From positions 64,001 through 128,000 of the IMG/VR virus record IMGVR_UViG_3300033067_002502: a stretch of 64,000 nucleotides of DNA. One strand, 5' to 3'. Origin of the DNA: a virus. Its lineage: Duplodnaviria; Caudoviricetes. Of this stretch, positions 1 through 64,000 are shown in pieces. The notes under the pieces are model-generated. The model worked only from the letters and a program-made list of their open reading frames with translations. It was not told the DNA's origin and did not search any database. The position numbers were made by a program, and so were the translations under genes. Numbering within the stretch: position 1 is the first letter of the stretch; each line of letters opens with the position of its first letter.

Positions 1-2
1 AC

Positions 3-50
3 GAACTTATAATTAAAGCATTAAATAGATCTAATAATTTGCGAAAATAA
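3..50 (+). CDS. 3' end of an upstream CDS, truncated by the window edge (...ELIIKALNRSNNLRK*)
   Basis: Open frame from position 3 to TAA at 48-50, followed by a non-coding gap; same strand as all other genes. Confidence 0.4.
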   Translation, partial: ELIIKALNRSNNLRK

Positions 51-142
51 TTAGAGGCATTTATGTTTAGTTATCTGTATTAGTGATTATTAGTAAATAG
101 TCGTTTTTGTCTTCAAATTTTAAATTGAAAACTAACTTGGTC

Positions 143-208
143 AAAACTTTCCTAAAATCAAGCAAAACAGCTTGTATTTCTTCGTAAAAGAAGAAATAGG
201 AAAGTTTT
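143..208 (+). promoter_or_regulatory. Three-stem structured element in the phoH leader
   Basis: All Watson-Crick stems: AAAACTTTCC(143-152)/GGAAAGTTTT(199-208) enclosing CAAGC(159-163)/GCTTG(170-174) and TATTTCTTC(175-183)/GAAGAAATA(190-198); followed by a T-rich tract, then the SD. Confidence 0.55.
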
Positions 209-228
209 TTATTTTAACTGGAGTATAT

Positions 229-1032
229 ATGTCAAGAAAAACAAAAGGTAAGAAAGAAGTTAAGGATTTTTCTTTTATAGAACAACACAATCATACAAAA
301 TTACTTGTTACTGTTACTGCTAAAAATGCAGGACAGAAGAAAGCATTAAAAGCTATATCAGAAAACCAGGTAACTTTTTTATATGGAAGTGCTGGTACAG
401 GAAAGAGTCACTGCGCTGTAGGTTGGGGTATTCAAGAAATGCTTAAAGGTCATTATGATAAATTAGTTTTTACAAGACCTTACGTTGAGGCTGGCGAAAA
501 GATGGGATTTTTACCTGGAGGTACTGATGATAAATTTGCTCCATTTGTTATGCCTCTTTATGAAATTGTTGGAGACTATTTAAGTGCTACAGATATTAAA
601 GAAATGATAGAAAAAAAGAAAATTATTATTTATCCATTTGCTTATATGAGAGGAGTAACTTTTAAAAAATCATATGTTGTAGCAGATGAATGTCAAAATT
701 CAACAGTACAACAAATGAGAATGATACTAACTCGCCTTGGTGAAGGATCTAAGCTTGTTTGTACAGGAGATACAGAACAGTCAGATCTTGGTTCTAGAAT
801 GAATGGATTATCAGATGCTATAAATAAATTACAAGGAATAAATGGTCTTGAATTTGTAGAACTTGGTTATGAGTCATGTGTTAGAGAGAAGATTGTTTCT
901 GAAATTGATAAAAGATACAGAGATTCAAATTCTTCTTATCCAAATTTGATAAAAGCAAGAGAAAATATAAATAAAAATAATGGAGAAATTCCAAATATTA
1001 GTCATTCAATTGAAAGCGAGAAGTATGATTGA
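229..1032 (+). CDS. phoH: PhoH family ATPase
   Basis: Walker A GSAGTGKS, TRPYVEAGEKMGFLPG, AYMRGVTF, Walker B VVADECQN, LTRLGEGSKLVCTGDTEQSDL; start moved from 172 to ATG 229, which has SD GGAG at 220-223. Confidence 0.95.
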   Translation: MSRKTKGKKEVKDFSFIEQHNHTKLLVTVTAKNAGQKKALKAISENQVTFLYGSAGTGKSHCAVGWGIQEMLKGHYDKLVFTRPYVEAGEKMGFLPGGTDDKFAPFVMPLYEIVGDYLSATDIKEMIEKKKIIIYPFAYMRGVTFKKSYVVADECQNSTVQQMRMILTRLGEGSKLVCTGDTEQSDLGSRMNGLSDAINKLQGINGLEFVELGYESCVREKIVSEIDKRYRDSNSSYPNLIKARENINKNNGEIPNISHSIESEKYD

Positions 1033-1044
1033 CGATAATAGCAT

Positions 1045-1914
1045 ATGCTCTATGCTAATAATATTACAGATTGGAAAGAAGGTTTAAATCAAATTATTTG
1101 CGGAGATTGCAATGATATTGTTGGTTTATTGCCAAATAAATCAGTTGATGTTTGTATAACCTCTCCTCCATATTGGCAGCAAAGAAATTACGGGTATGAT
1201 GGTCAGATAGGCTTAGAAAAGAGTCTATCTGATTATTTATTGGTAATGGTTGATTTTTTTGATTCAGTAAAAAGAGTTCTTAAGGATGATGGAACTCTTT
1301 GGATTAATATGGGAGATTGTTTTAATGAAAATAGCGGAGGTTATTTTGACAATAAAAAGAACGATGCTCCTAAAATAGGTAAACACAGAATAAAAACAGA
1401 AAAGTATCAAAAAGAAATACCTAGACGATCTCTTTTAATGATTCCTTATCGTTTTGCTATAGATATGATTGATAAAAAAGGATGGTTTTGTAGAAATCAC
1501 ATTATATGGAAAAAGAAAGTAGTTCAACCAACAACAGCAGAAAATAGATTTACAATAGATTATGAACCTATATTTATGTTTTCTAAAAAACAAAGGTATT
1601 TCTTTAATAAGAAAAAAGTAAAATATGTTCATAATGATAATATTTTTAATTCTCCAAGAGAAAGACGCTCTGTTTGGGATTTGAGCTCAGAACATACTGG
1701 AAAAGTAGAACATTCTGCTCCGTATCCAGAAGATCTTGTTGATATTATGATAGACGCAACGTGTCGTCCAAATTCTATAGTTTTAGATCCATTTATGGGG
1801 TCAGGAACGACAGCTTTATCAAGTAAAAAGAAGGGTTTTTCTTTTTTTGGAGGTGATAAGGGTGTAGATATTTGTAATAAAGCTCAATATAGGTTAGATT
1901 CCTTCAAATATTAA
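1045..1914 (+). CDS. DNA amino-methyltransferase, beta class (N6_N4_Mtase), probably m4C; orphan
   Basis: Catalytic TSPPYW near the N-terminus, SAM-binding VLDPFMGSGTT near the C-terminus, HSAPYPEDLV; no cognate endonuclease adjacent. Confidence 0.92.
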   Translation: MLYANNITDWKEGLNQIICGDCNDIVGLLPNKSVDVCITSPPYWQQRNYGYDGQIGLEKSLSDYLLVMVDFFDSVKRVLKDDGTLWINMGDCFNENSGGYFDNKKNDAPKIGKHRIKTEKYQKEIPRRSLLMIPYRFAIDMIDKKGWFCRNHIIWKKKVVQPTTAENRFTIDYEPIFMFSKKQRYFFNKKKVKYVHNDNIFNSPRERRSVWDLSSEHTGKVEHSAPYPEDLVDIMIDATCRPNSIVLDPFMGSGTTALSSKKKGFSFFGGDKGVDICNKAQYRLDSFKY

Positions 1915-1967
1915 AGGGATTTACTACAATTGTTTGAATTGGTAAATGGTTAAGGAGATCAAGTAAT

Positions 1968-4900
1968 ATGAATGTTTTTAGCATAATAAATAAATTAAAA
2001 GATAGTTTTTTGAAAGAAGCAGTATCTTTAAAAAAATACAGACAACCGGATATAACTCAAGACGAAAAAGATAAACCTTTTTCATCTTATGTTCCTCCTG
2101 TAGCAGGAGGAGGTCTTATTCCTCCTAAAAAGCAAAGTCCAGCCACTGGAGGAGATTTGTCTGTTGATAAGTCTCCTATTTCTAATTCTAATATTGGGAA
2201 TAGTCCTGTTGTGCAAAAGAAAGACACTATCGCTAAAACTGTTCCTCAATTTTTGCAAGTATATAAAGTGATGTTTAATAAAGAAGTATCAGATTTTTCT
2301 AGCAGAAATCCAATTACAAATTATCAAATTATTGAAGAAATTTTTAAGCCATTTTTATTAGAACAAAGAGAAAGTCTTGAAAATAATCTAGATCTTCCTA
2401 ATTGGGAAAACAGGCTTGAAGCTCTTAAACTTTTTGAAGAAGTATTTAATAATGAAATAAGAGGACATGTAGAGGGAGAGTCTGTTCCAGAAGATTCTAT
2501 TGATAGAAGACAGTATCCTGATTTATCTGATAAGGAAATGAGAAACCTTATTGAAAGAAATATTAGTTCGTTTGCAGGAGGTATGGGTGGAAGATCTAAG
2601 GCTTTGAAACAAATTGCAACTCTTCCAGAAATTGTTCAAAATGACGCTAATAGTAGGCTTTTTGAAAGAATAAAAACAGAGTATCAAGGAAGTATAAATC
2701 AAAGCGAATTAACAGATCAAGATAGAAAAGATTTAATAAAAATCTTTATGGATAGTTATTTAAATACCGCAAAAGCTAAGAATCCTCAAGAAAAAGCAAA
2801 AATTCAATCTAGATTAATGGCTCTTATGCCTGATATGGAAAAAGATCCTTATCTTATTCCTGAAAAAGATGATTTTGAAAGAAGTACAAGGAAAAAACCA
2901 AAAGTGAGAGGTAGGCGTAGAGATGAAGCGGAGGATATTTTAGATGCTCCTAGAGAAGATTTTGCTAAGTCTTTTCAACTTAAAAAAGAATCAGCAAAGC
3001 CGGTTCCTGTTATAAATCCTTTTGATTTTATTGAAAAAGAATTATTTCAACCAGATTCTTTAAATAAAGAATTATTCTTATCTTTCTTTTTAGAGAAAGG
3101 CAATACAGGTCTTATTCCAGTTGAAGATTATTCAGATCCAAGAGATTCAGCTATTTTAAGAGATCAGTCTGGTACTTATAAATCCGAAGCAATGGGTTTA
3201 GTTCAGCAGCATTCTAAAGAACTTGCAGAAATTCTAAAAGGGATTATGACTAATCCAAACGATCCAAACCATGATAAATTCTTTTCATGGGTTCTTAATG
3301 AAATAAGAAGATTTGGAATAAGAAAAGAAGATCCAAGAAACACAGTTGAAGAATCTAGTGCTGTTGATTCTGATGGAAAGGCAATGGGAGGAACACTAAC
3401 TAGCTCAGATGTTGGTTTTGCTTCAGAATTCCGTCTTCCTCTTTCTAAAAACGTAATATTTGAAGAGGGATTAAAGAATACAGGACCAAAAGTAATTCCT
3501 GGTAAAACAGTTGATTTAGATACTATTGAAAGCTTTAAGCAGAATGCAATGAAATTTATTGGATTTGTTTCAGATATGTTAAAAAACATGGAAGAAGTAT
3601 ACAGTACTTCTGATAATAAAGACTTAAAGAAGGCAATTTTAGAAAGACTTGTTTATTGGGGAAGAGTAAAAAGATCTTGCGAAGATTCCGCTAAAGTGAT
3701 AATTGGAGAAGCAGAGTCTTCTAACAGAACTGGAAAAAATCTAACTGATAGAAGATCTATTCTTATTTTAAATCAAAATTGGGATGACTTTTTCAAGAAG
3801 GAACATTTTATAGAATATGGATGGAATTTAGAAGATTCTCCTGATATTTCTTCAGCAGTAAATCTTGCTATTAGAGATAAACTTCTTCCTATTGATGGAG
3901 GGTTTATACAAGATCCCAACCAAGCATATGAAGAAATGTTTGGAGGAATTGATATTAGCGATAGAGGTGCTGCAAACAAGATATTAAATAGATCAAGAGG
4001 TAAACTCCCTCTTTTGAAAGATCTTATTATAAATCCAGAACTTATACAAAAGTATGATCGAGATACTTTGATATCATTTCTTGACGTTATTGGTATTCCT
4101 CCAGATTCTATTAGTATAGGAGCTTTACTTGCTAAAAATAACAAAGGGTCATTTGAGAATAAAATGAATTATCTTAGTGAATTATCAAGAAAAGGAGTTA
4201 TTCAGAAAAATGATGCAGAAATTGAAAATATGTCTCCTCAAGAAATATCAGATTTATTTGAAACAGTTAGATCTCATTTAGAAATGATTTATTCTACAAA
4301 TGGTGAATTAAAGAAAATGCTAGGAGATTCTAGTATTGTTAATGTTAGTGATCAAGAAGTTTCACGTATTGCTTCTGAAGCAGGCATTTCTAATATTAAT
4401 AATAAGGAAGATTATAGAAAAGCAAATAATGCCGCTAAAATGGCTATTACTGCTCAATTTTATAAAACAAATTTCGGTAAATATTGTGTAGAAAAAATTT
4501 CAAATATTGAAGCTTTTGAAATCTATGTTGAAAAATCTATTAGAGAATCTTGTAATAATCCAGCATTTTTGCAATCTAATGGTTTTTCAGATAAAAATGA
4601 GTTTTTAAATTCAATAGGAGTTGAGCCTTTGAATATTGGAGATTCTGTAAAAGAAATGCCAGAAAGAAGACTTTTTCAAATTGCAAATAAGCACTATAAT
4701 AAGTTATATAAAGCTTATAGAAAAGGATTATTGTCAAAAGGTCTTTTGGATAAAAATAAAGATAAAACAGTTGAAGAAGTTGTTAATAGTATTATAGATT
4801 TACCTGAAATAGAGCCAGCTAGAATGTTAAATCAATTACCTGATGCTTTGTTTTTTGCAGAAGCCCTTGATAGCAAGCCTTCCGAAAAAGAAGCTTCTGT

Positions 4901-5042
4901 AATCTATGAAATTATTCGTAAGATTGCTATGCAAAAGAAAGAAAATCAGTCGCTTCTTTTAAAGCAAAGATTGTCTAGATTTAATGTCGATACACAGGGA
5001 GTGGACGATATTCTTGAAAAAATAAAAAATGGAAGAAGATAA
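1968..5042 (+). CDS. Large hydrophilic, largely helical hypothetical protein (possible internal head protein)
   Basis: 1024-aa ORF, SD AAGGAG upstream; charged composition with a Pro-rich linker; no recognisable catalytic motif. Confidence 0.75.
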   Translation: MNVFSIINKLKDSFLKEAVSLKKYRQPDITQDEKDKPFSSYVPPVAGGGLIPPKKQSPATGGDLSVDKSPISNSNIGNSPVVQKKDTIAKTVPQFLQVYKVMFNKEVSDFSSRNPITNYQIIEEIFKPFLLEQRESLENNLDLPNWENRLEALKLFEEVFNNEIRGHVEGESVPEDSIDRRQYPDLSDKEMRNLIERNISSFAGGMGGRSKALKQIATLPEIVQNDANSRLFERIKTEYQGSINQSELTDQDRKDLIKIFMDSYLNTAKAKNPQEKAKIQSRLMALMPDMEKDPYLIPEKDDFERSTRKKPKVRGRRRDEAEDILDAPREDFAKSFQLKKESAKPVPVINPFDFIEKELFQPDSLNKELFLSFFLEKGNTGLIPVEDYSDPRDSAILRDQSGTYKSEAMGLVQQHSKELAEILKGIMTNPNDPNHDKFFSWVLNEIRRFGIRKEDPRNTVEESSAVDSDGKAMGGTLTSSDVGFASEFRLPLSKNVIFEEGLKNTGPKVIPGKTVDLDTIESFKQNAMKFIGFVSDMLKNMEEVYSTSDNKDLKKAILERLVYWGRVKRSCEDSAKVIIGEAESSNRTGKNLTDRRSILILNQNWDDFFKKEHFIEYGWNLEDSPDISSAVNLAIRDKLLPIDGGFIQDPNQAYEEMFGGIDISDRGAANKILNRSRGKLPLLKDLIINPELIQKYDRDTLISFLDVIGIPPDSISIGALLAKNNKGSFENKMNYLSELSRKGVIQKNDAEIENMSPQEISDLFETVRSHLEMIYSTNGELKKMLGDSSIVNVSDQEVSRIASEAGISNINNKEDYRKANNAAKMAITAQFYKTNFGKYCVEKISNIEAFEIYVEKSIRESCNNPAFLQSNGFSDKNEFLNSIGVEPLNIGDSVKEMPERRLFQIANKHYNKLYKAYRKGLLSKGLLDKNKDKTVEEVVNSIIDLPEIEPARMLNQLPDALFFAEALDSKPSEKEASVIYEIIRKIAMQKKENQSLLLKQRLSRFNVDTQGVDDILEKIKNGRR

Positions 5043-5229
5043 AGACTTATTTAAAATAGATAAAATGGTTGGTGTTTGTGGGTTTTGTAGACATCATCAG
5101 CATAATCCAACTATAGAATTTAATTTTGGAGATTCTAAAGTATACTGGCTATGTCCTTCTTGTAAAAAAATGAATGAAATGGATTTTTCAAAAAATCTTC
5201 CTAAGTCTTACCCTAAAACTAGGAGATAA
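5029..5229 (+). CDS. Small zinc-ribbon protein
   Basis: CGFC...CPSC (two CxxC); overlaps the upstream gene by 14 nt. Confidence 0.75.
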   Translation: MEEDKDLFKIDKMVGVCGFCRHHQHNPTIEFNFGDSKVYWLCPSCKKMNEMDFSKNLPKSYPKTRR

Positions 5230-5231
5230 TA

Positions 5232-5798
5232 GTGTTTGTAGTAAAAAATATAACAAAAAACGAAATTTCGATACCAGATCTTAGGATAAATTTATCTCCA
5301 GGAGATCAGGTTGATTTAGATATGGTTACTTCTCGGTTTTATATAGAACAATCATGGACTCTTAAAGGATTACTTCGCAATCATGGTCTTAAGTGTATAG
5401 TAAAAGATGACGGAAGTGGGGTTTATCAAATAAAAACAGCAGAAAATCCATCTTATAATCCAAATGAAAAAACCTCATCTGACGTAATAGCTGCAGTAAA
5501 AAATCTTGAAGAAAAATTATCTAAACGATTAGATGAAAAAATTGCTTCTCAATCTCAACAACCTCAAATAGATATAAATTTACTTAATCAAGCTTTATCT
5601 GCTTTACAAGGAATAGCTTCACAATCTATTAAGGGTAATGTAGAAAAAACGGATGTAGACAATTCTTTGGTTGTTGATATCCAAAAAAGAACTCTAGATA
5701 GGCTGTCTAACAGTTCTACCTCAAATGTAAAGCATGAAGAGCAAATAACCGATAATAATGTATCTAAAAATATAGAAGAACTAGAAGGCTTGTTGTAA
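5232..5798 (+). CDS. Hypothetical protein: N-terminal beta domain, coiled coil, C-terminal amphipathic helix
   Basis: GTG start with SD AGGAG (5221-5225); VKNLEEKLSKRLDEKI coiled coil; ends NVSKNIEELEGLL. Confidence 0.75.
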   Translation: MFVVKNITKNEISIPDLRINLSPGDQVDLDMVTSRFYIEQSWTLKGLLRNHGLKCIVKDDGSGVYQIKTAENPSYNPNEKTSSDVIAAVKNLEEKLSKRLDEKIASQSQQPQIDINLLNQALSALQGIASQSIKGNVEKTDVDNSLVVDIQKRTLDRLSNSSTSNVKHEEQITDNNVSKNIEELEGLL

Positions 5799-5813
5799 TA
5801 AAAAGGAAATAAT

Positions 5814-6641
5814 ATGGCTAATAGCAGAGCGGTGGCAGTAGCAGTAGCAGTTACAGAGGAAGAGATTAAAGATGTTGAACAACAGTTAAAGGAACTAGCC
5901 AATTGTAGAATATTTATTTGCGGTGATAGGTTTTGGAATTATTCTGTTTTTGATGGCATGATGCTTTCAGATGGACATTTGCAAAAATCTACAAAAAGTA
6001 AAAATGCTAGATTTTCTTTATCTTGTAAATATGAAGAATTTGCAAAAACTTTTCAACGATTAAGTGGTAGTTTTAATTGGACAGAATCACATTGTAGGGA
6101 TATTTATGACAAAAGAACTAATAAAACATATACTTCCTGGAGATTATCTAGTAAAACTGATGAAAGATTTACCATTGAACATAAACGATGGTATCCTGAA
6201 GGCAAAAAGATAGTTCCAAAAGATTTGATTCTTGATAAAACTACTCTTGTTTGGTGGTATTTAGGAGATGGTTCTTTGAATCGCAAGAAGTCTAGGCCCA
6301 ATTATAGAAGAGTTGTTTTTTGTACGCAGGGTTTTACGGTTCAAGATGTTGATTTCCTAAAATTAAAACTTGAAGAATTATTTGGTAATGATTCTATTTA
6401 TATAGAAGAAAATCAAATTATTATTGCCAAACAATCTCTTTGTAGTTTTATTAAATTTATAGGAATAGAAAGTCCAGTTTCTTGTTACCAATATAAGTTT
6501 GATTTTGGACCATATATAAACGAAAATTATTGGAAGAAAAGTTTTGAAGATAGACCTTTGAAGTATATAAATGAATATAGAAAGATGAACAAAGTAAGAG
6601 AGTTGAACTACAAATCAAAAGAGGAGATTAATCATGGCTAA
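5814..6641 (+). mobile_element. Free-standing LAGLIDADG homing endonuclease (two-motif type)
   Basis: Motifs GMMLSDGHL and WWYLGDGSL; WYPEGKKIVP and FCTQGFTVQDVDFL segments typical of phage LAGLIDADG endonucleases. Confidence 0.85.
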
Positions 6642-7692
6642 TTCAAGAGTTCTGGGCGTGGATCTCGGAACAATGTTTTTTCAAGTTGCAGAAATGGATG
6701 GTTCTTTAGTTAAAGTAAAGAATACTCGTAATGCTTTTGTTGAGCTTCCAAAATCAGATGATGTAGAAGAAGCACTTAAAAGTAATAATTGGCAATACAT
6801 AAAAGATGGAGATAATTATTATGTAGTTGGCGATGATTGTATAAAAGTTGCAAATATTTTTCCAGGCAAAGTAGAAGTTCGTAGGCCTATGGCAGATGGA
6901 GTTCTTAATAAAAATGAAGATAAAAAACTTGTTGTCCTTGCTGAACTTGTAAAGGCATCTATAGGAAAAGCTCCTGATGATAAGTCTTGGGTTTGTACTT
7001 GCGTAAGTTCTGAATCAATTGACGGTTCTTCTGATTCTACTTTTCATAAAAACAGAGTAACTGCTTTGTTTACTCGTTTAGGTTGGAAGGTTAAGATAAT
7101 TGAAGAAGCCCATGCTGTTGTATTAAGTGAAAGACCTACTATTATTGAAGAAGATGGTACTGTTATTCCTTATTCTGGAATTGGTATTTCGTTTGGAGCA
7201 GGAAGGGTAAATTGTTTATTAGCTTATAAAGGCTTGCCAGTTATAGGAATGTCTGTTGCTAGATCTGGTGATTGGGTTGATAAGCAAGTATCTGAGCAAA
7301 CAGGAGTTGCTATTTCTCAAGTTATTTCAACTAAGGAACGAAAATTAGACTTTACTAAAATAGATGACGACGATGATGTTCTTTTTGCTTTAAATGCTTA
7401 CTACGATGTTATGATTGAGTATGTTTTTAAACATTTTGGAAATAAATTTCAAGAAGTAAAAAGCCAATTTACTCAACCTCTTGATATTATAGTTGCTGGA
7501 GGAACAAGTATGCCTAAAGGTTTTTGCCAGAAATTAGAGAAAATAGTAAGAGGGTTAGAATTGCCGTTCCAAATTAAAGAAGTAAGACATGCAAAGAATC
7601 CTAGAAATTCAGTAGTAGAAGGTTTGTTGACTCAAGCTCTTATAACACAGAAAAAAGAGGTTTCAGAAGCTTTAGACAAAATACTAACCTAA
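6634..7692 (+). CDS. Actin-superfamily ATPase (MreB/ParM/FtsA fold; volactin-like)
   Basis: Phosphate-1 LGVDLGT, RRPMADGVL, connect-1 EEAHAVVLSE, phosphate-2 GIGISFGAGRVN, ARSGDWVD, adenosine motif IIVAGGTSMPKGF; SD GAGGAG 6621-6626. Confidence 0.9.
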   Translation: MANSRVLGVDLGTMFFQVAEMDGSLVKVKNTRNAFVELPKSDDVEEALKSNNWQYIKDGDNYYVVGDDCIKVANIFPGKVEVRRPMADGVLNKNEDKKLVVLAELVKASIGKAPDDKSWVCTCVSSESIDGSSDSTFHKNRVTALFTRLGWKVKIIEEAHAVVLSERPTIIEEDGTVIPYSGIGISFGAGRVNCLLAYKGLPVIGMSVARSGDWVDKQVSEQTGVAISQVISTKERKLDFTKIDDDDDVLFALNAYYDVMIEYVFKHFGNKFQEVKSQFTQPLDIIVAGGTSMPKGFCQKLEKIVRGLELPFQIKEVRHAKNPRNSVVEGLLTQALITQKKEVSEALDKILT

Positions 7693-7703
7693 CGGAAAGT
7701 TAA

Positions 7704-8432
7704 ATGGCATATGCAACAACAACACAAGTTTATGATATTCTTGCTCAAGCTCTTACAAGCGCAACAAATAGGGTTGTGAACGGTCAGCCAGTTCCTTTAT
7801 GGACATTTGGAAAAAGTAAAGACGGTAATGTTATTTCTGATGATACTGTTCTTCAGTATATAACTTGGGCAGGAGAACAAATAGATGCTTCAATAAGCGA
7901 AATGTATGTTACTCCCTTAAGTGAAAAATCAGATTTAGAACTTGCTCTTTTGTCAGATATTGATACATATAATGACACAGTTCAAGTAGATAAAGCTGTT
8001 GTATTGAATCCAGGAGATACTCTTGTTTTTATTAGCGATTTATCAGAAGAAAGACATACTGTTTCTTCTATAACGAATAATACAGATATAGAATTGCAAG
8101 ATGCACTACTTGGTGTATATCATGTAGAAACTACTAGAATTATAAGAGTAAAGTTTCCATCAACTATTAGTTTAATGTGCGCAAGGTTCGCTGCTGCAAG
8201 TATTTATGACAAATACTTTGCTTCTCAAGCGAATCCAAATATTTCAGATTATGGTAAAACACTTAGAAAGTGGGCTGTATCTGACTTAAATGCAATATTA
8301 AATGGAATTGTCATTCTTCATGGACAAAAAAGAATAGGACATCGCTTCTTCAATCCTACACTAAGAGACAGATATGGATTGCCTCCTTTGGATAAGGATT
8401 TCAATATTAAAATTGAAGGAGGAGATGCATGA
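7704..8432 (+). CDS. Head-tail adaptor/connector (Mu gp36/DUF1320-like) with an inserted beta domain
   Basis: MAYATxxQV start, IxxAxxxIDxxIxxxYxxPL and PxxIxxxCARxAAxxIY helices typical of neck adaptors; located upstream of the tail genes. Confidence 0.65.
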   Translation: MAYATTTQVYDILAQALTSATNRVVNGQPVPLWTFGKSKDGNVISDDTVLQYITWAGEQIDASISEMYVTPLSEKSDLELALLSDIDTYNDTVQVDKAVVLNPGDTLVFISDLSEERHTVSSITNNTDIELQDALLGVYHVETTRIIRVKFPSTISLMCARFAAASIYDKYFASQANPNISDYGKTLRKWAVSDLNAILNGIVILHGQKRIGHRFFNPTLRDRYGLPPLDKDFNIKIEGGDA

Positions 8433-8677
8433 AAAGTCCAGGAAAAGATGGATTTGATCAGATAATTGATTTGATTAGTGAGATTAAAAATTTAGATGGA
8501 AGAAAAATACAAGATGTAACTTTTTCATCAAAGATTGTTATTAGTAAAACTCCAGATGAAGCAAAAAAAAGAAGCGATTATCAACAATTTCTTAGAGACA
8601 ATCTTGCAGAAGAAGAAGAATTGGGTAGTCATGCTAAGAATTTTGTTGAAGATATAGTTAGAAAACATTTGGATTAA
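8429..8677 (+). CDS. Hypothetical protein
   Basis: ATGA overlap with the upstream gene, SD GAAGGAGGAG; 82 aa. Confidence 0.7.
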   Translation: MKSPGKDGFDQIIDLISEIKNLDGRKIQDVTFSSKIVISKTPDEAKKRSDYQQFLRDNLAEEEELGSHAKNFVEDIVRKHLD

Positions 8678-8683
8678 AATAAC

Positions 8684-9589
8684 ATGCTAGAATTTTTAGA
8701 AAGCGTTAGAAGGACAATATATAGGTGGGTAAATACAACCGTTCCTTTAACGGCTGACTGTTCTTATGGTTCTACTACCGTTACTGTTACTTCGTCAAGA
8801 AGATTCCGTGTTGGTGATGAGGTCTCTATTCATGACGGAGTTAACGGAGAGCCAGGTTTGAGAATTAGCGAAATTCCAGATGATAATACTGTTATTCTTG
8901 TAAGCCCAATTAAAGTTATAACAGGTTGGAGAGTTTCTTCGGGAGCTATGCTTACAAAAACATACGATGGACAATTTGTTCAAGCTTTATATTTAGGAGA
9001 TCCAGATGTTATTCCTCGTTATCCTGCAATAGCGATTCTTGGACAAAAAAGTACATCTGAGTGGTTTACTTTAGGAACAACTAAAGAGAGATATGAATTA
9101 CAAATAGTTGTTTATGCAGAAAATGACGGGCAAGAAGCTTCTTATAAATCTGTTATGCAAATTGCAAACATTATACAGCTTGGACTTAAGAAGAATTTTT
9201 ACCCACTTATTGGTCCTTATGAAACAGTAAATGTTACTGCAAACGTTTCTGATGGAGATCAATTTATAAAAGTTGCAGATTCTTCAATATTTTCATGCGA
9301 AGATAAGATTCTTATTGAAAATGTTTATCAAGCAGAAGAATTAAGGGTTGCAGCGATTCCTGATTCAACAACAATACAAGTTTGGCCTAATATTTTTAAT
9401 GATTATTTAACAACGGATCAATCTAAAATAATTAGATTAACTAGGTTTGTCTATAATTCTTGGCCTAGTAGTGTTGATTATGGATTTAAATACAAAGGGA
9501 CGCTTCTTCATGCAGCAAGTATAAGTTGGTTTGGAGAAGAACAAGAAATACAAACTCGTCATGGATGGTCAGATCCTCAACTTTCTTAA
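8684..9589 (+). CDS. Putative tail terminator/completion protein with two inserted beta domains
   Basis: YLGDPDVIPRYPAIAI...ERYELQIVVY core typical of tail terminators; located between adaptor and tube. Confidence 0.55.
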   Translation: MLEFLESVRRTIYRWVNTTVPLTADCSYGSTTVTVTSSRRFRVGDEVSIHDGVNGEPGLRISEIPDDNTVILVSPIKVITGWRVSSGAMLTKTYDGQFVQALYLGDPDVIPRYPAIAILGQKSTSEWFTLGTTKERYELQIVVYAENDGQEASYKSVMQIANIIQLGLKKNFYPLIGPYETVNVTANVSDGDQFIKVADSSIFSCEDKILIENVYQAEELRVAAIPDSTTIQVWPNIFNDYLTTDQSKIIRLTRFVYNSWPSSVDYGFKYKGTLLHAASISWFGEEQEIQTRHGWSDPQLS

Positions 9590-9594
9590 TAAAT

Positions 9595-9888
9595 ATGTGG
9601 TATAAAAAAGCAAATAATTTAGGATATATGGGTATTGGGCAGACTCCAAAAGCAGGATTACCTGTATTCCTTTGGTGGTGGGACGGAACTTTTCATGTAG
9701 AAAAAACAGATGATCCAAAAAGAGGACATTCTTCTGTTATTCCAGATATGGATAAGGTTATTTGTAGAGGAAGATTTGATCCAAAAACCAATGACGTAAG
9801 TGTAATGGGTAATATTATTGCTAAAGAAGCAATACAAAATATAAAAAGACAGTGGCCTGGATCTAAAATACATGTATTTAGAATATAA
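9595..9888 (+). CDS. Small hypothetical protein starting MWYKKA
   Basis: ATG at 9595 lies just after the upstream stop (the track's 9526 start would overlap it); 97 aa. Confidence 0.65.
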   Translation: MWYKKANNLGYMGIGQTPKAGLPVFLWWWDGTFHVEKTDDPKRGHSSVIPDMDKVICRGRFDPKTNDVSVMGNIIAKEAIQNIKRQWPGSKIHVFRI

Positions 9889-9896
9889 CTGAATAA

Positions 9897-9904
9897 GCCG
9901 ATAA
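9897..9904 (+). promoter_or_regulatory. Candidate promoter -10 element GCCGATAA (sigma28/FliA-type consensus)
   Basis: Exact GCCGATAA in the intergenic gap; GACGATA variants at 1031, 13367 and 15263 in other gaps. Confidence 0.4.
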
Positions 9905-9952
9905 TATTATTGTAAAACTGACCCCGTAAGGTCTTTAAAGGAGAAAGTTCCT

Positions 9953-10525
9953 ATGAAAATAAATGATGGTAGAATAGATAAATCATTATACGCTGCTATA
10001 AGTGACGAATTCCAAAAAACGATGGATGCTTGGAGCGAAAAGTTTGCAGAAATAGAATCTGTAAGGCGAAAAAATAATTTAGAGTTACTTTATCTTAGTA
10101 CCGTAAATTTAATAGATATTGTTAAAAATACGCAAAATTATTTTGAAAAAAATGTTTATCATTCTATGAGTAGATTACAATTTGCTCAATGTTATGGTAC
10201 TGTAAAAGTATGTACCTCAAGAGAGTCTGGTCATACAACAGTAATAAGCAGACTTATAGAAGAAAAATTCAATAAAGTTATTGTTGTTTTGCCTACAATG
10301 AATATGGTAGAAATCTATAAACGATTACCTAGTTTTCAAAATATTAAAAATAAAATTTATTTTTGCAGTCCGAATTGTTTTGAAAGTAAGCTTTTAGGCT
10401 TTTATGATTTTGAAGCAGTTATTGTTGATTGTTCATTTCTTATTTCTCAGTCTAAAATAGATGAATTGTATAAAATAACTTGTTCTGTAATGGATAGACG
10501 ACCTTTATACTTATTTATGGAATAA
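9953..10525 (+). CDS. Small P-loop-fold protein with degenerate Walker motifs
   Basis: SRESGHTT (compare RQxGKT), KVIVVLPT, AVIVDCS; SD AAGGAG. Confidence 0.6.
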   Translation: MKINDGRIDKSLYAAISDEFQKTMDAWSEKFAEIESVRRKNNLELLYLSTVNLIDIVKNTQNYFEKNVYHSMSRLQFAQCYGTVKVCTSRESGHTTVISRLIEEKFNKVIVVLPTMNMVEIYKRLPSFQNIKNKIYFCSPNCFESKLLGFYDFEAVIVDCSFLISQSKIDELYKITCSVMDRRPLYLFME

Positions 10526-11698
10526 ATGATGAAAATATTAACAATTGGAGCTTCTCCTTACCTTCTTGTTCGTAACGGTAAGATTAATGCTGATATTATA
10601 AATAGACTTGTTTTTGAAGGACATGATGTTTCTTCTGCTGTTTGGCATCATGATGAAGGTTATTTTATGCCATCAGAAGAAGGTGTTCATTCTTATGAAA
10701 AAGATAATAAAAATATTTGTCAACTTTATCCTTTTTCTCCTAAAACAGACGAGTCTTCTCCTTTTATTTATGAGTTAATGAAATCTGTTCAGCCTGAAAT
10801 TGTTATAACCATAGGAGATCATAAGGATACTAATTTTTTATATGCTATAAAAGCAATGTATCCTAATTTATTTAAATGGATTGCTATTTATACAATTGAT
10901 TGTAATGGAATACCGTCACAAAATAAAGATGCATTTGAATATGCTGATTATATTATTACAACAAATGAATTTTCTTTGAAGGAAATTTCTTCCTTTGCCA
11001 ATGTTGAAGGATTATTTATTCCATATGGACCAGATAAGGTCTTTAAATATGATAAATCTTCTAAAAGAGATTTAATTTTGTGTTCTTCTAGAAATGCACA
11101 ATCAAGTAATATTGCTTCTTTCTTAAAATCAACTTCTGGTGTTGAATTTTGTAAATTTATTCCATATTTGCATACGAATATGTACGATCCAGGCGATTAC
11201 AGTATAGATAGTCTTAAGGAAAAGTATAAATCAGAGTATTTGCAATATACAACAGATTATTGTTCTATTAAGGAAGGAATTACTGAAAATAAAATGGTAG
11301 AAATATACAATAGATCTGCAATTATTGTGGATTGTTCAATTAAATCAGCTACTGGATTGTCTTTGCTAGAGGGAATGGCTTGTGGGTGTATTCCTGTTGG
11401 CATGGATTATGGAAGAATTGGAGAGATTATATCTCTTATGCCAGAAAAATACAGATTTACTGTTCCTTATAATATTTTTGTTGGTCAGAATGAAGAAGAA
11501 TTTGCAATTATTTGTCCAAACAAACTCAGAATGACATTGCTTGAGATAAAGAATAAAATGGGTGCTTTGCAAGAGGCATCAGAAGCTGCAATAAACGTTG
11601 CAAATATGTTTTCTAACAAATCTTTTGTTGACAAATTGTTAGATATTATTCAAAAAGTACGTTTTTCTAAAGAGTCAATAGCTTTAGATGTTATTTAA
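10526..11698 (+). CDS. Glycosyltransferase, GT-B fold (GT4-like)
   Basis: MKILTIG start, QPEIVITIGD, ADYIITTNEFS, IPYGPD, IYNRSAIIV...GLSLLEGMACGCIPV. Confidence 0.85.
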   Translation: MMKILTIGASPYLLVRNGKINADIINRLVFEGHDVSSAVWHHDEGYFMPSEEGVHSYEKDNKNICQLYPFSPKTDESSPFIYELMKSVQPEIVITIGDHKDTNFLYAIKAMYPNLFKWIAIYTIDCNGIPSQNKDAFEYADYIITTNEFSLKEISSFANVEGLFIPYGPDKVFKYDKSSKRDLILCSSRNAQSSNIASFLKSTSGVEFCKFIPYLHTNMYDPGDYSIDSLKEKYKSEYLQYTTDYCSIKEGITENKMVEIYNRSAIIVDCSIKSATGLSLLEGMACGCIPVGMDYGRIGEIISLMPEKYRFTVPYNIFVGQNEEEFAIICPNKLRMTLLEIKNKMGALQEASEAAINVANMFSNKSFVDKLLDIIQKVRFSKESIALDVI

Positions 11699-11747
11699 AA
11701 TAACATTTACTAAGAAGGATTTGATATATAGACTATTGAAAAAGAGG

Positions 11748-11778
11748 ATACTTCGTGTTCGTAATGAATATGAAGTAT
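11748..11778 (+). promoter_or_regulatory. 13-bp hairpin (terminator or leader stem-loop)
   Basis: ATACTTCGTGTTC-gtaat-GAATATGAAGTAT with two G:U pairs, followed by GGTTTATTATTT, in the intergenic gap. Confidence 0.5.
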
Positions 11779-11822
11779 GGTTTATTATTTAGGATTAAGT
11801 TTAGAAAGAGGAGTCAACAAAA

Positions 11823-12254
11823 ATGGCATCTAATAACGTAATTAGCGGAGTGGATTATTTAGCTATCGCAACTTACTACTCGAATGCAAGAGCTAGTAAT
11901 ACAGGTTCGGTTGACTATTTGTACGAAGCGGTATACAAGATTGTTTTATCTACTCAATTCTATCCAACGATAGATCTAATTAATGAATTCTGGACTAGCT
12001 ATAAGATTAACGCAGATATTTATAGATCTCCGTCTACATATCTTAGTGCTGTTCGAGCAATTAATAATCACGTTGTAAATAGAGCTGGATCAACGGTAAC
12101 TGATGTTAATGATTATCTCATTGAAGAGAATATTACCGTTCCTATGGGGTGGGCAGAACTTTGCAAGAATACAGGAGTTCTTATTTGTCTTACAAGAATT
12201 TCTAATCCAGGTGGAACTACATATGCAGATGGTACAACTATTCCAGCTTGCTAA
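11823..12254 (+). CDS. Hypothetical protein, probably a virion component
   Basis: SD GAGGAG; 143 aa; directly upstream of the tail tube gene. Confidence 0.75.
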   Translation: MASNNVISGVDYLAIATYYSNARASNTGSVDYLYEAVYKIVLSTQFYPTIDLINEFWTSYKINADIYRSPSTYLSAVRAINNHVVNRAGSTVTDVNDYLIEENITVPMGWAELCKNTGVLICLTRISNPGGTTYADGTTIPAC

Positions 12255-12291
12255 GAATGGTTTTTGATTTTAATGTTTAGGAGAATTTTAC

Positions 12292-13350
12292 ATGGCTATA
12301 CCATACGCTCAAATGGGATTTGTTGGGTCTGTTAGATTTAGTGGAGGATCTATTGGACAAGAAATATTTGTTAGGGCTAAGTCTTGCGACATAAGAGCAA
12401 AGCAGGAAATATCTTATCCAGATGTAGTTGATGGTCGTATTGATAGAACTCTTTATCAAATTGGACCAAGAACTGTTGATGGGAATTGCGATTTTCCTCT
12501 AGTTCACGAAGGAATAGTTAATGGAACTCAAAAGAATTGCGGAGAAGGAACTGCCACTTGCGAAACAAATTTAGCTAACAGACTTTGGAATATTGCAGCT
12601 AAAAGAGATCAAGTAGGTAGACTTGTAAATCAATTCAATATAGATGTTCGTTATACAGATAACACTGCTTATAGATATCCAAATTGTATTATAAATACAA
12701 TGAAAATAAATGTTACTCAAAGCGCAGAAGTAAATATGAGCTTTGGAGTTATTGGTGGATCTAATTCTACAGATAATGTTAGAGAAATTATTTCAGAAGA
12801 CAGAGCTCCTGTTTTTATGTCACCTGCTCGTATTGTTACTTGGAATGATTTTAGAATAAATGTTTTTGTTAGAGAAGAAAGCATAACTCTTCCAGGAGCT
12901 TATATTAGGTCATTTGATGTTACTTTAAACAACAATGCAGATCGTTTCTATACATTGAACGGAAAACTAGCTCCTCAAGATATTACAGCAAAAAAGAGAG
13001 CAATTGAAGGAAGTCTTTCTCTTATGGGTTTTGCTAATAAGCAATTTTATGATTTCATCTATAATAATCAAAATCGCTTTACTTCTCAAACTAAGATTCA
13101 GTTCGGATATACTCTTGGAAGTGGATCTGTTCCTTATTGGGCAACCGCTTTATGGGGTGTTATTTTTCAGATTGAAGAAGTTGCTATCAGTAATGAACTC
13201 ATTGAAACAAGAGTTCCTTTTGTTGCTTTAGGTGACTGCGAAAATGATTACGAAGCTATTGAACTAGGAACATGCAATGTTAGCGTCGATAATTCTAACG
13301 CAACATTTGGCGGTCCAACAGCTCCTGGTTACTTTACTCCTTTGAGCTAA
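12292..13350 (+). CDS. Major tail tube protein (two tandem tube domains)
   Basis: IRSFDVTLNNN...FYTLNG...KKRAIEGSLSL tube signature, with an N-terminal echo (SCDIRAKQE...GPRTVDGNCDF); precedes the chaperone and tape measure genes. Confidence 0.8.
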   Translation: MAIPYAQMGFVGSVRFSGGSIGQEIFVRAKSCDIRAKQEISYPDVVDGRIDRTLYQIGPRTVDGNCDFPLVHEGIVNGTQKNCGEGTATCETNLANRLWNIAAKRDQVGRLVNQFNIDVRYTDNTAYRYPNCIINTMKINVTQSAEVNMSFGVIGGSNSTDNVREIISEDRAPVFMSPARIVTWNDFRINVFVREESITLPGAYIRSFDVTLNNNADRFYTLNGKLAPQDITAKKRAIEGSLSLMGFANKQFYDFIYNNQNRFTSQTKIQFGYTLGSGSVPYWATALWGVIFQIEEVAISNELIETRVPFVALGDCENDYEAIELGTCNVSVDNSNATFGGPTAPGYFTPLS

Positions 13351-13436
13351 TCCTTTTTATTAAAATGACGATAGAACTGTGTTCTTAGCTATTCTTTATA
13401 TAAATAGCTACCGTTTATGTTTTTAAGGAGAATTTA

Positions 13437-13877
13437 ATGGCAAAAATGCTTTTTTCAAAAAATGAAGAACTTATAACTATCACTTTGTATTATAAAGTAC
13501 AAACAAATAAATTTGGCGTTAGGCAATATAAGATTCTAGAAGAAGATGAAGCGAAAACAAGGATTTCAGAAGGAGATAAAAATGTTGATATTTTATCTTC
13601 GAAATGGCTAATCCCAACGTGGAAGTCAAATAGTCATCTTATTCGTTCTTCAACTTTTTACAACCCTTCAGATGGTCAAAATAAGGTAGATTGGTCAAAA
13701 TATCAGGATAATGTATTTAAAAATTGTTTAAAAGAATGGGATATTGTTGATGAAAATAATGTTGATGTTCCTATAAATACAGATACTATTGGTTCTTTAC
13801 CAGTGGTTATAGCTTCGGCTCTTCTTAATAAATACGAAAGCAGTTTGGCTTTGGAGGAAGAAGATCAAAAAAAATAA
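13437..13877 (+). CDS. Tail assembly chaperone (lambda gpG-like)
   Basis: LKEWDIVDENNVDVPINTDTIGSLP motif; ends on an A8 run; located between tube and tape measure. Confidence 0.85.
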   Translation: MAKMLFSKNEELITITLYYKVQTNKFGVRQYKILEEDEAKTRISEGDKNVDILSSKWLIPTWKSNSHLIRSSTFYNPSDGQNKVDWSKYQDNVFKNCLKEWDIVDENNVDVPINTDTIGSLPVVIASALLNKYESSLALEEEDQKK

Positions 13878-14110
13878 TATCTGATGCAGCTAGTTTTTTA
13901 GTCGGAAAAAATGAAAACGAAAACGAAATGCATGAATCCGTAAAAGAACATATGCTTGCATCAGAATACGGCTGGACGCTTGAGTATATTAGAGAATTGT
14001 CAATGAAGGACTTCAAAGAACAAATTTTGATATGTTCTATAAAACACAAAATAAAGAATGAACAAATGAAATTTTTAGCAGGAATTAGTGTAGCAAGGGG
14101 TGTTATGTGA
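13437..14110 (+). CDS. Tail assembly chaperone, frameshifted form (gpGT-like)
   Basis: The -1 product joins the chaperone to ...HMLASEYGWTLEYIRELSMKDF, a typical gpT-like segment; ORF 13928 lacks a clear SD of its own. Confidence 0.8.
13868..13874 (+). other. Programmed -1 ribosomal frameshift slippery site A-AAA-AAA
   Basis: CAA AAA AAA TAA; the -1 frame reads IISDAASFLVGKNENENE without a stop into ORF 13928-14110. Confidence 0.85.
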
Positions 14111-14505
14111 ATTTATTTATAGATAAAAATGCAGAAATTACGGTAATTTTATATGTTTACAAGAATGAAGAAAATAAAATAATTTCTTGGACAAAAAATA
14201 ATACAAAAAATAAACCTGAAAATATCAATGAAAATGATTGTGAATCATTTTCTGTTGTTTTTAGAGTGCCTAATTATAAAGATTCAACAGAATTAATTGA
14301 TTCTGGTATACAACTTTCTTCTGATGGAAGTATGAGAATTTCTTCTGGTTCTGCTTCTTTTGGCAAATTCTCAAAATTATTGAAATCATGGGATTTGAAA
14401 GATGAGAAAGGGGAAAATATTCCAGCAATTCCAGAAAATGTTGCTATACTAGAGCCTAGTATTGGAAAATCAATAATTGCAGATTTGGAAAATCAACTTT
14501 CTTGA
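14107..14505 (+). CDS. Second tail-assembly-chaperone-like protein (paralog)
   Basis: LKSWDLKDEKGENIPAIPENVAIL aligns with LKEWDIVDENNVDVPINTDTIGSL; N-termini also align; GTGA overlap. Confidence 0.7.
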   Translation: MNLFIDKNAEITVILYVYKNEENKIISWTKNNTKNKPENINENDCESFSVVFRVPNYKDSTELIDSGIQLSSDGSMRISSGSASFGKFSKLLKSWDLKDEKGENIPAIPENVAILEPSIGKSIIADLENQLS

Positions 14506-14601
14506 TAGTGATAGGTATCTTTTAGGGTTTTTATAAAAAACTGAGCTACACTTTAAAAATAGAGTCATATAGTAGTGGATCATTGAAAGGATGCCGTTTA
14601 T

Positions 14602-15171
14602 ATGCTTGCTTCATTTTATCGTTTTTTGATTAAAATTCACATTTTTGAATATGCAATTTTTTCTTTACTGATTTTAGTCATAATGGCAAAGTCAGTACTA
14701 TTGTCAGCTATGAGCGGACATTCTTTATATGAATGTTTGATTGCTGCTCCTTTTGTTGGGTTGATGATTCCTATTTTACTGGTTCTTGTAAATTCTTTTT
14801 TCTGCATTTTTCAACCACCTGTAATTAGAGTTATTTCTTCTATTTTTGTAATGCCTATCATTTTATGCATAACGGCTTTTGTTTCTGTTCCTATGGCAGG
14901 ATATGTTCCTAAAAGAGAATTTACTTCTCTTTCTAGTGTTGAAAAGAAAGATGTTGAGAAAGATTCAGTAAAAACCATATGGGAAGAGTCTTTGAAGAAT
15001 CCAGGCGGTCCAGAAAGCGAAATGGTAAAAAACTGGGAAAGTTGGAATAAATCACCATATGATTCTCAGTTTGCAGGTTATGATAAAGAAAAAGAATTCG
15101 CTATTGAAAAACAAAGAAAAAATAACGAAGCAATACCATTTGGACTAAAATGGATTTTGAGTACTAAGTAA
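14602..15171 (+). CDS. Membrane protein (about 3 TM helices plus a soluble C-terminus), moron-like
   Basis: Hydrophobic stretches YAIFSLLILVIM, LIAAPFVGLMIPILLVLV, VISSIFVMPIILCITAFV; flanked by about 100-nt gaps and a terminator. Confidence 0.75.
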   Translation: MLASFYRFLIKIHIFEYAIFSLLILVIMAKSVLLSAMSGHSLYECLIAAPFVGLMIPILLVLVNSFFCIFQPPVIRVISSIFVMPIILCITAFVSVPMAGYVPKREFTSLSSVEKKDVEKDSVKTIWEESLKNPGGPESEMVKNWESWNKSPYDSQFAGYDKEKEFAIEKQRKNNEAIPFGLKWILSTK

Positions 15172-15201
15172 ATATTTATACAAGCATTATTATGATAATA
15201 T

Positions 15202-15237
15202 AATCCGTTAATCCATTCAAGGATTGGCGGATTTTTT
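15202..15237 (+). terminator. Rho-independent terminator
   Basis: AATCCGTTAATCC-attcaa-GGATTGGCGGATT (13 bp, two G:U pairs) running into TTTTTT. Confidence 0.75.
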
Positions 15238-15276
15238 ATTGTATTTAAAATACCAAATATAGGACGATAAATAAAT

Positions 15277-17961
15277 ATGCCAATAGATCCTGATCAATTA
15301 TCAGAAGCCAAAAGAAAAATATATAACCAGCTTATAGTTCACTGCTCTGTTGAAGAAGCTGAAAAGATGATAAACGATCTTGAACACGTTCAAGGAGCTT
15401 TTAGAAAAGCAAACGAAAGTGTTGCTTTATTTGAAAAGGGTTTATATTCTTTAGAATCTATACAAAGAAAATTGTCATCAGCTTTTGGTGCCGTATCAAG
15501 TGCTGCAAACTCTTTTTCTGGCATAATAAACGGTCCTACTCTTTCTATGAAGGCTGGTATTGAAGTTAGCTCTAAATACAGAGAGTCTTTTGTTCAAACA
15601 TATTCTCAGTTTCAAAAATATGGCACAACTGTATCTCAATACTCTGCCAGAATAGATTCTCTTCGTAATACATACAAGCTTACATATGAGCAGTCTATAA
15701 AGCTTGCTTCTGGAATGGAAAAAAGTTTTAATTTGACTAATCCTAAAAATCTAGATGGATATTTGCAAGGAATAAGAAAAACTGTTGGAAATAATGTTGA
15801 TGCTATAAATGAATTTAGAACAGCTCTTGAAGGTGCTACAAAAAACAATCCTATATTCCAAGAATTACTTGCTAATTCAGATTTCAAAGGAGCTGAAGAA
15901 TATGCTCAATCCTTATTAGGTTCTGGTCAAATGGATATGGACACTTATAAAGCATTTCAAGAAGCTGCCCAAGCTCAAAATAGACCAAAATCAGAACAAG
16001 ACCAATTGGATCAATTAATGAATCCTGTTGTTGCTATGAAAGGAATGGCAATGGCAATGGAAACTGGTGTAAAAAACGCTGGAGATTTAGGTCTTGCTGG
16101 TGTTGAGATGTCTGTCAAGATTGCTGGAGGTCTAGAAAACGTTGAAGCAGGTATAACAAAAGTCACAGAAGGCTTTGTTTTAGCGCAAACAGCCGTAAGC
16201 GGCCTATCTAGCGTTTTTAGCGGTCTTGTTGGCTCTTTTAGTGGAGTTTTGGGTGCTTTAGATGCTGCTGCTAATTTAAAATTACTTGGTCTAGGAGGCG
16301 GTGCTTTAAAATCTGTTGGAGGATCTATTGGGAAAGGTGTTTTATCTTTAGGAGGAATAGGTCTCAAGGGAGCTTTAGGTGCTACTGGAGTTGGAGCTCT
16401 TGCTGCTGCTACTGCTTATGGAGGATATAAAACTGGTAATTTTATTGCAGGAATTGCTGGCGTAAATGGATATGATACTACAGATGCTGAAAATGCAGAG
16501 TATCAAGCTAATAGCAGAGGAGCTGTTGCAAAAACCGATAAAGATAAACTTTTAACAAGAATGCTGTCTTTAGGAGCTAAATCAGACAAAGAAAAAATGC
16601 AAAGTTTAAGTGGCTTTACTGGATTATTTAGAAGTCAAGGAGTTGCAAGTGATGAAACTACAAAATCATTAAAAGACGCACAATCTCAATTAGCAGATAT
16701 TATTGAAAAAGAAAAAACACAAGCATCTGTTCAAGGAAAAGTAAATGAAGAAACCAAAAAAACAGAAGTTTTACAAAGTAAAGTAAATGAAGAAGTTAAG
16801 AAAATTGAAAAAAGCGAAGAATTAGTAGGAATTAAACTTCAAAAAAATGACTTTTTTCTTAAACAACAACAGAGGTATTTAGAGTCTTCAAATAAACTTT
16901 TATCTTCACAAATAAGCATATATGGAAAATCGGGGAATATTACAGGAATAGGCTCTGCTGTTTCTCTTAATAATGTTGAAATAAATAAAGAAGAACAATT
17001 AATTAAAGATAGATTGGAAATTCTTAAAAAACAAAGAGATAGTTCAACAAATGAAACAGGAAGAAGAGAAGCTCTTTCTGCGATAAGAGATAAAGAAGCA
17101 GAATTAAATGCTCTTACAGAAAAAAGAGTTGAAAACACAAATATGCTTGTTAGCTCTAATCAGCCTCAAATAGAGCAACAAGAAAGAGTAATTGGTTTAT
17201 TAGAAACTAATATTTCTTTACAAGATAGTGCTGGTCTTGGTTTGAAAGCTCAAATTAGTTCTAGAAAGCAACTTATAGATCAAATAGGGGTTGAGCTTTC
17301 TTTACTTAATCAAAAAGAAGACATTGCTATTAGAGAAAAGCAGTCTATAGAACAAAGATTACAAACAGCTGTTGGAGAAGAAAAGAATAGATTAGGAAGA
17401 GAATTGTATGAACAAAACAAAAATATACTGGAAATACAAAAACAACAAACACAAGCCGTTCAAAAACAAGCAGAAGTAAGTAAGTCAATGAGAGAAGGAT
17501 GGATTGGAGCAATTCAAGCAATGACAAGCGGTGCTGGAGTCTTTACAAGAATAGTTCTTGATAAAGATAAACGACTTGGAAATCTCGCTTTTGCTAGACC
17601 AGATGCAATAAAAGCTCTTGCTTTAGGAGGAACAACTGGAGGTAGAACAGAATCTGCTCGTTGGACTCCAGGTGGCTTTAGCGAAGGAAGTGTTGGTGGT
17701 TTTGAAAAAAGCGTATTAAAACAATATGGAGTTGATACAACAAATACTGTTCAACAAACGGTAAAAGCTTTAATGGATTATCAAAAAACAACTGGTTCTC
17801 AGATGTCTACAGCAGCGGCATCTTTTGGTATTGGTCCTCAAGGAACTGGAGAGGTCACGGAGTTAGTTAAAAAGATATCTGACATATTTATAACAGCTTT
17901 TACAGCAATAGGCTATAAGATTAAAGATGGAACTTTGAAAGAATTAGATAAAGGTAGATAA
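15277..17961 (+). CDS. Tail tape measure protein
   Basis: 894 aa, helical/coiled-coil, central Gly/Ala-rich hydrophobic segment, 14-aa KVNEE repeat (16738/16780); follows the frameshifted chaperone. Confidence 0.8.
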   Translation: MPIDPDQLSEAKRKIYNQLIVHCSVEEAEKMINDLEHVQGAFRKANESVALFEKGLYSLESIQRKLSSAFGAVSSAANSFSGIINGPTLSMKAGIEVSSKYRESFVQTYSQFQKYGTTVSQYSARIDSLRNTYKLTYEQSIKLASGMEKSFNLTNPKNLDGYLQGIRKTVGNNVDAINEFRTALEGATKNNPIFQELLANSDFKGAEEYAQSLLGSGQMDMDTYKAFQEAAQAQNRPKSEQDQLDQLMNPVVAMKGMAMAMETGVKNAGDLGLAGVEMSVKIAGGLENVEAGITKVTEGFVLAQTAVSGLSSVFSGLVGSFSGVLGALDAAANLKLLGLGGGALKSVGGSIGKGVLSLGGIGLKGALGATGVGALAAATAYGGYKTGNFIAGIAGVNGYDTTDAENAEYQANSRGAVAKTDKDKLLTRMLSLGAKSDKEKMQSLSGFTGLFRSQGVASDETTKSLKDAQSQLADIIEKEKTQASVQGKVNEETKKTEVLQSKVNEEVKKIEKSEELVGIKLQKNDFFLKQQQRYLESSNKLLSSQISIYGKSGNITGIGSAVSLNNVEINKEEQLIKDRLEILKKQRDSSTNETGRREALSAIRDKEAELNALTEKRVENTNMLVSSNQPQIEQQERVIGLLETNISLQDSAGLGLKAQISSRKQLIDQIGVELSLLNQKEDIAIREKQSIEQRLQTAVGEEKNRLGRELYEQNKNILEIQKQQTQAVQKQAEVSKSMREGWIGAIQAMTSGAGVFTRIVLDKDKRLGNLAFARPDAIKALALGGTTGGRTESARWTPGGFSEGSVGGFEKSVLKQYGVDTTNTVQQTVKALMDYQKTTGSQMSTAAASFGIGPQGTGEVTELVKKISDIFITAFTAIGYKIKDGTLKELDKGR

Positions 17962-20900
17962 TGCCAACAACATGTTTAGGTAATTTACTTCCAAGTAGTG
18001 TTCTTGCTTATGATAATATAGATTTATTACCAAATGGATTTATTCCAACAATAGGAACAACAGCAAGGCCTAAAAATCGAAATCAAGAAGGATCTATTAT
18101 ATCTGAAAAAGAAGTAATAAACTTATTACCAGCAGATAGAATATATGCTGAATTTTGGTATGGGGTTTCTTCTCGTGTTACTGGCACTAATCTTGGTGAT
18201 TTAGGAGGAGGATCTTTTGATGCTCTTGGATTCCTAGGAGGAGGAGCTGGTGCAGGAATTGGAGGAGCTTTATCTTGTTCTTTGCAAGGAGACTCTGAAC
18301 AGGTAAAATCAAGATGGGTTTTTCATGTCGCAGACGCTGAAAGTAGAATAAATAACGAAATAATTTTAACTAAAGAAAACATTAAAACAGGGATTATATC
18401 TTTACCAGATTATGTTATTGCAGTTCTTGGTGTTACAAGAAATCCTATTGTTTTTGCTTCAACAGATGTAACTCTTACAAAAGAACAAATTGCTAAAGCG
18501 AAAGAAATGACTGCAAAAGAAGTAGAGTCTATTCTTGGAAAAAGAATTTCTCCTAATAATTTAACAGATAGTGATATAAGAAAATTATTAGGAATACAAG
18601 ATTTTAATGAATTGGATAATTTAGGAAATTCTCAAAGATCTATAAAAGGGTGGCCTCAAACTCAAGACGGACAAATACAAGCAGAATTCAAAAATTATAA
18701 ATATTCTGATAAGGAAAATTTATTTGTAAAAATTATAAGAGATTCAAGAAAAAATTATTATAGAGCAGATAATGAATATGACAGAAATAACGGTCATTGT
18801 TTCTGGAATGGAAGTACTGACGATCTTACAGATAAGTCTATTAATTTTAAACTAAAAGAAGAAAATAATTCTGTATTACTGAAAGAAGGTGAAAAAGTTT
18901 ATATATCTTATTCTGCTGCAATAGATCCTATTTTTAGACATGCAACAGAAAATAAAACTAATTTTTTTCTTTTTCCAGATCAAAGTGTTTATCAGTTGCC
19001 TCCTTTGGATTATGTAAAAGGATGGAATTTTAAAAAATTCAGATTTAGTGTTAGAAAAAAAGAAACAGAACGCTGTTCTCTATTAGATATATCTCATGAT
19101 GATCTTATTTATAAACAAATATCTGAGATACAAAATTCTTCTATATCTCTAGCAGAAAAAACAAAACAAATAAGCATATTACAACAAAAAACCCTTCTTA
19201 TAAGCATTGAGTGTCAACGACTTATAGAATCAAAGCTTGAAAAATCTCAAAGATCTCCTTTTATAAAGGGTTGTTATTTTGCTGATTCTAGAGGGATATT
19301 ATCTGTAGATTTTAGAGCAAATGGGCAGCCTGTTCTTTTAATCCCTCGCTCTAGTATAAGAGATCAGTCTTGGTTTGATGCATTGTTGCTAGATTTGCAA
19401 CAAAATACTATTGTTTTTGATTCAAATGGAGAACTTATTTTAAATAGAGCAGATGAATCGTTTTTTGATGATTTTTTATTTGATATTAGCGATCATGTAA
19501 ATATGTCAACATATGATAATGAAAAATTTGGATACGAGAGAAGACTTGCTAATGCTATTTCAAAATGCTCTATTTATGTTGAAGAAAATACAAAAAGTGG
19601 TGTTGGTTTTCCTAATCTTGATTTTATAAAGAACAAGACTTTAGGAAGAAATTCTTATGACTTGACAAGCGCAAAATTTGATTCTGTTCCAATGCAAGGT
19701 TCTTCTAATGTCTTTTCTTGTAATATCTCTTTTGTTTATGATTTTGGATTTTGTACAAAAGGGACTATTTCTGCTCAAATGCTTTTGAGAACTCCTATTT
19801 TTTTTGATAAATTGAGTAAAAAGTCAAGGATATATGTTGAAAAATTTCAAGCACAAAATCCATTAAAAGGTGATGGAGCTATTTGGGCTGGAACTAAACC
19901 TTCGTCTAGTGATAATTATTCAGTATCTACTGATCCAAAAAATTATTGTGGATATCTAGTATATCCAAATTCAAACAACGGAACTACTAATTTTAGAATA
20001 TTTAAAAACAGCATTGTAAACAAAGAGTCTTATTCTTTAAAATTACAAGATCCAAAAGTTGAAGGACATACTCTTCTTCCTATAGATTCTACTTTAACAG
20101 AAGATGCTATTAAAAATGGAGGATATGACAGTATATTAGGAGATCAGCCTGGTTATTTTGCAGGAACTGAAATAACAACAGAAAAGGCTTTTATGCTTTT
20201 GAATAAAGTATCTTATTCTATTATAAAAAAAGATAAATTGACTTTTACAAAAGATAATTCAACTGGAAGGTTGAATGTTGTAGGATTACCTAATAGGCGT
20301 TTGAAAAAAATAACAATAACATACGTTCCTATATCTTTTAATTTTGTAAGTCAAGAAAAGCTTATATCTTTTATTTTTCCTAATTCAAAGACGGTTATTG
20401 ATAATATCGAAATACCATATGAGGGTAAATTTAGGATTATTCCAAAAACATTTTATGTTGATACTAAATATGTTAGTTTGGAAAATTGGTTTATTGATGG
20501 AAATGTTCTGCGTCAAATAAATATAATAAGCATTGAAGCGGAGTCTATAGATGAAACGGAGTATCAAAAATATAAGATATCAACAAATTCCGTTAGTACT
20601 TGCTTTGATTCTTCTGGCAATTGGTTTGTTTTCTATGAAGATGAAAAAGGAGGGGAAGGAAATCTTTCTGATGGAGGAACCATAGAGAAATTTGCTGATG
20701 GTAGTCACTTAGTTGGTATTAGTGAATTAGGAGAAATGACAGGTCTTCAAGAAAAATCAGATAAAGAAATATCTTGTTTATTGTCTCCTGATTACGGAAT
20801 TACTTGGTATGATTTTAAGGGGATTGTAAGAACTGTTGTTGGTGATTCTATTAGTAACCCTTATGTTGTTTCAGATAAATTAAGTAAAAATATGCATTTA

Positions 20901-21779
20901 TTTTATGTTTTAAATGATATGTTGATGCATAAAATTATAAGTCCAAATTCTTTAGATCCGAAAGATGCATTTCTTGCTTATAAAAGACCAAATGTTTTAA
21001 ATGCAAAAACAGATAAAGGTTATGGTTTGTATCATTTTTCTGCTAAAGGAAGAGTAATGAGAGAAAGCCATAGCAGCGTTGTTGTTGGAAATTTATCAAG
21101 TACTTATTTAAAAAATGAATATAATATTATTTCTGATATGAAAAAAATAAACAGAAATGATTTTAGAATATTAGTTTCAGGAGATAATGTTGATTATAAA
21201 AACGGTTTTTCTGAAATAGATTTTTTCCCATATAAAGACTCAACAGGTAATTTAGTAGTAATATTTATATATGATAGTAAGATGTATTGTAGATCTAGTT
21301 CTGATAATGGTGATTCTTGGTTTGATGTTTTTGAAGAAGGGATTCTTATTCATAAAAACAGTAATTCTCAAGATTTAAAACCAATAAAAAATTTAGGAAT
21401 GTCTATAGATTTGAAATTAGAAATGGCATATTTAACTTATCAAGTAGATGGTATGCTATTTATAAGGAAATTTAAATCAAAAATATCTAAAGATACTTTT
21501 ATTTTGGATAATGATTTTTCAAAATCAACTTTTATTGTTGGAAATGTATCTACTGAATTAAAGAATGCTTTTGTAAACAAGGAAACTCCAATTATTTTTC
21601 CGTATAAAGATATAGATGTTTTTGGTGAAGGTTTTTCAATCTTAGAAGTACCTTCTTTAGGATATTCTTTATCAAATGGTCTTTTGAGGTTTTTTTATAA
21701 AGATTCAGAAGGCAATTTTAGGGCGTTCTCTTATACTGAAACCCCAATATTAGACATTAATTATGGAAAAGGCAAATAA
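17961..21779 (+). CDS. Large tail-tip protein with a C-terminal Asp-box (BNR) beta-propeller
   Basis: 1272 aa; Asp-boxes SPDYGITW and SSDNGDSW; TAATG overlap with the tape measure gene. Confidence 0.65.
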   Translation: MPTTCLGNLLPSSVLAYDNIDLLPNGFIPTIGTTARPKNRNQEGSIISEKEVINLLPADRIYAEFWYGVSSRVTGTNLGDLGGGSFDALGFLGGGAGAGIGGALSCSLQGDSEQVKSRWVFHVADAESRINNEIILTKENIKTGIISLPDYVIAVLGVTRNPIVFASTDVTLTKEQIAKAKEMTAKEVESILGKRISPNNLTDSDIRKLLGIQDFNELDNLGNSQRSIKGWPQTQDGQIQAEFKNYKYSDKENLFVKIIRDSRKNYYRADNEYDRNNGHCFWNGSTDDLTDKSINFKLKEENNSVLLKEGEKVYISYSAAIDPIFRHATENKTNFFLFPDQSVYQLPPLDYVKGWNFKKFRFSVRKKETERCSLLDISHDDLIYKQISEIQNSSISLAEKTKQISILQQKTLLISIECQRLIESKLEKSQRSPFIKGCYFADSRGILSVDFRANGQPVLLIPRSSIRDQSWFDALLLDLQQNTIVFDSNGELILNRADESFFDDFLFDISDHVNMSTYDNEKFGYERRLANAISKCSIYVEENTKSGVGFPNLDFIKNKTLGRNSYDLTSAKFDSVPMQGSSNVFSCNISFVYDFGFCTKGTISAQMLLRTPIFFDKLSKKSRIYVEKFQAQNPLKGDGAIWAGTKPSSSDNYSVSTDPKNYCGYLVYPNSNNGTTNFRIFKNSIVNKESYSLKLQDPKVEGHTLLPIDSTLTEDAIKNGGYDSILGDQPGYFAGTEITTEKAFMLLNKVSYSIIKKDKLTFTKDNSTGRLNVVGLPNRRLKKITITYVPISFNFVSQEKLISFIFPNSKTVIDNIEIPYEGKFRIIPKTFYVDTKYVSLENWFIDGNVLRQINIISIEAESIDETEYQKYKISTNSVSTCFDSSGNWFVFYEDEKGGEGNLSDGGTIEKFADGSHLVGISELGEMTGLQEKSDKEISCLLSPDYGITWYDFKGIVRTVVGDSISNPYVVSDKLSKNMHLFYVLNDMLMHKIISPNSLDPKDAFLAYKRPNVLNAKTDKGYGLYHFSAKGRVMRESHSSVVVGNLSSTYLKNEYNIISDMKKINRNDFRILVSGDNVDYKNGFSEIDFFPYKDSTGNLVVIFIYDSKMYCRSSSDNGDSWFDVFEEGILIHKNSNSQDLKPIKNLGMSIDLKLEMAYLTYQVDGMLFIRKFKSKISKDTFILDNDFSKSTFIVGNVSTELKNAFVNKETPIIFPYKDIDVFGEGFSILEVPSLGYSLSNGLLRFFYKDSEGNFRAFSYTETPILDINYGKGK

Positions 21780-24700
21780 TGGCAACTTTAGAAACAGCTT
21801 CTCCGGGTTCTCCTGGTAGATTAAAATTTAAATGCGTTCTTTGGTCTAATTGTCCTGTTTATGAAAGAGTTAAACAGGATCAGTCTTATATTTTTTCGCC
21901 AGAAACAATGCAATTTGCTCCTCAATCTCTTAAAAATAAGATTGTTACAATAAACGGATTAGATGGAGCCTTTTTGCGACCTATCCCTAATTTGAATTTA
22001 CATAATTTTATTAGTTTTATTAAGCCTATTATACCTTTTAGGTATGAGTTACTTCCAAAATTTCCAAAATCAGATAAAGAAAATCGTTATAGTTGGGATA
22101 GAGTTATACCTATAAATTATTTGGATTTTTTACAAGTTAATAATTCAATAACATCAGGATTTTTAAAGGTTACCAGTGGAGGATCTGTAGCTTCTTCAAG
22201 TGCTATTGGATCTCATCAAACATGGATTGCTGATGGTAGTTTATATTGTTATGTAAATATAAATCCTCTTGAATATTCTTCTATAGAAAGCATGACTCCT
22301 TCTGCTTTGAAAGCTCAAAAATCTTTTTGCACAAAATGGGAGTATCTTGAAGATGTTGTTAGTCATTCTGAAGGAAATTCTTCCTCTTCTATAAATTTAT
22401 ATAAGAATACAGTTTGCGTTCCATGCACAAGCGGTAATCTATCTATTAAAGATCCTATAGATGTTATGAAAAGTAATGGAGCTGAAGATTCTTTTAAGGT
22501 TTCAGATGCCGTTTATAAAAACATAAACCCAGGCATGCATTGGCGTGTTTTAAAGAGAACTCCTATTTTTCAGGGAGAGGACTTTTCTGTTGAATTTTCT
22601 TCAAAAGCTACATCTACTACAAATTCGGGTCAATCATCTGCAAAATATCTTATGTTGAATAAGTTTAAATTTTTGGATATATCTTCTCAGTATACTTCAG
22701 AAACTCAATGCAGTTCTCTTAATGAAGATGGTCTTTATGATAAAAAATTAAATGAAGAAGCTATTAATAATATAAAGAAAATTTTTGATTTTAGCAATCA
22801 GATTTATTATATGATTGAAATAGGAGTTGGAGATCCTGACCATAATTATTGGTTAATTATTGCAGAAAATTTATCTCCAATATTTTGTCATGTAGGAAAA
22901 GTAGCTTCTCTTTCTTGTAAGATTTACGAAAGCTCATCAATAACTCAAGAAGAACCAAAAAAGAATAATAATTCTAGTGAGGTGTTTCCTTGTTCTACTG
23001 ATTCAGAATCTGATTCTGGTCAAGGAGCAAGAACTGATCAAAATAATTCGCCTTTAAAAGAGATTGTTATAGCTTCCGTTGGAAAAGAGCCTATTCTTAG
23101 AAAATTATCAACTTATGAAGGTGTAAATTCTTTATCACTTATTAAACAAGAAAAGTTAAAAATTTCAATTAGGCAACATTCAGGCAATATTGTTGTTGTT
23201 TTTTCAGAGCATGAAAATAATCCTTGGGTTATTTCTAGAAAAGATATAGATCCAGCAACAACTCCAATAACAACAGAAGACGGACCACTTAATCCTGTTG
23301 GAGAAAGTAATGTTGTTTATAAAACAATTCAAATGCTTATACCTTTTGGTCAAATTGCTCTTATGGGAGGAAATAGAAAATGTGGATTTAGCTTTTCTCC
23401 TATGATTTATGATAAAATAAATCAATTTGTAATGCCTCAACCTCTTTCTGTTCAAGGGCCGGTAGGTGTTGATGATATGGAATTTCTTTGGAGTGATAAG
23501 GGCAAGAGTTTTAATCCCTCAGTATCTGTAAATTTATTAAATCAACAATATACAAATGAAGCAGGTGTGTATGGAGAATATATTTTAGATAAGAAAAAAG
23601 ACAAAGTTTCTTATAAGTGGACTAGAGCTATTGATGTTCAAGAAGAATCTGTTTATAATTATGGAAAAGCTCCAGACATGATGAATAATAAAGAGGCGTG
23701 GGATAAAGGAGCTAGAGAGTCTGTTTTGGCTTTAGACGCTTCGGAATGTTCTATTTCTCAAGGGTCTACTTCTTCTAATAGCAAACTAATGCAGATTTCT
23801 ATACAAATAACACCTGGCGGTTATATGTTTCCAGCAATAGACGGAGGAGATCCTTGGATCTTAAAAGATTGTGTTACTCCTATAATCTATTTATATAGAA
23901 TGAATGTTGCTCCTAAAGGAACTATTTATAAAAAAGACCCAATTGATGTAAGTCAACATGTTTTAACATTCAGTGATGAGTGGTCAGAAACAGACTGGCA
24001 AAAATTAGAACATAGCGGCTCTATTTCTTTTATTGTTAGCGATGGGATGAAATTTGTAAATAACCAGTCTAATTATCTTTATTCATTGACTGATAAAACG
24101 TTTTATTTACAAATAAGTATGTGGTGGGAAGGTGGTATTATGAAAACAGCATTAGATCCTAGAGATAATATTGTTTTTACTGGATTTTGTCATGGAGGAG
24201 TATTAACAACAGAAACAAATAAAAAGGTTTTAGATTGTAAAATAATAGATTATTCAAAAATACTTAAGGATCAGTTTTTCTTAAATTCTCCATTTTTTGA
24301 TAGGATGAGAGATGTTAATGCTGTTAAAGATATTATGCAACTTGCAGGATTGAGAGATGGCGAGGATAATGAATCTTCATTTGAGCCTGGATCTTTAATA
24401 AGAATACTAGCTGACGATCAATCTATTTCAGGATGGTATTGGTTCTTTTTCAACGGAGATAAAATTTGTGATAGAGAATTTGCATTGCCTGGATCTTATG
24501 ATATCTTACAATCTCCTTTTATGAGATTTTCAGATGGAAGTAGTTATTGGGATGCAATTGAGAGAATATCTCAATTGTCTAATAAGGTTGCTTTTTTTGA
24601 TAGACTTGGGGTTTTTCATTTTAATCCGCTTCCTTACGATCAGGAAATTTGGGGAGGACAAAGTGGATCTCAAACAAGATGGACTATTCAAGACTGGGCA

Positions 24701-25279
24701 GAACTTAGTAAAGTTGATTTTTTTGCAACCCCAAAACAGCTTGGTGTTACTAGCGGAGATTGTGCTAAATTAGGAAATCAGATTGTTGGAGATTATAAAG
24801 TTGAAAGAGTTGTTCAAGATGTTATGAATGAAATAAAAGTTATAACAACAACTCCTAATGGAGAAATTCTTGTTGCAGGTCATACAAATTATGCTTCTTT
24901 GAACGATCCTGATTCTCCTGGGTTTTTAGGATACCGTAAGCCTTTTTTACAAATGGATGGTATTTTTGGTTCAGAAGCTACCGTAAAATGGGTAGTTAAG
25001 AACTATACTAGAATGTTTATCCCACCAATAAAGGTTTCTTTCAAAGCAATTGGAAGAAATGATATAAAAGCTCTGGATGTTATAACCTTTCAACCATTAG
25101 GTTCTAGAGAGAAGCAGCCTTTAGTTATAACTTCAGTTAAAAGCGAAGTTGATGCTTCTAAGGGTACTTGGTTCCAAGATTTTGAATGCTTGTGGTTATT
25201 CCCAAGACAAGATGTTCAGTGGGGGAACACGAATGAGATTGGTCTTGGATTAGATGGTTCTATTTCTGGTACAGCATAA
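21779..25279 (+). CDS. Baseplate hub / Tal-like tail-tip protein
   Basis: C-terminal third: VFTGF...DYSKILK...AVKDIMQLAG...WDAIERISQLSNKVAFFDRLGVFHF...NEIKV...VITSVKSEVD pattern of hub proteins. Confidence 0.65.
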   Translation: MATLETASPGSPGRLKFKCVLWSNCPVYERVKQDQSYIFSPETMQFAPQSLKNKIVTINGLDGAFLRPIPNLNLHNFISFIKPIIPFRYELLPKFPKSDKENRYSWDRVIPINYLDFLQVNNSITSGFLKVTSGGSVASSSAIGSHQTWIADGSLYCYVNINPLEYSSIESMTPSALKAQKSFCTKWEYLEDVVSHSEGNSSSSINLYKNTVCVPCTSGNLSIKDPIDVMKSNGAEDSFKVSDAVYKNINPGMHWRVLKRTPIFQGEDFSVEFSSKATSTTNSGQSSAKYLMLNKFKFLDISSQYTSETQCSSLNEDGLYDKKLNEEAINNIKKIFDFSNQIYYMIEIGVGDPDHNYWLIIAENLSPIFCHVGKVASLSCKIYESSSITQEEPKKNNNSSEVFPCSTDSESDSGQGARTDQNNSPLKEIVIASVGKEPILRKLSTYEGVNSLSLIKQEKLKISIRQHSGNIVVVFSEHENNPWVISRKDIDPATTPITTEDGPLNPVGESNVVYKTIQMLIPFGQIALMGGNRKCGFSFSPMIYDKINQFVMPQPLSVQGPVGVDDMEFLWSDKGKSFNPSVSVNLLNQQYTNEAGVYGEYILDKKKDKVSYKWTRAIDVQEESVYNYGKAPDMMNNKEAWDKGARESVLALDASECSISQGSTSSNSKLMQISIQITPGGYMFPAIDGGDPWILKDCVTPIIYLYRMNVAPKGTIYKKDPIDVSQHVLTFSDEWSETDWQKLEHSGSISFIVSDGMKFVNNQSNYLYSLTDKTFYLQISMWWEGGIMKTALDPRDNIVFTGFCHGGVLTTETNKKVLDCKIIDYSKILKDQFFLNSPFFDRMRDVNAVKDIMQLAGLRDGEDNESSFEPGSLIRILADDQSISGWYWFFFNGDKICDREFALPGSYDILQSPFMRFSDGSSYWDAIERISQLSNKVAFFDRLGVFHFNPLPYDQEIWGGQSGSQTRWTIQDWAELSKVDFFATPKQLGVTSGDCAKLGNQIVGDYKVERVVQDVMNEIKVITTTPNGEILVAGHTNYASLNDPDSPGFLGYRKPFLQMDGIFGSEATVKWVVKNYTRMFIPPIKVSFKAIGRNDIKALDVITFQPLGSREKQPLVITSVKSEVDASKGTWFQDFECLWLFPRQDVQWGNTNEIGLGLDGSISGTA

Positions 25280-25289
25280 GGAGGTTAGT

Positions 25290-25493
25290 ATGTCTAAAAA
25301 TAACGTTTCTTCTATTTGGTCTAAGATGAGAGAAGAGATTAAGAAAGATAGGAATTCTTCTGAGAATTTTCTTGCTATTAGAAATAACCGACAGGGTTAT
25401 AGAGGTATGGGTTTGTATCAACTTTCAAGGAACACAGCCGCAGAAGGTGTTATGATTGTTGGAGTTACTAGAGGCGGCAAAGTTGGAGCATAA
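25290..25493 (+). CDS. Small basic hypothetical protein (67 aa)
   Basis: ATG 25290 with SD AGGAGG at 25279-25284. Confidence 0.7.
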   Translation: MSKNNVSSIWSKMREEIKKDRNSSENFLAIRNNRQGYRGMGLYQLSRNTAAEGVMIVGVTRGGKVGA

Positions 25494-25497
25494 ATAA

Positions 25498-28400
25498 ATG
25501 GCAGGTTTAACCCCTTTTTATGGACTAAGTTACTTTAATTTTGGAGATGACTTAGGTGACGGAATAAATGTTCAAAGAGAAATTGACCGTTTTCTTGTAA
25601 TTGATAAACAACTTTATGGCTTATATGCAGTATTTGGTGATGGTATTGTTTCTGGATGGGAAATATCAGAACGTAATACTTTTGGAAAAAATGTTATATC
25701 TATTGATATAAGCCCTGGTATTGGTATAATTTCAGGATTATCAGTTCAAACTGATTCAACGGGAGGGGTTGAAGAACTTCCTCCTAATGAAATTTTTTAT
25801 ATTTATGCTACAATGACAGGAGGGACTGTCAGAACAAGAGATGTTGATTTTGTGTGGAGTAGAACTCTTCCTACAAACAATGCTGTTAGGATTGCAAGAA
25901 TTACAACAAACGAAACTAATATAACAGATATTGATACGACATTTAGACAGGAAATTAGTTTTCTTGAATTTATTAAAGATGAAGTTGCAAAACATAAGCA
26001 CAGAGGAACTCCAAGTAAGATTGATTTGCAGACTGAAACAAGAAATCAATTACCTGGAGCGAGAGTTCAAGACTTTGATGCGGCAAAAATTTCTAGCGGA
26101 AGACTTGATCCAGAAAGAATTCCTCAATTAAATCATAATGATTTGAAAAATACAGGATTATTGACTCATGCAGCTCTTGATTCTTTTACCAGACTTATAG
26201 ATTCAGGCAATCGTCAGCTTTTAGGAGAAATTGCTTCTGTAAATACGATGAAATTAATTACTGCTCAATATAACTTAGCTAGTAAATTTGATCTTAATCT
26301 TAATGATATTGTTGATTTTCCTAATCTTTTAACTTGCTATCCAGGGTATACTCCTGATTCGATTATAGACTTCGATGCAACAACTTCTAATATTGATTTA
26401 ACTACAAATTGCATTTCTGGGAAGCCAGTAGCTAAGGGTTCTATTACTTCTGTTTTATGGGCAACTGATTCTGCTTTCTTTTCTGCATCAGAAAGGAAAA
26501 ATATTTCTATTGCAAAAAATACAGTATCTCTTACAAGAGGAGGAGGAAGTTCTACTCAAATTGAAGATTTTGAACAAGTTCCTAGATCTGGCGTATCTAT
26601 TCCTGGCTTTGCTACTCAAGTTAAAATAATTACAGACACTATTAGTGTTGTATCTGAAGATTCTAGTTCTTTAAAAACTCAAGGTTTTTATAGTGGGAAA
26701 TTTCAAACAGCAAGAGATTCGAGAATATTGTATACAAGAAGTTTGAGTCAAAATCGAGATTGGAGCCTTTTTGATGAATTACTTCTTGATGTAAAAAGTC
26801 TTACAATATCTCATGGTGCTGTTTATATGTATTTTATCAACGGAGAAGGGGATTCTGCTAAACAATCTCAATCATATCTTATTTTAGGGCAAGATGAGAT
26901 TACTGACAACATAGATCCAGTTTTAAATACTTTTGAACGAAGAGTTCTTGATATAACCCAAGAAACAAAAGATGATGTAAGAGAAATAGTATTTTATACG
27001 GATGACACAATTACAAAGCATGAATTTTGGATAGATAATATTTTTATTAGAAATCAAAGTTTATTCCCTCCAAGTGGTTTTATTAGATTTAGATATTCTA
27101 GCGGGACTTCTGTTCTTTTTAATTCTATTAATTTTGATTCTGATATTCCAGAAGGATGTGATGTTAGAGTAAGAATAAGATCTGCAAACTCTGCATCTTT
27201 ATTAAATAGAGCAGTATTTACTCCAAATATAAGATCTGGAGATGTTTTTGGTATAAACGGAACAGATGCAGAAATAGAAGTATCTTTAGTTTCAACTGTA
27301 GATAGAACCAAAACTCCAATTTTGTATAGTTTAGAATTACAAATAATTGTAGATTCTCAAATTACTGGATTTACTATCTCAACAGCAGATCAGTGGAATA
27401 GGGGTTCTTATATAAACGAAAAAGAGTCTACTGACGAGTATAATCCGTTTCTTTCTAAAATAACTATTCAAGACCCAATATCTGTTGGAGATTTATATTA
27501 TATATATCAAAACGGCGTAAATGAGAACAGTCCTTCAGGTTACGCTTTGTACGGTTTCAGAGGCCTTTTATTTAAAAATCTTATTTCTCCAAAACAAGCG
27601 GTAAATATATCTAATACAAGTTTTTCTTTGGGATTTAATAGTCCTTATTCTGTTTATAGATTGAAAAATAGAAATTTTATTATATCAGATACTATAAATG
27701 ATAGAGTAATTGAAACAACTCCAGATGGTAAATTTGTAAGAGGTATTGGAGGTCATACAGTTCTTGATGTTTCTTATTTTTATCCCCTTACTGTTGTTTA
27801 TAATAACAGAAAAGGAACATTAACTATAGCTTTTAGTCAAGAAGTAGATGTTACTAATGTTGATATAACAAAGATAAAATTATGGATTGGATCTTCTTCT
27901 GTTCAATTAGGAATAGGAGACAAAATTATTGATAATGGTAAAACTGCCAAGCTGTTAGAAATACAACTAACAAACGACAAAATAGAACAATTGCAAGATC
28001 CTAAATTTGACGTTTATGTAGATTTTGTTTCTGGATTTTATTTAACTCCTTTTGATTATCCAGATTCAGCTAAAAGTCTTGTTAGTTCTAAGGGTCTTTT
28101 TGCTTTCTTGGGGGATTTTATTTATATGAATGATATCCGAAGGCCTGTCTATTCTAATATAATGGCTAATGGAGATTGGATGATATGCAATTCAACAATA
28201 GAAGAAGAAAGCACTGATACGGGAGTTTCAACTAGTATATCTATGAAAGTTGGAGAAAGTACGAGTTTTACTGTTTCTGTTGATGCCCCTGTTGCAGGTT
28301 TTGAGCTTAGGTGGGAAAGGAACGTACCTGCTGAAATTCAAGATATATTTACTTTTGAAGCACCTATTCCTGGAAATCTCGCAACAGCTTATGTAAATTC

Positions 28401-29040
28401 TCCTACTGATTCTCAAATTAGAGTTTGGCAGCTTATATTTACTGCTGTTTACATTGAAACCGCAACAGGAATAACTGTAGCTACTACAACAAATACAGTA
28501 ATATTAACAATTTCTGCAGCAGACTCTACAACAGGAAGTACTCCTTCTGTAGAATTTCCATTTTTAGTTCAAATTAATTTTGATAAAGAAGAAATTTCCT
28601 TTAGCTACAGTGGGTTAGTTTTTTCTGATTTTACTTTAGGCTCTGTTTATGAGATAGATTCAGAAAAAATAATAGTTAGTGGACTTGTAAAAGACACAGA
28701 TCCTCTACCTGGCCCTAAAGGAGGTAAAGGAACTGAGACTTACGAAGAACAAGCTATTCGTAAATTATCAAATTATAGAGGTAAAACTCTGGTTTTGAAT
28801 AGAAAAGATAAGTCAATAAGCTTTACCTACGAGTCTTCTGATAATTCATATCCATCTGATGCTGTTTTAGACGAAAAGAATAACATAGTTATTGCAGAAA
28901 CTTCTTTTGTTGGAAATGCTGGTCGGGTTATAAAAGTAGATAATGAAGGTAACGTTATTTGGCAAATAAGCGAAGGAATGTTTAGTAAAATCAATGACGT
29001 TAGAGCAAAGATATCTGGTGATGTTGTAATTAGTACGTGA
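25498..29040 (+). CDS. Tail fibre/appendage-type structural protein with a C-terminal NHL-like propeller
   Basis: N-terminal TPFYGL anchor-like motif, HKH motif, DAAKISSGRLDPERIP fibre repeat, ISDTINDRVIE and GRVIKVDNEGNVIWQ blades. Confidence 0.65.
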   Translation: MAGLTPFYGLSYFNFGDDLGDGINVQREIDRFLVIDKQLYGLYAVFGDGIVSGWEISERNTFGKNVISIDISPGIGIISGLSVQTDSTGGVEELPPNEIFYIYATMTGGTVRTRDVDFVWSRTLPTNNAVRIARITTNETNITDIDTTFRQEISFLEFIKDEVAKHKHRGTPSKIDLQTETRNQLPGARVQDFDAAKISSGRLDPERIPQLNHNDLKNTGLLTHAALDSFTRLIDSGNRQLLGEIASVNTMKLITAQYNLASKFDLNLNDIVDFPNLLTCYPGYTPDSIIDFDATTSNIDLTTNCISGKPVAKGSITSVLWATDSAFFSASERKNISIAKNTVSLTRGGGSSTQIEDFEQVPRSGVSIPGFATQVKIITDTISVVSEDSSSLKTQGFYSGKFQTARDSRILYTRSLSQNRDWSLFDELLLDVKSLTISHGAVYMYFINGEGDSAKQSQSYLILGQDEITDNIDPVLNTFERRVLDITQETKDDVREIVFYTDDTITKHEFWIDNIFIRNQSLFPPSGFIRFRYSSGTSVLFNSINFDSDIPEGCDVRVRIRSANSASLLNRAVFTPNIRSGDVFGINGTDAEIEVSLVSTVDRTKTPILYSLELQIIVDSQITGFTISTADQWNRGSYINEKESTDEYNPFLSKITIQDPISVGDLYYIYQNGVNENSPSGYALYGFRGLLFKNLISPKQAVNISNTSFSLGFNSPYSVYRLKNRNFIISDTINDRVIETTPDGKFVRGIGGHTVLDVSYFYPLTVVYNNRKGTLTIAFSQEVDVTNVDITKIKLWIGSSSVQLGIGDKIIDNGKTAKLLEIQLTNDKIEQLQDPKFDVYVDFVSGFYLTPFDYPDSAKSLVSSKGLFAFLGDFIYMNDIRRPVYSNIMANGDWMICNSTIEEESTDTGVSTSISMKVGESTSFTVSVDAPVAGFELRWERNVPAEIQDIFTFEAPIPGNLATAYVNSPTDSQIRVWQLIFTAVYIETATGITVATTTNTVILTISAADSTTGSTPSVEFPFLVQINFDKEEISFSYSGLVFSDFTLGSVYEIDSEKIIVSGLVKDTDPLPGPKGGKGTETYEEQAIRKLSNYRGKTLVLNRKDKSISFTYESSDNSYPSDAVLDEKNNIVIAETSFVGNAGRVIKVDNEGNVIWQISEGMFSKINDVRAKISGDVVIST

Positions 29041-30143
29041 TTTATATGATTCCTATTGAATGGATATGTTTTTTAAACGAAACGGGGTACGGTCAAGCCG
29101 CTTACGATATGATTTCTGCTCTTTTAGAATCAAATCGTTACGATATGAGGATTGTTTGCTTAAATGGCTCTTTATCAAGAAATTTTCTTTCTAAAGAGTC
29201 TTATAACCTATTAGAACCATTAACGAAAAAGAAACCAAATCAAAAAGCGGTTCAAGTTTATCACTGTATTCCTCCTATGCAGATGAGATTTCCAAGAACT
29301 GATAGATCTATAGGATTTGCAACTTTTGAAACATACGAGCCACCGTCTAAGTGGATTGATCTATTAAATAGACTAGACGCAGTGATCTGTCCATCTAATT
29401 TTAATTATAGCATATTTGCTCATGCTGGCGTTAAAAAGCCGTTATTTTATCTTCCTCACTGTATTGATACTAAAATATGGAATGATAAAGTTTCTCCTCT
29501 TACTAGTTATGAGCGTTTTACTTTTCTTTTTGTTGGTACTTGGAAAAAAAGAAAAGGATGGCAAGAGTTGATTGAATCTTATTTTAGAGAATTTTCTTTA
29601 AAAGACAATGTTCAACTTCTTATAAAAACAGATAAAATTCAAACGGCTATACAAGATATAGAAAACATAAAATTATTTCTTGGTTTGAAAAAAGAGTATC
29701 CTAAAATAGTTTTTGAAAAAAGAATATTTGATGATAAAACAATGCCATTTTTTTATAAATCAGCAGATTGTTTGATTATGTGTTCTTTAGGGGAAGGATT
29801 TGGGCTACCGGCGTTGCAATGTATGAGTGTAAAAGTTCCTGTTATTGTAACTAATTTTTCTGGATGTCAAGAATACGCTTCGTTGGAAAGGTGTACTCTT
29901 CTTGAACCTTCAGGCTTTATAATGCATTCAAATATGGATAATATTTCTCAATTTGCTAATAAAAAGTGGCCTAGAATAACAATACAATCAATACAGGAAT
30001 CTATGAGAAGAGTATTTTCCAACAAAGATGAAGCAAAGATTAAGGCCGATAAAGCTTATGAGTTTGTTCAAGAAAATTTCTCATATGCTGTTGCAATAAG
30101 TAAATTTGACAAGATTTTGGAGAACGTGTACCGTGCCAGTTAA
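29037..30143 (+). CDS. Glycosyltransferase family 4 (GT-B)
   Basis: TGYGQA, DAVICPSNF, PHCIDT, FLFVGTWKKRKG, YKSADC, SLGEGFGLPALQCM..PVIVT. Confidence 0.9.
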   Translation: MIYMIPIEWICFLNETGYGQAAYDMISALLESNRYDMRIVCLNGSLSRNFLSKESYNLLEPLTKKKPNQKAVQVYHCIPPMQMRFPRTDRSIGFATFETYEPPSKWIDLLNRLDAVICPSNFNYSIFAHAGVKKPLFYLPHCIDTKIWNDKVSPLTSYERFTFLFVGTWKKRKGWQELIESYFREFSLKDNVQLLIKTDKIQTAIQDIENIKLFLGLKKEYPKIVFEKRIFDDKTMPFFYKSADCLIMCSLGEGFGLPALQCMSVKVPVIVTNFSGCQEYASLERCTLLEPSGFIMHSNMDNISQFANKKWPRITIQSIQESMRRVFSNKDEAKIKADKAYEFVQENFSYAVAISKFDKILENVYRAS

Positions 30144-33100
30144 ATTAAAGTTACAACCATTTAGTTCTACAATTGCTCAGACAAAATCTATTGTATTTGT
30201 TTTGTCAGATCTTGATTTTTCTAAAAAATATCGTATTTCTTTTGAAAATGCAACTCTTGATAGACTTGCAAAAATTATATCATGCGACAATGGAAGTATT
30301 ATTGGTGATAAGGTTATTATTTCTCAAGTAGAGTCTTTTTCTGGAAAACTTGATTTAAATCTTTATGATTCAGATTCTGTAAGTGTTGTTTCTATTTATG
30401 CCAATGTTGAAGAATATAAAGAATTGGAAGAATGGGGAATATCGGATATAGCTGCTTTTTCTTTTCAAATAGAAAATTCATCAAAAAAGACAACTGGTGA
30501 TAAGATTTCAATCTACCCTCCTTTTGTAGGACTTGAACAAAGAGCAACTATAAGTATCCAAACTGAACCAAATTCGACAGTACAAATCATTATTAATAGT
30601 AAAAGATTTATTGTAAAATCTAATTTTTCAGGTTTAGGTTCTTTTTCTTTTAGAGCAATTGACGTGCTTGGTGGTTCTTCTTTTTCTTCAAATACATTAC
30701 AAAAATTTCCTATTACATATGCAAAATCTAATGATGAATATAAAGAGATATATGATTCAGGTTCATTTATTCATTTTGTTCCTGAAAATATGAAAGCTTT
30801 ACAATCTACAAATTCAGGATCGACAGAGTGTGCCATTTTGGATGCAGAACCAGGAGAAGGTCTTACTTTAGAAAAGCTTGATAAATACTGCATAGATGGA
30901 GCTGTTGTTGGTTCTTTATCTGTATTTGATAAAGATACTTCCGATTTTTATAATTCTAAAGTCGGGTTTTGTACGGAACCAGAGAAGGTATATCCTATAG
31001 AAGGAAATGACTCTGTTTGTAGAATATTTAATTCAACTTCTTCTTCTATATTAAAAGACGGATCAGGTCTTGTTGTTTTTTCTTCTCAAGAAACCTTTGA
31101 AAACGAAACTCAACCATTTCCTATTCTTGCGAGCAGAATTTTTGTTGCAGGAACTCATAGCTCTTTAAAGTATAAAGGAAATATAGTTAGAGATGGTTCA
31201 ATTATTAGTCCTCCAAAATTTTATCACACAGTTACTCCTAGTAATGTTTTAGTAAATGAAATTTATAGCATAACATTTAGATCTGATGATAGCTCTTTCT
31301 TTGAAATAAGATATACTTCTTTGGAAGGTACTGTATCTGAAGTTGTGTCTGGATTCGTTACGCTTATTAATAATGATTTTAATTTATCATCTTTAGGAAT
31401 AAAAGCTGTTAATCAAAATTCATTTATTGAATTAAAATCTGATAACAGGTTTGCGATTAATGCAGTTGTTATTTCCGGACAAGCTACTTTGACAGTTGCT
31501 TTGAAAAGTAATAAAACATTAGATCTTATTACTGATAAAAACGGAGTTAATGATTCTGGTAATACTGTTGTGTTTTTATTTCCAAAAGTAGGATATCAAT
31601 ATCATTCTATAGTTTCAAGAGATTTAGTTAATAATATAATAAGAATAGAAGTTCCTTCAGGATTTAATAATGGTATTGGTCCAGATATATATGAAAATAT
31701 ATATTGTCAACAATTTGTTATTGTAGATTTAACAAAAAATGCTTCATCTTTAAGCCTTATTGATATAAATCCACTTCCTTATATTTATGACACTTTTGGA
31801 AGAGAAGTTTCTTGTGTTTATCCTGTAATAACAACTAGATTGATTGAGTCTAGTAAAGAAGAATTGGCATATGTTGTTTGCCAAGCTCCTGTAGATGGTA
31901 TTTATCAAATTTTCTTTTTCTCATTTAAGATAGGCAGTCCTATTGAAAATACAGAATGGAAGCAATTGACATTTGTTGGCGAGAATAAAAATGCCAAAAT
32001 AAAATGTGACAAAATGGGAAATCTTCATATTATTTGGGAATCAGATCGAATAGGTCCAACTCAATTATATTATTCCCTTATTGGTCCTGCATCTAAATAT
32101 ACAAGTAATTCTGTATTAATGGCTGTTCTTGATAAAAGCATTATACAAAATAGCGGAGTAGATCTTGTTACTATTTCAGATCCACCTAATTCTATTCAAG
32201 ATACTTGGACAAGGGTAATTTCCAACAATGGTAAAGTTTCTATTTCTGATTCTGAATTTGTTGCGATAGAAGGAAGTCCAAGCGAAGATAGTGCTATGGC
32301 TCTTTATTCTTTATCTAAAGATGAATTTGGAAATGACATTCCTTGGTCTTTTGGACAGCTCAGTTATCAGTTATCTTTTGATTTATTAATGACATTGCCT
32401 TCAACTGGTATTATGAATGAAAAAGATATAGAATCTGAATTCTCAACTTGGAAAGATTCGTTTACTCCTGTTGGTGATTATAAATACGAAAAAGATGGAA
32501 ATATTTATACTTTAGATTCTTATTCTAATTTTTATCAAGGTATAATCCCTATTTGTGGTTCTTATAAATTTAATCCATCAAATTTAACTGTATCTTATGG
32601 AGAAAAAACTGTTAGCGAAATTGATCATAATTATCCATTAACTTATGTTTCTCTTGAAGGAGCTGTTGCCCTTTCTGAGCCTTCCAATATAAGACATTTT
32701 ATGCTGGCAATGATGCCAGAAAAAGTAAGATTTAAGGCTAAGAATATTGAATCACATACACAGTATTGCGAAAGACTTGGGGTTTCAAGTTTTGATTGTA
32801 CTGGGTTTATTAATGAAGTAGGTTATGAAATAGATACAGGAAGATATAAATTAGCCTTATTTGTTTCTACAAGCGATAATCCTTCTTCTGGATCTTCTGC
32901 AAAGAAAAATTATAAAATATCTCGTTTCTTGTCTGGTTATATTGATTTTAAAAATACAAAAAATATTAAGATTTCAGTTCATTATTCAAAAGAAACTTCA
33001 GATTATATAGAAGGCGTTTCTATTAGGGAAAATAGGTCTATTTCTAATGAGTATAGGTATTCTGGCGACATAATAATTTCTGTAGAAAATAGCATTGTTT

Positions 33101-36100
33101 TTGCAACAAGTTTTCTTTCTGATTTTAGTGATCAATATCGTAAATTTGATATAGCTTTAGGATTCCCTCCAGGTCAGGGTATTACTATAAATGAATCAGT
33201 TCCTTATAAAGGGAATATGTATGAAAACGGGTCTTTTAAACAAATATTTAGTCATATCAACATAGGCTCTCATTCTATAAAACTTAATGAAAATTATGTA
33301 GATATTTGTAAATTTGATAGAGATACTTCTCAAATGGTTATTTTGGAAAAAATAAACAATATTATCCCAAATGGAAGTTTTGAGGATACAGTTCTTCCTT
33401 ATTCTAGTAATACTGAATTGCTTAATGGATACAAAGGAGTAACCGGCTGGACTTCTGGCAATTCAGTCAACTATAAACGTTTAATTTCTTCTGATAATTC
33501 TGTTACAAGTTGGATCGAACTAACAGGAAATAGTGTTTCTTCTAAAGGATATATCTATAGAGATTTTCCAACTAGTATTGGTAAAGAGTATATTGTTTCA
33601 TTTGATATTTCTAACCACGTAAATATTTACTTACAGGGATCTTCTGTTACAAAAAAGGTTAGAGTTGTAGCGAATACGACATCTTCTGATTTTTTAATAA
33701 CATCAACGGCTACTGAAGTTTCTGCTTTAGAGTGGCAAACTCGAAGTTTTTCTTTTATTGCAAGCTCTTCTCAAACAACAATAACTTTTACAAATTCCTC
33801 AAATCAATTTGGAGATATAAGGGATATAGAGTATGGCCCTCAAATAGATAATGTTGTTGTCGTTGCAGAAAGCGATCTTAATGACGAATTAAGCTCGTTT
33901 ACTACAGCAGAAAATTTGATGGTAGATCAGTCTGAATTTGATTTAAATTATAGTTTAAATGCTACTGATAAATTTTCTCAATTACCTATTACTCTTTCTT
34001 TAGAATTTCAAAATAAGAATCCTGATATATTTATAGATAAAATTGATAAAGCACATGTTGTTTGGCAGTCTAATAGAGATAATTTTTGGAACATTTACTA
34101 CTCTGGATTTAGATTAAGAGGAGAGCCTTTTGAGTTTGATACAAGAATTTCTCAGTCTGAAAGTAGTAGTGTTAATCCATCTATCTCTGTTGACGGAAGA
34201 GGTAGAAGGCTTGTTTCTTGGCAAGATAATAGATCTGGAGAATATCAAATTTATGCGGCTATCTCAAAATCTATAGATGATAAAATGGTTGACATTTGTA
34301 AACAGAATGAGTCAGATGAATACGTTTATCAATGGAATTCTTTAGTAGATCCTTATTTAGATCCATATGTATTACCTATATCTCAAATGAACTGTTCCGT
34401 TGAATTCACTTTTATTCCTTCTTCGTCAGGCTTATATCATTTTAATTTATTATTTTACGAAGATAGAGAACATACAATACCTTATAAATTTATTAATTCA
34501 AAATCCAGTATAAGTGGATGGTTTGTTGATTCAAATCAAATTCCTTATGAAGGAATATCTGCAGAAGGTGGTTCTTCTTATGTAGTATCTTATAAACCAT
34601 CTTATGAAGATGATTTATCTGATAAGGTTTTATATGTTTTTGTTGAATTTGAAATAAACGCAAGTCCTGTTGATTATAATAATTCTACGAACGTAATAAT
34701 GCTTAGGGCTTATAGCGGATTAAATCTTAATATTAGTAGGAAAGAAGACAATTCTTATAGTTCAATGTTTGAATTCGAAGGATTGTCACCTATTCAAGTG
34801 GATTCTCAAAGCGAAACATCAATAAATGCAGGATCTTTTAATGGAATGATTTTTGAATCTCCTTTATCTAAATTGCCGGGAGTTTCTATTGGAGATAAAG
34901 TTAAAAGCGTTTTGCTTCATTTTGACCCAGTAGGCTTATCTGGTAGCGTTTCTTCAATTATCCGTTTTACTTCTCCAATATCTGCTATATTCTTATCTAA
35001 TAGCAGTTTAATTACTTCAAAAGAATCTTTTGGATATCCAGGCGTTAAATATTCAGAATCATCTGGTATTGAACTTGAATCTTTAGATAGTGTAACAATA
35101 TCTTCTGATAGAAAAACAATGACAATACTATCTAATATTAATCAGTCCGTTGATGAAATTAGAGTTTTGCTATCTGACAGTTCTTCTGTAGTAGGAGAGT
35201 CTGAATTTGTGTATTATTGTCCATCAGAGCAGAGTTCTAGATGTGATGTTAAATGCGAATTTTCAAATAATCAAGAATCAAATATTTTTGTTCATTTTAG
35301 AGTTTCTTTTTATGCAGATGCTGAAAAAACAGATATAATAGTTTCGTCTTTTACTAAAACAGATACACTTAATTGGCTTGTTGGTAGTAGTTCTTTTCCC
35401 GTAGAAGGATTATTGGTTGATTCAAATCAGTCTATTAATGCTGTTTATAGTCCAGAAATAATTCCTTTTGAACTTTACGAATCACAGGCAAGTTTACTTT
35501 TTTCTAATAATATTTCTAGACAACCTCTTATTTGTGGTTCTATTTACCATGTTGTTATAGAAAGCTATGTTAATGATACCTTTTATGTTGAATCAGAATC
35601 TTCTTTTGTGTGTCCTTGTTATAAAACAGATTCTGATTCTTGGGATTCGGAAAAAGATTCAATAAGTTGGATTTGTAGTGGTCAGGGTTTTGAGGATTTT
35701 AGAATATCTATAACAGATAATTTGTGTTTGTATCCTAAAATATCTGTTACTAGCTTTGATTTGTTTTATATAACATGGCAAGATTTTAGATATTCAAGAA
35801 TTGATAAAAATAAATCTATTATTTCTTCTGATTGTTTTATGGGCATATATGATTCAAATTCTAATGAATTTATTTGTTCAGGACAAGGAGCTTATGATAG
35901 AAGATTAACAAATTTTAGTTCAAGCAAATTGCTGTTACATGATTATTCTGTTTTTGTAGATCCATTTCAAAATATAAACTTAATAACTCATGATGGTAAT
36001 ACTGTTTATCATCAATCATGCTCTCTTGGGTGTGAATTAACTGAAATAAGTAAAAACGTAACTCTTCCTTGCATGTTTACAGATGAAACAGATTCATCGT

Positions 36101-37155
36101 TTTTTGTTGTTGGAGGATCTCCAGATAGGAATGTTGATCAATATCAAAAAATAAGAATATCTGATAAGTATGTTGCGTTTTCAACATATGTTGATTTGCA
36201 AAAACCTATTACTGTTATCAATGATTGTTTTTTAGAATTTGATATAATAGGAGTTCCTGGTACTTATGCATATCGTTTAAGAAACGATAACGATCAAAAT
36301 TGGTCAGAATGGCTACCAATTGGTCCTGATATACCTGCTCAAACTCAAACAGATACAAATTCTACAAAAATAGAAAGAGATTTTTTCAAAGCTTACTTTA
36401 CTCAAAGGGATGTTTTTGTTGCTCCTTGGGTTGTTTCTCCTGGAAATGGAACTAAGAGAGTATGCTGTGAAATATTAACGTTTTTTGGAAAAACTGAAAC
36501 TTTTTGTATTGATTTTATGGCTATATATGATGATTTAGAGTATACTATTGATTTATTTTTTGATAGCGAATTATCTCAACCAGTTCCTAAGTATAAAAAT
36601 TATATGGTAGTAAGTGAATCTAAAACAAAAACCATTATAGATGAAAGTAATCTAACTTCTATAAAAGAAGATATTGAAAAAATTTCAACAATATATGCGA
36701 AAATAGAATTCAAAAACAAGAACAAAATAAATATAATTGAAAAGATTCAATCTATAGAAAGATTTAATTATATAAATCCTATAACGATTAGTGTTTACCA
36801 ACAAGGGTTAAATGATCAATTACTGATTCCTTTGACTAAAATAAAAGAAGGTATATATAGTGGATCTTTTTCTGTTGATAAAGATGATGGAGTTGTTAAT
36901 ATAGATGGTTTGGCTATGATTGTCGTTAACGTTCCTGGTCAATGTAAATCTGTTAGTTTTGAAGATCTTTCTATTAGGGCCTCTAATTTTGATGTAACCA
37001 ATACATTAGATCAAAGCGTTAAAATATTTAATGATTTTACAATTTTTAAAGATAAGTATAAAACAGATGACGTTAAAGGGTCTTTTGCTAATCCTAATTA
37101 TTATAAAACGAAGAAATTTGGAATTTCTTCTATTCAGAAACCTTGGCTAGAGTAA
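30133..37155 (+). CDS. Giant multidomain structural protein (beta-propeller blades, DUF642-like carbohydrate-binding domain, Ig-like repeats)
   Basis: GTG 30133 with SD GGAG 30119-30122; blades HVVWQSNRDNFWNIYY and LVSWQDNRSGEYQIY; IPNGSFED...GPQIDNV domain at about 33358-33867. Confidence 0.75.
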   Translation: MPVKLKLQPFSSTIAQTKSIVFVLSDLDFSKKYRISFENATLDRLAKIISCDNGSIIGDKVIISQVESFSGKLDLNLYDSDSVSVVSIYANVEEYKELEEWGISDIAAFSFQIENSSKKTTGDKISIYPPFVGLEQRATISIQTEPNSTVQIIINSKRFIVKSNFSGLGSFSFRAIDVLGGSSFSSNTLQKFPITYAKSNDEYKEIYDSGSFIHFVPENMKALQSTNSGSTECAILDAEPGEGLTLEKLDKYCIDGAVVGSLSVFDKDTSDFYNSKVGFCTEPEKVYPIEGNDSVCRIFNSTSSSILKDGSGLVVFSSQETFENETQPFPILASRIFVAGTHSSLKYKGNIVRDGSIISPPKFYHTVTPSNVLVNEIYSITFRSDDSSFFEIRYTSLEGTVSEVVSGFVTLINNDFNLSSLGIKAVNQNSFIELKSDNRFAINAVVISGQATLTVALKSNKTLDLITDKNGVNDSGNTVVFLFPKVGYQYHSIVSRDLVNNIIRIEVPSGFNNGIGPDIYENIYCQQFVIVDLTKNASSLSLIDINPLPYIYDTFGREVSCVYPVITTRLIESSKEELAYVVCQAPVDGIYQIFFFSFKIGSPIENTEWKQLTFVGENKNAKIKCDKMGNLHIIWESDRIGPTQLYYSLIGPASKYTSNSVLMAVLDKSIIQNSGVDLVTISDPPNSIQDTWTRVISNNGKVSISDSEFVAIEGSPSEDSAMALYSLSKDEFGNDIPWSFGQLSYQLSFDLLMTLPSTGIMNEKDIESEFSTWKDSFTPVGDYKYEKDGNIYTLDSYSNFYQGIIPICGSYKFNPSNLTVSYGEKTVSEIDHNYPLTYVSLEGAVALSEPSNIRHFMLAMMPEKVRFKAKNIESHTQYCERLGVSSFDCTGFINEVGYEIDTGRYKLALFVSTSDNPSSGSSAKKNYKISRFLSGYIDFKNTKNIKISVHYSKETSDYIEGVSIRENRSISNEYRYSGDIIISVENSIVFATSFLSDFSDQYRKFDIALGFPPGQGITINESVPYKGNMYENGSFKQIFSHINIGSHSIKLNENYVDICKFDRDTSQMVILEKINNIIPNGSFEDTVLPYSSNTELLNGYKGVTGWTSGNSVNYKRLISSDNSVTSWIELTGNSVSSKGYIYRDFPTSIGKEYIVSFDISNHVNIYLQGSSVTKKVRVVANTTSSDFLITSTATEVSALEWQTRSFSFIASSSQTTITFTNSSNQFGDIRDIEYGPQIDNVVVVAESDLNDELSSFTTAENLMVDQSEFDLNYSLNATDKFSQLPITLSLEFQNKNPDIFIDKIDKAHVVWQSNRDNFWNIYYSGFRLRGEPFEFDTRISQSESSSVNPSISVDGRGRRLVSWQDNRSGEYQIYAAISKSIDDKMVDICKQNESDEYVYQWNSLVDPYLDPYVLPISQMNCSVEFTFIPSSSGLYHFNLLFYEDREHTIPYKFINSKSSISGWFVDSNQIPYEGISAEGGSSYVVSYKPSYEDDLSDKVLYVFVEFEINASPVDYNNSTNVIMLRAYSGLNLNISRKEDNSYSSMFEFEGLSPIQVDSQSETSINAGSFNGMIFESPLSKLPGVSIGDKVKSVLLHFDPVGLSGSVSSIIRFTSPISAIFLSNSSLITSKESFGYPGVKYSESSGIELESLDSVTISSDRKTMTILSNINQSVDEIRVLLSDSSSVVGESEFVYYCPSEQSSRCDVKCEFSNNQESNIFVHFRVSFYADAEKTDIIVSSFTKTDTLNWLVGSSSFPVEGLLVDSNQSINAVYSPEIIPFELYESQASLLFSNNISRQPLICGSIYHVVIESYVNDTFYVESESSFVCPCYKTDSDSWDSEKDSISWICSGQGFEDFRISITDNLCLYPKISVTSFDLFYITWQDFRYSRIDKNKSIISSDCFMGIYDSNSNEFICSGQGAYDRRLTNFSSSKLLLHDYSVFVDPFQNINLITHDGNTVYHQSCSLGCELTEISKNVTLPCMFTDETDSSFFVVGGSPDRNVDQYQKIRISDKYVAFSTYVDLQKPITVINDCFLEFDIIGVPGTYAYRLRNDNDQNWSEWLPIGPDIPAQTQTDTNSTKIERDFFKAYFTQRDVFVAPWVVSPGNGTKRVCCEILTFFGKTETFCIDFMAIYDDLEYTIDLFFDSELSQPVPKYKNYMVVSESKTKTIIDESNLTSIKEDIEKISTIYAKIEFKNKNKINIIEKIQSIERFNYINPITISVYQQGLNDQLLIPLTKIKEGIYSGSFSVDKDDGVVNIDGLAMIVVNVPGQCKSVSFEDLSIRASNFDVTNTLDQSVKIFNDFTIFKDKYKTDDVKGSFANPNYYKTKKFGISSIQKPWLE

Positions 37156-37171
37156 GGAGTGGTGGTGAAAA

Positions 37172-38248
37172 ATGGCTGGCAATCCCAATATAAAAGTTTA
37201 TTTTGAAAATTCAGTTGGAGAGGTTTTAGGGAACAAAGGCTCTAGAATTTTTAATTCCATAGTTAAAAATGCGGAAATACAATTTAAGATATATATAGAA
37301 AATTCAGGAGATACTGGCACTACTTTAGTGATTCCTAGAAGCGGTATATCTTTAATTACTAATAGTTCAGGATTTTTGGTAAATAGTCCAACATTAAACT
37401 CTTCTATTGGTATTTTTTACGGAGATAGCGGTTCTTATGTTTCAGTTCTTATTAATTCTTCTAGCATTGGTAGTAAATTTATAACTATTTCTATAGAATC
37501 AAATGATCCGAATATTGATAAATTTGAATATACATTTTATTTTGAAATAATAGGAGTTGATACTTCTGGAGCTATAGATTCTTCAGATATTTCAGTAGTA
37601 TATAATGGCCTTCTTTATCCGTTAAATGGAACTATTAATCTTGGTTTTATTCCTGAGTTTTCGACTATGGATATTCCTTTTCAAATATTTAATTACGGAA
37701 CAGGATCTCTTGTTATACCTCAAAATGGTATAACAATAACAGTATTTGGTAATAATGAAAGTCTTATTTTAGATCCATCATCTACAGAAGAAATTTCTAT
37801 TTCTTATAATTTATTTTCTACTTTTAAAGTTAGAATTGATACTTCTTCTTTAGGATTGAAATCTTTTATTATTACTATTGTCTCAAATGATTCTTTAAAA
37901 ACACCTTTTATTATTACAGTTAATTATATAGTAGCATCTACATTTGATTTATTTGTAAAAGAATCTTCTGAAGAAGTTATTGATCAAGAAGTTTTGAGTC
38001 TTGGATCTTTTGATAAGAAGTCGATAATAAATAGAAATATAAGTCTTAGTAACAAGGGAATATCTTATGGGATTAGGTTACTTAGTTTTATTTCTGATGG
38101 AGACATTACTCTTAGCGGAATTCCTTCTTTGCCTTTTGTTTTGCAGCCAAATGAAAAAAATTCTTTACAGATTGTTGCTAAATTAGGATCTACTGTTCTT
38201 GGTAAAAGAAATGCCTCTTTAGGTTTTCAGTGGGAAGTTTCTGCTTAA
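37172..38248 (+). CDS. Protein with three ASH / choice-of-anchor-D type Ig-like domains
   Basis: Repeats IENSGDTGTTLVIP / IFNYGTGSLVIP / LSNKG, with GxKxxxIxIxSND ends. Confidence 0.7.
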   Translation: MAGNPNIKVYFENSVGEVLGNKGSRIFNSIVKNAEIQFKIYIENSGDTGTTLVIPRSGISLITNSSGFLVNSPTLNSSIGIFYGDSGSYVSVLINSSSIGSKFITISIESNDPNIDKFEYTFYFEIIGVDTSGAIDSSDISVVYNGLLYPLNGTINLGFIPEFSTMDIPFQIFNYGTGSLVIPQNGITITVFGNNESLILDPSSTEEISISYNLFSTFKVRIDTSSLGLKSFIITIVSNDSLKTPFIITVNYIVASTFDLFVKESSEEVIDQEVLSLGSFDKKSIINRNISLSNKGISYGIRLLSFISDGDITLSGIPSLPFVLQPNEKNSLQIVAKLGSTVLGKRNASLGFQWEVSA

Positions 38249-38261
38249 TTAAGGAAATAGT

Positions 38262-40463
38262 ATGGCTGACATTATTTATTCTGAATATCTTTTTTCTGCT
38301 GAAAATCTAGTACAGTCCGGTGGTTTTAGTTGGAGTAATTTAAATAATGCCATAGGAGAAAATTCTTCTTTAACAAGTGCTTCTTTTTCATATGCTGATA
38401 CACCTAATTTTATTACTGACTTTTTTAAAGCGGTATTTGATGATAATAGTCGTATACTTTATTTTCAAACAATTAACGGATATGAGGTAGGAAGTGTAGA
38501 ATATCGTATAAAATATAAAATTATATGGACATCTGCCGCATCAGTTATAGATGTATCTTCTTCTTTCAATCTTGCTCTAAATGATGTTGTTGTAACAGAT
38601 TATTTTCCATCTATAACAAATGGTTCTTTTTATGCAGAATCTGGAAGTGCTGGAGATAGTGAAATTAGAACAATGAGCGTTGTTTTTGAGTCATTAATAA
38701 GCGGGGCTCCTTCTTATGCAGAATTAACAAGCGAAACTTTGAAAGGTTGGATTTCTTTTAATGGCTCTGTTACGGATGACGCTTCTGTAATATGTGAAAT
38801 TTACGAAGTACAGCAAATAATAACTCTTAGAGAGATTGTTCCAGAAATTGTTTATTCTGAGTATCTTCTTGCTGCTGAAAACCTTGCTCAAGGAAGTGGA
38901 ATTATTTGGAATAATCTTGGTAACATAATAGGAGAAAATTCATCTTTAACTGTTTTTTCTAATGCTTATTTTGATATATCTGAAAATTCTGTTTCTGATT
39001 TTCTTGTTGCAAGTTTTAATGACGAAGTTCGTATTCCTTATTTTCAAGCAATTAGTGGGTATCAAATTGGACGTATTGAATATCAGATTAAGTACCAAGG
39101 AATATCTACTGATTATATTTCTGTATTAGATATTGTTGCTGATTATAAACTTTTATTAGAAAATGTTGTTCAAAATAATTTGGTTCCAATTATTGTAAAT
39201 GGAACAATTCATTTAGAAGATTTGGGAAGCGTTGATACTGGAATTAAGACAATGAAAGTGATTTTTGATTCATTGTTAAATGGAGTTCCTTCTTATGATG
39301 ACTTAACGAATAAGACAATTCAAGGCTGGTTATCTTTTAGTCAGTTTAATCTTGATCCGATTAGTCCTGTTTATTGCGATGTTTATGAAATAAAACAAAT
39401 AATAACATTAAGACAGGTTATTTCTGATTCCGTTATATCATTAATTGATGCTGATGCAGGAGTTGAAAGACCTATTCTTATTATGTCTTCTCAGATATCT
39501 GATAGAGGATTTTTTGATCCAGAAACAATACAAACTTTTAATTATATAATAAGGAACGACGGTCCAACAGATTTGATTATAAATTCAATTTCTATTGACA
39601 CTTTAAATATTATAAGATTCGGAATTGCTGGTTCTTTCCCTATTACAATTGAATCTGGTACTAGTTTGTCTTTGTCTTTAGATGTTTCAGTTCCCTATGT
39701 TGGGGCTTTTGTAAATGAACGCATTACTATAAATAATAATTCTAGAAATAATCCTAATTTTATTTTAGCTTTTACCTATTATGGAATTATTTATACTTCG
39801 ACTGTTCCTTTATTAGAGTCTAGATATAATGGAATTTTATTAGAGAAAAATAAAGTTCTTGCTCTTTCTTCTGTTCCATTAAATATATCAAATATAATTT
39901 CAATAGAAGTCTATAATAAAGGAACTAAAGATCTTGCTATTACTTCGTATACTATTGCAGGAAATGCAACAATTGCAGCTGGAACTACTCTTGAATCTGG
40001 TCTTTCTATACAGCCAAATGATTTTAGATTACTTAATTTAAATTTAAATTCAGCTCCTTTAGGAAATAAATCTGCAACTGTAATAATAATATCAAATGAT
40101 GCTGTAAATAATCCTTTTATATTTACTTTTGCATATTCTGTTTTGAATCAGTCAAACGTGGTTCTTTATAATGGATCTAGTATCTTGTCTAACGGAGATA
40201 TTGTTGATTTAACATCTATAGATAAAGGGAAGTCTCTTACAAAATCGTATATTTTAAAGAATAGTGGTATATATAAGACGGTTTCAATTGATTCTATTAT
40301 CGTGGATAGTAGTTTGACTGTTTCTAGTTCTTCTAGTTTTCCTTTTTCTTTATTGCCAAATGCTGAGAATTCTTTAGTTTTTAACATAATGTTTGATACA
40401 GAAAATGCAGGATTAAAAGAAGGGTCTTTTACTATTAATTATAACGAAGGAAGTGTTCCTTAA
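38262..40463 (+). CDS. Protein with a duplicated 192-aa N-terminal domain plus three ASH / choice-of-anchor-D Ig domains
   Basis: IRNDGPTDLII, VYNKGTKDLAI, LKNSG repeats; GNKSATVIIISNDAVNNPF. Confidence 0.7.
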   Translation: MADIIYSEYLFSAENLVQSGGFSWSNLNNAIGENSSLTSASFSYADTPNFITDFFKAVFDDNSRILYFQTINGYEVGSVEYRIKYKIIWTSAASVIDVSSSFNLALNDVVVTDYFPSITNGSFYAESGSAGDSEIRTMSVVFESLISGAPSYAELTSETLKGWISFNGSVTDDASVICEIYEVQQIITLREIVPEIVYSEYLLAAENLAQGSGIIWNNLGNIIGENSSLTVFSNAYFDISENSVSDFLVASFNDEVRIPYFQAISGYQIGRIEYQIKYQGISTDYISVLDIVADYKLLLENVVQNNLVPIIVNGTIHLEDLGSVDTGIKTMKVIFDSLLNGVPSYDDLTNKTIQGWLSFSQFNLDPISPVYCDVYEIKQIITLRQVISDSVISLIDADAGVERPILIMSSQISDRGFFDPETIQTFNYIIRNDGPTDLIINSISIDTLNIIRFGIAGSFPITIESGTSLSLSLDVSVPYVGAFVNERITINNNSRNNPNFILAFTYYGIIYTSTVPLLESRYNGILLEKNKVLALSSVPLNISNIISIEVYNKGTKDLAITSYTIAGNATIAAGTTLESGLSIQPNDFRLLNLNLNSAPLGNKSATVIIISNDAVNNPFIFTFAYSVLNQSNVVLYNGSSILSNGDIVDLTSIDKGKSLTKSYILKNSGIYKTVSIDSIIVDSSLTVSSSSSFPFSLLPNAENSLVFNIMFDTENAGLKEGSFTINYNEGSVP
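38271..39422 (+). repeat. Intragenic tandem duplication, period 576 nt
   Basis: IIYSEYLFSAENL...IGENSSLT...CEIYEVQQIITLR (38271) versus IVYSEYLLAAENL...IGENSSLT...CDVYEIKQIITLR (38847). Confidence 0.9.
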
Positions 40464-42025
40464 TGAGTACTATTGTTGTATCATATAGATGGTCTGTTCC
40501 TGATGAGTTTAATCTATCTTATGATTGGAGAATTATCACACCAGCTGCTACTGTATCAATCCCAACTATACTTACTTCAGGCCCACAGAATGCAATATAT
40601 AGACCAACTTTAATTTTCCCTAATGGAGGGGAGAATCTATTAACTAGAGAGATAGAAATATCGTGGAAAGAGGCACTACCTTCTTCAACGGATAATCTTG
40701 AAATTTGGTATGAGATTTATTTTACAGAAAATTATGATTACATGACAGAGCCTGACTGGAAGATGATTGCTTCAATCCCTTCAAAAATTGGAAAATATCT
40801 TTGGAAAGTAGGAAACAGCATAAAAAGTAAAAATGTAAGAGTTGGAGTAAGAGCTGTTAATAGTAGGGGAGAAAGAAGTGATATGTCTATATCTTCGTCT
40901 TCTTTTTCAATAAAGAGATCTCTTCCTGTTACTCCTTCTGTTATTTCTCCTATTCCTAATCAAAGATATGGAAGTAGTGTTAAGTTTATTTTTGACGATT
41001 CGGCTGTTTTGAATAGTTTTGCTCAAAGATCTAAATATTATATATATTTTAGTTCAGATAAGGCTTCAATTCCTTTTACTCCTGTTGCTCAAAAAATACC
41101 CGTTGGTAGTGGTCCTATTGTTTGGGATACAACATTAATACCCCCTTCTGATGATTATGTTATAACAATATACTTAGCAGATGATGACGGAAACAAGTCA
41201 GAAGAAGTAAATATAAAAGTATCAATTATACAAGAAGGATTTTTCCTTATTGATACAAAGCCTCCTTCTGGATATATTCAAATAAATAATTCTGATCAAT
41301 TTACAAAAAGTGAAGATGTTAGCGTAAGATTATATTCTTATGACGAGGTTACAGGTGTTCATTCTATGCAATTTGTTGAAACATCAGAAACAGACGTAAT
41401 TGGACCGCCAGAATCTTTTGCAAATGTAAAATATTGGAAATTAACAGAAAAAGATGGAACAAAAACCTTAAAAGTTAAATTTCAAGATTATGGAGCTAAT
41501 AGAACGTCTGAAAATGTTAGAACTTTTAGAGTGTTATTTGATGTAAATAATGATGATGTTTCTGATATCGTAGTTCAAAAATCAAATAACAGTGTATGGT
41601 TGTCAAAAAATGGAGAAAATCCATCTATTTATAAAATTGATCCTATAAATTCTTTTATAACATATGTTAATGAAAAAATAAATTGTATATCTTTTTATGA
41701 AGATGTGTTATATGTTTCTGTTAAGACTTCAGATAGTACAGCTTTTGTGTATAGGTGGACTGGGTTTATTTTAGAAGAAGCTTTTAGTATGAGTGATATT
41801 GATTCTGAGATAACAAGCATGTGTCAATATGGTAAGAAATTGTTTTTGGGATGTAGGAATGGTAATCTATATGCTTACGATCAGTCATCTTTATCTCTTG
41901 TTAAGTATTTTGCATTTTCTTTTTATAGATTATATTCTGATAATTCTTTATTATACATTATTCCTTCAAATTCTAAAATAATAACTATATATGATGGAAA
42001 TTTATTTTCAGAGGTAACAGTATGA
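40463..42025 (+). CDS. FN3/Ig-like domains plus a partial beta-propeller; structural protein
   Basis: FPNGGE..IEISW, DTKPPSGYIQINN...DGTKTLKVKFQD Ig signature, ITSMCQYGKKLFLG blade. Confidence 0.65.
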   Translation: MSTIVVSYRWSVPDEFNLSYDWRIITPAATVSIPTILTSGPQNAIYRPTLIFPNGGENLLTREIEISWKEALPSSTDNLEIWYEIYFTENYDYMTEPDWKMIASIPSKIGKYLWKVGNSIKSKNVRVGVRAVNSRGERSDMSISSSSFSIKRSLPVTPSVISPIPNQRYGSSVKFIFDDSAVLNSFAQRSKYYIYFSSDKASIPFTPVAQKIPVGSGPIVWDTTLIPPSDDYVITIYLADDDGNKSEEVNIKVSIIQEGFFLIDTKPPSGYIQINNSDQFTKSEDVSVRLYSYDEVTGVHSMQFVETSETDVIGPPESFANVKYWKLTEKDGTKTLKVKFQDYGANRTSENVRTFRVLFDVNNDDVSDIVVQKSNNSVWLSKNGENPSIYKIDPINSFITYVNEKINCISFYEDVLYVSVKTSDSTAFVYRWTGFILEEAFSMSDIDSEITSMCQYGKKLFLGCRNGNLYAYDQSSLSLVKYFAFSFYRLYSDNSLLYIIPSNSKIITIYDGNLFSEVTV

Positions 42026-43440
42026 GCGTTTTTGATAATCCTAATATTAATGGTTCTTATGTTCTAAATTCAAATAAAATACCTTTATATATAAAAGAAG
42101 AACTTTCTGTATTAAAAATACAGTTTTCTAAATCAGATACATCTTTTACTTCTTATATTTCTGCAAAATCTTGTATTCTTACAGCAGAAGGAGTTAAAAT
42201 CTTTGCTGTTGTGTTTCAAGACACGAGCGGCAACGAAGTAACAGATATACAAATTCCTTTAATAGGTCAAACTATTGATTATTTAGTCAAATCCATAAAT
42301 AGTTATTCTGACATAGTAGCAGATGTTGTTAATTATTCAGGATTTACTTCAACTTTATTATTAAAAGATACAGCTTTTGTAGATATAACAAATAAGTGGT
42401 CATATTTTAATTCAGAAAACATAGATATAAATTCTTCATATTCTTCTCTTGATGTTGATTTGCGATTCTTTTTAACAACTCCACAGCCTATTTCTATTCA
42501 AAAAAATCTAACTCAGTCTCTTGGCGGTTTTGTTAGTCTTGGGGAAATTTATCAAGGAGCTTTACTTCTTGATTCTTTATCTATTTATGATAGTTCTTTA
42601 TCTATAAATGAAAAAGAAATAAGTTCTGATTTTTCTTTATCTGATTTTCAAAGTAGTCAATATTTACAAATTAATGATGAAATAATTAAAATAGATAAAT
42701 GGATAGGAAGTAAAGCTTACATTTCTGAAAGAAATTCTTTTGATACTCCTTTAAGGATGCATTCAGCAAATTCTGTTATTAGAAAAATAGCAAAAAACGA
42801 TTTTTTTGATAATAAATTGAGTTCTGACAGGAAACAGTATAGGTGTTTAGCTATAAAAAACACAAATAAAACTGATGTTGCTAAAAATATGAAGGTATTT
42901 CTTAGATTATATAGTAGAAATAACTTGTCAGTTATACGTTTAGCTATAGAGTCCCCTATTAGCGATTATTATGAAGGCGTTTCTTCTTCAACAGGTTTAA
43001 CCGCATTTTCTGTTATAGGACTAATAGGAAATTTTGAAAGTTCTCATTTTGTTGCATCTCCTATTGTTTTTACAAGTGGAGTAAATACAGGACAGATTAG
43101 GATAATAAAATCATATAATCCCACAAGTGGGACTATAGAGCTAGATCAAAGATTGCCATTTTCTATAAGCTCGGGTGATTCTTTTTACATAGACACAGCC
43201 CCTTGTCAAAGAGTTAAGTCTGGAACAAAGCCTCCGAGCGGAGATCGTGTTTCTGCTTTTTTTGACGCAAATAGAGAAGAAGATGCTATTTCTATAAATA
43301 TAGGCGAAAATAGGATTAGCGGGAATGATTTGCTGCCAAATGAAGTTATTTATATATGGATAGAAAGAGGCATATCTGATATAAATGATGAATTTATAAA
43401 TAATAGATTTTCTTTAAGTGTAATATACAGTAAAATTTGA
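42022..43440 (+). CDS. Hypothetical virion structural protein
   Basis: ATGA overlap; SLGGFVS, YRCLAIKNTN, TSGVNTGQIRIIKSY, IYIWIER motifs of the kind seen in phage structural proteins. Confidence 0.65.
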   Translation: MSVFDNPNINGSYVLNSNKIPLYIKEELSVLKIQFSKSDTSFTSYISAKSCILTAEGVKIFAVVFQDTSGNEVTDIQIPLIGQTIDYLVKSINSYSDIVADVVNYSGFTSTLLLKDTAFVDITNKWSYFNSENIDINSSYSSLDVDLRFFLTTPQPISIQKNLTQSLGGFVSLGEIYQGALLLDSLSIYDSSLSINEKEISSDFSLSDFQSSQYLQINDEIIKIDKWIGSKAYISERNSFDTPLRMHSANSVIRKIAKNDFFDNKLSSDRKQYRCLAIKNTNKTDVAKNMKVFLRLYSRNNLSVIRLAIESPISDYYEGVSSSTGLTAFSVIGLIGNFESSHFVASPIVFTSGVNTGQIRIIKSYNPTSGTIELDQRLPFSISSGDSFYIDTAPCQRVKSGTKPPSGDRVSAFFDANREEDAISINIGENRISGNDLLPNEVIYIWIERGISDINDEFINNRFSLSVIYSKI

Positions 43441-43441
43441 T

Positions 43442-44509
43442 ATGGAAACAATAAATTTAAATATAAATAAAAAAGAATACTCAAATTCTTTAATTCAAAA
43501 TGTAGAATTTTTAATTAAATTCGAGTCAGTTCCTTTTAAGGAAGAATTAAGCGATCAATTATTACAGTCTAGCGGAAGTCAATATTTTTTTATAGAAAAA
43601 TCGTTACAAGGTAACGGAGCAAGAATGAGACCTCAATCTTCTTTATTTCTTCCTTTGTTACTTACTAAATTAGATGAATTTTCTTTTGGATTTTGGTTAA
43701 ATCCATTTTGGATTTCTCCAACTATAAGTCCTGTTACAAATATGCCTGTTTATTACAGAATGTCTTTATTTGATAAATCTAATTACTCATATTCAAGTTC
43801 TTCTGGATTTGTAAGTCCTGTAGATGGTTCTTTTTCAATATACGAAGAAAGCAGAGATGACGGATTTAATGTTATGAAGATACATCTTATATCTTTTGAC
43901 GGTAAAGAAATTGTAGTTGAAACAGAGTCATATGAATCTAATAAATTCCATCATTTCTGGATAGCGTATTATGGATTAAGTAGAAAATTGAATGTATATA
44001 TTGACGGAAAGCTTGTTAAATTAATTTCAGAAGACGGATTACCTATTCCAGAAAGCTTGAATAATAATTCTTCTGTTTATTTCCATATAAATAATTCTGC
44101 TATTGGATATGGATCTTTACTAAGGCATAATGCTGGATTTATTGATGAATTGGTTTTCATAAGTCAATTTATTGCTAATTCTAAAACAATATCTGATATA
44201 ATAAATTTAGGAGTTGAATATGTTGTTGATCAAAAATTATTATATCAAGGATTGGTAAATAATTGTTTTGTTTTTGATGATCCAACATCTTTAGGAGTAA
44301 CGTCTGTTTTAAGTAATGGAAAGAATTTTTATGCAGGTAGAAGTGATGGATCTCTTTTTAAAGGAGATAGGACTATGTGGCAAGTTAGAAGAGATTTTTC
44401 TAATAGAGAGGAAATCAATTCTGTAAAGAAAAAAATCTTTGATGAAAATTCAGTGGTTAATATTGAGTCCGGTTCTTTAAAATTATTCAAGGCATCTGTT
44501 AGGATATAA
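43442..44509 (+). CDS. LamG/concanavalin A-like domain protein
   Basis: FSFGFWL, FHHFWIAY, NVYIDGK, GFIDEL. Confidence 0.75.
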   Translation: METINLNINKKEYSNSLIQNVEFLIKFESVPFKEELSDQLLQSSGSQYFFIEKSLQGNGARMRPQSSLFLPLLLTKLDEFSFGFWLNPFWISPTISPVTNMPVYYRMSLFDKSNYSYSSSSGFVSPVDGSFSIYEESRDDGFNVMKIHLISFDGKEIVVETESYESNKFHHFWIAYYGLSRKLNVYIDGKLVKLISEDGLPIPESLNNNSSVYFHINNSAIGYGSLLRHNAGFIDELVFISQFIANSKTISDIINLGVEYVVDQKLLYQGLVNNCFVFDDPTSLGVTSVLSNGKNFYAGRSDGSLFKGDRTMWQVRRDFSNREEINSVKKKIFDENSVVNIESGSLKLFKASVRI

Positions 44510-44511
44510 AA

Positions 44512-47500
44512 ATGGCAATAAAGATTACAAAAGTAAAAATTAATAACAAACAAATAGGAGGAGATTTACTTGTTCTTCCTTTTGATATTGTTACTATAAA
44601 TTGGGAAATAAATACAACCACAGCAGCCATAAAACAACTTTCATATGAAATTAGAATAGCAAATCATACCGTTAATTTTGGCACAGATTCTTTTATTCCT
44701 GATGTTATTAGACAGCCATATGCAAGAGATAGATCTCAGTATTGGAGATTGAAAACTAAATTTTTGCAAAGAGGTCATGTTTATTATGGACAAATTAGAG
44801 TCAAAGATACGACTGGAGAGGAAAGTGATTGGGTAACATTTAGCTTTACTATTAATCGTTTACCTTTTTTGACATATGCAAAAATAAAGCCTGAAATACC
44901 TTCTGAAAATGATGATTTAGAATTAGATTTAGGAATTGCGTCGGAGTTAATTTCTATACAAACAAAATGGTTTAGAAACGGAATACATTATAATCAATTT
45001 GATAATTATCAAAAAATATCTAAAGAATATGTAAGATATGGAGATTCTTGGTATTCAGAAATCGTTCCTAATGATGGTATTGAAAAAGGCTCAACTGTTT
45101 TTGCAAAAGCAGTAAAAGTTTCTAAAAAACCACCAATAGTTGATAGTCTTCAAATATTCCCAATTAATCCAAATGTTAATGACATATTGGAGGCAAGTTA
45201 TACAATTAATGATCCAAACACTGCTTCTCTTTTACTTAAAGACAAAAGCCAAATAAGATGGTATATAAATAATTCAGTTATAACAGAGGCAAATGATCAG
45301 AAATTTGTTCGTTTTGCTTTAAAGCCAAATGATAATGTCTTCTTTTCTATAATTCCTAGTGATGGTATATCTTTTGGAGATATGGTGTCTTCTAAGAGTA
45401 TTACCGTACAAGAAGCTGGTTTTAGAGTAACAAATTTAAAAGTATCAAATAGCCTTAATCCAACAGCAAAGTGGAGCGTAATACAGCCTTTTGATAAATA
45501 TTCAAGATATGCAAGTATAAAATTAGGAACAGCACCTGGTTCTGATAATGTATACAGTGAAATTATAGAAACTTATGATAATAAATTTACTATACCAAAT
45601 AAATTAGTAAAAGCAGGTGTTGATTATTATTTATCTGTTGCGTCTAGTGATCAAAAAGATTATTTTCAATATTACGAAACTTCAAAATTCAGAGCTTTAG
45701 GTAATCTTTGGGAAAGAGAAGTTGATAACTTAAAAGGATGGACTATTGAACTTTCTGTAAGCGTTATAGGAGATAATGGTTATCATAGGATTTCAATAGG
45801 AGACGGAAATAGATTTGCCGAAATCAGATTTTATTCTAATAATATACAATTGTTTTTAGGAAGTAGTAATATTAAAACATTTATTATAGATCTTACTAAA
45901 CCTAGAAATATAATAATAGTTGGAAAAGAAAATTCAATAAAAGTATATTATGAAAATTCTTTAATACTAGATGGATCTAATATGTTTTTAGAATTTTCTA
46001 GTGATAAATTTATAGAAATTGGGTCAAATGCAGATTCAGAAGCCGTTGGTTATTTTAAGAGAATTGTTTACAGTGTAGATTCATCTTACGATCCAGGATC
46101 TTCTGTGTATTCTAAAATAAATCTTGAAAAATTTATTGATTTTACAGGAACTTCAATATCTGATATTACTGAACACGAAGGAAATATATTGGTAGCTACT
46201 AATCCAATTAATATTTCAGAAAGTGGGCAGACTTATAAAATTGTAGAAACAGAAAAACCTATTATATCAGCAACAGAAAGCGTTGACTCTTTTGATTTAA
46301 AGGTAAATTCTTTAACATTATCTCCAGATGATAAAATAATGTATGTTTCTCATTCAAAAGGAGCTAGTCTTTTTAATAATTATTTTATCCCAAAATATGA
46401 CAGCGAATCAAAATTTACAGACGGAATTGATCCTGCATTAAATTACTGGGAAAATGTAAAGACAACAGGGTTTGAAGCTTCGAGTTATATTCAAGAAGGA
46501 CTTGTTATAGACACAAGCATCTCCAACAGGACAACCTCTTTGTCTATTGAATCTGCTTTGATAACGGCAAATGTTAATGCTATTAGTTTTTTATCACTAT
46601 ATGATACTATTATTAATTATGATTTTGAAATAGAAATAACAGAAAATAATATACTAAATATTTACCTTGCAGGAACTTCCAATTCCATATATTCAACAAC
46701 TACTATTGATAAAACAATAGAAGATCTTGTTAATGAATTGAAATCATTGACAACTTCTGAGAATTATTTCTTTGCTTTGTTTTATGACATAGTTGTACTT
46801 AATGAAGTTGGCCCTCAAGTTGCTAGTCGTTTATCTCCCATATCTAGTACAAGAATATTCCCTGAGTATAATTTTTCTGGAAGTTATCAAGTTAATGACC
46901 CTTACAATCCAAATCCTTACGGATCTTTGTCAACTGGAAAATGGTTTTATTCTCATAGAAAGAAGGGAACTCCTTGGTTTGATAGAGTTAGTAACGAAAA
47001 AGGATGGACTGTTGATTTTGACTTAAGAATAGATGAAATGGAAGATAGCGACACTCCTTCTAATGTTTCAAATACTAAAGGAATCGGAATTTACATTAAT
47101 GACGGATTGTGTTCGGAAAATATATCTTTCATGTCTCAAGAAATTATACTTGAAGGAACTAATCAGTCTTTCGTATACGACACAACGGCGATGACAAATT
47201 ATAGACTTATTGGTAAAGATAAGAAAATTAAAATATATGGTAAAAAAACAGAAGATTCTTCTTACCAGTTAATAACAGAATCTCCTATTAAAGCAAATTC
47301 AACTAATCAGGGTAATGCTGGTCGTCCTTCTATTGCTTCTGATAGTTTTGGTAATTTACATTCAGTATGGCATGATGATGGTTTTGGAGAAAATAGAAGA
47401 CAATTATATTATAATAAATTTACAGAATCTCTTGGGTGGGGCGAGCCTGAATTAATTCCCACAGGAAATTTCAGTTCTTCAAATCCTAATATATCCATAG

Positions 47501-50500
47501 ATTCTCTTAATAATATTTATGTAGTATACGAAACAACAAGCTCTGATTATACAGATATTTCAGTGGTGTCTAATAATGGCCTTGGATGGTCTGATCCTTC
47601 CTTCTTAACTTCAAATCTTTATGATTCTTTCAACCCTAAAATAGTAATTGATTCAAAAGATAATGCTCATGTTATTTGGGAAGATTATAGAAATTCAAAT
47701 CCTCAAATTTTTTACTGTTCTAGAAGATCTTCTGACGGACAGTGGGATAGTGCTATTTTTGGAGGAGAAGATGTTCAAATAACGGCTGAACACATTGGAG
47801 CAAAAAGACCGTCAATAATTTTTAATAATACAAATATATATGTTTGTTGGACATCTTTTAGCTCAAACGGATCTTCTTCTATTAAAATGGCAAATTATGA
47901 TGAAGGAAATAAAAAGTGGACATCAAGCGGACAGGGAGGATCTGATTTTGCTGTTTCGGGTATTTCTTATTCAAAAGCAGATAATTCTGATATAATTGTA
48001 GATCTTAAGGGGCAAATTGTTGTTGTTTGGAATGATGTATTAGATAATAATTATCAAATTTTTGGAAGATTTATAAATTCAAGATTGGTTTTTGCTAAGA
48101 ATATTACTCAATTAACAAAGGGAGATTTCGATTCAACTCATCCACGATGTGGATTAGATGTAAGAAATGGTGACATTTTTGTTGTTTTTGAAAAACAGCA
48201 AGAAAAAATATCTACTCCTTATGATCCTTATTCTGTAAGAGATTCTGATATTGAATACAAAAGCCCTAGTATTTTTATGCTTAAATGGGACGCTTATCAT
48301 CAAAAATGGATTAGTAGCAATCAGAATGCTCCTACAAATTATATAGATAGTTTTGATTTAGAATTTGATTTCGGTCTTCCTCGTCTTTCTTATAGACCAA
48401 CAATTGCTAGAAAATTTAATACAATTCTTCATATTCTTTTTGAAGGAAATGATGTTTCTTATGTTGGAGAAAATCTTCCTAGTAAGGACTTGTTTGTTCA
48501 AATTAGAGCTATTGATTATAGCAGTAGGGCTTTTTCTCCTGTATTTGTTGTTGACTCTACAAAAGAGCTTTTAATGGATGGAGTGTTAAAAAGAAAAGAA
48601 ATTAGATTTGGAGATTTTTCTGATAATCTTTCTGCTAGAATGGTTATAGGAGGAATCCGTTATTATCTTTCTGATGCAGTTGATCCTTTTTATATTAATT
48701 TGATTTCATCTGCTACAACAAATATACCTAATGATTCTGTTTTGTGTTCTTCTCCAAATAATAATGGAGACGCTTGGTTAGGAACAGAAAATGGATTAAT
48801 TTTTTATAGCAAAATTAATGGAAAAGCTTACATTGTTGATTCCGATGAATCTAACATAAAAGGTCTTTATATAAAATCAATATCTTTTGACAATAAAACT
48901 AATATGTATTTGGCGACATCTTCTGGAGTATATGTAAGCGTAGATCATACTTATTTCTTTAAATTATTATTTGGAGAAAATGATTCGTCTTGTGTAGAAT
49001 CTGATGGATTGAATAATATTTATATAACCACAAAAAATGGTCTTTATATTGTAAATCTTAATAACATATATGATAAATTAGTTATTACTAAAAGCAATGT
49101 CAATCAGATCAGTAGAGAAATTGCTGTAGATGCTTCTGATATTACTAAAATTTCAATAGAAAATGGATTAATTTCTAACAATCTAACGGTTGTTAGGGTT
49201 GATGCTAGTGATGTTGCATGGATTGGATCAGATAGAGGTCTTATTCGTTATTTTAATGGAGAAATAAGTACATTTACTTCTGATGATGGATTGTGTTCTA
49301 ATAAGATAAATGATATATCAATAAGAAATACAGCGATACGATATATTGCTACGTCTTCTGGTGTAAACAAGATGGTTGGTATAAGTATAAATTCTTTGAA
49401 TTTTGATAATACAAATTCACCACCATCTTCGGAAAATCAAGCAAATAAAGGAGATATAAATCTTCCTGTTTTTGTCAACGCTCTTGCTGTCAAGTGGAAA
49501 GAACCTAATATTTTATGGATATCTTCTACTCATAATATTTTTCAAATAACATTTATTGAAGAATCTTTTACTACAGAAAAAACAGAAACAACCAAATTTA
49601 TGAGTAAGGATTTTACACTTACTTCAGTTAATAATTACAAAAATGATGGTTTGCAAACATTCAGAATAGTAGACTTAGATGATAGAATAATTCCAAATAA
49701 TGTTGTTTTTGAAGTATTGCTTAATGGTAATAAAATTACAAGAGGTTATTCTTTTTCTCCAGAAAAGAAACTTATACGTTTTAATTATCCATTATTTGAA
49801 ACAGATATTATAAATATAAACATTCGTTTTGATGTGGAAAAGGTTGGAGATTTTTCTCAAAACAAGGCTCAACAGATTGCAATAGGTAATAAATCAACAA
49901 GAATTGAAAAAATACTATCATCAAATGGAAATATCTATGCGATGACTGGCGGAGATATTAATACTGTTCAAATCAATGATCAAACAACAGATTTGCCTTT
50001 TGATAGAATTATTCTTGATAGGATTCCTCCAGAAGGAAAAATATCTATAGGAGAAAGAAGAGAAAGAAGCATTTTTGGTATTAATATTTCGCCTTTAGAA
50101 TCAGATACTCTTGGTGTTTTTGATGAGGTTTCTGGTATTGATAAGTTGGTTGTTTCAAATTATACAAATTTCACAAGTGATGGAGAAATACCATTAGAGC
50201 CAATGGTATTTACTAGATTTTTACTTCATAATATTGGAGACATGCTAGATAGCGTAAGTAAAGAATTTACCATTTCAAGCGGTAGAGGTAATAGAATATT
50301 CAATTATCATCCTGTTGGAGGAAATTCTTCTATAATGATTGGAACTTCAAATCCTGCTAATGTTTATAAATTTAATGGAATAACTAAAATTTGGGACAAA
50401 ATAGATACTCTTGATAGTATTGGGGGAGTAGCAAATCCAAATGCATCTATTGAATTTTTCATTGAATATCAAGGAAGAGTTTATGTAGGAACCGGAAGCT

Positions 50501-52752
50501 CTAGTGGTTCTGGAAAAATATGGGTCATGAATGCTGACACTATGAAGTTTGACTTATTAAGAACTTTGCCATCAAATACTCACGCTTATTGCGCAATAGT
50601 GTTTGATGGTGTATTATATTTTGGTGGGGGAGGAGGGAGTTATGGAGCTTTATATTCTTTTGACGGAACATCAACAACAGAAATTTTTAAAAATATTAGC
50701 GGTTCTATATATTCTCTTGTTGAGTCAGATAGAGAATTGTATGCAGCAACTGGAAGTGAAGGAAGGATTTATAAACTTGATACAAAGAATAATACTCAGC
50801 AAATAATTGAGGTTAATCCAGATAGAAACGTTACTTGTATAGGAAAGGCTGTTGTAAATGGTCAAGGTTACATATTTGCAGGATTTGGTTCTAGTGGTCA
50901 AATAAAGAGATCTAAAGTTCCTAATAATCCTTTTGTTCATTCATTCAAAACTATTCCTTCTACTGTTTATTCAATTAAAACAATTGGAGATAAATTGTAT
51001 GCAGCAATAGGGAATACTTTGTATTATTTAGATAATGTTTGGAATTCTAAACATGTACATAAAGAAATGATTAAAGATATATCAGAAGGAGAAGATGGGA
51101 ATATTTGGTTTGTATCTGATTCTTACGTTTACAGAATAGGTAAAGTAGAAAATGTTAAGAAAGTTTATCTAAAACTTATTGATAAAGCAGGCAATGAAAC
51201 TAGATTGTATACAGACGAGGCTCAAACAAAGCTTGATGATAATCTATTTGATCAAATAAATATATCTGATTTACAGACATTTATTAATAAAAATAGAATA
51301 TTGCAAGTTGATAATTTCGGAAATTCAATTGCCTTGAGAGAAGGAAATGACAGGTTTTATTCTTCAGATATAATAGAAGAAGAAGTAGGGGAATATTACA
51401 GTGAGATATTTAATGGAACTAACAATCTTGTGTCATGGGATATTATATCATGGGAAGCAACTATTCCAAGTAATACTAGCGTAGATATTTATATAAGAAC
51501 AGGAGCTACAAGAGATGAAATCTTAGATAAAGAATTTAGTTTTTCATCTGGAGGAAAAGATCAAAATAGTGATATTTCTTATTTGTCAGGACAGTTTTTA
51601 CAATTCAAAGTTATTATGACTAGTAGGGTTAGAGGATTGAGTCCTTCTTTGAAAAATGTTGTTATAAAAAGTATTTCTAGCGATTCAACTCATTTCTTTA
51701 CAACAAATTTTGTTTTACCAAGTAGAGTTAAGGGAGGTATTCTTACTTCAACAAAGCTTCTTCCTGTTTCTGCAGATGTTGTTTTTGGAATAAATACAAG
51801 AAATTCTACAGATTTTGCAGAATATCAGATTGTTGACGAAAACAGAATATTTACTACGGAAAATGCTCAGATTGGAGATAATTTAAGAATAGGTATTAGA
51901 CTTATAACTCCAACAAAAGCAGAAGCCGCTACTCCTATTCCTGAAGAATACAATCCATATGGTTCTGCTATATTATTTAATTCCGTAGAGTGGAGCTATA
52001 AAAACAAAAATTCCTTAGAGGGGGTTTATAATTTTATTGTAAGCTTTTATGAAGATGCAAGTCTTTCTAATCTCATCTATACATCTAGTAGTTCTGTTTC
52101 TCCTATAGGTTTTAGTTCTGATGGAGATATAATGCCAACTGGCGGTATTTCTTTCTATCCTGGTCAAGTAAGAGATTTTTCGTTTACTCCTGTTGGAGAG
52201 GTTCCTATAAAATGCAATACATATTATTATACTAAAATAGAAGCAGTAATTGAAAATGATATTTCTTTGATTTCAGAAGATAGTCTTTTTATTGAATCTT
52301 GCGGAACAACGTTTGTCGATATTATAGTGTTTGATTTTTCTAATATGACATCTGATACAGAGACATATCATTTTAGAATAAGATTTTATAAAGATCCAGA
52401 AAGAACTGATTTGAAATATACAGCATTTAGCGGAAATGACTTGTCTAACTGGATAGTTAATGAAGAAAGTCTTCCTGTTGCTGGATTTACATCTTCTCCT
52501 GGACAATTAGTTACCGTAAATTATGTTCCTGTATTGTCTTATATAGATGCGAATACTACATATTATCTTTCTATAGACATATATAATGGTGAAAAGTTTG
52601 AAAACAATAGTAATTCTTTTACCTTTAAGGCAAACGATCTTTCATCTCAGATATATTGTGGGTCTTTTGAAGACGTTCCTGTTGTTAAGAATTTTTCAGT
52701 TATGTTTGAACTTGAAAATAATGAATTTGTTAGCATGAAGGTAAAATTATAA
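44512..52752 (+). CDS. Giant (2746 aa) multidomain structural protein: FN3/Ig, ConA-like, several beta-propellers
   Basis: QLSYEIRI...YYGQIRVKD..GEESDW FN3; HVIWEDYRNSNPQIFY blades; WIGSDRGLIRY and GLCSNKINDI Reg_prop-like blades. Confidence 0.75.
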   Translation: MAIKITKVKINNKQIGGDLLVLPFDIVTINWEINTTTAAIKQLSYEIRIANHTVNFGTDSFIPDVIRQPYARDRSQYWRLKTKFLQRGHVYYGQIRVKDTTGEESDWVTFSFTINRLPFLTYAKIKPEIPSENDDLELDLGIASELISIQTKWFRNGIHYNQFDNYQKISKEYVRYGDSWYSEIVPNDGIEKGSTVFAKAVKVSKKPPIVDSLQIFPINPNVNDILEASYTINDPNTASLLLKDKSQIRWYINNSVITEANDQKFVRFALKPNDNVFFSIIPSDGISFGDMVSSKSITVQEAGFRVTNLKVSNSLNPTAKWSVIQPFDKYSRYASIKLGTAPGSDNVYSEIIETYDNKFTIPNKLVKAGVDYYLSVASSDQKDYFQYYETSKFRALGNLWEREVDNLKGWTIELSVSVIGDNGYHRISIGDGNRFAEIRFYSNNIQLFLGSSNIKTFIIDLTKPRNIIIVGKENSIKVYYENSLILDGSNMFLEFSSDKFIEIGSNADSEAVGYFKRIVYSVDSSYDPGSSVYSKINLEKFIDFTGTSISDITEHEGNILVATNPINISESGQTYKIVETEKPIISATESVDSFDLKVNSLTLSPDDKIMYVSHSKGASLFNNYFIPKYDSESKFTDGIDPALNYWENVKTTGFEASSYIQEGLVIDTSISNRTTSLSIESALITANVNAISFLSLYDTIINYDFEIEITENNILNIYLAGTSNSIYSTTTIDKTIEDLVNELKSLTTSENYFFALFYDIVVLNEVGPQVASRLSPISSTRIFPEYNFSGSYQVNDPYNPNPYGSLSTGKWFYSHRKKGTPWFDRVSNEKGWTVDFDLRIDEMEDSDTPSNVSNTKGIGIYINDGLCSENISFMSQEIILEGTNQSFVYDTTAMTNYRLIGKDKKIKIYGKKTEDSSYQLITESPIKANSTNQGNAGRPSIASDSFGNLHSVWHDDGFGENRRQLYYNKFTESLGWGEPELIPTGNFSSSNPNISIDSLNNIYVVYETTSSDYTDISVVSNNGLGWSDPSFLTSNLYDSFNPKIVIDSKDNAHVIWEDYRNSNPQIFYCSRRSSDGQWDSAIFGGEDVQITAEHIGAKRPSIIFNNTNIYVCWTSFSSNGSSSIKMANYDEGNKKWTSSGQGGSDFAVSGISYSKADNSDIIVDLKGQIVVVWNDVLDNNYQIFGRFINSRLVFAKNITQLTKGDFDSTHPRCGLDVRNGDIFVVFEKQQEKISTPYDPYSVRDSDIEYKSPSIFMLKWDAYHQKWISSNQNAPTNYIDSFDLEFDFGLPRLSYRPTIARKFNTILHILFEGNDVSYVGENLPSKDLFVQIRAIDYSSRAFSPVFVVDSTKELLMDGVLKRKEIRFGDFSDNLSARMVIGGIRYYLSDAVDPFYINLISSATTNIPNDSVLCSSPNNNGDAWLGTENGLIFYSKINGKAYIVDSDESNIKGLYIKSISFDNKTNMYLATSSGVYVSVDHTYFFKLLFGENDSSCVESDGLNNIYITTKNGLYIVNLNNIYDKLVITKSNVNQISREIAVDASDITKISIENGLISNNLTVVRVDASDVAWIGSDRGLIRYFNGEISTFTSDDGLCSNKINDISIRNTAIRYIATSSGVNKMVGISINSLNFDNTNSPPSSENQANKGDINLPVFVNALAVKWKEPNILWISSTHNIFQITFIEESFTTEKTETTKFMSKDFTLTSVNNYKNDGLQTFRIVDLDDRIIPNNVVFEVLLNGNKITRGYSFSPEKKLIRFNYPLFETDIININIRFDVEKVGDFSQNKAQQIAIGNKSTRIEKILSSNGNIYAMTGGDINTVQINDQTTDLPFDRIILDRIPPEGKISIGERRERSIFGINISPLESDTLGVFDEVSGIDKLVVSNYTNFTSDGEIPLEPMVFTRFLLHNIGDMLDSVSKEFTISSGRGNRIFNYHPVGGNSSIMIGTSNPANVYKFNGITKIWDKIDTLDSIGGVANPNASIEFFIEYQGRVYVGTGSSSGSGKIWVMNADTMKFDLLRTLPSNTHAYCAIVFDGVLYFGGGGGSYGALYSFDGTSTTEIFKNISGSIYSLVESDRELYAATGSEGRIYKLDTKNNTQQIIEVNPDRNVTCIGKAVVNGQGYIFAGFGSSGQIKRSKVPNNPFVHSFKTIPSTVYSIKTIGDKLYAAIGNTLYYLDNVWNSKHVHKEMIKDISEGEDGNIWFVSDSYVYRIGKVENVKKVYLKLIDKAGNETRLYTDEAQTKLDDNLFDQINISDLQTFINKNRILQVDNFGNSIALREGNDRFYSSDIIEEEVGEYYSEIFNGTNNLVSWDIISWEATIPSNTSVDIYIRTGATRDEILDKEFSFSSGGKDQNSDISYLSGQFLQFKVIMTSRVRGLSPSLKNVVIKSISSDSTHFFTTNFVLPSRVKGGILTSTKLLPVSADVVFGINTRNSTDFAEYQIVDENRIFTTENAQIGDNLRIGIRLITPTKAEAATPIPEEYNPYGSAILFNSVEWSYKNKNSLEGVYNFIVSFYEDASLSNLIYTSSSSVSPIGFSSDGDIMPTGGISFYPGQVRDFSFTPVGEVPIKCNTYYYTKIEAVIENDISLISEDSLFIESCGTTFVDIIVFDFSNMTSDTETYHFRIRFYKDPERTDLKYTAFSGNDLSNWIVNEESLPVAGFTSSPGQLVTVNYVPVLSYIDANTTYYLSIDIYNGEKFENNSNSFTFKANDLSSQIYCGSFEDVPVVKNFSVMFELENNEFVSMKVKL

Positions 52753-52753
52753 A

Positions 52754-55700
52754 ATGCCTGTTAGAACTCCCCATTTTGGATTAGAAGCTTTTATCACAGG
52801 CGATATTTATTCGTCTTCTGTAGATAAGCGTAGATTTACTATTATAGATTCTAATATGGCCTTTATATCAGAACTTGTTGGTCAAGGGAAAATAAAAGGC
52901 TGGGATTTGTCAATTCCTTCTAGCTATACTCTTATGGTTTCTAGCGGATGGGGTATGATTGACAGATCTATTGTTAGGACTTTTGGTGATTTTAATAAAT
53001 CATTACTTGATAATAGTACTGTTTATGTATGGATGAGAAATAGGCCTGGAGTGATAGGACAAATAAGCGCATTTTCAAATATATCTACTATTAATTATAT
53101 TGATTCTACAGCTCCTTCAAATCCAATTTCTTTATCAATAGTAAGTAAATCCACAGATTCTATAAATATTCAATGGAGTTCTTCTTCTGAAATAGATTTT
53201 AATTACTATGAAGTATATAGAAGTACAGATAATATTTCTTATAGCTTAATAAATAAGGTTTATTTAAATGAATTTACGGATACTGGTTTATCTGAAAATT
53301 CAATTTACTACTATAAGATTAAATCATACGATCTTAGCGAGAATTCTAGTTCTTTTTCTTCATTTTTATTGGCAATAACAGATAAAGACTTAAGTAAACC
53401 CGCAAATCCAAGTTCTGTAAAAATTATTAATTCTAAAAATTCAGTTCATGTTATATGGAACAAAGCACCTTATGGAAATATTTCTAATTATAGAGCTTAT
53501 GTTACTCCTGTAAATGAAGAAAAAATAGCAATAGATTCAGAATTTGTTGTAAATAGTAGCGAAGACTCTGCTGATATGACAATAAAAAATCTTGTAAATG
53601 AACAAAGATATTTAATTGTTTTAAAATCAGTTAGTGCTAGAGGAATTGAGTCGGATGGAGTTTCTCTTCTTGGTATTCCTGTTGACACAGGAGGGCCTCT
53701 TGATGTTTCAGAAATAACTATTATTGACTATGTGGTTGAATCTGGAATATCAACAAACGGAATGAATATTAGCTGGATTTCTGAAATAGATCCATATTCT
53801 TATTTTAATGGTATTTCTGAAATTCTTATTGAAGAGTACAGAAATGATGGAACGGTATTAACTTCAGAATGGATTCCTACTCTTTCAGGATATCAAACAA
53901 GATCTATCGAAGTTTTTCCTTATAAAAAAAATGGGCAATCTTTTTATAAGTCTATTGAATCTAGAACAATTTATTATGTTACTATAAGAAATGTTGATTC
54001 TAATGGAATTAAAAGTGTTGGGAAAAGAGTAAGACACTATACTAAAAATTTCTTATCTCCAGATCCTGCAAGGTTTTTGTCTATAACAGATAACCCTGAC
54101 AAAACTCTTGTTTTTAAATGGGAAAATTCTTCATCTATATTCAGTTACAATCTTATTTCTGTAAAGAAAACAGATTTATCAGATTCTTCTGATACATTTT
54201 TATTTACTCAAAAAAACGTAGGAAAATCAACATTTTTCTCCTTAGATCCATCTTTTTCTAAAGAAAACAACAGATATACTTTTTCAATAATATGTGTTGA
54301 TGAATTTGAAAATGAAAGTATATTATCAAGTATTGTTTATGAAACAAGCGTTTTAGTTAATCTTCCAAAACCTCCACAACCTGCACAGCAGATAGGATTT
54401 GCTGGAGATAAGCAGAATATTATAAATTGGAGTGCTTCTTCTTCTAAAGATGTTAAAGGTTATAAAATATACAGATCTTTAGATAGCGTATCTCTTGATG
54501 CTTCTGCTTTTTCTTTGTTAGAAACAGTACCTGCAAATATATACTCATATATAGATTATGAAGTAGAGAATAATTCTTCATATATTTATTTCGTAACAAC
54601 ACTTAATTTATATGATCAAGAGTCTCTAAATCCAATAGATGATAAGTATATTAATTATTCCTTAATAACATTAAAGCCTACATCTAATTCTTTATTAAAT
54701 CCCCCAATTAATCTATCATCAACTATCATAGGTAATAGTGTTCAGATTTCTTGGCAACCTACTGGTGGTCAATTTGATGGATATGAAATTTATAAATCAA
54801 TTGGAAATAAATATTCATTTGTTCTTATTGCAACTGTTTCTCCCTCTGTAACTTATTATGTTGACTATTTATCTCTTATATATACTGGCAACGTCTATTA
54901 TATGGTTAGAAAATTTAAAAATGAATCAGATTTGTTTATTACAGAAAGTAGTGTTAATGTAACAAATGCAGTGTATCTTGGTAAGGTTACAACATCATCT
55001 GGAGTTTCTTCTATAAATCTTTCTAATGTTAGAAATATATCTTTATTAGAAGATCCGGTTAGGGAAGAAACTAAATCTAGAATTAATGTTCATAAGCATG
55101 AATTTGTAGATGATAATAATGACAAAAGAATAAATCTTGATAATAAATTAGTTGTTTCAGATTGGGAATCTAATGATAATCAGATATACACAACAATAAC
55201 AGACATATCAGATACAACTACTTATATTGTATATATAAATGGAGAAGAATCTTCTAGTTTTGGAATTTTGTATTCTCTTAATAAAGATACAGGAACTCTT
55301 GTTTTTGAGACAAAGTTATCTGCAACTGGATTTGAAATAGATGGAAGTCAGGTTTTTGCTTTTTCAGAGCCTCCGTCTATAACTGTTGAATTTGGAAATT
55401 TAGAAGAAACTCAAAATATAATTCCAGAGAAAAGATTGAAAAGTTTAAGCTCTTCTCAAGTTTCTGTTGGAAAATTAAAGAATCCTCAAATAAATTTGCT
55501 AAATCATGATGGAAGATTAAGAGAAAAAATTGAACCTATTCAAATATCAACAATAAAAATTGATGATGGATACAGATATGCCCCATTTGATAGTAACGAG
55601 ATTATTGGAGATGCTGTTGTTTTTTATGATATAATGCAGGCTGCTGGTGATTTGGATATCTTATTAGCTTCTACAAGCGACGGAATCTATACAAGTGAAG

Positions 55701-57277
55701 ATTTTGGAATTTCTTGGAATAGAAGATTTGAACCAGTTACTCCTGTTATAAAGTTTTTTTATTCAACAAAGTATGATACTTATTTTGCCGGTACTAATAG
55801 AGGAATACTGTTTGGCAGAGGAGGATCTGCTGGCGGCTTTAGCATTTGGACAGAAATAACTGGAACAGAAAATGCTAAAATTATAAGAGATATAGCTGAA
55901 GATCAAAATGGGGAAATTTTTTGCAGTAGCGATCTTGGTGTTTATAAATTAAGAAGGGATATAGGACAGGGATCTTTTATCTTCCAACAAACTCCTATTT
56001 TGGGACCGAGAAGTACTGAGTCTTATTCAATTCTTTTAGATAGTAATCGTGGAAGATTAATTACGAGCAACGAACTTGGCATATTTGAAAGCCATAATAG
56101 TGGGGTTCTTTGGTCTTTTAGCCAAGAATTCCCTGAGCAAAGGCCTATTCATTCTTTTGTTGAAAAGAATGGCTTTATTTATGCAATAACTGATTATATG
56201 TTATGGAGAAGAGGTCCGTCTGATTCTTCTTTTGAAAGAATTGGAGTAATAGAATCTTCTATTATGGCAAGAAAAATTTCTATATGGAATAATAGGATTT
56301 ATATTTCTTCGGACAAAGGGCTTTTTGTAACTAATAGTTCTAATAATATTTTTTCTGATACAAGCGTTTCTTTTGAATTAGCTTTTTCTGGATTTAAAAT
56401 AAATTCAACAGCATTACCTGCAACTTCATTAAATGTAATAGATAATAAATTATTTGTTGGTTCTGAAGATAGATTATTTTTATCTAATAGTCCTGGTAAA
56501 ATATCTTTACATAGTGAATTTAGAAGCGTTGTTATTCCTACTATTTACATAAATGGAGAAATACAGTATATTGGTTATAGATTTACAACTAGTTTAGATA
56601 GATTGAGAAAATATGTATGTTTTGATGTTAAACAAAAGTTTGGGAATGTTGTTACTATTGCTAATCAGTATAAAAAGTTTAAAATAAAAAACGGAGGATG
56701 GGCAGATGCTAATTATCTTTCTTCTGTTTCTTTATTTGTTGATGGAATAAAAATGAATTCAATGAGTCTTTCTGAAAAACCAGCTCAAGAAGTATCTCAA
56801 ATTATTCTTCCTTCTTATTCGGATCGAAACGCTCATAAATCTGGAGCAGATCTTGCTAAGACAAAATTTGAGATTTCAAAAAGCAATCTTCTTGAAGTAG
56901 AAAGGAATGATGCTGGTCAAATTTCTAAATTAAAAGGATTTTCAAAGGACAATGTAGTTTCTACTTTGTATGGAATTGAGAGATTCCTTTCGCAATTGTA
57001 TGAAACAGCGAGAGTTATTGAAATTACAGATGAACAGGGGAAGGTATCCGAAATACCTTTTAAAATTCCAGATTTTAGAGTTATTTTATTAACTCCAGAA
57101 TCAAATAAAAATGCTATAAAAATTAGTAATTTTGGCTCATATAAAAGCTGGTCAAGTAATCAAAATAATTCTCAATCGTCCGTAATAGGACATTTTGGAA
57201 GCGAATTAACTTCTGACGGGAACGTTCCTGTAGAGTTAATTGGAGGATTAGGCGATTTAGGTTCTATGGGTGGTTGA
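52754..57277 (+). CDS. Fibre/appendage protein with an FN3 array and a BNR-type propeller; paralog of 25498-29040
   Basis: TPHFGL N-terminus; FN3 signatures YEVYRS...DTGL...YYYKIKSYD and GYKIYRS...YIDYEV; SEDFGISW and SHNSGVLW Asp-boxes; HKH motif. Confidence 0.75.
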   Translation: MPVRTPHFGLEAFITGDIYSSSVDKRRFTIIDSNMAFISELVGQGKIKGWDLSIPSSYTLMVSSGWGMIDRSIVRTFGDFNKSLLDNSTVYVWMRNRPGVIGQISAFSNISTINYIDSTAPSNPISLSIVSKSTDSINIQWSSSSEIDFNYYEVYRSTDNISYSLINKVYLNEFTDTGLSENSIYYYKIKSYDLSENSSSFSSFLLAITDKDLSKPANPSSVKIINSKNSVHVIWNKAPYGNISNYRAYVTPVNEEKIAIDSEFVVNSSEDSADMTIKNLVNEQRYLIVLKSVSARGIESDGVSLLGIPVDTGGPLDVSEITIIDYVVESGISTNGMNISWISEIDPYSYFNGISEILIEEYRNDGTVLTSEWIPTLSGYQTRSIEVFPYKKNGQSFYKSIESRTIYYVTIRNVDSNGIKSVGKRVRHYTKNFLSPDPARFLSITDNPDKTLVFKWENSSSIFSYNLISVKKTDLSDSSDTFLFTQKNVGKSTFFSLDPSFSKENNRYTFSIICVDEFENESILSSIVYETSVLVNLPKPPQPAQQIGFAGDKQNIINWSASSSKDVKGYKIYRSLDSVSLDASAFSLLETVPANIYSYIDYEVENNSSYIYFVTTLNLYDQESLNPIDDKYINYSLITLKPTSNSLLNPPINLSSTIIGNSVQISWQPTGGQFDGYEIYKSIGNKYSFVLIATVSPSVTYYVDYLSLIYTGNVYYMVRKFKNESDLFITESSVNVTNAVYLGKVTTSSGVSSINLSNVRNISLLEDPVREETKSRINVHKHEFVDDNNDKRINLDNKLVVSDWESNDNQIYTTITDISDTTTYIVYINGEESSSFGILYSLNKDTGTLVFETKLSATGFEIDGSQVFAFSEPPSITVEFGNLEETQNIIPEKRLKSLSSSQVSVGKLKNPQINLLNHDGRLREKIEPIQISTIKIDDGYRYAPFDSNEIIGDAVVFYDIMQAAGDLDILLASTSDGIYTSEDFGISWNRRFEPVTPVIKFFYSTKYDTYFAGTNRGILFGRGGSAGGFSIWTEITGTENAKIIRDIAEDQNGEIFCSSDLGVYKLRRDIGQGSFIFQQTPILGPRSTESYSILLDSNRGRLITSNELGIFESHNSGVLWSFSQEFPEQRPIHSFVEKNGFIYAITDYMLWRRGPSDSSFERIGVIESSIMARKISIWNNRIYISSDKGLFVTNSSNNIFSDTSVSFELAFSGFKINSTALPATSLNVIDNKLFVGSEDRLFLSNSPGKISLHSEFRSVVIPTIYINGEIQYIGYRFTTSLDRLRKYVCFDVKQKFGNVVTIANQYKKFKIKNGGWADANYLSSVSLFVDGIKMNSMSLSEKPAQEVSQIILPSYSDRNAHKSGADLAKTKFEISKSNLLEVERNDAGQISKLKGFSKDNVVSTLYGIERFLSQLYETARVIEITDEQGKVSEIPFKIPDFRVILLTPESNKNAIKISNFGSYKSWSSNQNNSQSSVIGHFGSELTSDGNVPVELIGGLGDLGSMGG

Positions 57278-57297
57278 TTTTTAATTGGAGAATTATT

Positions 57298-60200
57298 GTG
57301 CCTACATCATTTTCATTATTTAATTTGAGAGATCCAGGAGATTCTGGTCATCAGTCAAATATTTCTTTGAATCCACAAGATTATGGAACTAATATTGTTA
57401 GAGATTCTTCAAGTGGGATTAATTACGGAAGACCATTGGCTAGTAATAACGCCTGGTCTGTTTCTGTTACTCAGTCACTCAAAGAGTGGAGAGGTATAAA
57501 TTTAACAATATCTATTACGAATAACTCAAACGTAGTGCAGCCAGCTCCTTTCATTAGATTGTTTTCTGGAATGTATCATAAAAATTGGACAGTTTCTCAA
57601 GTAGGAACAGCATATAGACATTCAATAAATTATATGAATCACGATTCATATGGAATGAGAAGTCAATCTGTTTCATACTCATCTCCTTCAAATCCTGCAA
57701 CAGATATAATAGGAAGTACAAATTCGATATATGGATACAATTGGTTTGCTCCTTGTTTTACTATTGACAATTTTACAGGAACTCAAAATGTATTTAATTG
57801 TCAAATGATGTCTGTTTCAACAAATTATCCATATCCATTTAAAATTTATGGAGATTTTAATCCAGTAACTCCAACTGTTGCTGGAGAGCCTTTTGATGCT
57901 CATTATGATGATTTGAAAGCGTTTTTTAGAATGGATGGAAATGTAAATGTTCCAGGAAGAGGGATTTTAGATCAAGTCAATCCTCAAGAAACAAGAAGTT
58001 GGACTATTTGGTTAAGATATGAAAATTATTATAGTAATTTCTTTTTATCAGACGGCCCTCCAAATCAAAACATTATTAGATCGGGAACTCCTACTTATAG
58101 AAAAATTGCAGCCCTTAGATCTTATGAACCTTATTTTGCATGGTATTGGAACGACCCAACAAGTATTGTTTCTGAATTTCCTGTAGTTCCAAGGCCTCCT
58201 ATTAATGGAGATCAAAGAGCGGGGCCTAGAGTAAGTGGAAGAGTTTATGGAATTGAATTAGCAGGAGGAGATCTTCCTACTATACCTAACAATGAAAGAA
58301 GATATTATTTATTTAGAAAATATGTACTTAATGGTACAACTATTTTTGAGAATTTAGGAGCAACAGCTCCTCAAGTTGGTCAGTCTTATATAAATCCCAA
58401 TACAGTTAGTGGGTGGAGAGAGCTTCTTGATGGAATAGTTGATGTTGCTAGTTTAAAAAATAATGGATACAAAGCTGTTCTTATTATAAATCCCGCTGGA
58501 TGGGGAAATGGTAATTCTGGTCAAAATCCTGCTTTCTTTACAAATCTTCCTCCTAATCTTAGAAACACATTATCTGAAATACAAGATTGGGAGAATTCAA
58601 CAAATACAAGTACTGATGTTCATATTAATAACGGTATTAGGATTTTATTTTCTGCTGAAAATGTTTTAAATAAAGTAAATCTTGGTGATTTTAATGATGC
58701 TGCTATTGATTTTAATAGTGAAAATCCTTTGCATAATGAATTTGAAACTAATAATTTCAACGAAGGAGGTTTGCGAAATTTTAGCGGTATTTCTCTTTTT
58801 GGAATTCCCGATGGACTTACTAAGCCTATAATAGATAATTATTTTGAAAATTGGAGAACCAATTATAGAGGATCAACCCTTTCTAGTGGTTTTAGAGTAG
58901 AGAACAAATTAATTTCTTATATGTTTCCTGGCTATCTTGATAGAGATGAATTTTTAAAAGCAACAAATTATTCAGGATCTGGGTCTGGTTGGATAGGAGG
59001 AAGAGACTGGTTTTTAGACTTGTTAACTTCAGGAACAGATCCTTGGGTTTATTGTCCAATTAAAAAATGGAAAGCAGAGTTAATTGGTACGCCTGGAATA
59101 TCTACAATATTAGATGTTGAATCTGCATATGATAAGTATGTTCAAAAAATAGAGTCAGAGCATCAAGCTGTTGCAGTTACTATAGGCAGAATAGTTAGGA
59201 ATAGTTGCCTGTTTCCTAAAAGACTTAATTGGAAAGAAAAATATGAAACATATACAAGTATAGTTGGAGGATTTGGAGGAGTTTGTACTTATCCAGATCC
59301 TGCTTTAGGAGTAACCTCTTGTACAAATTTTGAGATTCATACTCGATATTCAACAGGAATTCCCTCAAGTTTAAATTACAATATGATTGGACTTTATCAG
59401 GCTACTACTTTCGTTGATTATACAACAGATCCTTGTGGGCAGAATTTTAGATTTAGAGGACATAGTTGGATTCCTTTTTTAGGACAATCTAATGAGCCTG
59501 GAGGAAAGTCTGGAGATTGTCTTTTTTGGCTATATGATACAGATACAACAAATCCTAATAGCAAGCTTAGTAAGGCTTTAAAAACTATACAAGATAACAT
59601 AAATGGAGTATATGATGGAGGTAGACTTCAAATCCCTAATAATTACCAAGGAGGTATTTGGCTAAATTGGGAGCCAACAGCAATGGTTGCTTTTGATTCT
59701 TCTCATCCTCCTAGAGTTGATGGATCTTCTACTTTGGGAGGAAACGGTATTCCTAGGAAGTTAAATTTTGTATGTTCAGATAGAGACTCTAATGGAAACC
59801 TTTATAGATATATTGCAAAAGATTCAACAGATCCAACAATCGAAACTTGTACTACTTCGAAAAGAACAATTTTGTCTACAAGTGGAATTGCTGTTGATCC
59901 AGATAGAGAAATTGGAGTTTCTATTGGTGATAGCTTGGTTATGTATTATAAAAATCAAGCGTATCAGTGTAATCCATCAAATGCCTCATCAGTTTCTCCT
60001 AATGTATATCCGAATGAAACTGTAAAAATAAGATCTTTAGATGGTACTGTTTTTAATAGATCTTTAAGGGATTGGTGGGCTTTGGTTTTGAGTACCAATG
60101 AACCTGGCTGGGATTCTGCATTTCCAAGCGATAGGCCGTTACAAGTAGGAGAAACGCAATCTTGGATAGACAAGAGAGATATTATTTTGCAAAGAAGATG

Positions 60201-63200
60201 GAGCGAAAAATGGACTATTTGGCTTAAGGCTATTTGTGCGAAAATAAAAGCAATAAGACCTGGTGTTGATAAAATTGGTCTTTACGGTTCTGTTCCTCAG
60301 TATGGGCAATGGGCCATAGATGGTTTAGATTTTGGTAAAACAGATCCAGAATCACCAGATCCAGATAGAGAATTAGAATGGAATTATTGGGGAGAATGGG
60401 CTAAGACTCTTGAATATCTAGCTCCGTCGTTGTATCTTTGGGATCCAGTTAATGATTACGATGCTCCATATTTGTATAATACGATGGCTTCTTATGGAGT
60501 AAATACAGTAAGAAGACAACAAGATCCAATCCAATCTAGACTTTTTCAACTTCTTACCATAAGGAGTTATCAAGATAAATCAAATAAAGCAGGAAATATG
60601 TTTATTCCATTTATGTGGCAAAAACACTTAAGAGATGATCAGAATCTTGTAAATCCTAATATTATGGAATTTATGAATAAGTCCATATATACATCAGGAG
60701 GAAATGGACTTATTTGGTGGGATAGTATAGGAGGGCCAGCTGATGCAAGAAATTCAATGCAATATATACAGCAGTATTGGTATCCTACGGTTAATACAAT
60801 TATTCAAGGAGATTATTCTGCATACATAACTCCAAGAATACCATCTCTTCCTTTAACTAATCAAAATCCTGTAGCAAATGCAGGTCCAGATGCTACTATA
60901 CAGATTCAAGATGATAGTAATCGCATAACATATATTTTAGACGGTTCCGGTAGCTATGATCCAGAAGGAGGTAGCCTTATTTATCAATGGATGGAAGTTC
61001 TTCCTGCAGGAAGAACTAGTAGTGTTGCTGTTTGGTTAACTGCAAATAATATAGTAAATCCTTCCGTTAGTCTTATCTCTGGTAGTAGTTCAGATCCTTT
61101 AGCAGGAACTTATACTTTTAGATTAGTTGTTACGGATGAAAGAATGGGATCTAGTATGTCTGATGATGTTGTTATTAATGTAAATCCAAAAATAAACAGA
61201 GCTCCAATTCCTTCTGCTGGGCCTAATCAACAGAAAATAATTTCAGATTATACAGGATATGTAAGCGTAACTCTAGACGGATCTTCTAGTTTGGATCCTG
61301 ATGGTAATATAACTTCTTACATTTGGAAAGAAGGTAGTACGACTATTGCAACAGGAGTAAATCCTTCGGTAAATTTTTTTAAAGGACAACATACTGTTAC
61401 TTTAACAGTTACAGATAATGGAGACTCATTTGGAAATAATGTAAGATTTGCTTCTAGTTCTGTTATTGTAGACGTAATACCAAAAGCAAATATTCCTCCA
61501 ACAGCAGAAGCTGGTACAGATCAGAACGTTACAATATCAGATAATACTGGTCATATTAATGTGTCTTTAAATGGATCATCAAGTCATGATAATGAAGATA
61601 CTGGATACAATAAACCTCTTACTTATAGTTGGACACTAAATGGCGTACAAATCTCAACAGAAGCAAGTCCTACTATTTCTTTAGTTGCTGGTATTTATGA
61701 CATACTTCTTACCGTTACAGACAGTGGAGATTTTAGTGAAAATATAAATACAAGACTAACTCACAGTGATTCTGTTCGAATTACTGTAAATCCTAAACCG
61801 AATATAGCCCCAATTGCAAACGCAGGACCAGATGATACTAAAACAATTTCAGATTATACTGGTAGTATGAATTATACTTTGGATGGCTCTTTAAGTTCAG
61901 ATCCTGATGGTTATATAACTTTATATAAATGGGATGAATCTATAGCAGGTTCTATTGTTCATTTAACACAATCAACTTCTCCTACTTCTTTAGTTAATCT
62001 TTCTGTTGGTACTCATACTATTATATTAACAGTTACAGATAATGGCGATTATGCAGGAGCAAAAAAATCAAATAGTGATACTGTTTTTGTTACAATAAAT
62101 CCATCTCCTAATCTGCCTCCAATATGCAATACAGGAAATCCTCAAACAGTTACAGACACGGATGGAGATGGTTTTGTAATTGTTACTTTGGATGGTTCTG
62201 GAAGTTATGATCCTAATCCTCATGGTTCTATAATTTCTTATTTATGGAAAGAAGGATCTACTGTTTTAGGAAGTACTTCAATTTTGTCTCATTCTTTTTC
62301 TGTTGGAACTCATACTGCAACTCTTACTGTAACAGATAATGGAGATTTTTACGGATTAGCTAATTTGAGTACAAGTAAAGATGTATATATTACCATTTTA
62401 CCAAAACCACTTAGGCTTCCTATTGCAAATGCAGGAATAGATCAAGAAGTAACAGATACAGATAATAATTTAATTGAAAACGTTCAATTAGACGGAAGAT
62501 TAACTTACGACCCAGATAATAATATTTCTTCTTATGTTTGGAAAGAAGGAGTAACAACTATTGGAACAGGGTCTTATCCTATGGTTTCTTTTTCAATAGG
62601 AACTCATACTGTAACTCTTACTGTTACGGCAAATGATTTATCGACTACAACTGACGATGTAATTATAATAGTAAATCCAATAGGAATAGATCCTCCACCT
62701 CCAAATGTTCCACCAGTTGCTAATGCAGGACCAGATCAATTAACGGTTATAGATACAGATGGAAGTGGTAGCGAAATCGTTACTCTAGATGGTTCTGGTA
62801 GTACTGATTCAGACGGAACTATTGCAAATTATCATTGGACAGAAATAATTTTAGGAACAAGAACTACTTTAGCAACAACAAGTAGTTCCTTAGTTTCTTA
62901 TAATTTTACAGTAGGAACTCACGTTGTTACTCTTGTTGTTACTGATAATAGTGGAGCCTTGAGTCAGGGAGATGATATTACTATTACAGTGAATCCCAAA
63001 CCTAATGTAGCTCCAACAGCAAATGCAGGACCAGATCAAGAAGTTACAGATACAGACGGAAGCGGTTATGAATCTGTTACTTTAGATGGTTCTGCTAGTA
63101 CCGATTCAGATGGAACTATTTCTTCTTATAGTTGGATATTGAATGAGGTTGAAATATCTACCATATCTAATCCAACAGTATCTCTTCCTGTTGGACAAAA

Positions 63201-64000
63201 CATAATTGTTTTAGTAGTTACAGATAATCAAGGCTTAATTGGATCTGATTCAGTAACTATCAATGTAAAGCAAAAAATTAATATTCCACCAGTTGCAAAT
63301 GCAGGACCAGATCAGTTAAATTTAATTGATACAGACGGAGATGGATATGTATCTGTTACTTTGGATGGTTCTGGTAGTACTGATTCAGATGGGACTATTG
63401 TGGGTTATATTTGGATGGAAGACGAATCTCTTCTTAATACAACTCCTACAGCAAGTCCGTCTATTTTTGTTTGTAATTTTGGGATAGGTATTCATCATGT
63501 AACTCTTAAGGTTGTAGACGATAACGGATCTTTTAGTTTTGATTTTGTTGATATCTATGTTTTTCCAAGAATAAATCACGCTCCTTATGCTGATGCAGGA
63601 CCGGATCAATTGAATTCAATTGTTGATACAGATGGAGGAGGAGGCGAATTTGTCACTTTAGATGGTTCTGGAAGTAATGATAATGATGATTATCCTTATG
63701 GGTACATTGCTGCATATAATTGGTCTAATAACGGGTCTTCTATAGCTTCTATAGTAAATCCTATTCCTTATATTGAGGTTGGGCAGCATTCTATTATACT
63801 TACTGTTACTGATAATGGAGGTCTTACTGCTTCTGATTCTGTTATGATAAGCGTTTCTCCAAAAGAAAATGAAATTCCTATTGCAAATGCTGGAGGAAAT
63901 CAAACAGTTACAGATACAGATGGTAATGGTTTTGTAATTGTTACTTTGGATGGTTCTGGAAGTTATGATCCTGATGGGTCAGTCGTTACTTATTCTTGGA
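57298..64000 (+). CDS. Giant protein (>2234 aa, 3'-truncated): glycoside-hydrolase-like domain(s) including a GH56/hyaluronidase-like barrel, then PKD repeats
   Basis: GTG at 57298 with SD GGAG 57287-57290; frame 1 reads open to the window end (MPTSFSLFNLRDPG...); presumably absent from the ORF track because there is no stop in the window. Confidence 0.85.
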   Translation, partial: MPTSFSLFNLRDPGDSGHQSNISLNPQDYGTNIVRDSSSGINYGRPLASNNAWSVSVTQSLKEWRGINLTISITNNSNVVQPAPFIRLFSGMYHKNWTVSQVGTAYRHSINYMNHDSYGMRSQSVSYSSPSNPATDIIGSTNSIYGYNWFAPCFTIDNFTGTQNVFNCQMMSVSTNYPYPFKIYGDFNPVTPTVAGEPFDAHYDDLKAFFRMDGNVNVPGRGILDQVNPQETRSWTIWLRYENYYSNFFLSDGPPNQNIIRSGTPTYRKIAALRSYEPYFAWYWNDPTSIVSEFPVVPRPPINGDQRAGPRVSGRVYGIELAGGDLPTIPNNERRYYLFRKYVLNGTTIFENLGATAPQVGQSYINPNTVSGWRELLDGIVDVASLKNNGYKAVLIINPAGWGNGNSGQNPAFFTNLPPNLRNTLSEIQDWENSTNTSTDVHINNGIRILFSAENVLNKVNLGDFNDAAIDFNSENPLHNEFETNNFNEGGLRNFSGISLFGIPDGLTKPIIDNYFENWRTNYRGSTLSSGFRVENKLISYMFPGYLDRDEFLKATNYSGSGSGWIGGRDWFLDLLTSGTDPWVYCPIKKWKAELIGTPGISTILDVESAYDKYVQKIESEHQAVAVTIGRIVRNSCLFPKRLNWKEKYETYTSIVGGFGGVCTYPDPALGVTSCTNFEIHTRYSTGIPSSLNYNMIGLYQATTFVDYTTDPCGQNFRFRGHSWIPFLGQSNEPGGKSGDCLFWLYDTDTTNPNSKLSKALKTIQDNINGVYDGGRLQIPNNYQGGIWLNWEPTAMVAFDSSHPPRVDGSSTLGGNGIPRKLNFVCSDRDSNGNLYRYIAKDSTDPTIETCTTSKRTILSTSGIAVDPDREIGVSIGDSLVMYYKNQAYQCNPSNASSVSPNVYPNETVKIRSLDGTVFNRSLRDWWALVLSTNEPGWDSAFPSDRPLQVGETQSWIDKRDIILQRRWSEKWTIWLKAICAKIKAIRPGVDKIGLYGSVPQYGQWAIDGLDFGKTDPESPDPDRELEWNYWGEWAKTLEYLAPSLYLWDPVNDYDAPYLYNTMASYGVNTVRRQQDPIQSRLFQLLTIRSYQDKSNKAGNMFIPFMWQKHLRDDQNLVNPNIMEFMNKSIYTSGGNGLIWWDSIGGPADARNSMQYIQQYWYPTVNTIIQGDYSAYITPRIPSLPLTNQNPVANAGPDATIQIQDDSNRITYILDGSGSYDPEGGSLIYQWMEVLPAGRTSSVAVWLTANNIVNPSVSLISGSSSDPLAGTYTFRLVVTDERMGSSMSDDVVINVNPKINRAPIPSAGPNQQKIISDYTGYVSVTLDGSSSLDPDGNITSYIWKEGSTTIATGVNPSVNFFKGQHTVTLTVTDNGDSFGNNVRFASSSVIVDVIPKANIPPTAEAGTDQNVTISDNTGHINVSLNGSSSHDNEDTGYNKPLTYSWTLNGVQISTEASPTISLVAGIYDILLTVTDSGDFSENINTRLTHSDSVRITVNPKPNIAPIANAGPDDTKTISDYTGSMNYTLDGSLSSDPDGYITLYKWDESIAGSIVHLTQSTSPTSLVNLSVGTHTIILTVTDNGDYAGAKKSNSDTVFVTINPSPNLPPICNTGNPQTVTDTDGDGFVIVTLDGSGSYDPNPHGSIISYLWKEGSTVLGSTSILSHSFSVGTHTATLTVTDNGDFYGLANLSTSKDVYITILPKPLRLPIANAGIDQEVTDTDNNLIENVQLDGRLTYDPDNNISSYVWKEGVTTIGTGSYPMVSFSIGTHTVTLTVTANDLSTTTDDVIIIVNPIGIDPPPPNVPPVANAGPDQLTVIDTDGSGSEIVTLDGSGSTDSDGTIANYHWTEIILGTRTTLATTSSSLVSYNFTVGTHVVTLVVTDNSGALSQGDDITITVNPKPNVAPTANAGPDQEVTDTDGSGYESVTLDGSASTDSDGTISSYSWILNEVEISTISNPTVSLPVGQNIIVLVVTDNQGLIGSDSVTINVKQKINIPPVANAGPDQLNLIDTDGDGYVSVTLDGSGSTDSDGTIVGYIWMEDESLLNTTPTASPSIFVCNFGIGIHHVTLKVVDDNGSFSFDFVDIYVFPRINHAPYADAGPDQLNSIVDTDGGGGEFVTLDGSGSNDNDDYPYGYIAAYNWSNNGSSIASIVNPIPYIEVGQHSIILTVTDNGGLTASDSVMISVSPKENEIPIANAGGNQTVTDTDGNGFVIVTLDGSGSYDPDGSVVTYSW
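60859..64000 (+). repeat. Array of at least 11 PKD-type Ig repeats (about 95-110 aa each)
   Basis: PxANAGPDQ...VTLDGSxSxDxDGxIxxYxW...LTVTD units starting near 60868, 61201, 61495, 61807, 62116, 62416, 62710, 63010, 63286, 63580 and 63874. Confidence 0.9.

What the first reader, a model, noticed from the sequence alone, without database searches (positions are those of the whole stretch)
5029..7692. Phage-encoded actin plus candidate adaptor inside the virion-assembly operon: a possible cytomotive (capsid/DNA positioning) system
Seen: 6634-7692 has all the actin-fold motifs and is co-oriented and tightly coupled with a zinc-ribbon gene, a 188-aa protein and the head-tail adaptor 11 nt downstream. 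Known: the motif string (TRNAFVE, VGDD..KVANIF, RRPM..GVL, GISFGAG..N, SVARxGDWxD, ALxxYY, GGTSxPxGF) matches my recollection of haloarchaeal volactin more than MreB or plasmid ParM. Some jumbo phages position DNA and capsids with the tubulin PhuZ, and ParR-type adaptors engage ParM through a C-terminal helix. Inference: the 188-aa protein (small beta domain, coiled coil, flexible linker, terminal amphipathic helix VSKNIEELEGLL) looks like an adaptor. Late-gene placement suggests that an actin filament handles capsids or virions rather than segregating plasmids.
Basis: partly seen in the sequence, partly recalled or inferred. Interest (0 to 1): 0.85.

Follow-up and report, generated by a model that had tools for sequence, protein, structure and literature searches.

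The report
Actin gene cassette in half-megabase phages
A clade of uncultured phages with genomes of about 500 kb carries its own actin-like gene (volactin family), always with the same two small partner genes just upstream of the head-tail adaptor gene, so these phages probably build an actin cytoskeleton in the infected cell, though no filament has been seen.

Summary
ORF 6634-7692 is an actin-fold ATPase: Pfam Volactin E 4.8e-64, AlphaFold pLDDT 90, and closest solved structure MamK (Z 27.4). The Zn-ribbon gene, the 188-aa gene and a probable head-tail adaptor 11 nt downstream are all present.

The window is part of a 170-kb fragment of a roughly 500-kb phage. Its capsid protein is 49% identical to gp27 of Bacillus phage G. 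The order Zn-ribbon, 188-aa gene, actin, adaptor is found in all 28 related IMG/VR contigs and in four contigs from other collections, down to 35% actin identity. The acidic-hydrophobic C-terminal tail of the 188-aa protein is kept throughout. Phage G has a tubulin and no volactin; three related genomes, 98-100% complete, have the reverse.

The cytomotive reading is plausible but unproven. Polymerisation, binding between the actin and the 188-aa protein, and the cargo were not tested. The N-domain of the 188-aa protein also occurs in actin-less phage G, and gene order is conserved across the whole module, so adjacency is weak evidence.

This is a new variant of a known kind (phage cytoskeletons). 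The same stretch was noted once more in this scan.

The parts
1968..5042 (+). 1024-aa fast-evolving protein of unknown function, first gene of the tightly packed block. Its stop overlaps the Zn-ribbon gene by 14 nt.
   Evidence: No Pfam or PHROG hit and no Atlas hit. It is 22-39% identical in loci where the actin is 81-87% identical. A protein of comparable length (1052-1234 aa) occupies the same place in L025 and L030, but the family profile does not detect it there. The N-terminus carries FLKEA.
5029..5229 (+). 66-aa four-cysteine Zn-ribbon protein, first member of the conserved three-gene cassette.
   Evidence: CGFC...CPSC. Zn_ribbon_LapB E 1.4e-4, below cut-off. Family found in 26 of 28 adaptor-anchored loci; the other two are cut by the contig end. 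Also in L025, L027 and L030.
5232..5798 (+). 188-aa candidate adaptor. It has an N-terminal beta-rich domain (residues 1-60), variable helical middle, a conserved VDIHKRTxxRL motif and a conserved acidic-hydrophobic C-terminal tail (...ELEGLL).
   Evidence: Alignments. AF2 gives pLDDT of about 90 for the N-domain and low confidence for the rest. Found upstream of the actin in 28 of 28 loci. C-termini of distant members: NTDIEDII, IHDIADEL, INILEDL. The N-domain is shared with phage G gp158.
5814..6641 (+). Free-standing LAGLIDADG homing endonuclease gene inserted at the 5' end of the actin gene. It is a mobile insertion and not part of the cassette.
   Evidence: LAGLIDADG_2 E 9.4e-22, phrog_11023 1.3e-22. 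It is present in the window and in 6 of the 28 related IMG/VR contigs and absent from the rest; L007 has a short 62-aa ORF in its place. It begins with the actin's own first five codons, MANSR. HEG-free L002 has a 15-nt spacer.
6634..7692 (+). 352-aa volactin-family actin-like ATPase.
   Evidence: PF25216 E 4.8e-64. AF2 pLDDT 90. VIA-align Z 27.4 to MamK, 26.4 to BeeR, 25-26 to Mbl/MreB, 25 to crenactin, 24.5 to F-actin. Family profile against PDB: MamK E 7e-16.
7704..8432 (+). 242-aa probable head-tail adaptor, always immediately downstream of the actin apart from occasional insertions.
   Evidence: phrog_195 in 13 of 17 members, best 8.5e-6. All 28 loci found with this protein as query carry the actin upstream.
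8429..9589 (+). 82-aa and 301-aa genes (8429-8677 and 8684-9589), probable neck or tail-completion proteins that close the block.
   Evidence: Order conserved. Only weak PHROG hits to tail assembly, tail terminator and virion structural families. The 301-aa protein shares a roughly 65-aa domain with the 242-aa adaptor.

Best explanation
The gene at 6634-7692 encodes a phage actin of the volactin family. It most likely binds ATP and polymerises into filaments in the infected cell.

It works as a unit with the two small genes upstream:
- the 66-aa Zn-ribbon protein;
- the 188-aa protein, whose invariant acidic-hydrophobic C-terminal tail most likely docks on the actin, while its N-terminal beta domain holds a phage component.

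The unit is transcribed with the head-tail joining and tail genes. Its most likely job is therefore spatial organisation late in infection: moving or positioning very large capsids, tails or packaging substrates that diffuse poorly. This would be the actin counterpart of the PhuZ tubulin spindle.

Shown here: the fold, family membership, conservation, gene order, and the complementary distribution with tubulin. Inferred: polymerisation, the tail-actin contact, the timing of expression, and the cargo.
For: Fold and family:
- Pfam Volactin E 4.8e-64.
- The AF2 model's top 50 structural neighbours are filament-forming actins and actin-related proteins: MamK Z 27.4, BeeR, Mbl/MreB, crenactin, F-actin. 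No Hsp70 or sugar kinase appears among them.
- The family profile hits MamK at 7e-16 and DnaK only at 0.02.
- The founding member, volactin of Haloferax volcanii, forms dynamic filaments in vivo (PMC10869688).
- Phosphate-1 D10/G12/T13, the connect-1 Glu (E158) and the GGTS adenosine motif are conserved.

Selection:
- The actin is the best-conserved gene of its neighbourhood, or within a point of the best, in all 19 loci (59-87% identity). In the distant loci it leads by 10 points or more.
- Inteins sit at three or more sites around its phosphate-2 loop in relatives, as is usual for essential catalytic cores.

Cassette:
- The order Zn-ribbon, 188-like gene, actin, adaptor holds in 28 of 28 IMG/VR contigs (up to 548 kb) and in L025, L027, L030 and L063, down to 35% actin identity.
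- The C-terminal tail is kept while the middle of the 188-aa protein drifts.

Cytoskeleton swap:
- Phage G, the closest cultured relative by capsid protein (48.6%), has a tubulin (PF00091 E 4.7e-17) and no volactin.
- Three related genomes, 98-100% complete (G001-G003), and LR745208 have volactin and no tubulin.

Precedent:
- The AlpA adaptor gene lies upstream of the actin-like alpC gene in prophage CGP3 (PMC4446434).
Against: - Nothing here shows polymerisation or any protein-protein contact.
- Gene order is conserved across the whole module, so adjacency does not single out the 188-aa gene as a partner. No relative lacking the actin but keeping the adaptor was found, so co-loss could not be tested.
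- The N-domain of the 188-aa protein also occurs in actin-less phage G.
- Volactin-family genes in other phage contexts (L022, L026, L029, L032) have no 188-like neighbour. LR745208 has only a weak one (P 0.004).
- The family replaces the usual phosphate-2 DxGxGxxD with SxGxGxxN, so its ATPase chemistry may differ from that of MamK and MreB.
- The tubulin/actin contrast rests on one phage G genome against four others.
- Late expression is inferred only from position and the absence of terminators.
Confidence: 0.45

Rival explanations
1. The protein is a non-polymerising actin-fold ATPase that acts as a chaperone or assembly factor for the neck and tail. It would be an Hsp70-like role, comparable to the Hsp70 homologue of closteroviruses that helps build the virion tail, with the 188-aa protein as a scaffold or co-chaperone.
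For: The gene is invariably fixed just upstream of the head-tail adaptor (28 of 28 loci), inside a tightly packed block that leads into the tail-tube genes. The 188-aa protein has a coiled-coil and disordered build with a conserved C-terminal peptide, which is also typical of phage scaffolding and assembly proteins. Its N-domain exists in a phage without the actin.
Against: Every close structural neighbour is a filament former. DnaK is only a marginal profile hit (E 0.02), and no Pfam HSP70 hit or substrate-binding domain is present. Volactin itself forms filaments. The same family also occurs in unrelated contexts without virion genes.
Confidence: 0.2
2. The cassette is a DNA-positioning or partition system of the ParMRC or AlpAC type. 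The Zn-ribbon or the 188-aa protein would bind phage DNA and couple it to growing actin filaments, to place replicating or packaging-ready genomes.
For: All characterised plasmid and prophage actins (ParM, AlfA, Alp7A, AlpC) move DNA through a small adaptor encoded beside them (PMC4446434). Some volactin-family proteins carry an N-terminal ParB HTH domain (P0188, P0198). Salactin, another haloarchaeal actin, aids DNA partitioning. The Zn-ribbon partner could bind nucleic acid.
Against: No iteron or centromere-like repeat array lies in or near the cassette. No DNA-binding fold was recognised in the 188-aa protein. The cassette sits with the neck and tail genes, not the replication genes. The genomes end in direct terminal repeats, and nothing suggests a plasmid prophage that would need partitioning.
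Confidence: 0.2
3. The actin, with or without its partners, is packaged in the virion and ejected with the DNA, so that filaments form at the very start of the next infection.
For: The gene lies among virion genes. The upstream 1024-aa protein carries a K-x-A motif that another note of this scan reads as a head-targeting or cleavage signal (note e1-5780961, not tested here).
Against: The actin has no such N-terminal motif, there is no proteome of any member, and no precedent is known to me.
Confidence: 0.07

Closest known systems
Volactin (HVO_2015) of Haloferax volcanii, Pfam PF25216
   Same: Same Pfam family over the full length (E 4.8e-64). Shares the family signature motifs GIGISFGAG..N, GDWxD and GGTSxPxGF. 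Volactin forms dynamic cytoplasmic filaments (PMC10869688).
   Different: This one is encoded by a phage, not an archaeal chromosome. It scores lower against the family model (217 bits, against 257-379 for the fused family members scanned and 268 for a Bryobacterales chromosomal one), so it is a divergent branch. It has dedicated small partner genes and sits among virion genes. Volactin's role is cell shape.
MamK (magnetosome actin; PDB 5ljv, 5jyg)
   Same: Closest solved structure (Z 27.4, rmsd 2.9 A over 297 residues) and best profile hit in the PDB (E 7e-16). MamK is a filament former that positions a large cargo.
   Different: Only 19% identical. MamK's phosphate-2 DIGAGTTD is SFGAGxxN here. 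The partners and the biology are unrelated.
AlpC/AlpA of Corynebacterium glutamicum prophage CGP3, and ParM/ParR
   Same: A mobile-element actin with a small adaptor gene beside it. As with alpA-alpC, the candidate adaptor gene lies upstream of the actin gene.
   Different: AlpA and ParR bind DNA repeats next to the operon, and none are present here. alpAC are early genes of a small cryptic prophage, whereas this cassette sits with the neck and tail genes of a roughly 500-kb phage. The actin belongs to a different family (Volactin, not ParM-like).
PhuZ/TubZ tubulins of jumbo phages
   Same: A cytoskeletal polymer encoded by very large phages. The distribution is complementary with tubulin: phage G has tubulin and no volactin, and the actin clade has the reverse. 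PhuZ centres phage DNA in infected cells (PMC7950403) and, from my own knowledge, also carries capsids along its filaments.
   Different: A different protein superfamily (actin, not tubulin). The function here is untested. I did not look for a phage-nucleus shell gene.

Membership tests
Actin/ASKHA filament-forming actin-like proteins | Four-subdomain actin fold with phosphate-1, connect-1, phosphate-2, adenosine and connect-2 elements | tested here: met
   AF2 pLDDT 90, pTM 0.89. Z 24-27 over about 290-310 residues to MamK, BeeR, MreB, crenactin and F-actin. Motifs: DLGT, EEAHAV, ISFGAG, GGTS.
Actin/ASKHA filament-forming actin-like proteins | ATP-dependent polymerisation into filaments | not testable with these tools
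   No multimer prediction or experiment was available. The only support is indirect: all structural neighbours polymerise and volactin does so in vivo.
Volactin family (Pfam PF25216) | Full-length match above the curated gathering score | tested here: met
   217.3 bits against a cut-off of 35, covering 3-321 of 321. Confirmed on the genome at 216.9 bits.
Volactin family (Pfam PF25216) | Family signature: SxGxGxxN phosphate-2, GDWxD, GGTSxPxGF | tested here: met
   S186, G188, G190, N193, G212, D213, D216, G289, G290, G296 and F297 are invariant or nearly so in 76 diverse representatives and are present here.
MreB/Mbl (PF06723) | Match above the Pfam gathering score | tested here: not met
   19.5 bits against a cut-off of 27, E 5e-4, partial.
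ParMRC / AlpAC type II partition systems | A DNA-binding adaptor plus a centromere-like repeat array beside the operon | tested here: not met
   No tandem or dispersed repeat array in 1-12500. No DNA-binding domain was detected in the 188-aa or 66-aa proteins. DNA binding itself was not tested.
ParMRC / AlpAC type II partition systems | The adaptor's terminal peptide binds the actin-like protein | not testable with these tools
   The C-terminal tail is conserved, but no complex prediction was possible.
Hsp70/DnaK chaperones | Hsp70 nucleotide-binding domain signature plus a substrate-binding domain | tested here: not met
   No Pfam HSP70 hit. DnaK scores only E 0.02 with the family profile. 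The protein ends after the actin fold at 352 aa.
Phage head-tail adaptor (phrog_195), for the 242-aa neighbour | Profile match to the adaptor family | tested here: inconclusive
   E 5e-4 for the window protein over residues 1-74 only. 13 of 17 relatives match, the best at 8.5e-6. No PDB sequence hit. No structure was predicted.

The most novel reading that the evidence does not exclude
A whole clade of half-megabase phages has replaced, or never had, the PhuZ-type tubulin spindle and uses an actin cytoskeleton of its own instead. A dedicated adaptor would grip the filament with a C-terminal acidic-hydrophobic tail (ending ELEGLL in this phage) and grip a virion sub-assembly with a beta domain inherited from the common ancestor with phage G. 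Heads, tails or packaging substrates too large to diffuse would then be brought together actively. This would be the first actin-driven virion-assembly logistics in a bacterial virus.
Probability: 0.2. Interest if true: 0.85.

Novelty: new variant of a known kind. Interest (0 to 1): 0.62.

Why it matters
Phage cytoskeletons are known from tubulins (PhuZ, TubZ) and from a few actin-like proteins that move prophage or plasmid DNA. This is a different actin family. The only studied member of this family that I know of is an archaeal cell-shape protein. In these phages it is a core, strongly conserved gene of a widespread clade of the largest known phages, it has its own partner genes, and it sits among the virion genes.

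If it polymerises, three things follow:
- Very large phages would have solved intracellular logistics at least twice, once with tubulin and once with actin.
- The volactin family would gain a tractable set of candidate binding partners.
- The phage G lineage (tubulin) and this clade (actin) would offer a natural comparison.

The finding also extends the volactin family well beyond haloarchaea, to many phages and to Acidobacteriota chromosomes. Inteins split the actin's ATP site in relatives, and I could not find that reported in the papers searched.

Tried and rejected
- **The 352-aa protein as the major capsid protein** (it sits after a coiled-coil gene and before the adaptor). Rejected: it has an actin fold, and the real capsid gene lies 26.7 kb upstream, together with the portal and a protease-scaffold polyprotein.
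- **Recent host capture.** Rejected.
- **Sequence searches of the 188-aa, 242-aa and 301-aa families against the PDB.** Nothing significant.
- **PHROGs on the 188-aa family.** No consistent hit.
- **ESM Atlas on the 188-aa and 1024-aa proteins.** Only unnamed viral clusters, or nothing.
- **Fold searches with the 188-aa model.** The PDB lists were filled by generic long helices (VIA-wide, best Z 5.5), and Foldseek found nothing below E 1; the best row, prophage protein YqbF at E 1.4, is not significant.
- **tblastn of the adaptor and the tail tube against GenBank phages.** No match.
- **Neighbours of the distant actins in LR745208 and LR756511.** No homologues of the window's genes, apart from a weak N-domain resemblance in LR745208.
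- **Centromere-like repeats.** None.
- **Promoter scan.** No more sites than in shuffled sequence, so uninformative.
- **Scan of genome contigs with the diverse alignment A5.** Failed for lack of a conserved stretch.
- **Careful maximum-likelihood tree of the family.** It did not finish; only a quick tree was obtained, so I make no claim about the origin or direction of transfer. The haloarchaeal volactin sequence itself could not be fetched, so it is not in the tree.


Full report
**What is in the window**

The window is bases 64001-128000 of a 170,416-bp IMG/VR viral contig that CheckV rates 34% complete, so the full genome is about 500 kb. G+C is about 30%, and nearly all long ORFs lie on the + strand. 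Across the finding's coordinates and their immediate flanks the ORFs are:

| Coordinates | Product |
|---|---|
| 1968-5042 | 1024 aa |
| 5029-5229 | 66 aa |
| 5232-5798 | 188 aa, GTG start |
| 5814-6641 | 275 aa |
| 6634-7692 | 352 aa |
| 7704-8432 | 242 aa |

The 352-aa protein matches Pfam PF25216 (Volactin) end to end at E 4.8e-64, while MreB_Mbl stays below its cut-off. The 66-aa protein has two CxxC pairs. It is wrong in treating the 188-aa gene as directly coupled to the actin in this sequence.

**The homing endonuclease is a late insertion**

Its ORF starts with the actin's own ribosome-binding site and first five codons (MANSR). The actin gene then restarts with the same five codons behind a new GAGGAG inside the endonuclease's 3' end. 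In the HEG-free relative L002, the 188-aa stop and the actin start are 15 nt apart. The endonuclease is present in the window and in 6 of the 28 related IMG/VR contigs, and a short 62-aa ORF occupies its place in L007.

**The protein is a real actin homologue**

- AlphaFold2 on a 38-sequence alignment gave pLDDT 90 and pTM 0.89, with the full four-subdomain layout.
- Foldseek and VIA-align place it among filament-forming actins: MamK filament Z 27.4 (rmsd 2.9 A over 297 residues), BeeR 26.4, Mbl/MreB 25-26, crenactin 25, F-actin about 24.5. No Hsp70 or sugar kinase appears in the top 50.
- A profile of 76 diverse family members hits MamK at 7e-16, BeeR at 7e-11, MreB at 3e-9 and FtsA at 8e-8. 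DnaK reaches only 0.02.
- The family has its own signature. Phosphate-2 reads SxGxGxxN where MamK and MreB have DxGxGxxD, and there are GDWxD and GGTSxPxGF motifs.
- The founding member, volactin of Haloferax volcanii, forms dynamic filaments in vivo (PMC10869688).

**Which phage this is**

The head genes lie upstream on the same contig:
- portal at 33328-36630;
- a 1992-aa protease-scaffold polyprotein at 37147-43125;
- the major capsid protein at 43937-44827 (phrog_2522, E 5.5e-58).

Notes from other windows of this scan gave me that lead, and I checked it. The capsid protein is 48.6% identical to gp27 of Bacillus phage G, its best match among GenBank phages. Related IMG/VR records include complete genomes of 488,051 and 498,568 bp with direct terminal repeats.

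Downstream of the actin come:
- a probable head-tail adaptor (phrog_195 in 13 of 17 members, best 8.5e-6);
- two small structural-looking genes;
- a GT4 glycosyltransferase;
- a Phage_tube_2 tail-tube protein (E 5.4e-16).

From 1968 to 9589 the genes overlap or lie at most 15 nt apart, and no terminator-like site lies in any intergenic gap. The first clear terminators are at 11748 and 15202. The actin is thus about 26.7 kb from the capsid gene, behind PhoH and a methylase, at the head of the neck and tail module. 'Inside the virion-assembly operon' is a fair but loose description.

**Conservation**

- A word-indexed search found 610 homologues. The best 120 are all at 60% identity or more, and many lie on contigs of 250-500 kb.
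- A full HMMER scan of 1.8 billion cluster representatives found 824 clusters at E ≤ 1e-3 and 209 at E ≤ 1e-30.
- Nineteen IMG/VR loci recovered with the actin and 28 recovered independently with the adaptor (nine are new contigs, one of 547,943 bp) all show the same order: Zn-ribbon, 188-like gene, optional insertion, actin, adaptor, roughly 85-aa gene, roughly 301-aa gene.
- The same cassette occurs in L025 (49% actin identity; this relative reads TAG as Gln), L027 (39%), L030 (35%) and L063, a short contig binned into an Asgard archaeon MAG.
- The actin is the best-conserved gene of its neighbourhood, or within a point of the best. In the distant loci it leads by 10 points or more.
- Only the capsid protein is more conserved: 75-89% against 59-87% in the same records.
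- In relatives, inteins interrupt the actin at three or more sites within about 25 residues of the phosphate-2 loop. Inteins usually lodge in essential, conserved catalytic cores.

**The 188-aa protein**

Its N-terminal 60 residues fold confidently (pLDDT about 90) into a small beta-rich domain. The rest is helical and of low confidence. Across 17 or more orthologues three parts are conserved: the N-domain, a VDIHKRTxxRL motif, and above all the extreme C-terminus (E183 and L184 invariant). That C-terminus reads NIEELEGLL here, and NTDIEDII, IHDIADEL and INILEDL in the most distant members. This pattern, a drifting linker between two conserved ends, is what an adaptor would show. It is also what a scaffolding or assembly protein would show.

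The N-domain is not actin-specific. Phage G gp158 has it (Foldseek E 2.9e-4; hhalign probability 80%, E 1.4e-5), yet phage G has no PF25216 gene. One reading is a modular adaptor, with an old cargo-binding domain and a new actin-binding tail. Another is a structural protein whose link to the actin is only positional. I found no relative that keeps the adaptor gene but lacks the actin, so the test by co-loss was not possible.

**Other contexts of the family**

Volactin-family genes also occur with different neighbours.

In phages:
- L026 has a peptidyl-tRNA hydrolase upstream of the actin.
- L029 has ClpP upstream and nucleases downstream.
- L032 and LR756511 also have unrelated neighbours.
- No 188-like gene lies beside any of these. 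LR745208 has only a weak N-domain resemblance in the ORF just upstream.

In cellular genomes:
- Relatives at about 30% identity are chromosomal in Acidobacteriota and some Proteobacteria.
- They have their own conserved neighbours: a roughly 230-aa helical protein upstream, or an Amidase_2 protein upstream plus a TPR-STAND ATPase downstream.

Fusions:
- Some members are fused to a ParB HTH domain or to a Wzz/BY-kinase module.

The family is thus functionally plastic, and each lineage has recruited its own partners.

**Tubulin and actin**

Phage G carries a tubulin (PF00091, E 4.7e-17) and no volactin. Three related genomes, 98-100% complete, and LR745208 carry volactin and no tubulin. The sample is small, but the pattern is what one would expect if the two polymers do equivalent jobs.

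**How it most likely works**

My best reading, at about 0.45, is a filament-forming actin working with the two small proteins as a positioning system late in infection. The C-terminal tail of the 188-aa protein would be the filament-binding element.

The rivals:
- An Hsp70-like assembly ATPase for the neck or tail (0.2). Gene position favours it. The structural neighbours and the lack of a substrate-binding domain argue against it.
- A ParMRC/AlpAC-like DNA-positioning system (0.2). Every characterised plasmid or prophage actin, and the ParB-HTH fusions, favour it. The lack of centromere-like repeats and of a recognisable DNA-binding domain argue against it.
- A packaged, ejected actin (0.07).

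I put it at about 0.2.

**What is known**

Searches of the held literature found the following:
- volactin only in haloarchaea;
- phage cytoskeletons as PhuZ/TubZ tubulins;
- the AlpC/AlpA system of prophage CGP3;
- ParM-like genes of plasmid prophages;
- viractins of giant eukaryotic viruses.

None describes a volactin-type actin as a core gene of huge phages. The library is not complete, so an existing report cannot be excluded. I class the finding as a new variant of a known kind. Another window of this scan noted the same stretch (e1-5780971).

Noticed in passing
Proteins P0122, P0124, P0125, P0130, P0137, P0152, P0154, P0164, P0166, P0184, P0209, P0244 (relatives of window 6634-7692): Inteins (LAGLIDADG or HNH type) interrupt volactin-family actins at three or more distinct sites within about 25 residues of the phosphate-2 loop: GIS|C...HN|CGAG, GAGMxN|CL.GDTK..., and VAR|CLSKD...HN|CGDW. 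I found no mention of inteins in actin-like proteins in the papers searched.
   Followed up: partly
window 5799-5830 and 6615-6660: The homing endonuclease ORF has taken over the actin's ribosome-binding site and first five codons (MANSR). The actin restarts with the same five codons behind a new GAGGAG inside the endonuclease's 3' end.
   Followed up: yes
L025 (GCA_040384165.1, contig JAWVHB010000434.1), about 7100-9150: A relative with the same cassette (49% actin identity) needs TAG read as Gln. Its actin, Zn-ribbon and 188-like genes all contain in-frame TAG codons.
   Followed up: partly
window 7704-8432 and 8684-9589: The 242-aa adaptor and the 301-aa protein share a domain of about 65 aa, present once in the former and twice in the latter (cross-hits at E 1e-5 to 1e-9 in many loci).
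   Followed up: no
Bacillus phage G NC_023719.1 78767-79183; records G001-G003 and LR745208: Phage G has a tubulin-family gene (PF00091, E 4.7e-17) and no volactin. Three actin-clade genomes, 98-100% complete, and LR745208 have volactin and no tubulin.
   Followed up: partly
L064-L084 (Acidobacteriota and other MAG chromosomes): Cellular volactin-family genes (about 30% identity) have lineage-specific conserved neighbours. In Bryobacterales it is a roughly 230-aa helical protein just upstream. Elsewhere it is an Amidase_2 protein upstream and a TPR-STAND ATPase downstream, an arrangement that resembles a defence or signalling module.
   Followed up: partly
Proteins P0188, P0198, P0204, P0131, P0174: Domain fusions occur in the family: ParB-HTH plus volactin, volactin plus a Wzz/GNVR/ParA-like tyrosine kinase module, and proteins of about 730-750 aa in which the volactin model matches in two stretches and which may be tandem forms.
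   Followed up: no
window 1968-2030: The 1024-aa fast-evolving protein begins MNVFSIINKLKDSFLKEAV. This includes the K-x-A motif that another note of this scan reads as a head-protease or capsid-targeting signal, so it may be a head cargo protein.
   Followed up: no
L063 (JBECUL010000084.1, 7.6 kb, labelled Candidatus Asgardarchaeum abyssi MAG): This short contig carries the phage cassette (188-like gene, actin at 62% identity, adaptor). It is most likely a phage contig mis-binned into an archaeal MAG.
   Followed up: partly
window 57300-64000: There are almost no long ORFs on either strand under table 11, and ARAGORN found no tRNA genes. I did not examine this stretch.
   Followed up: no
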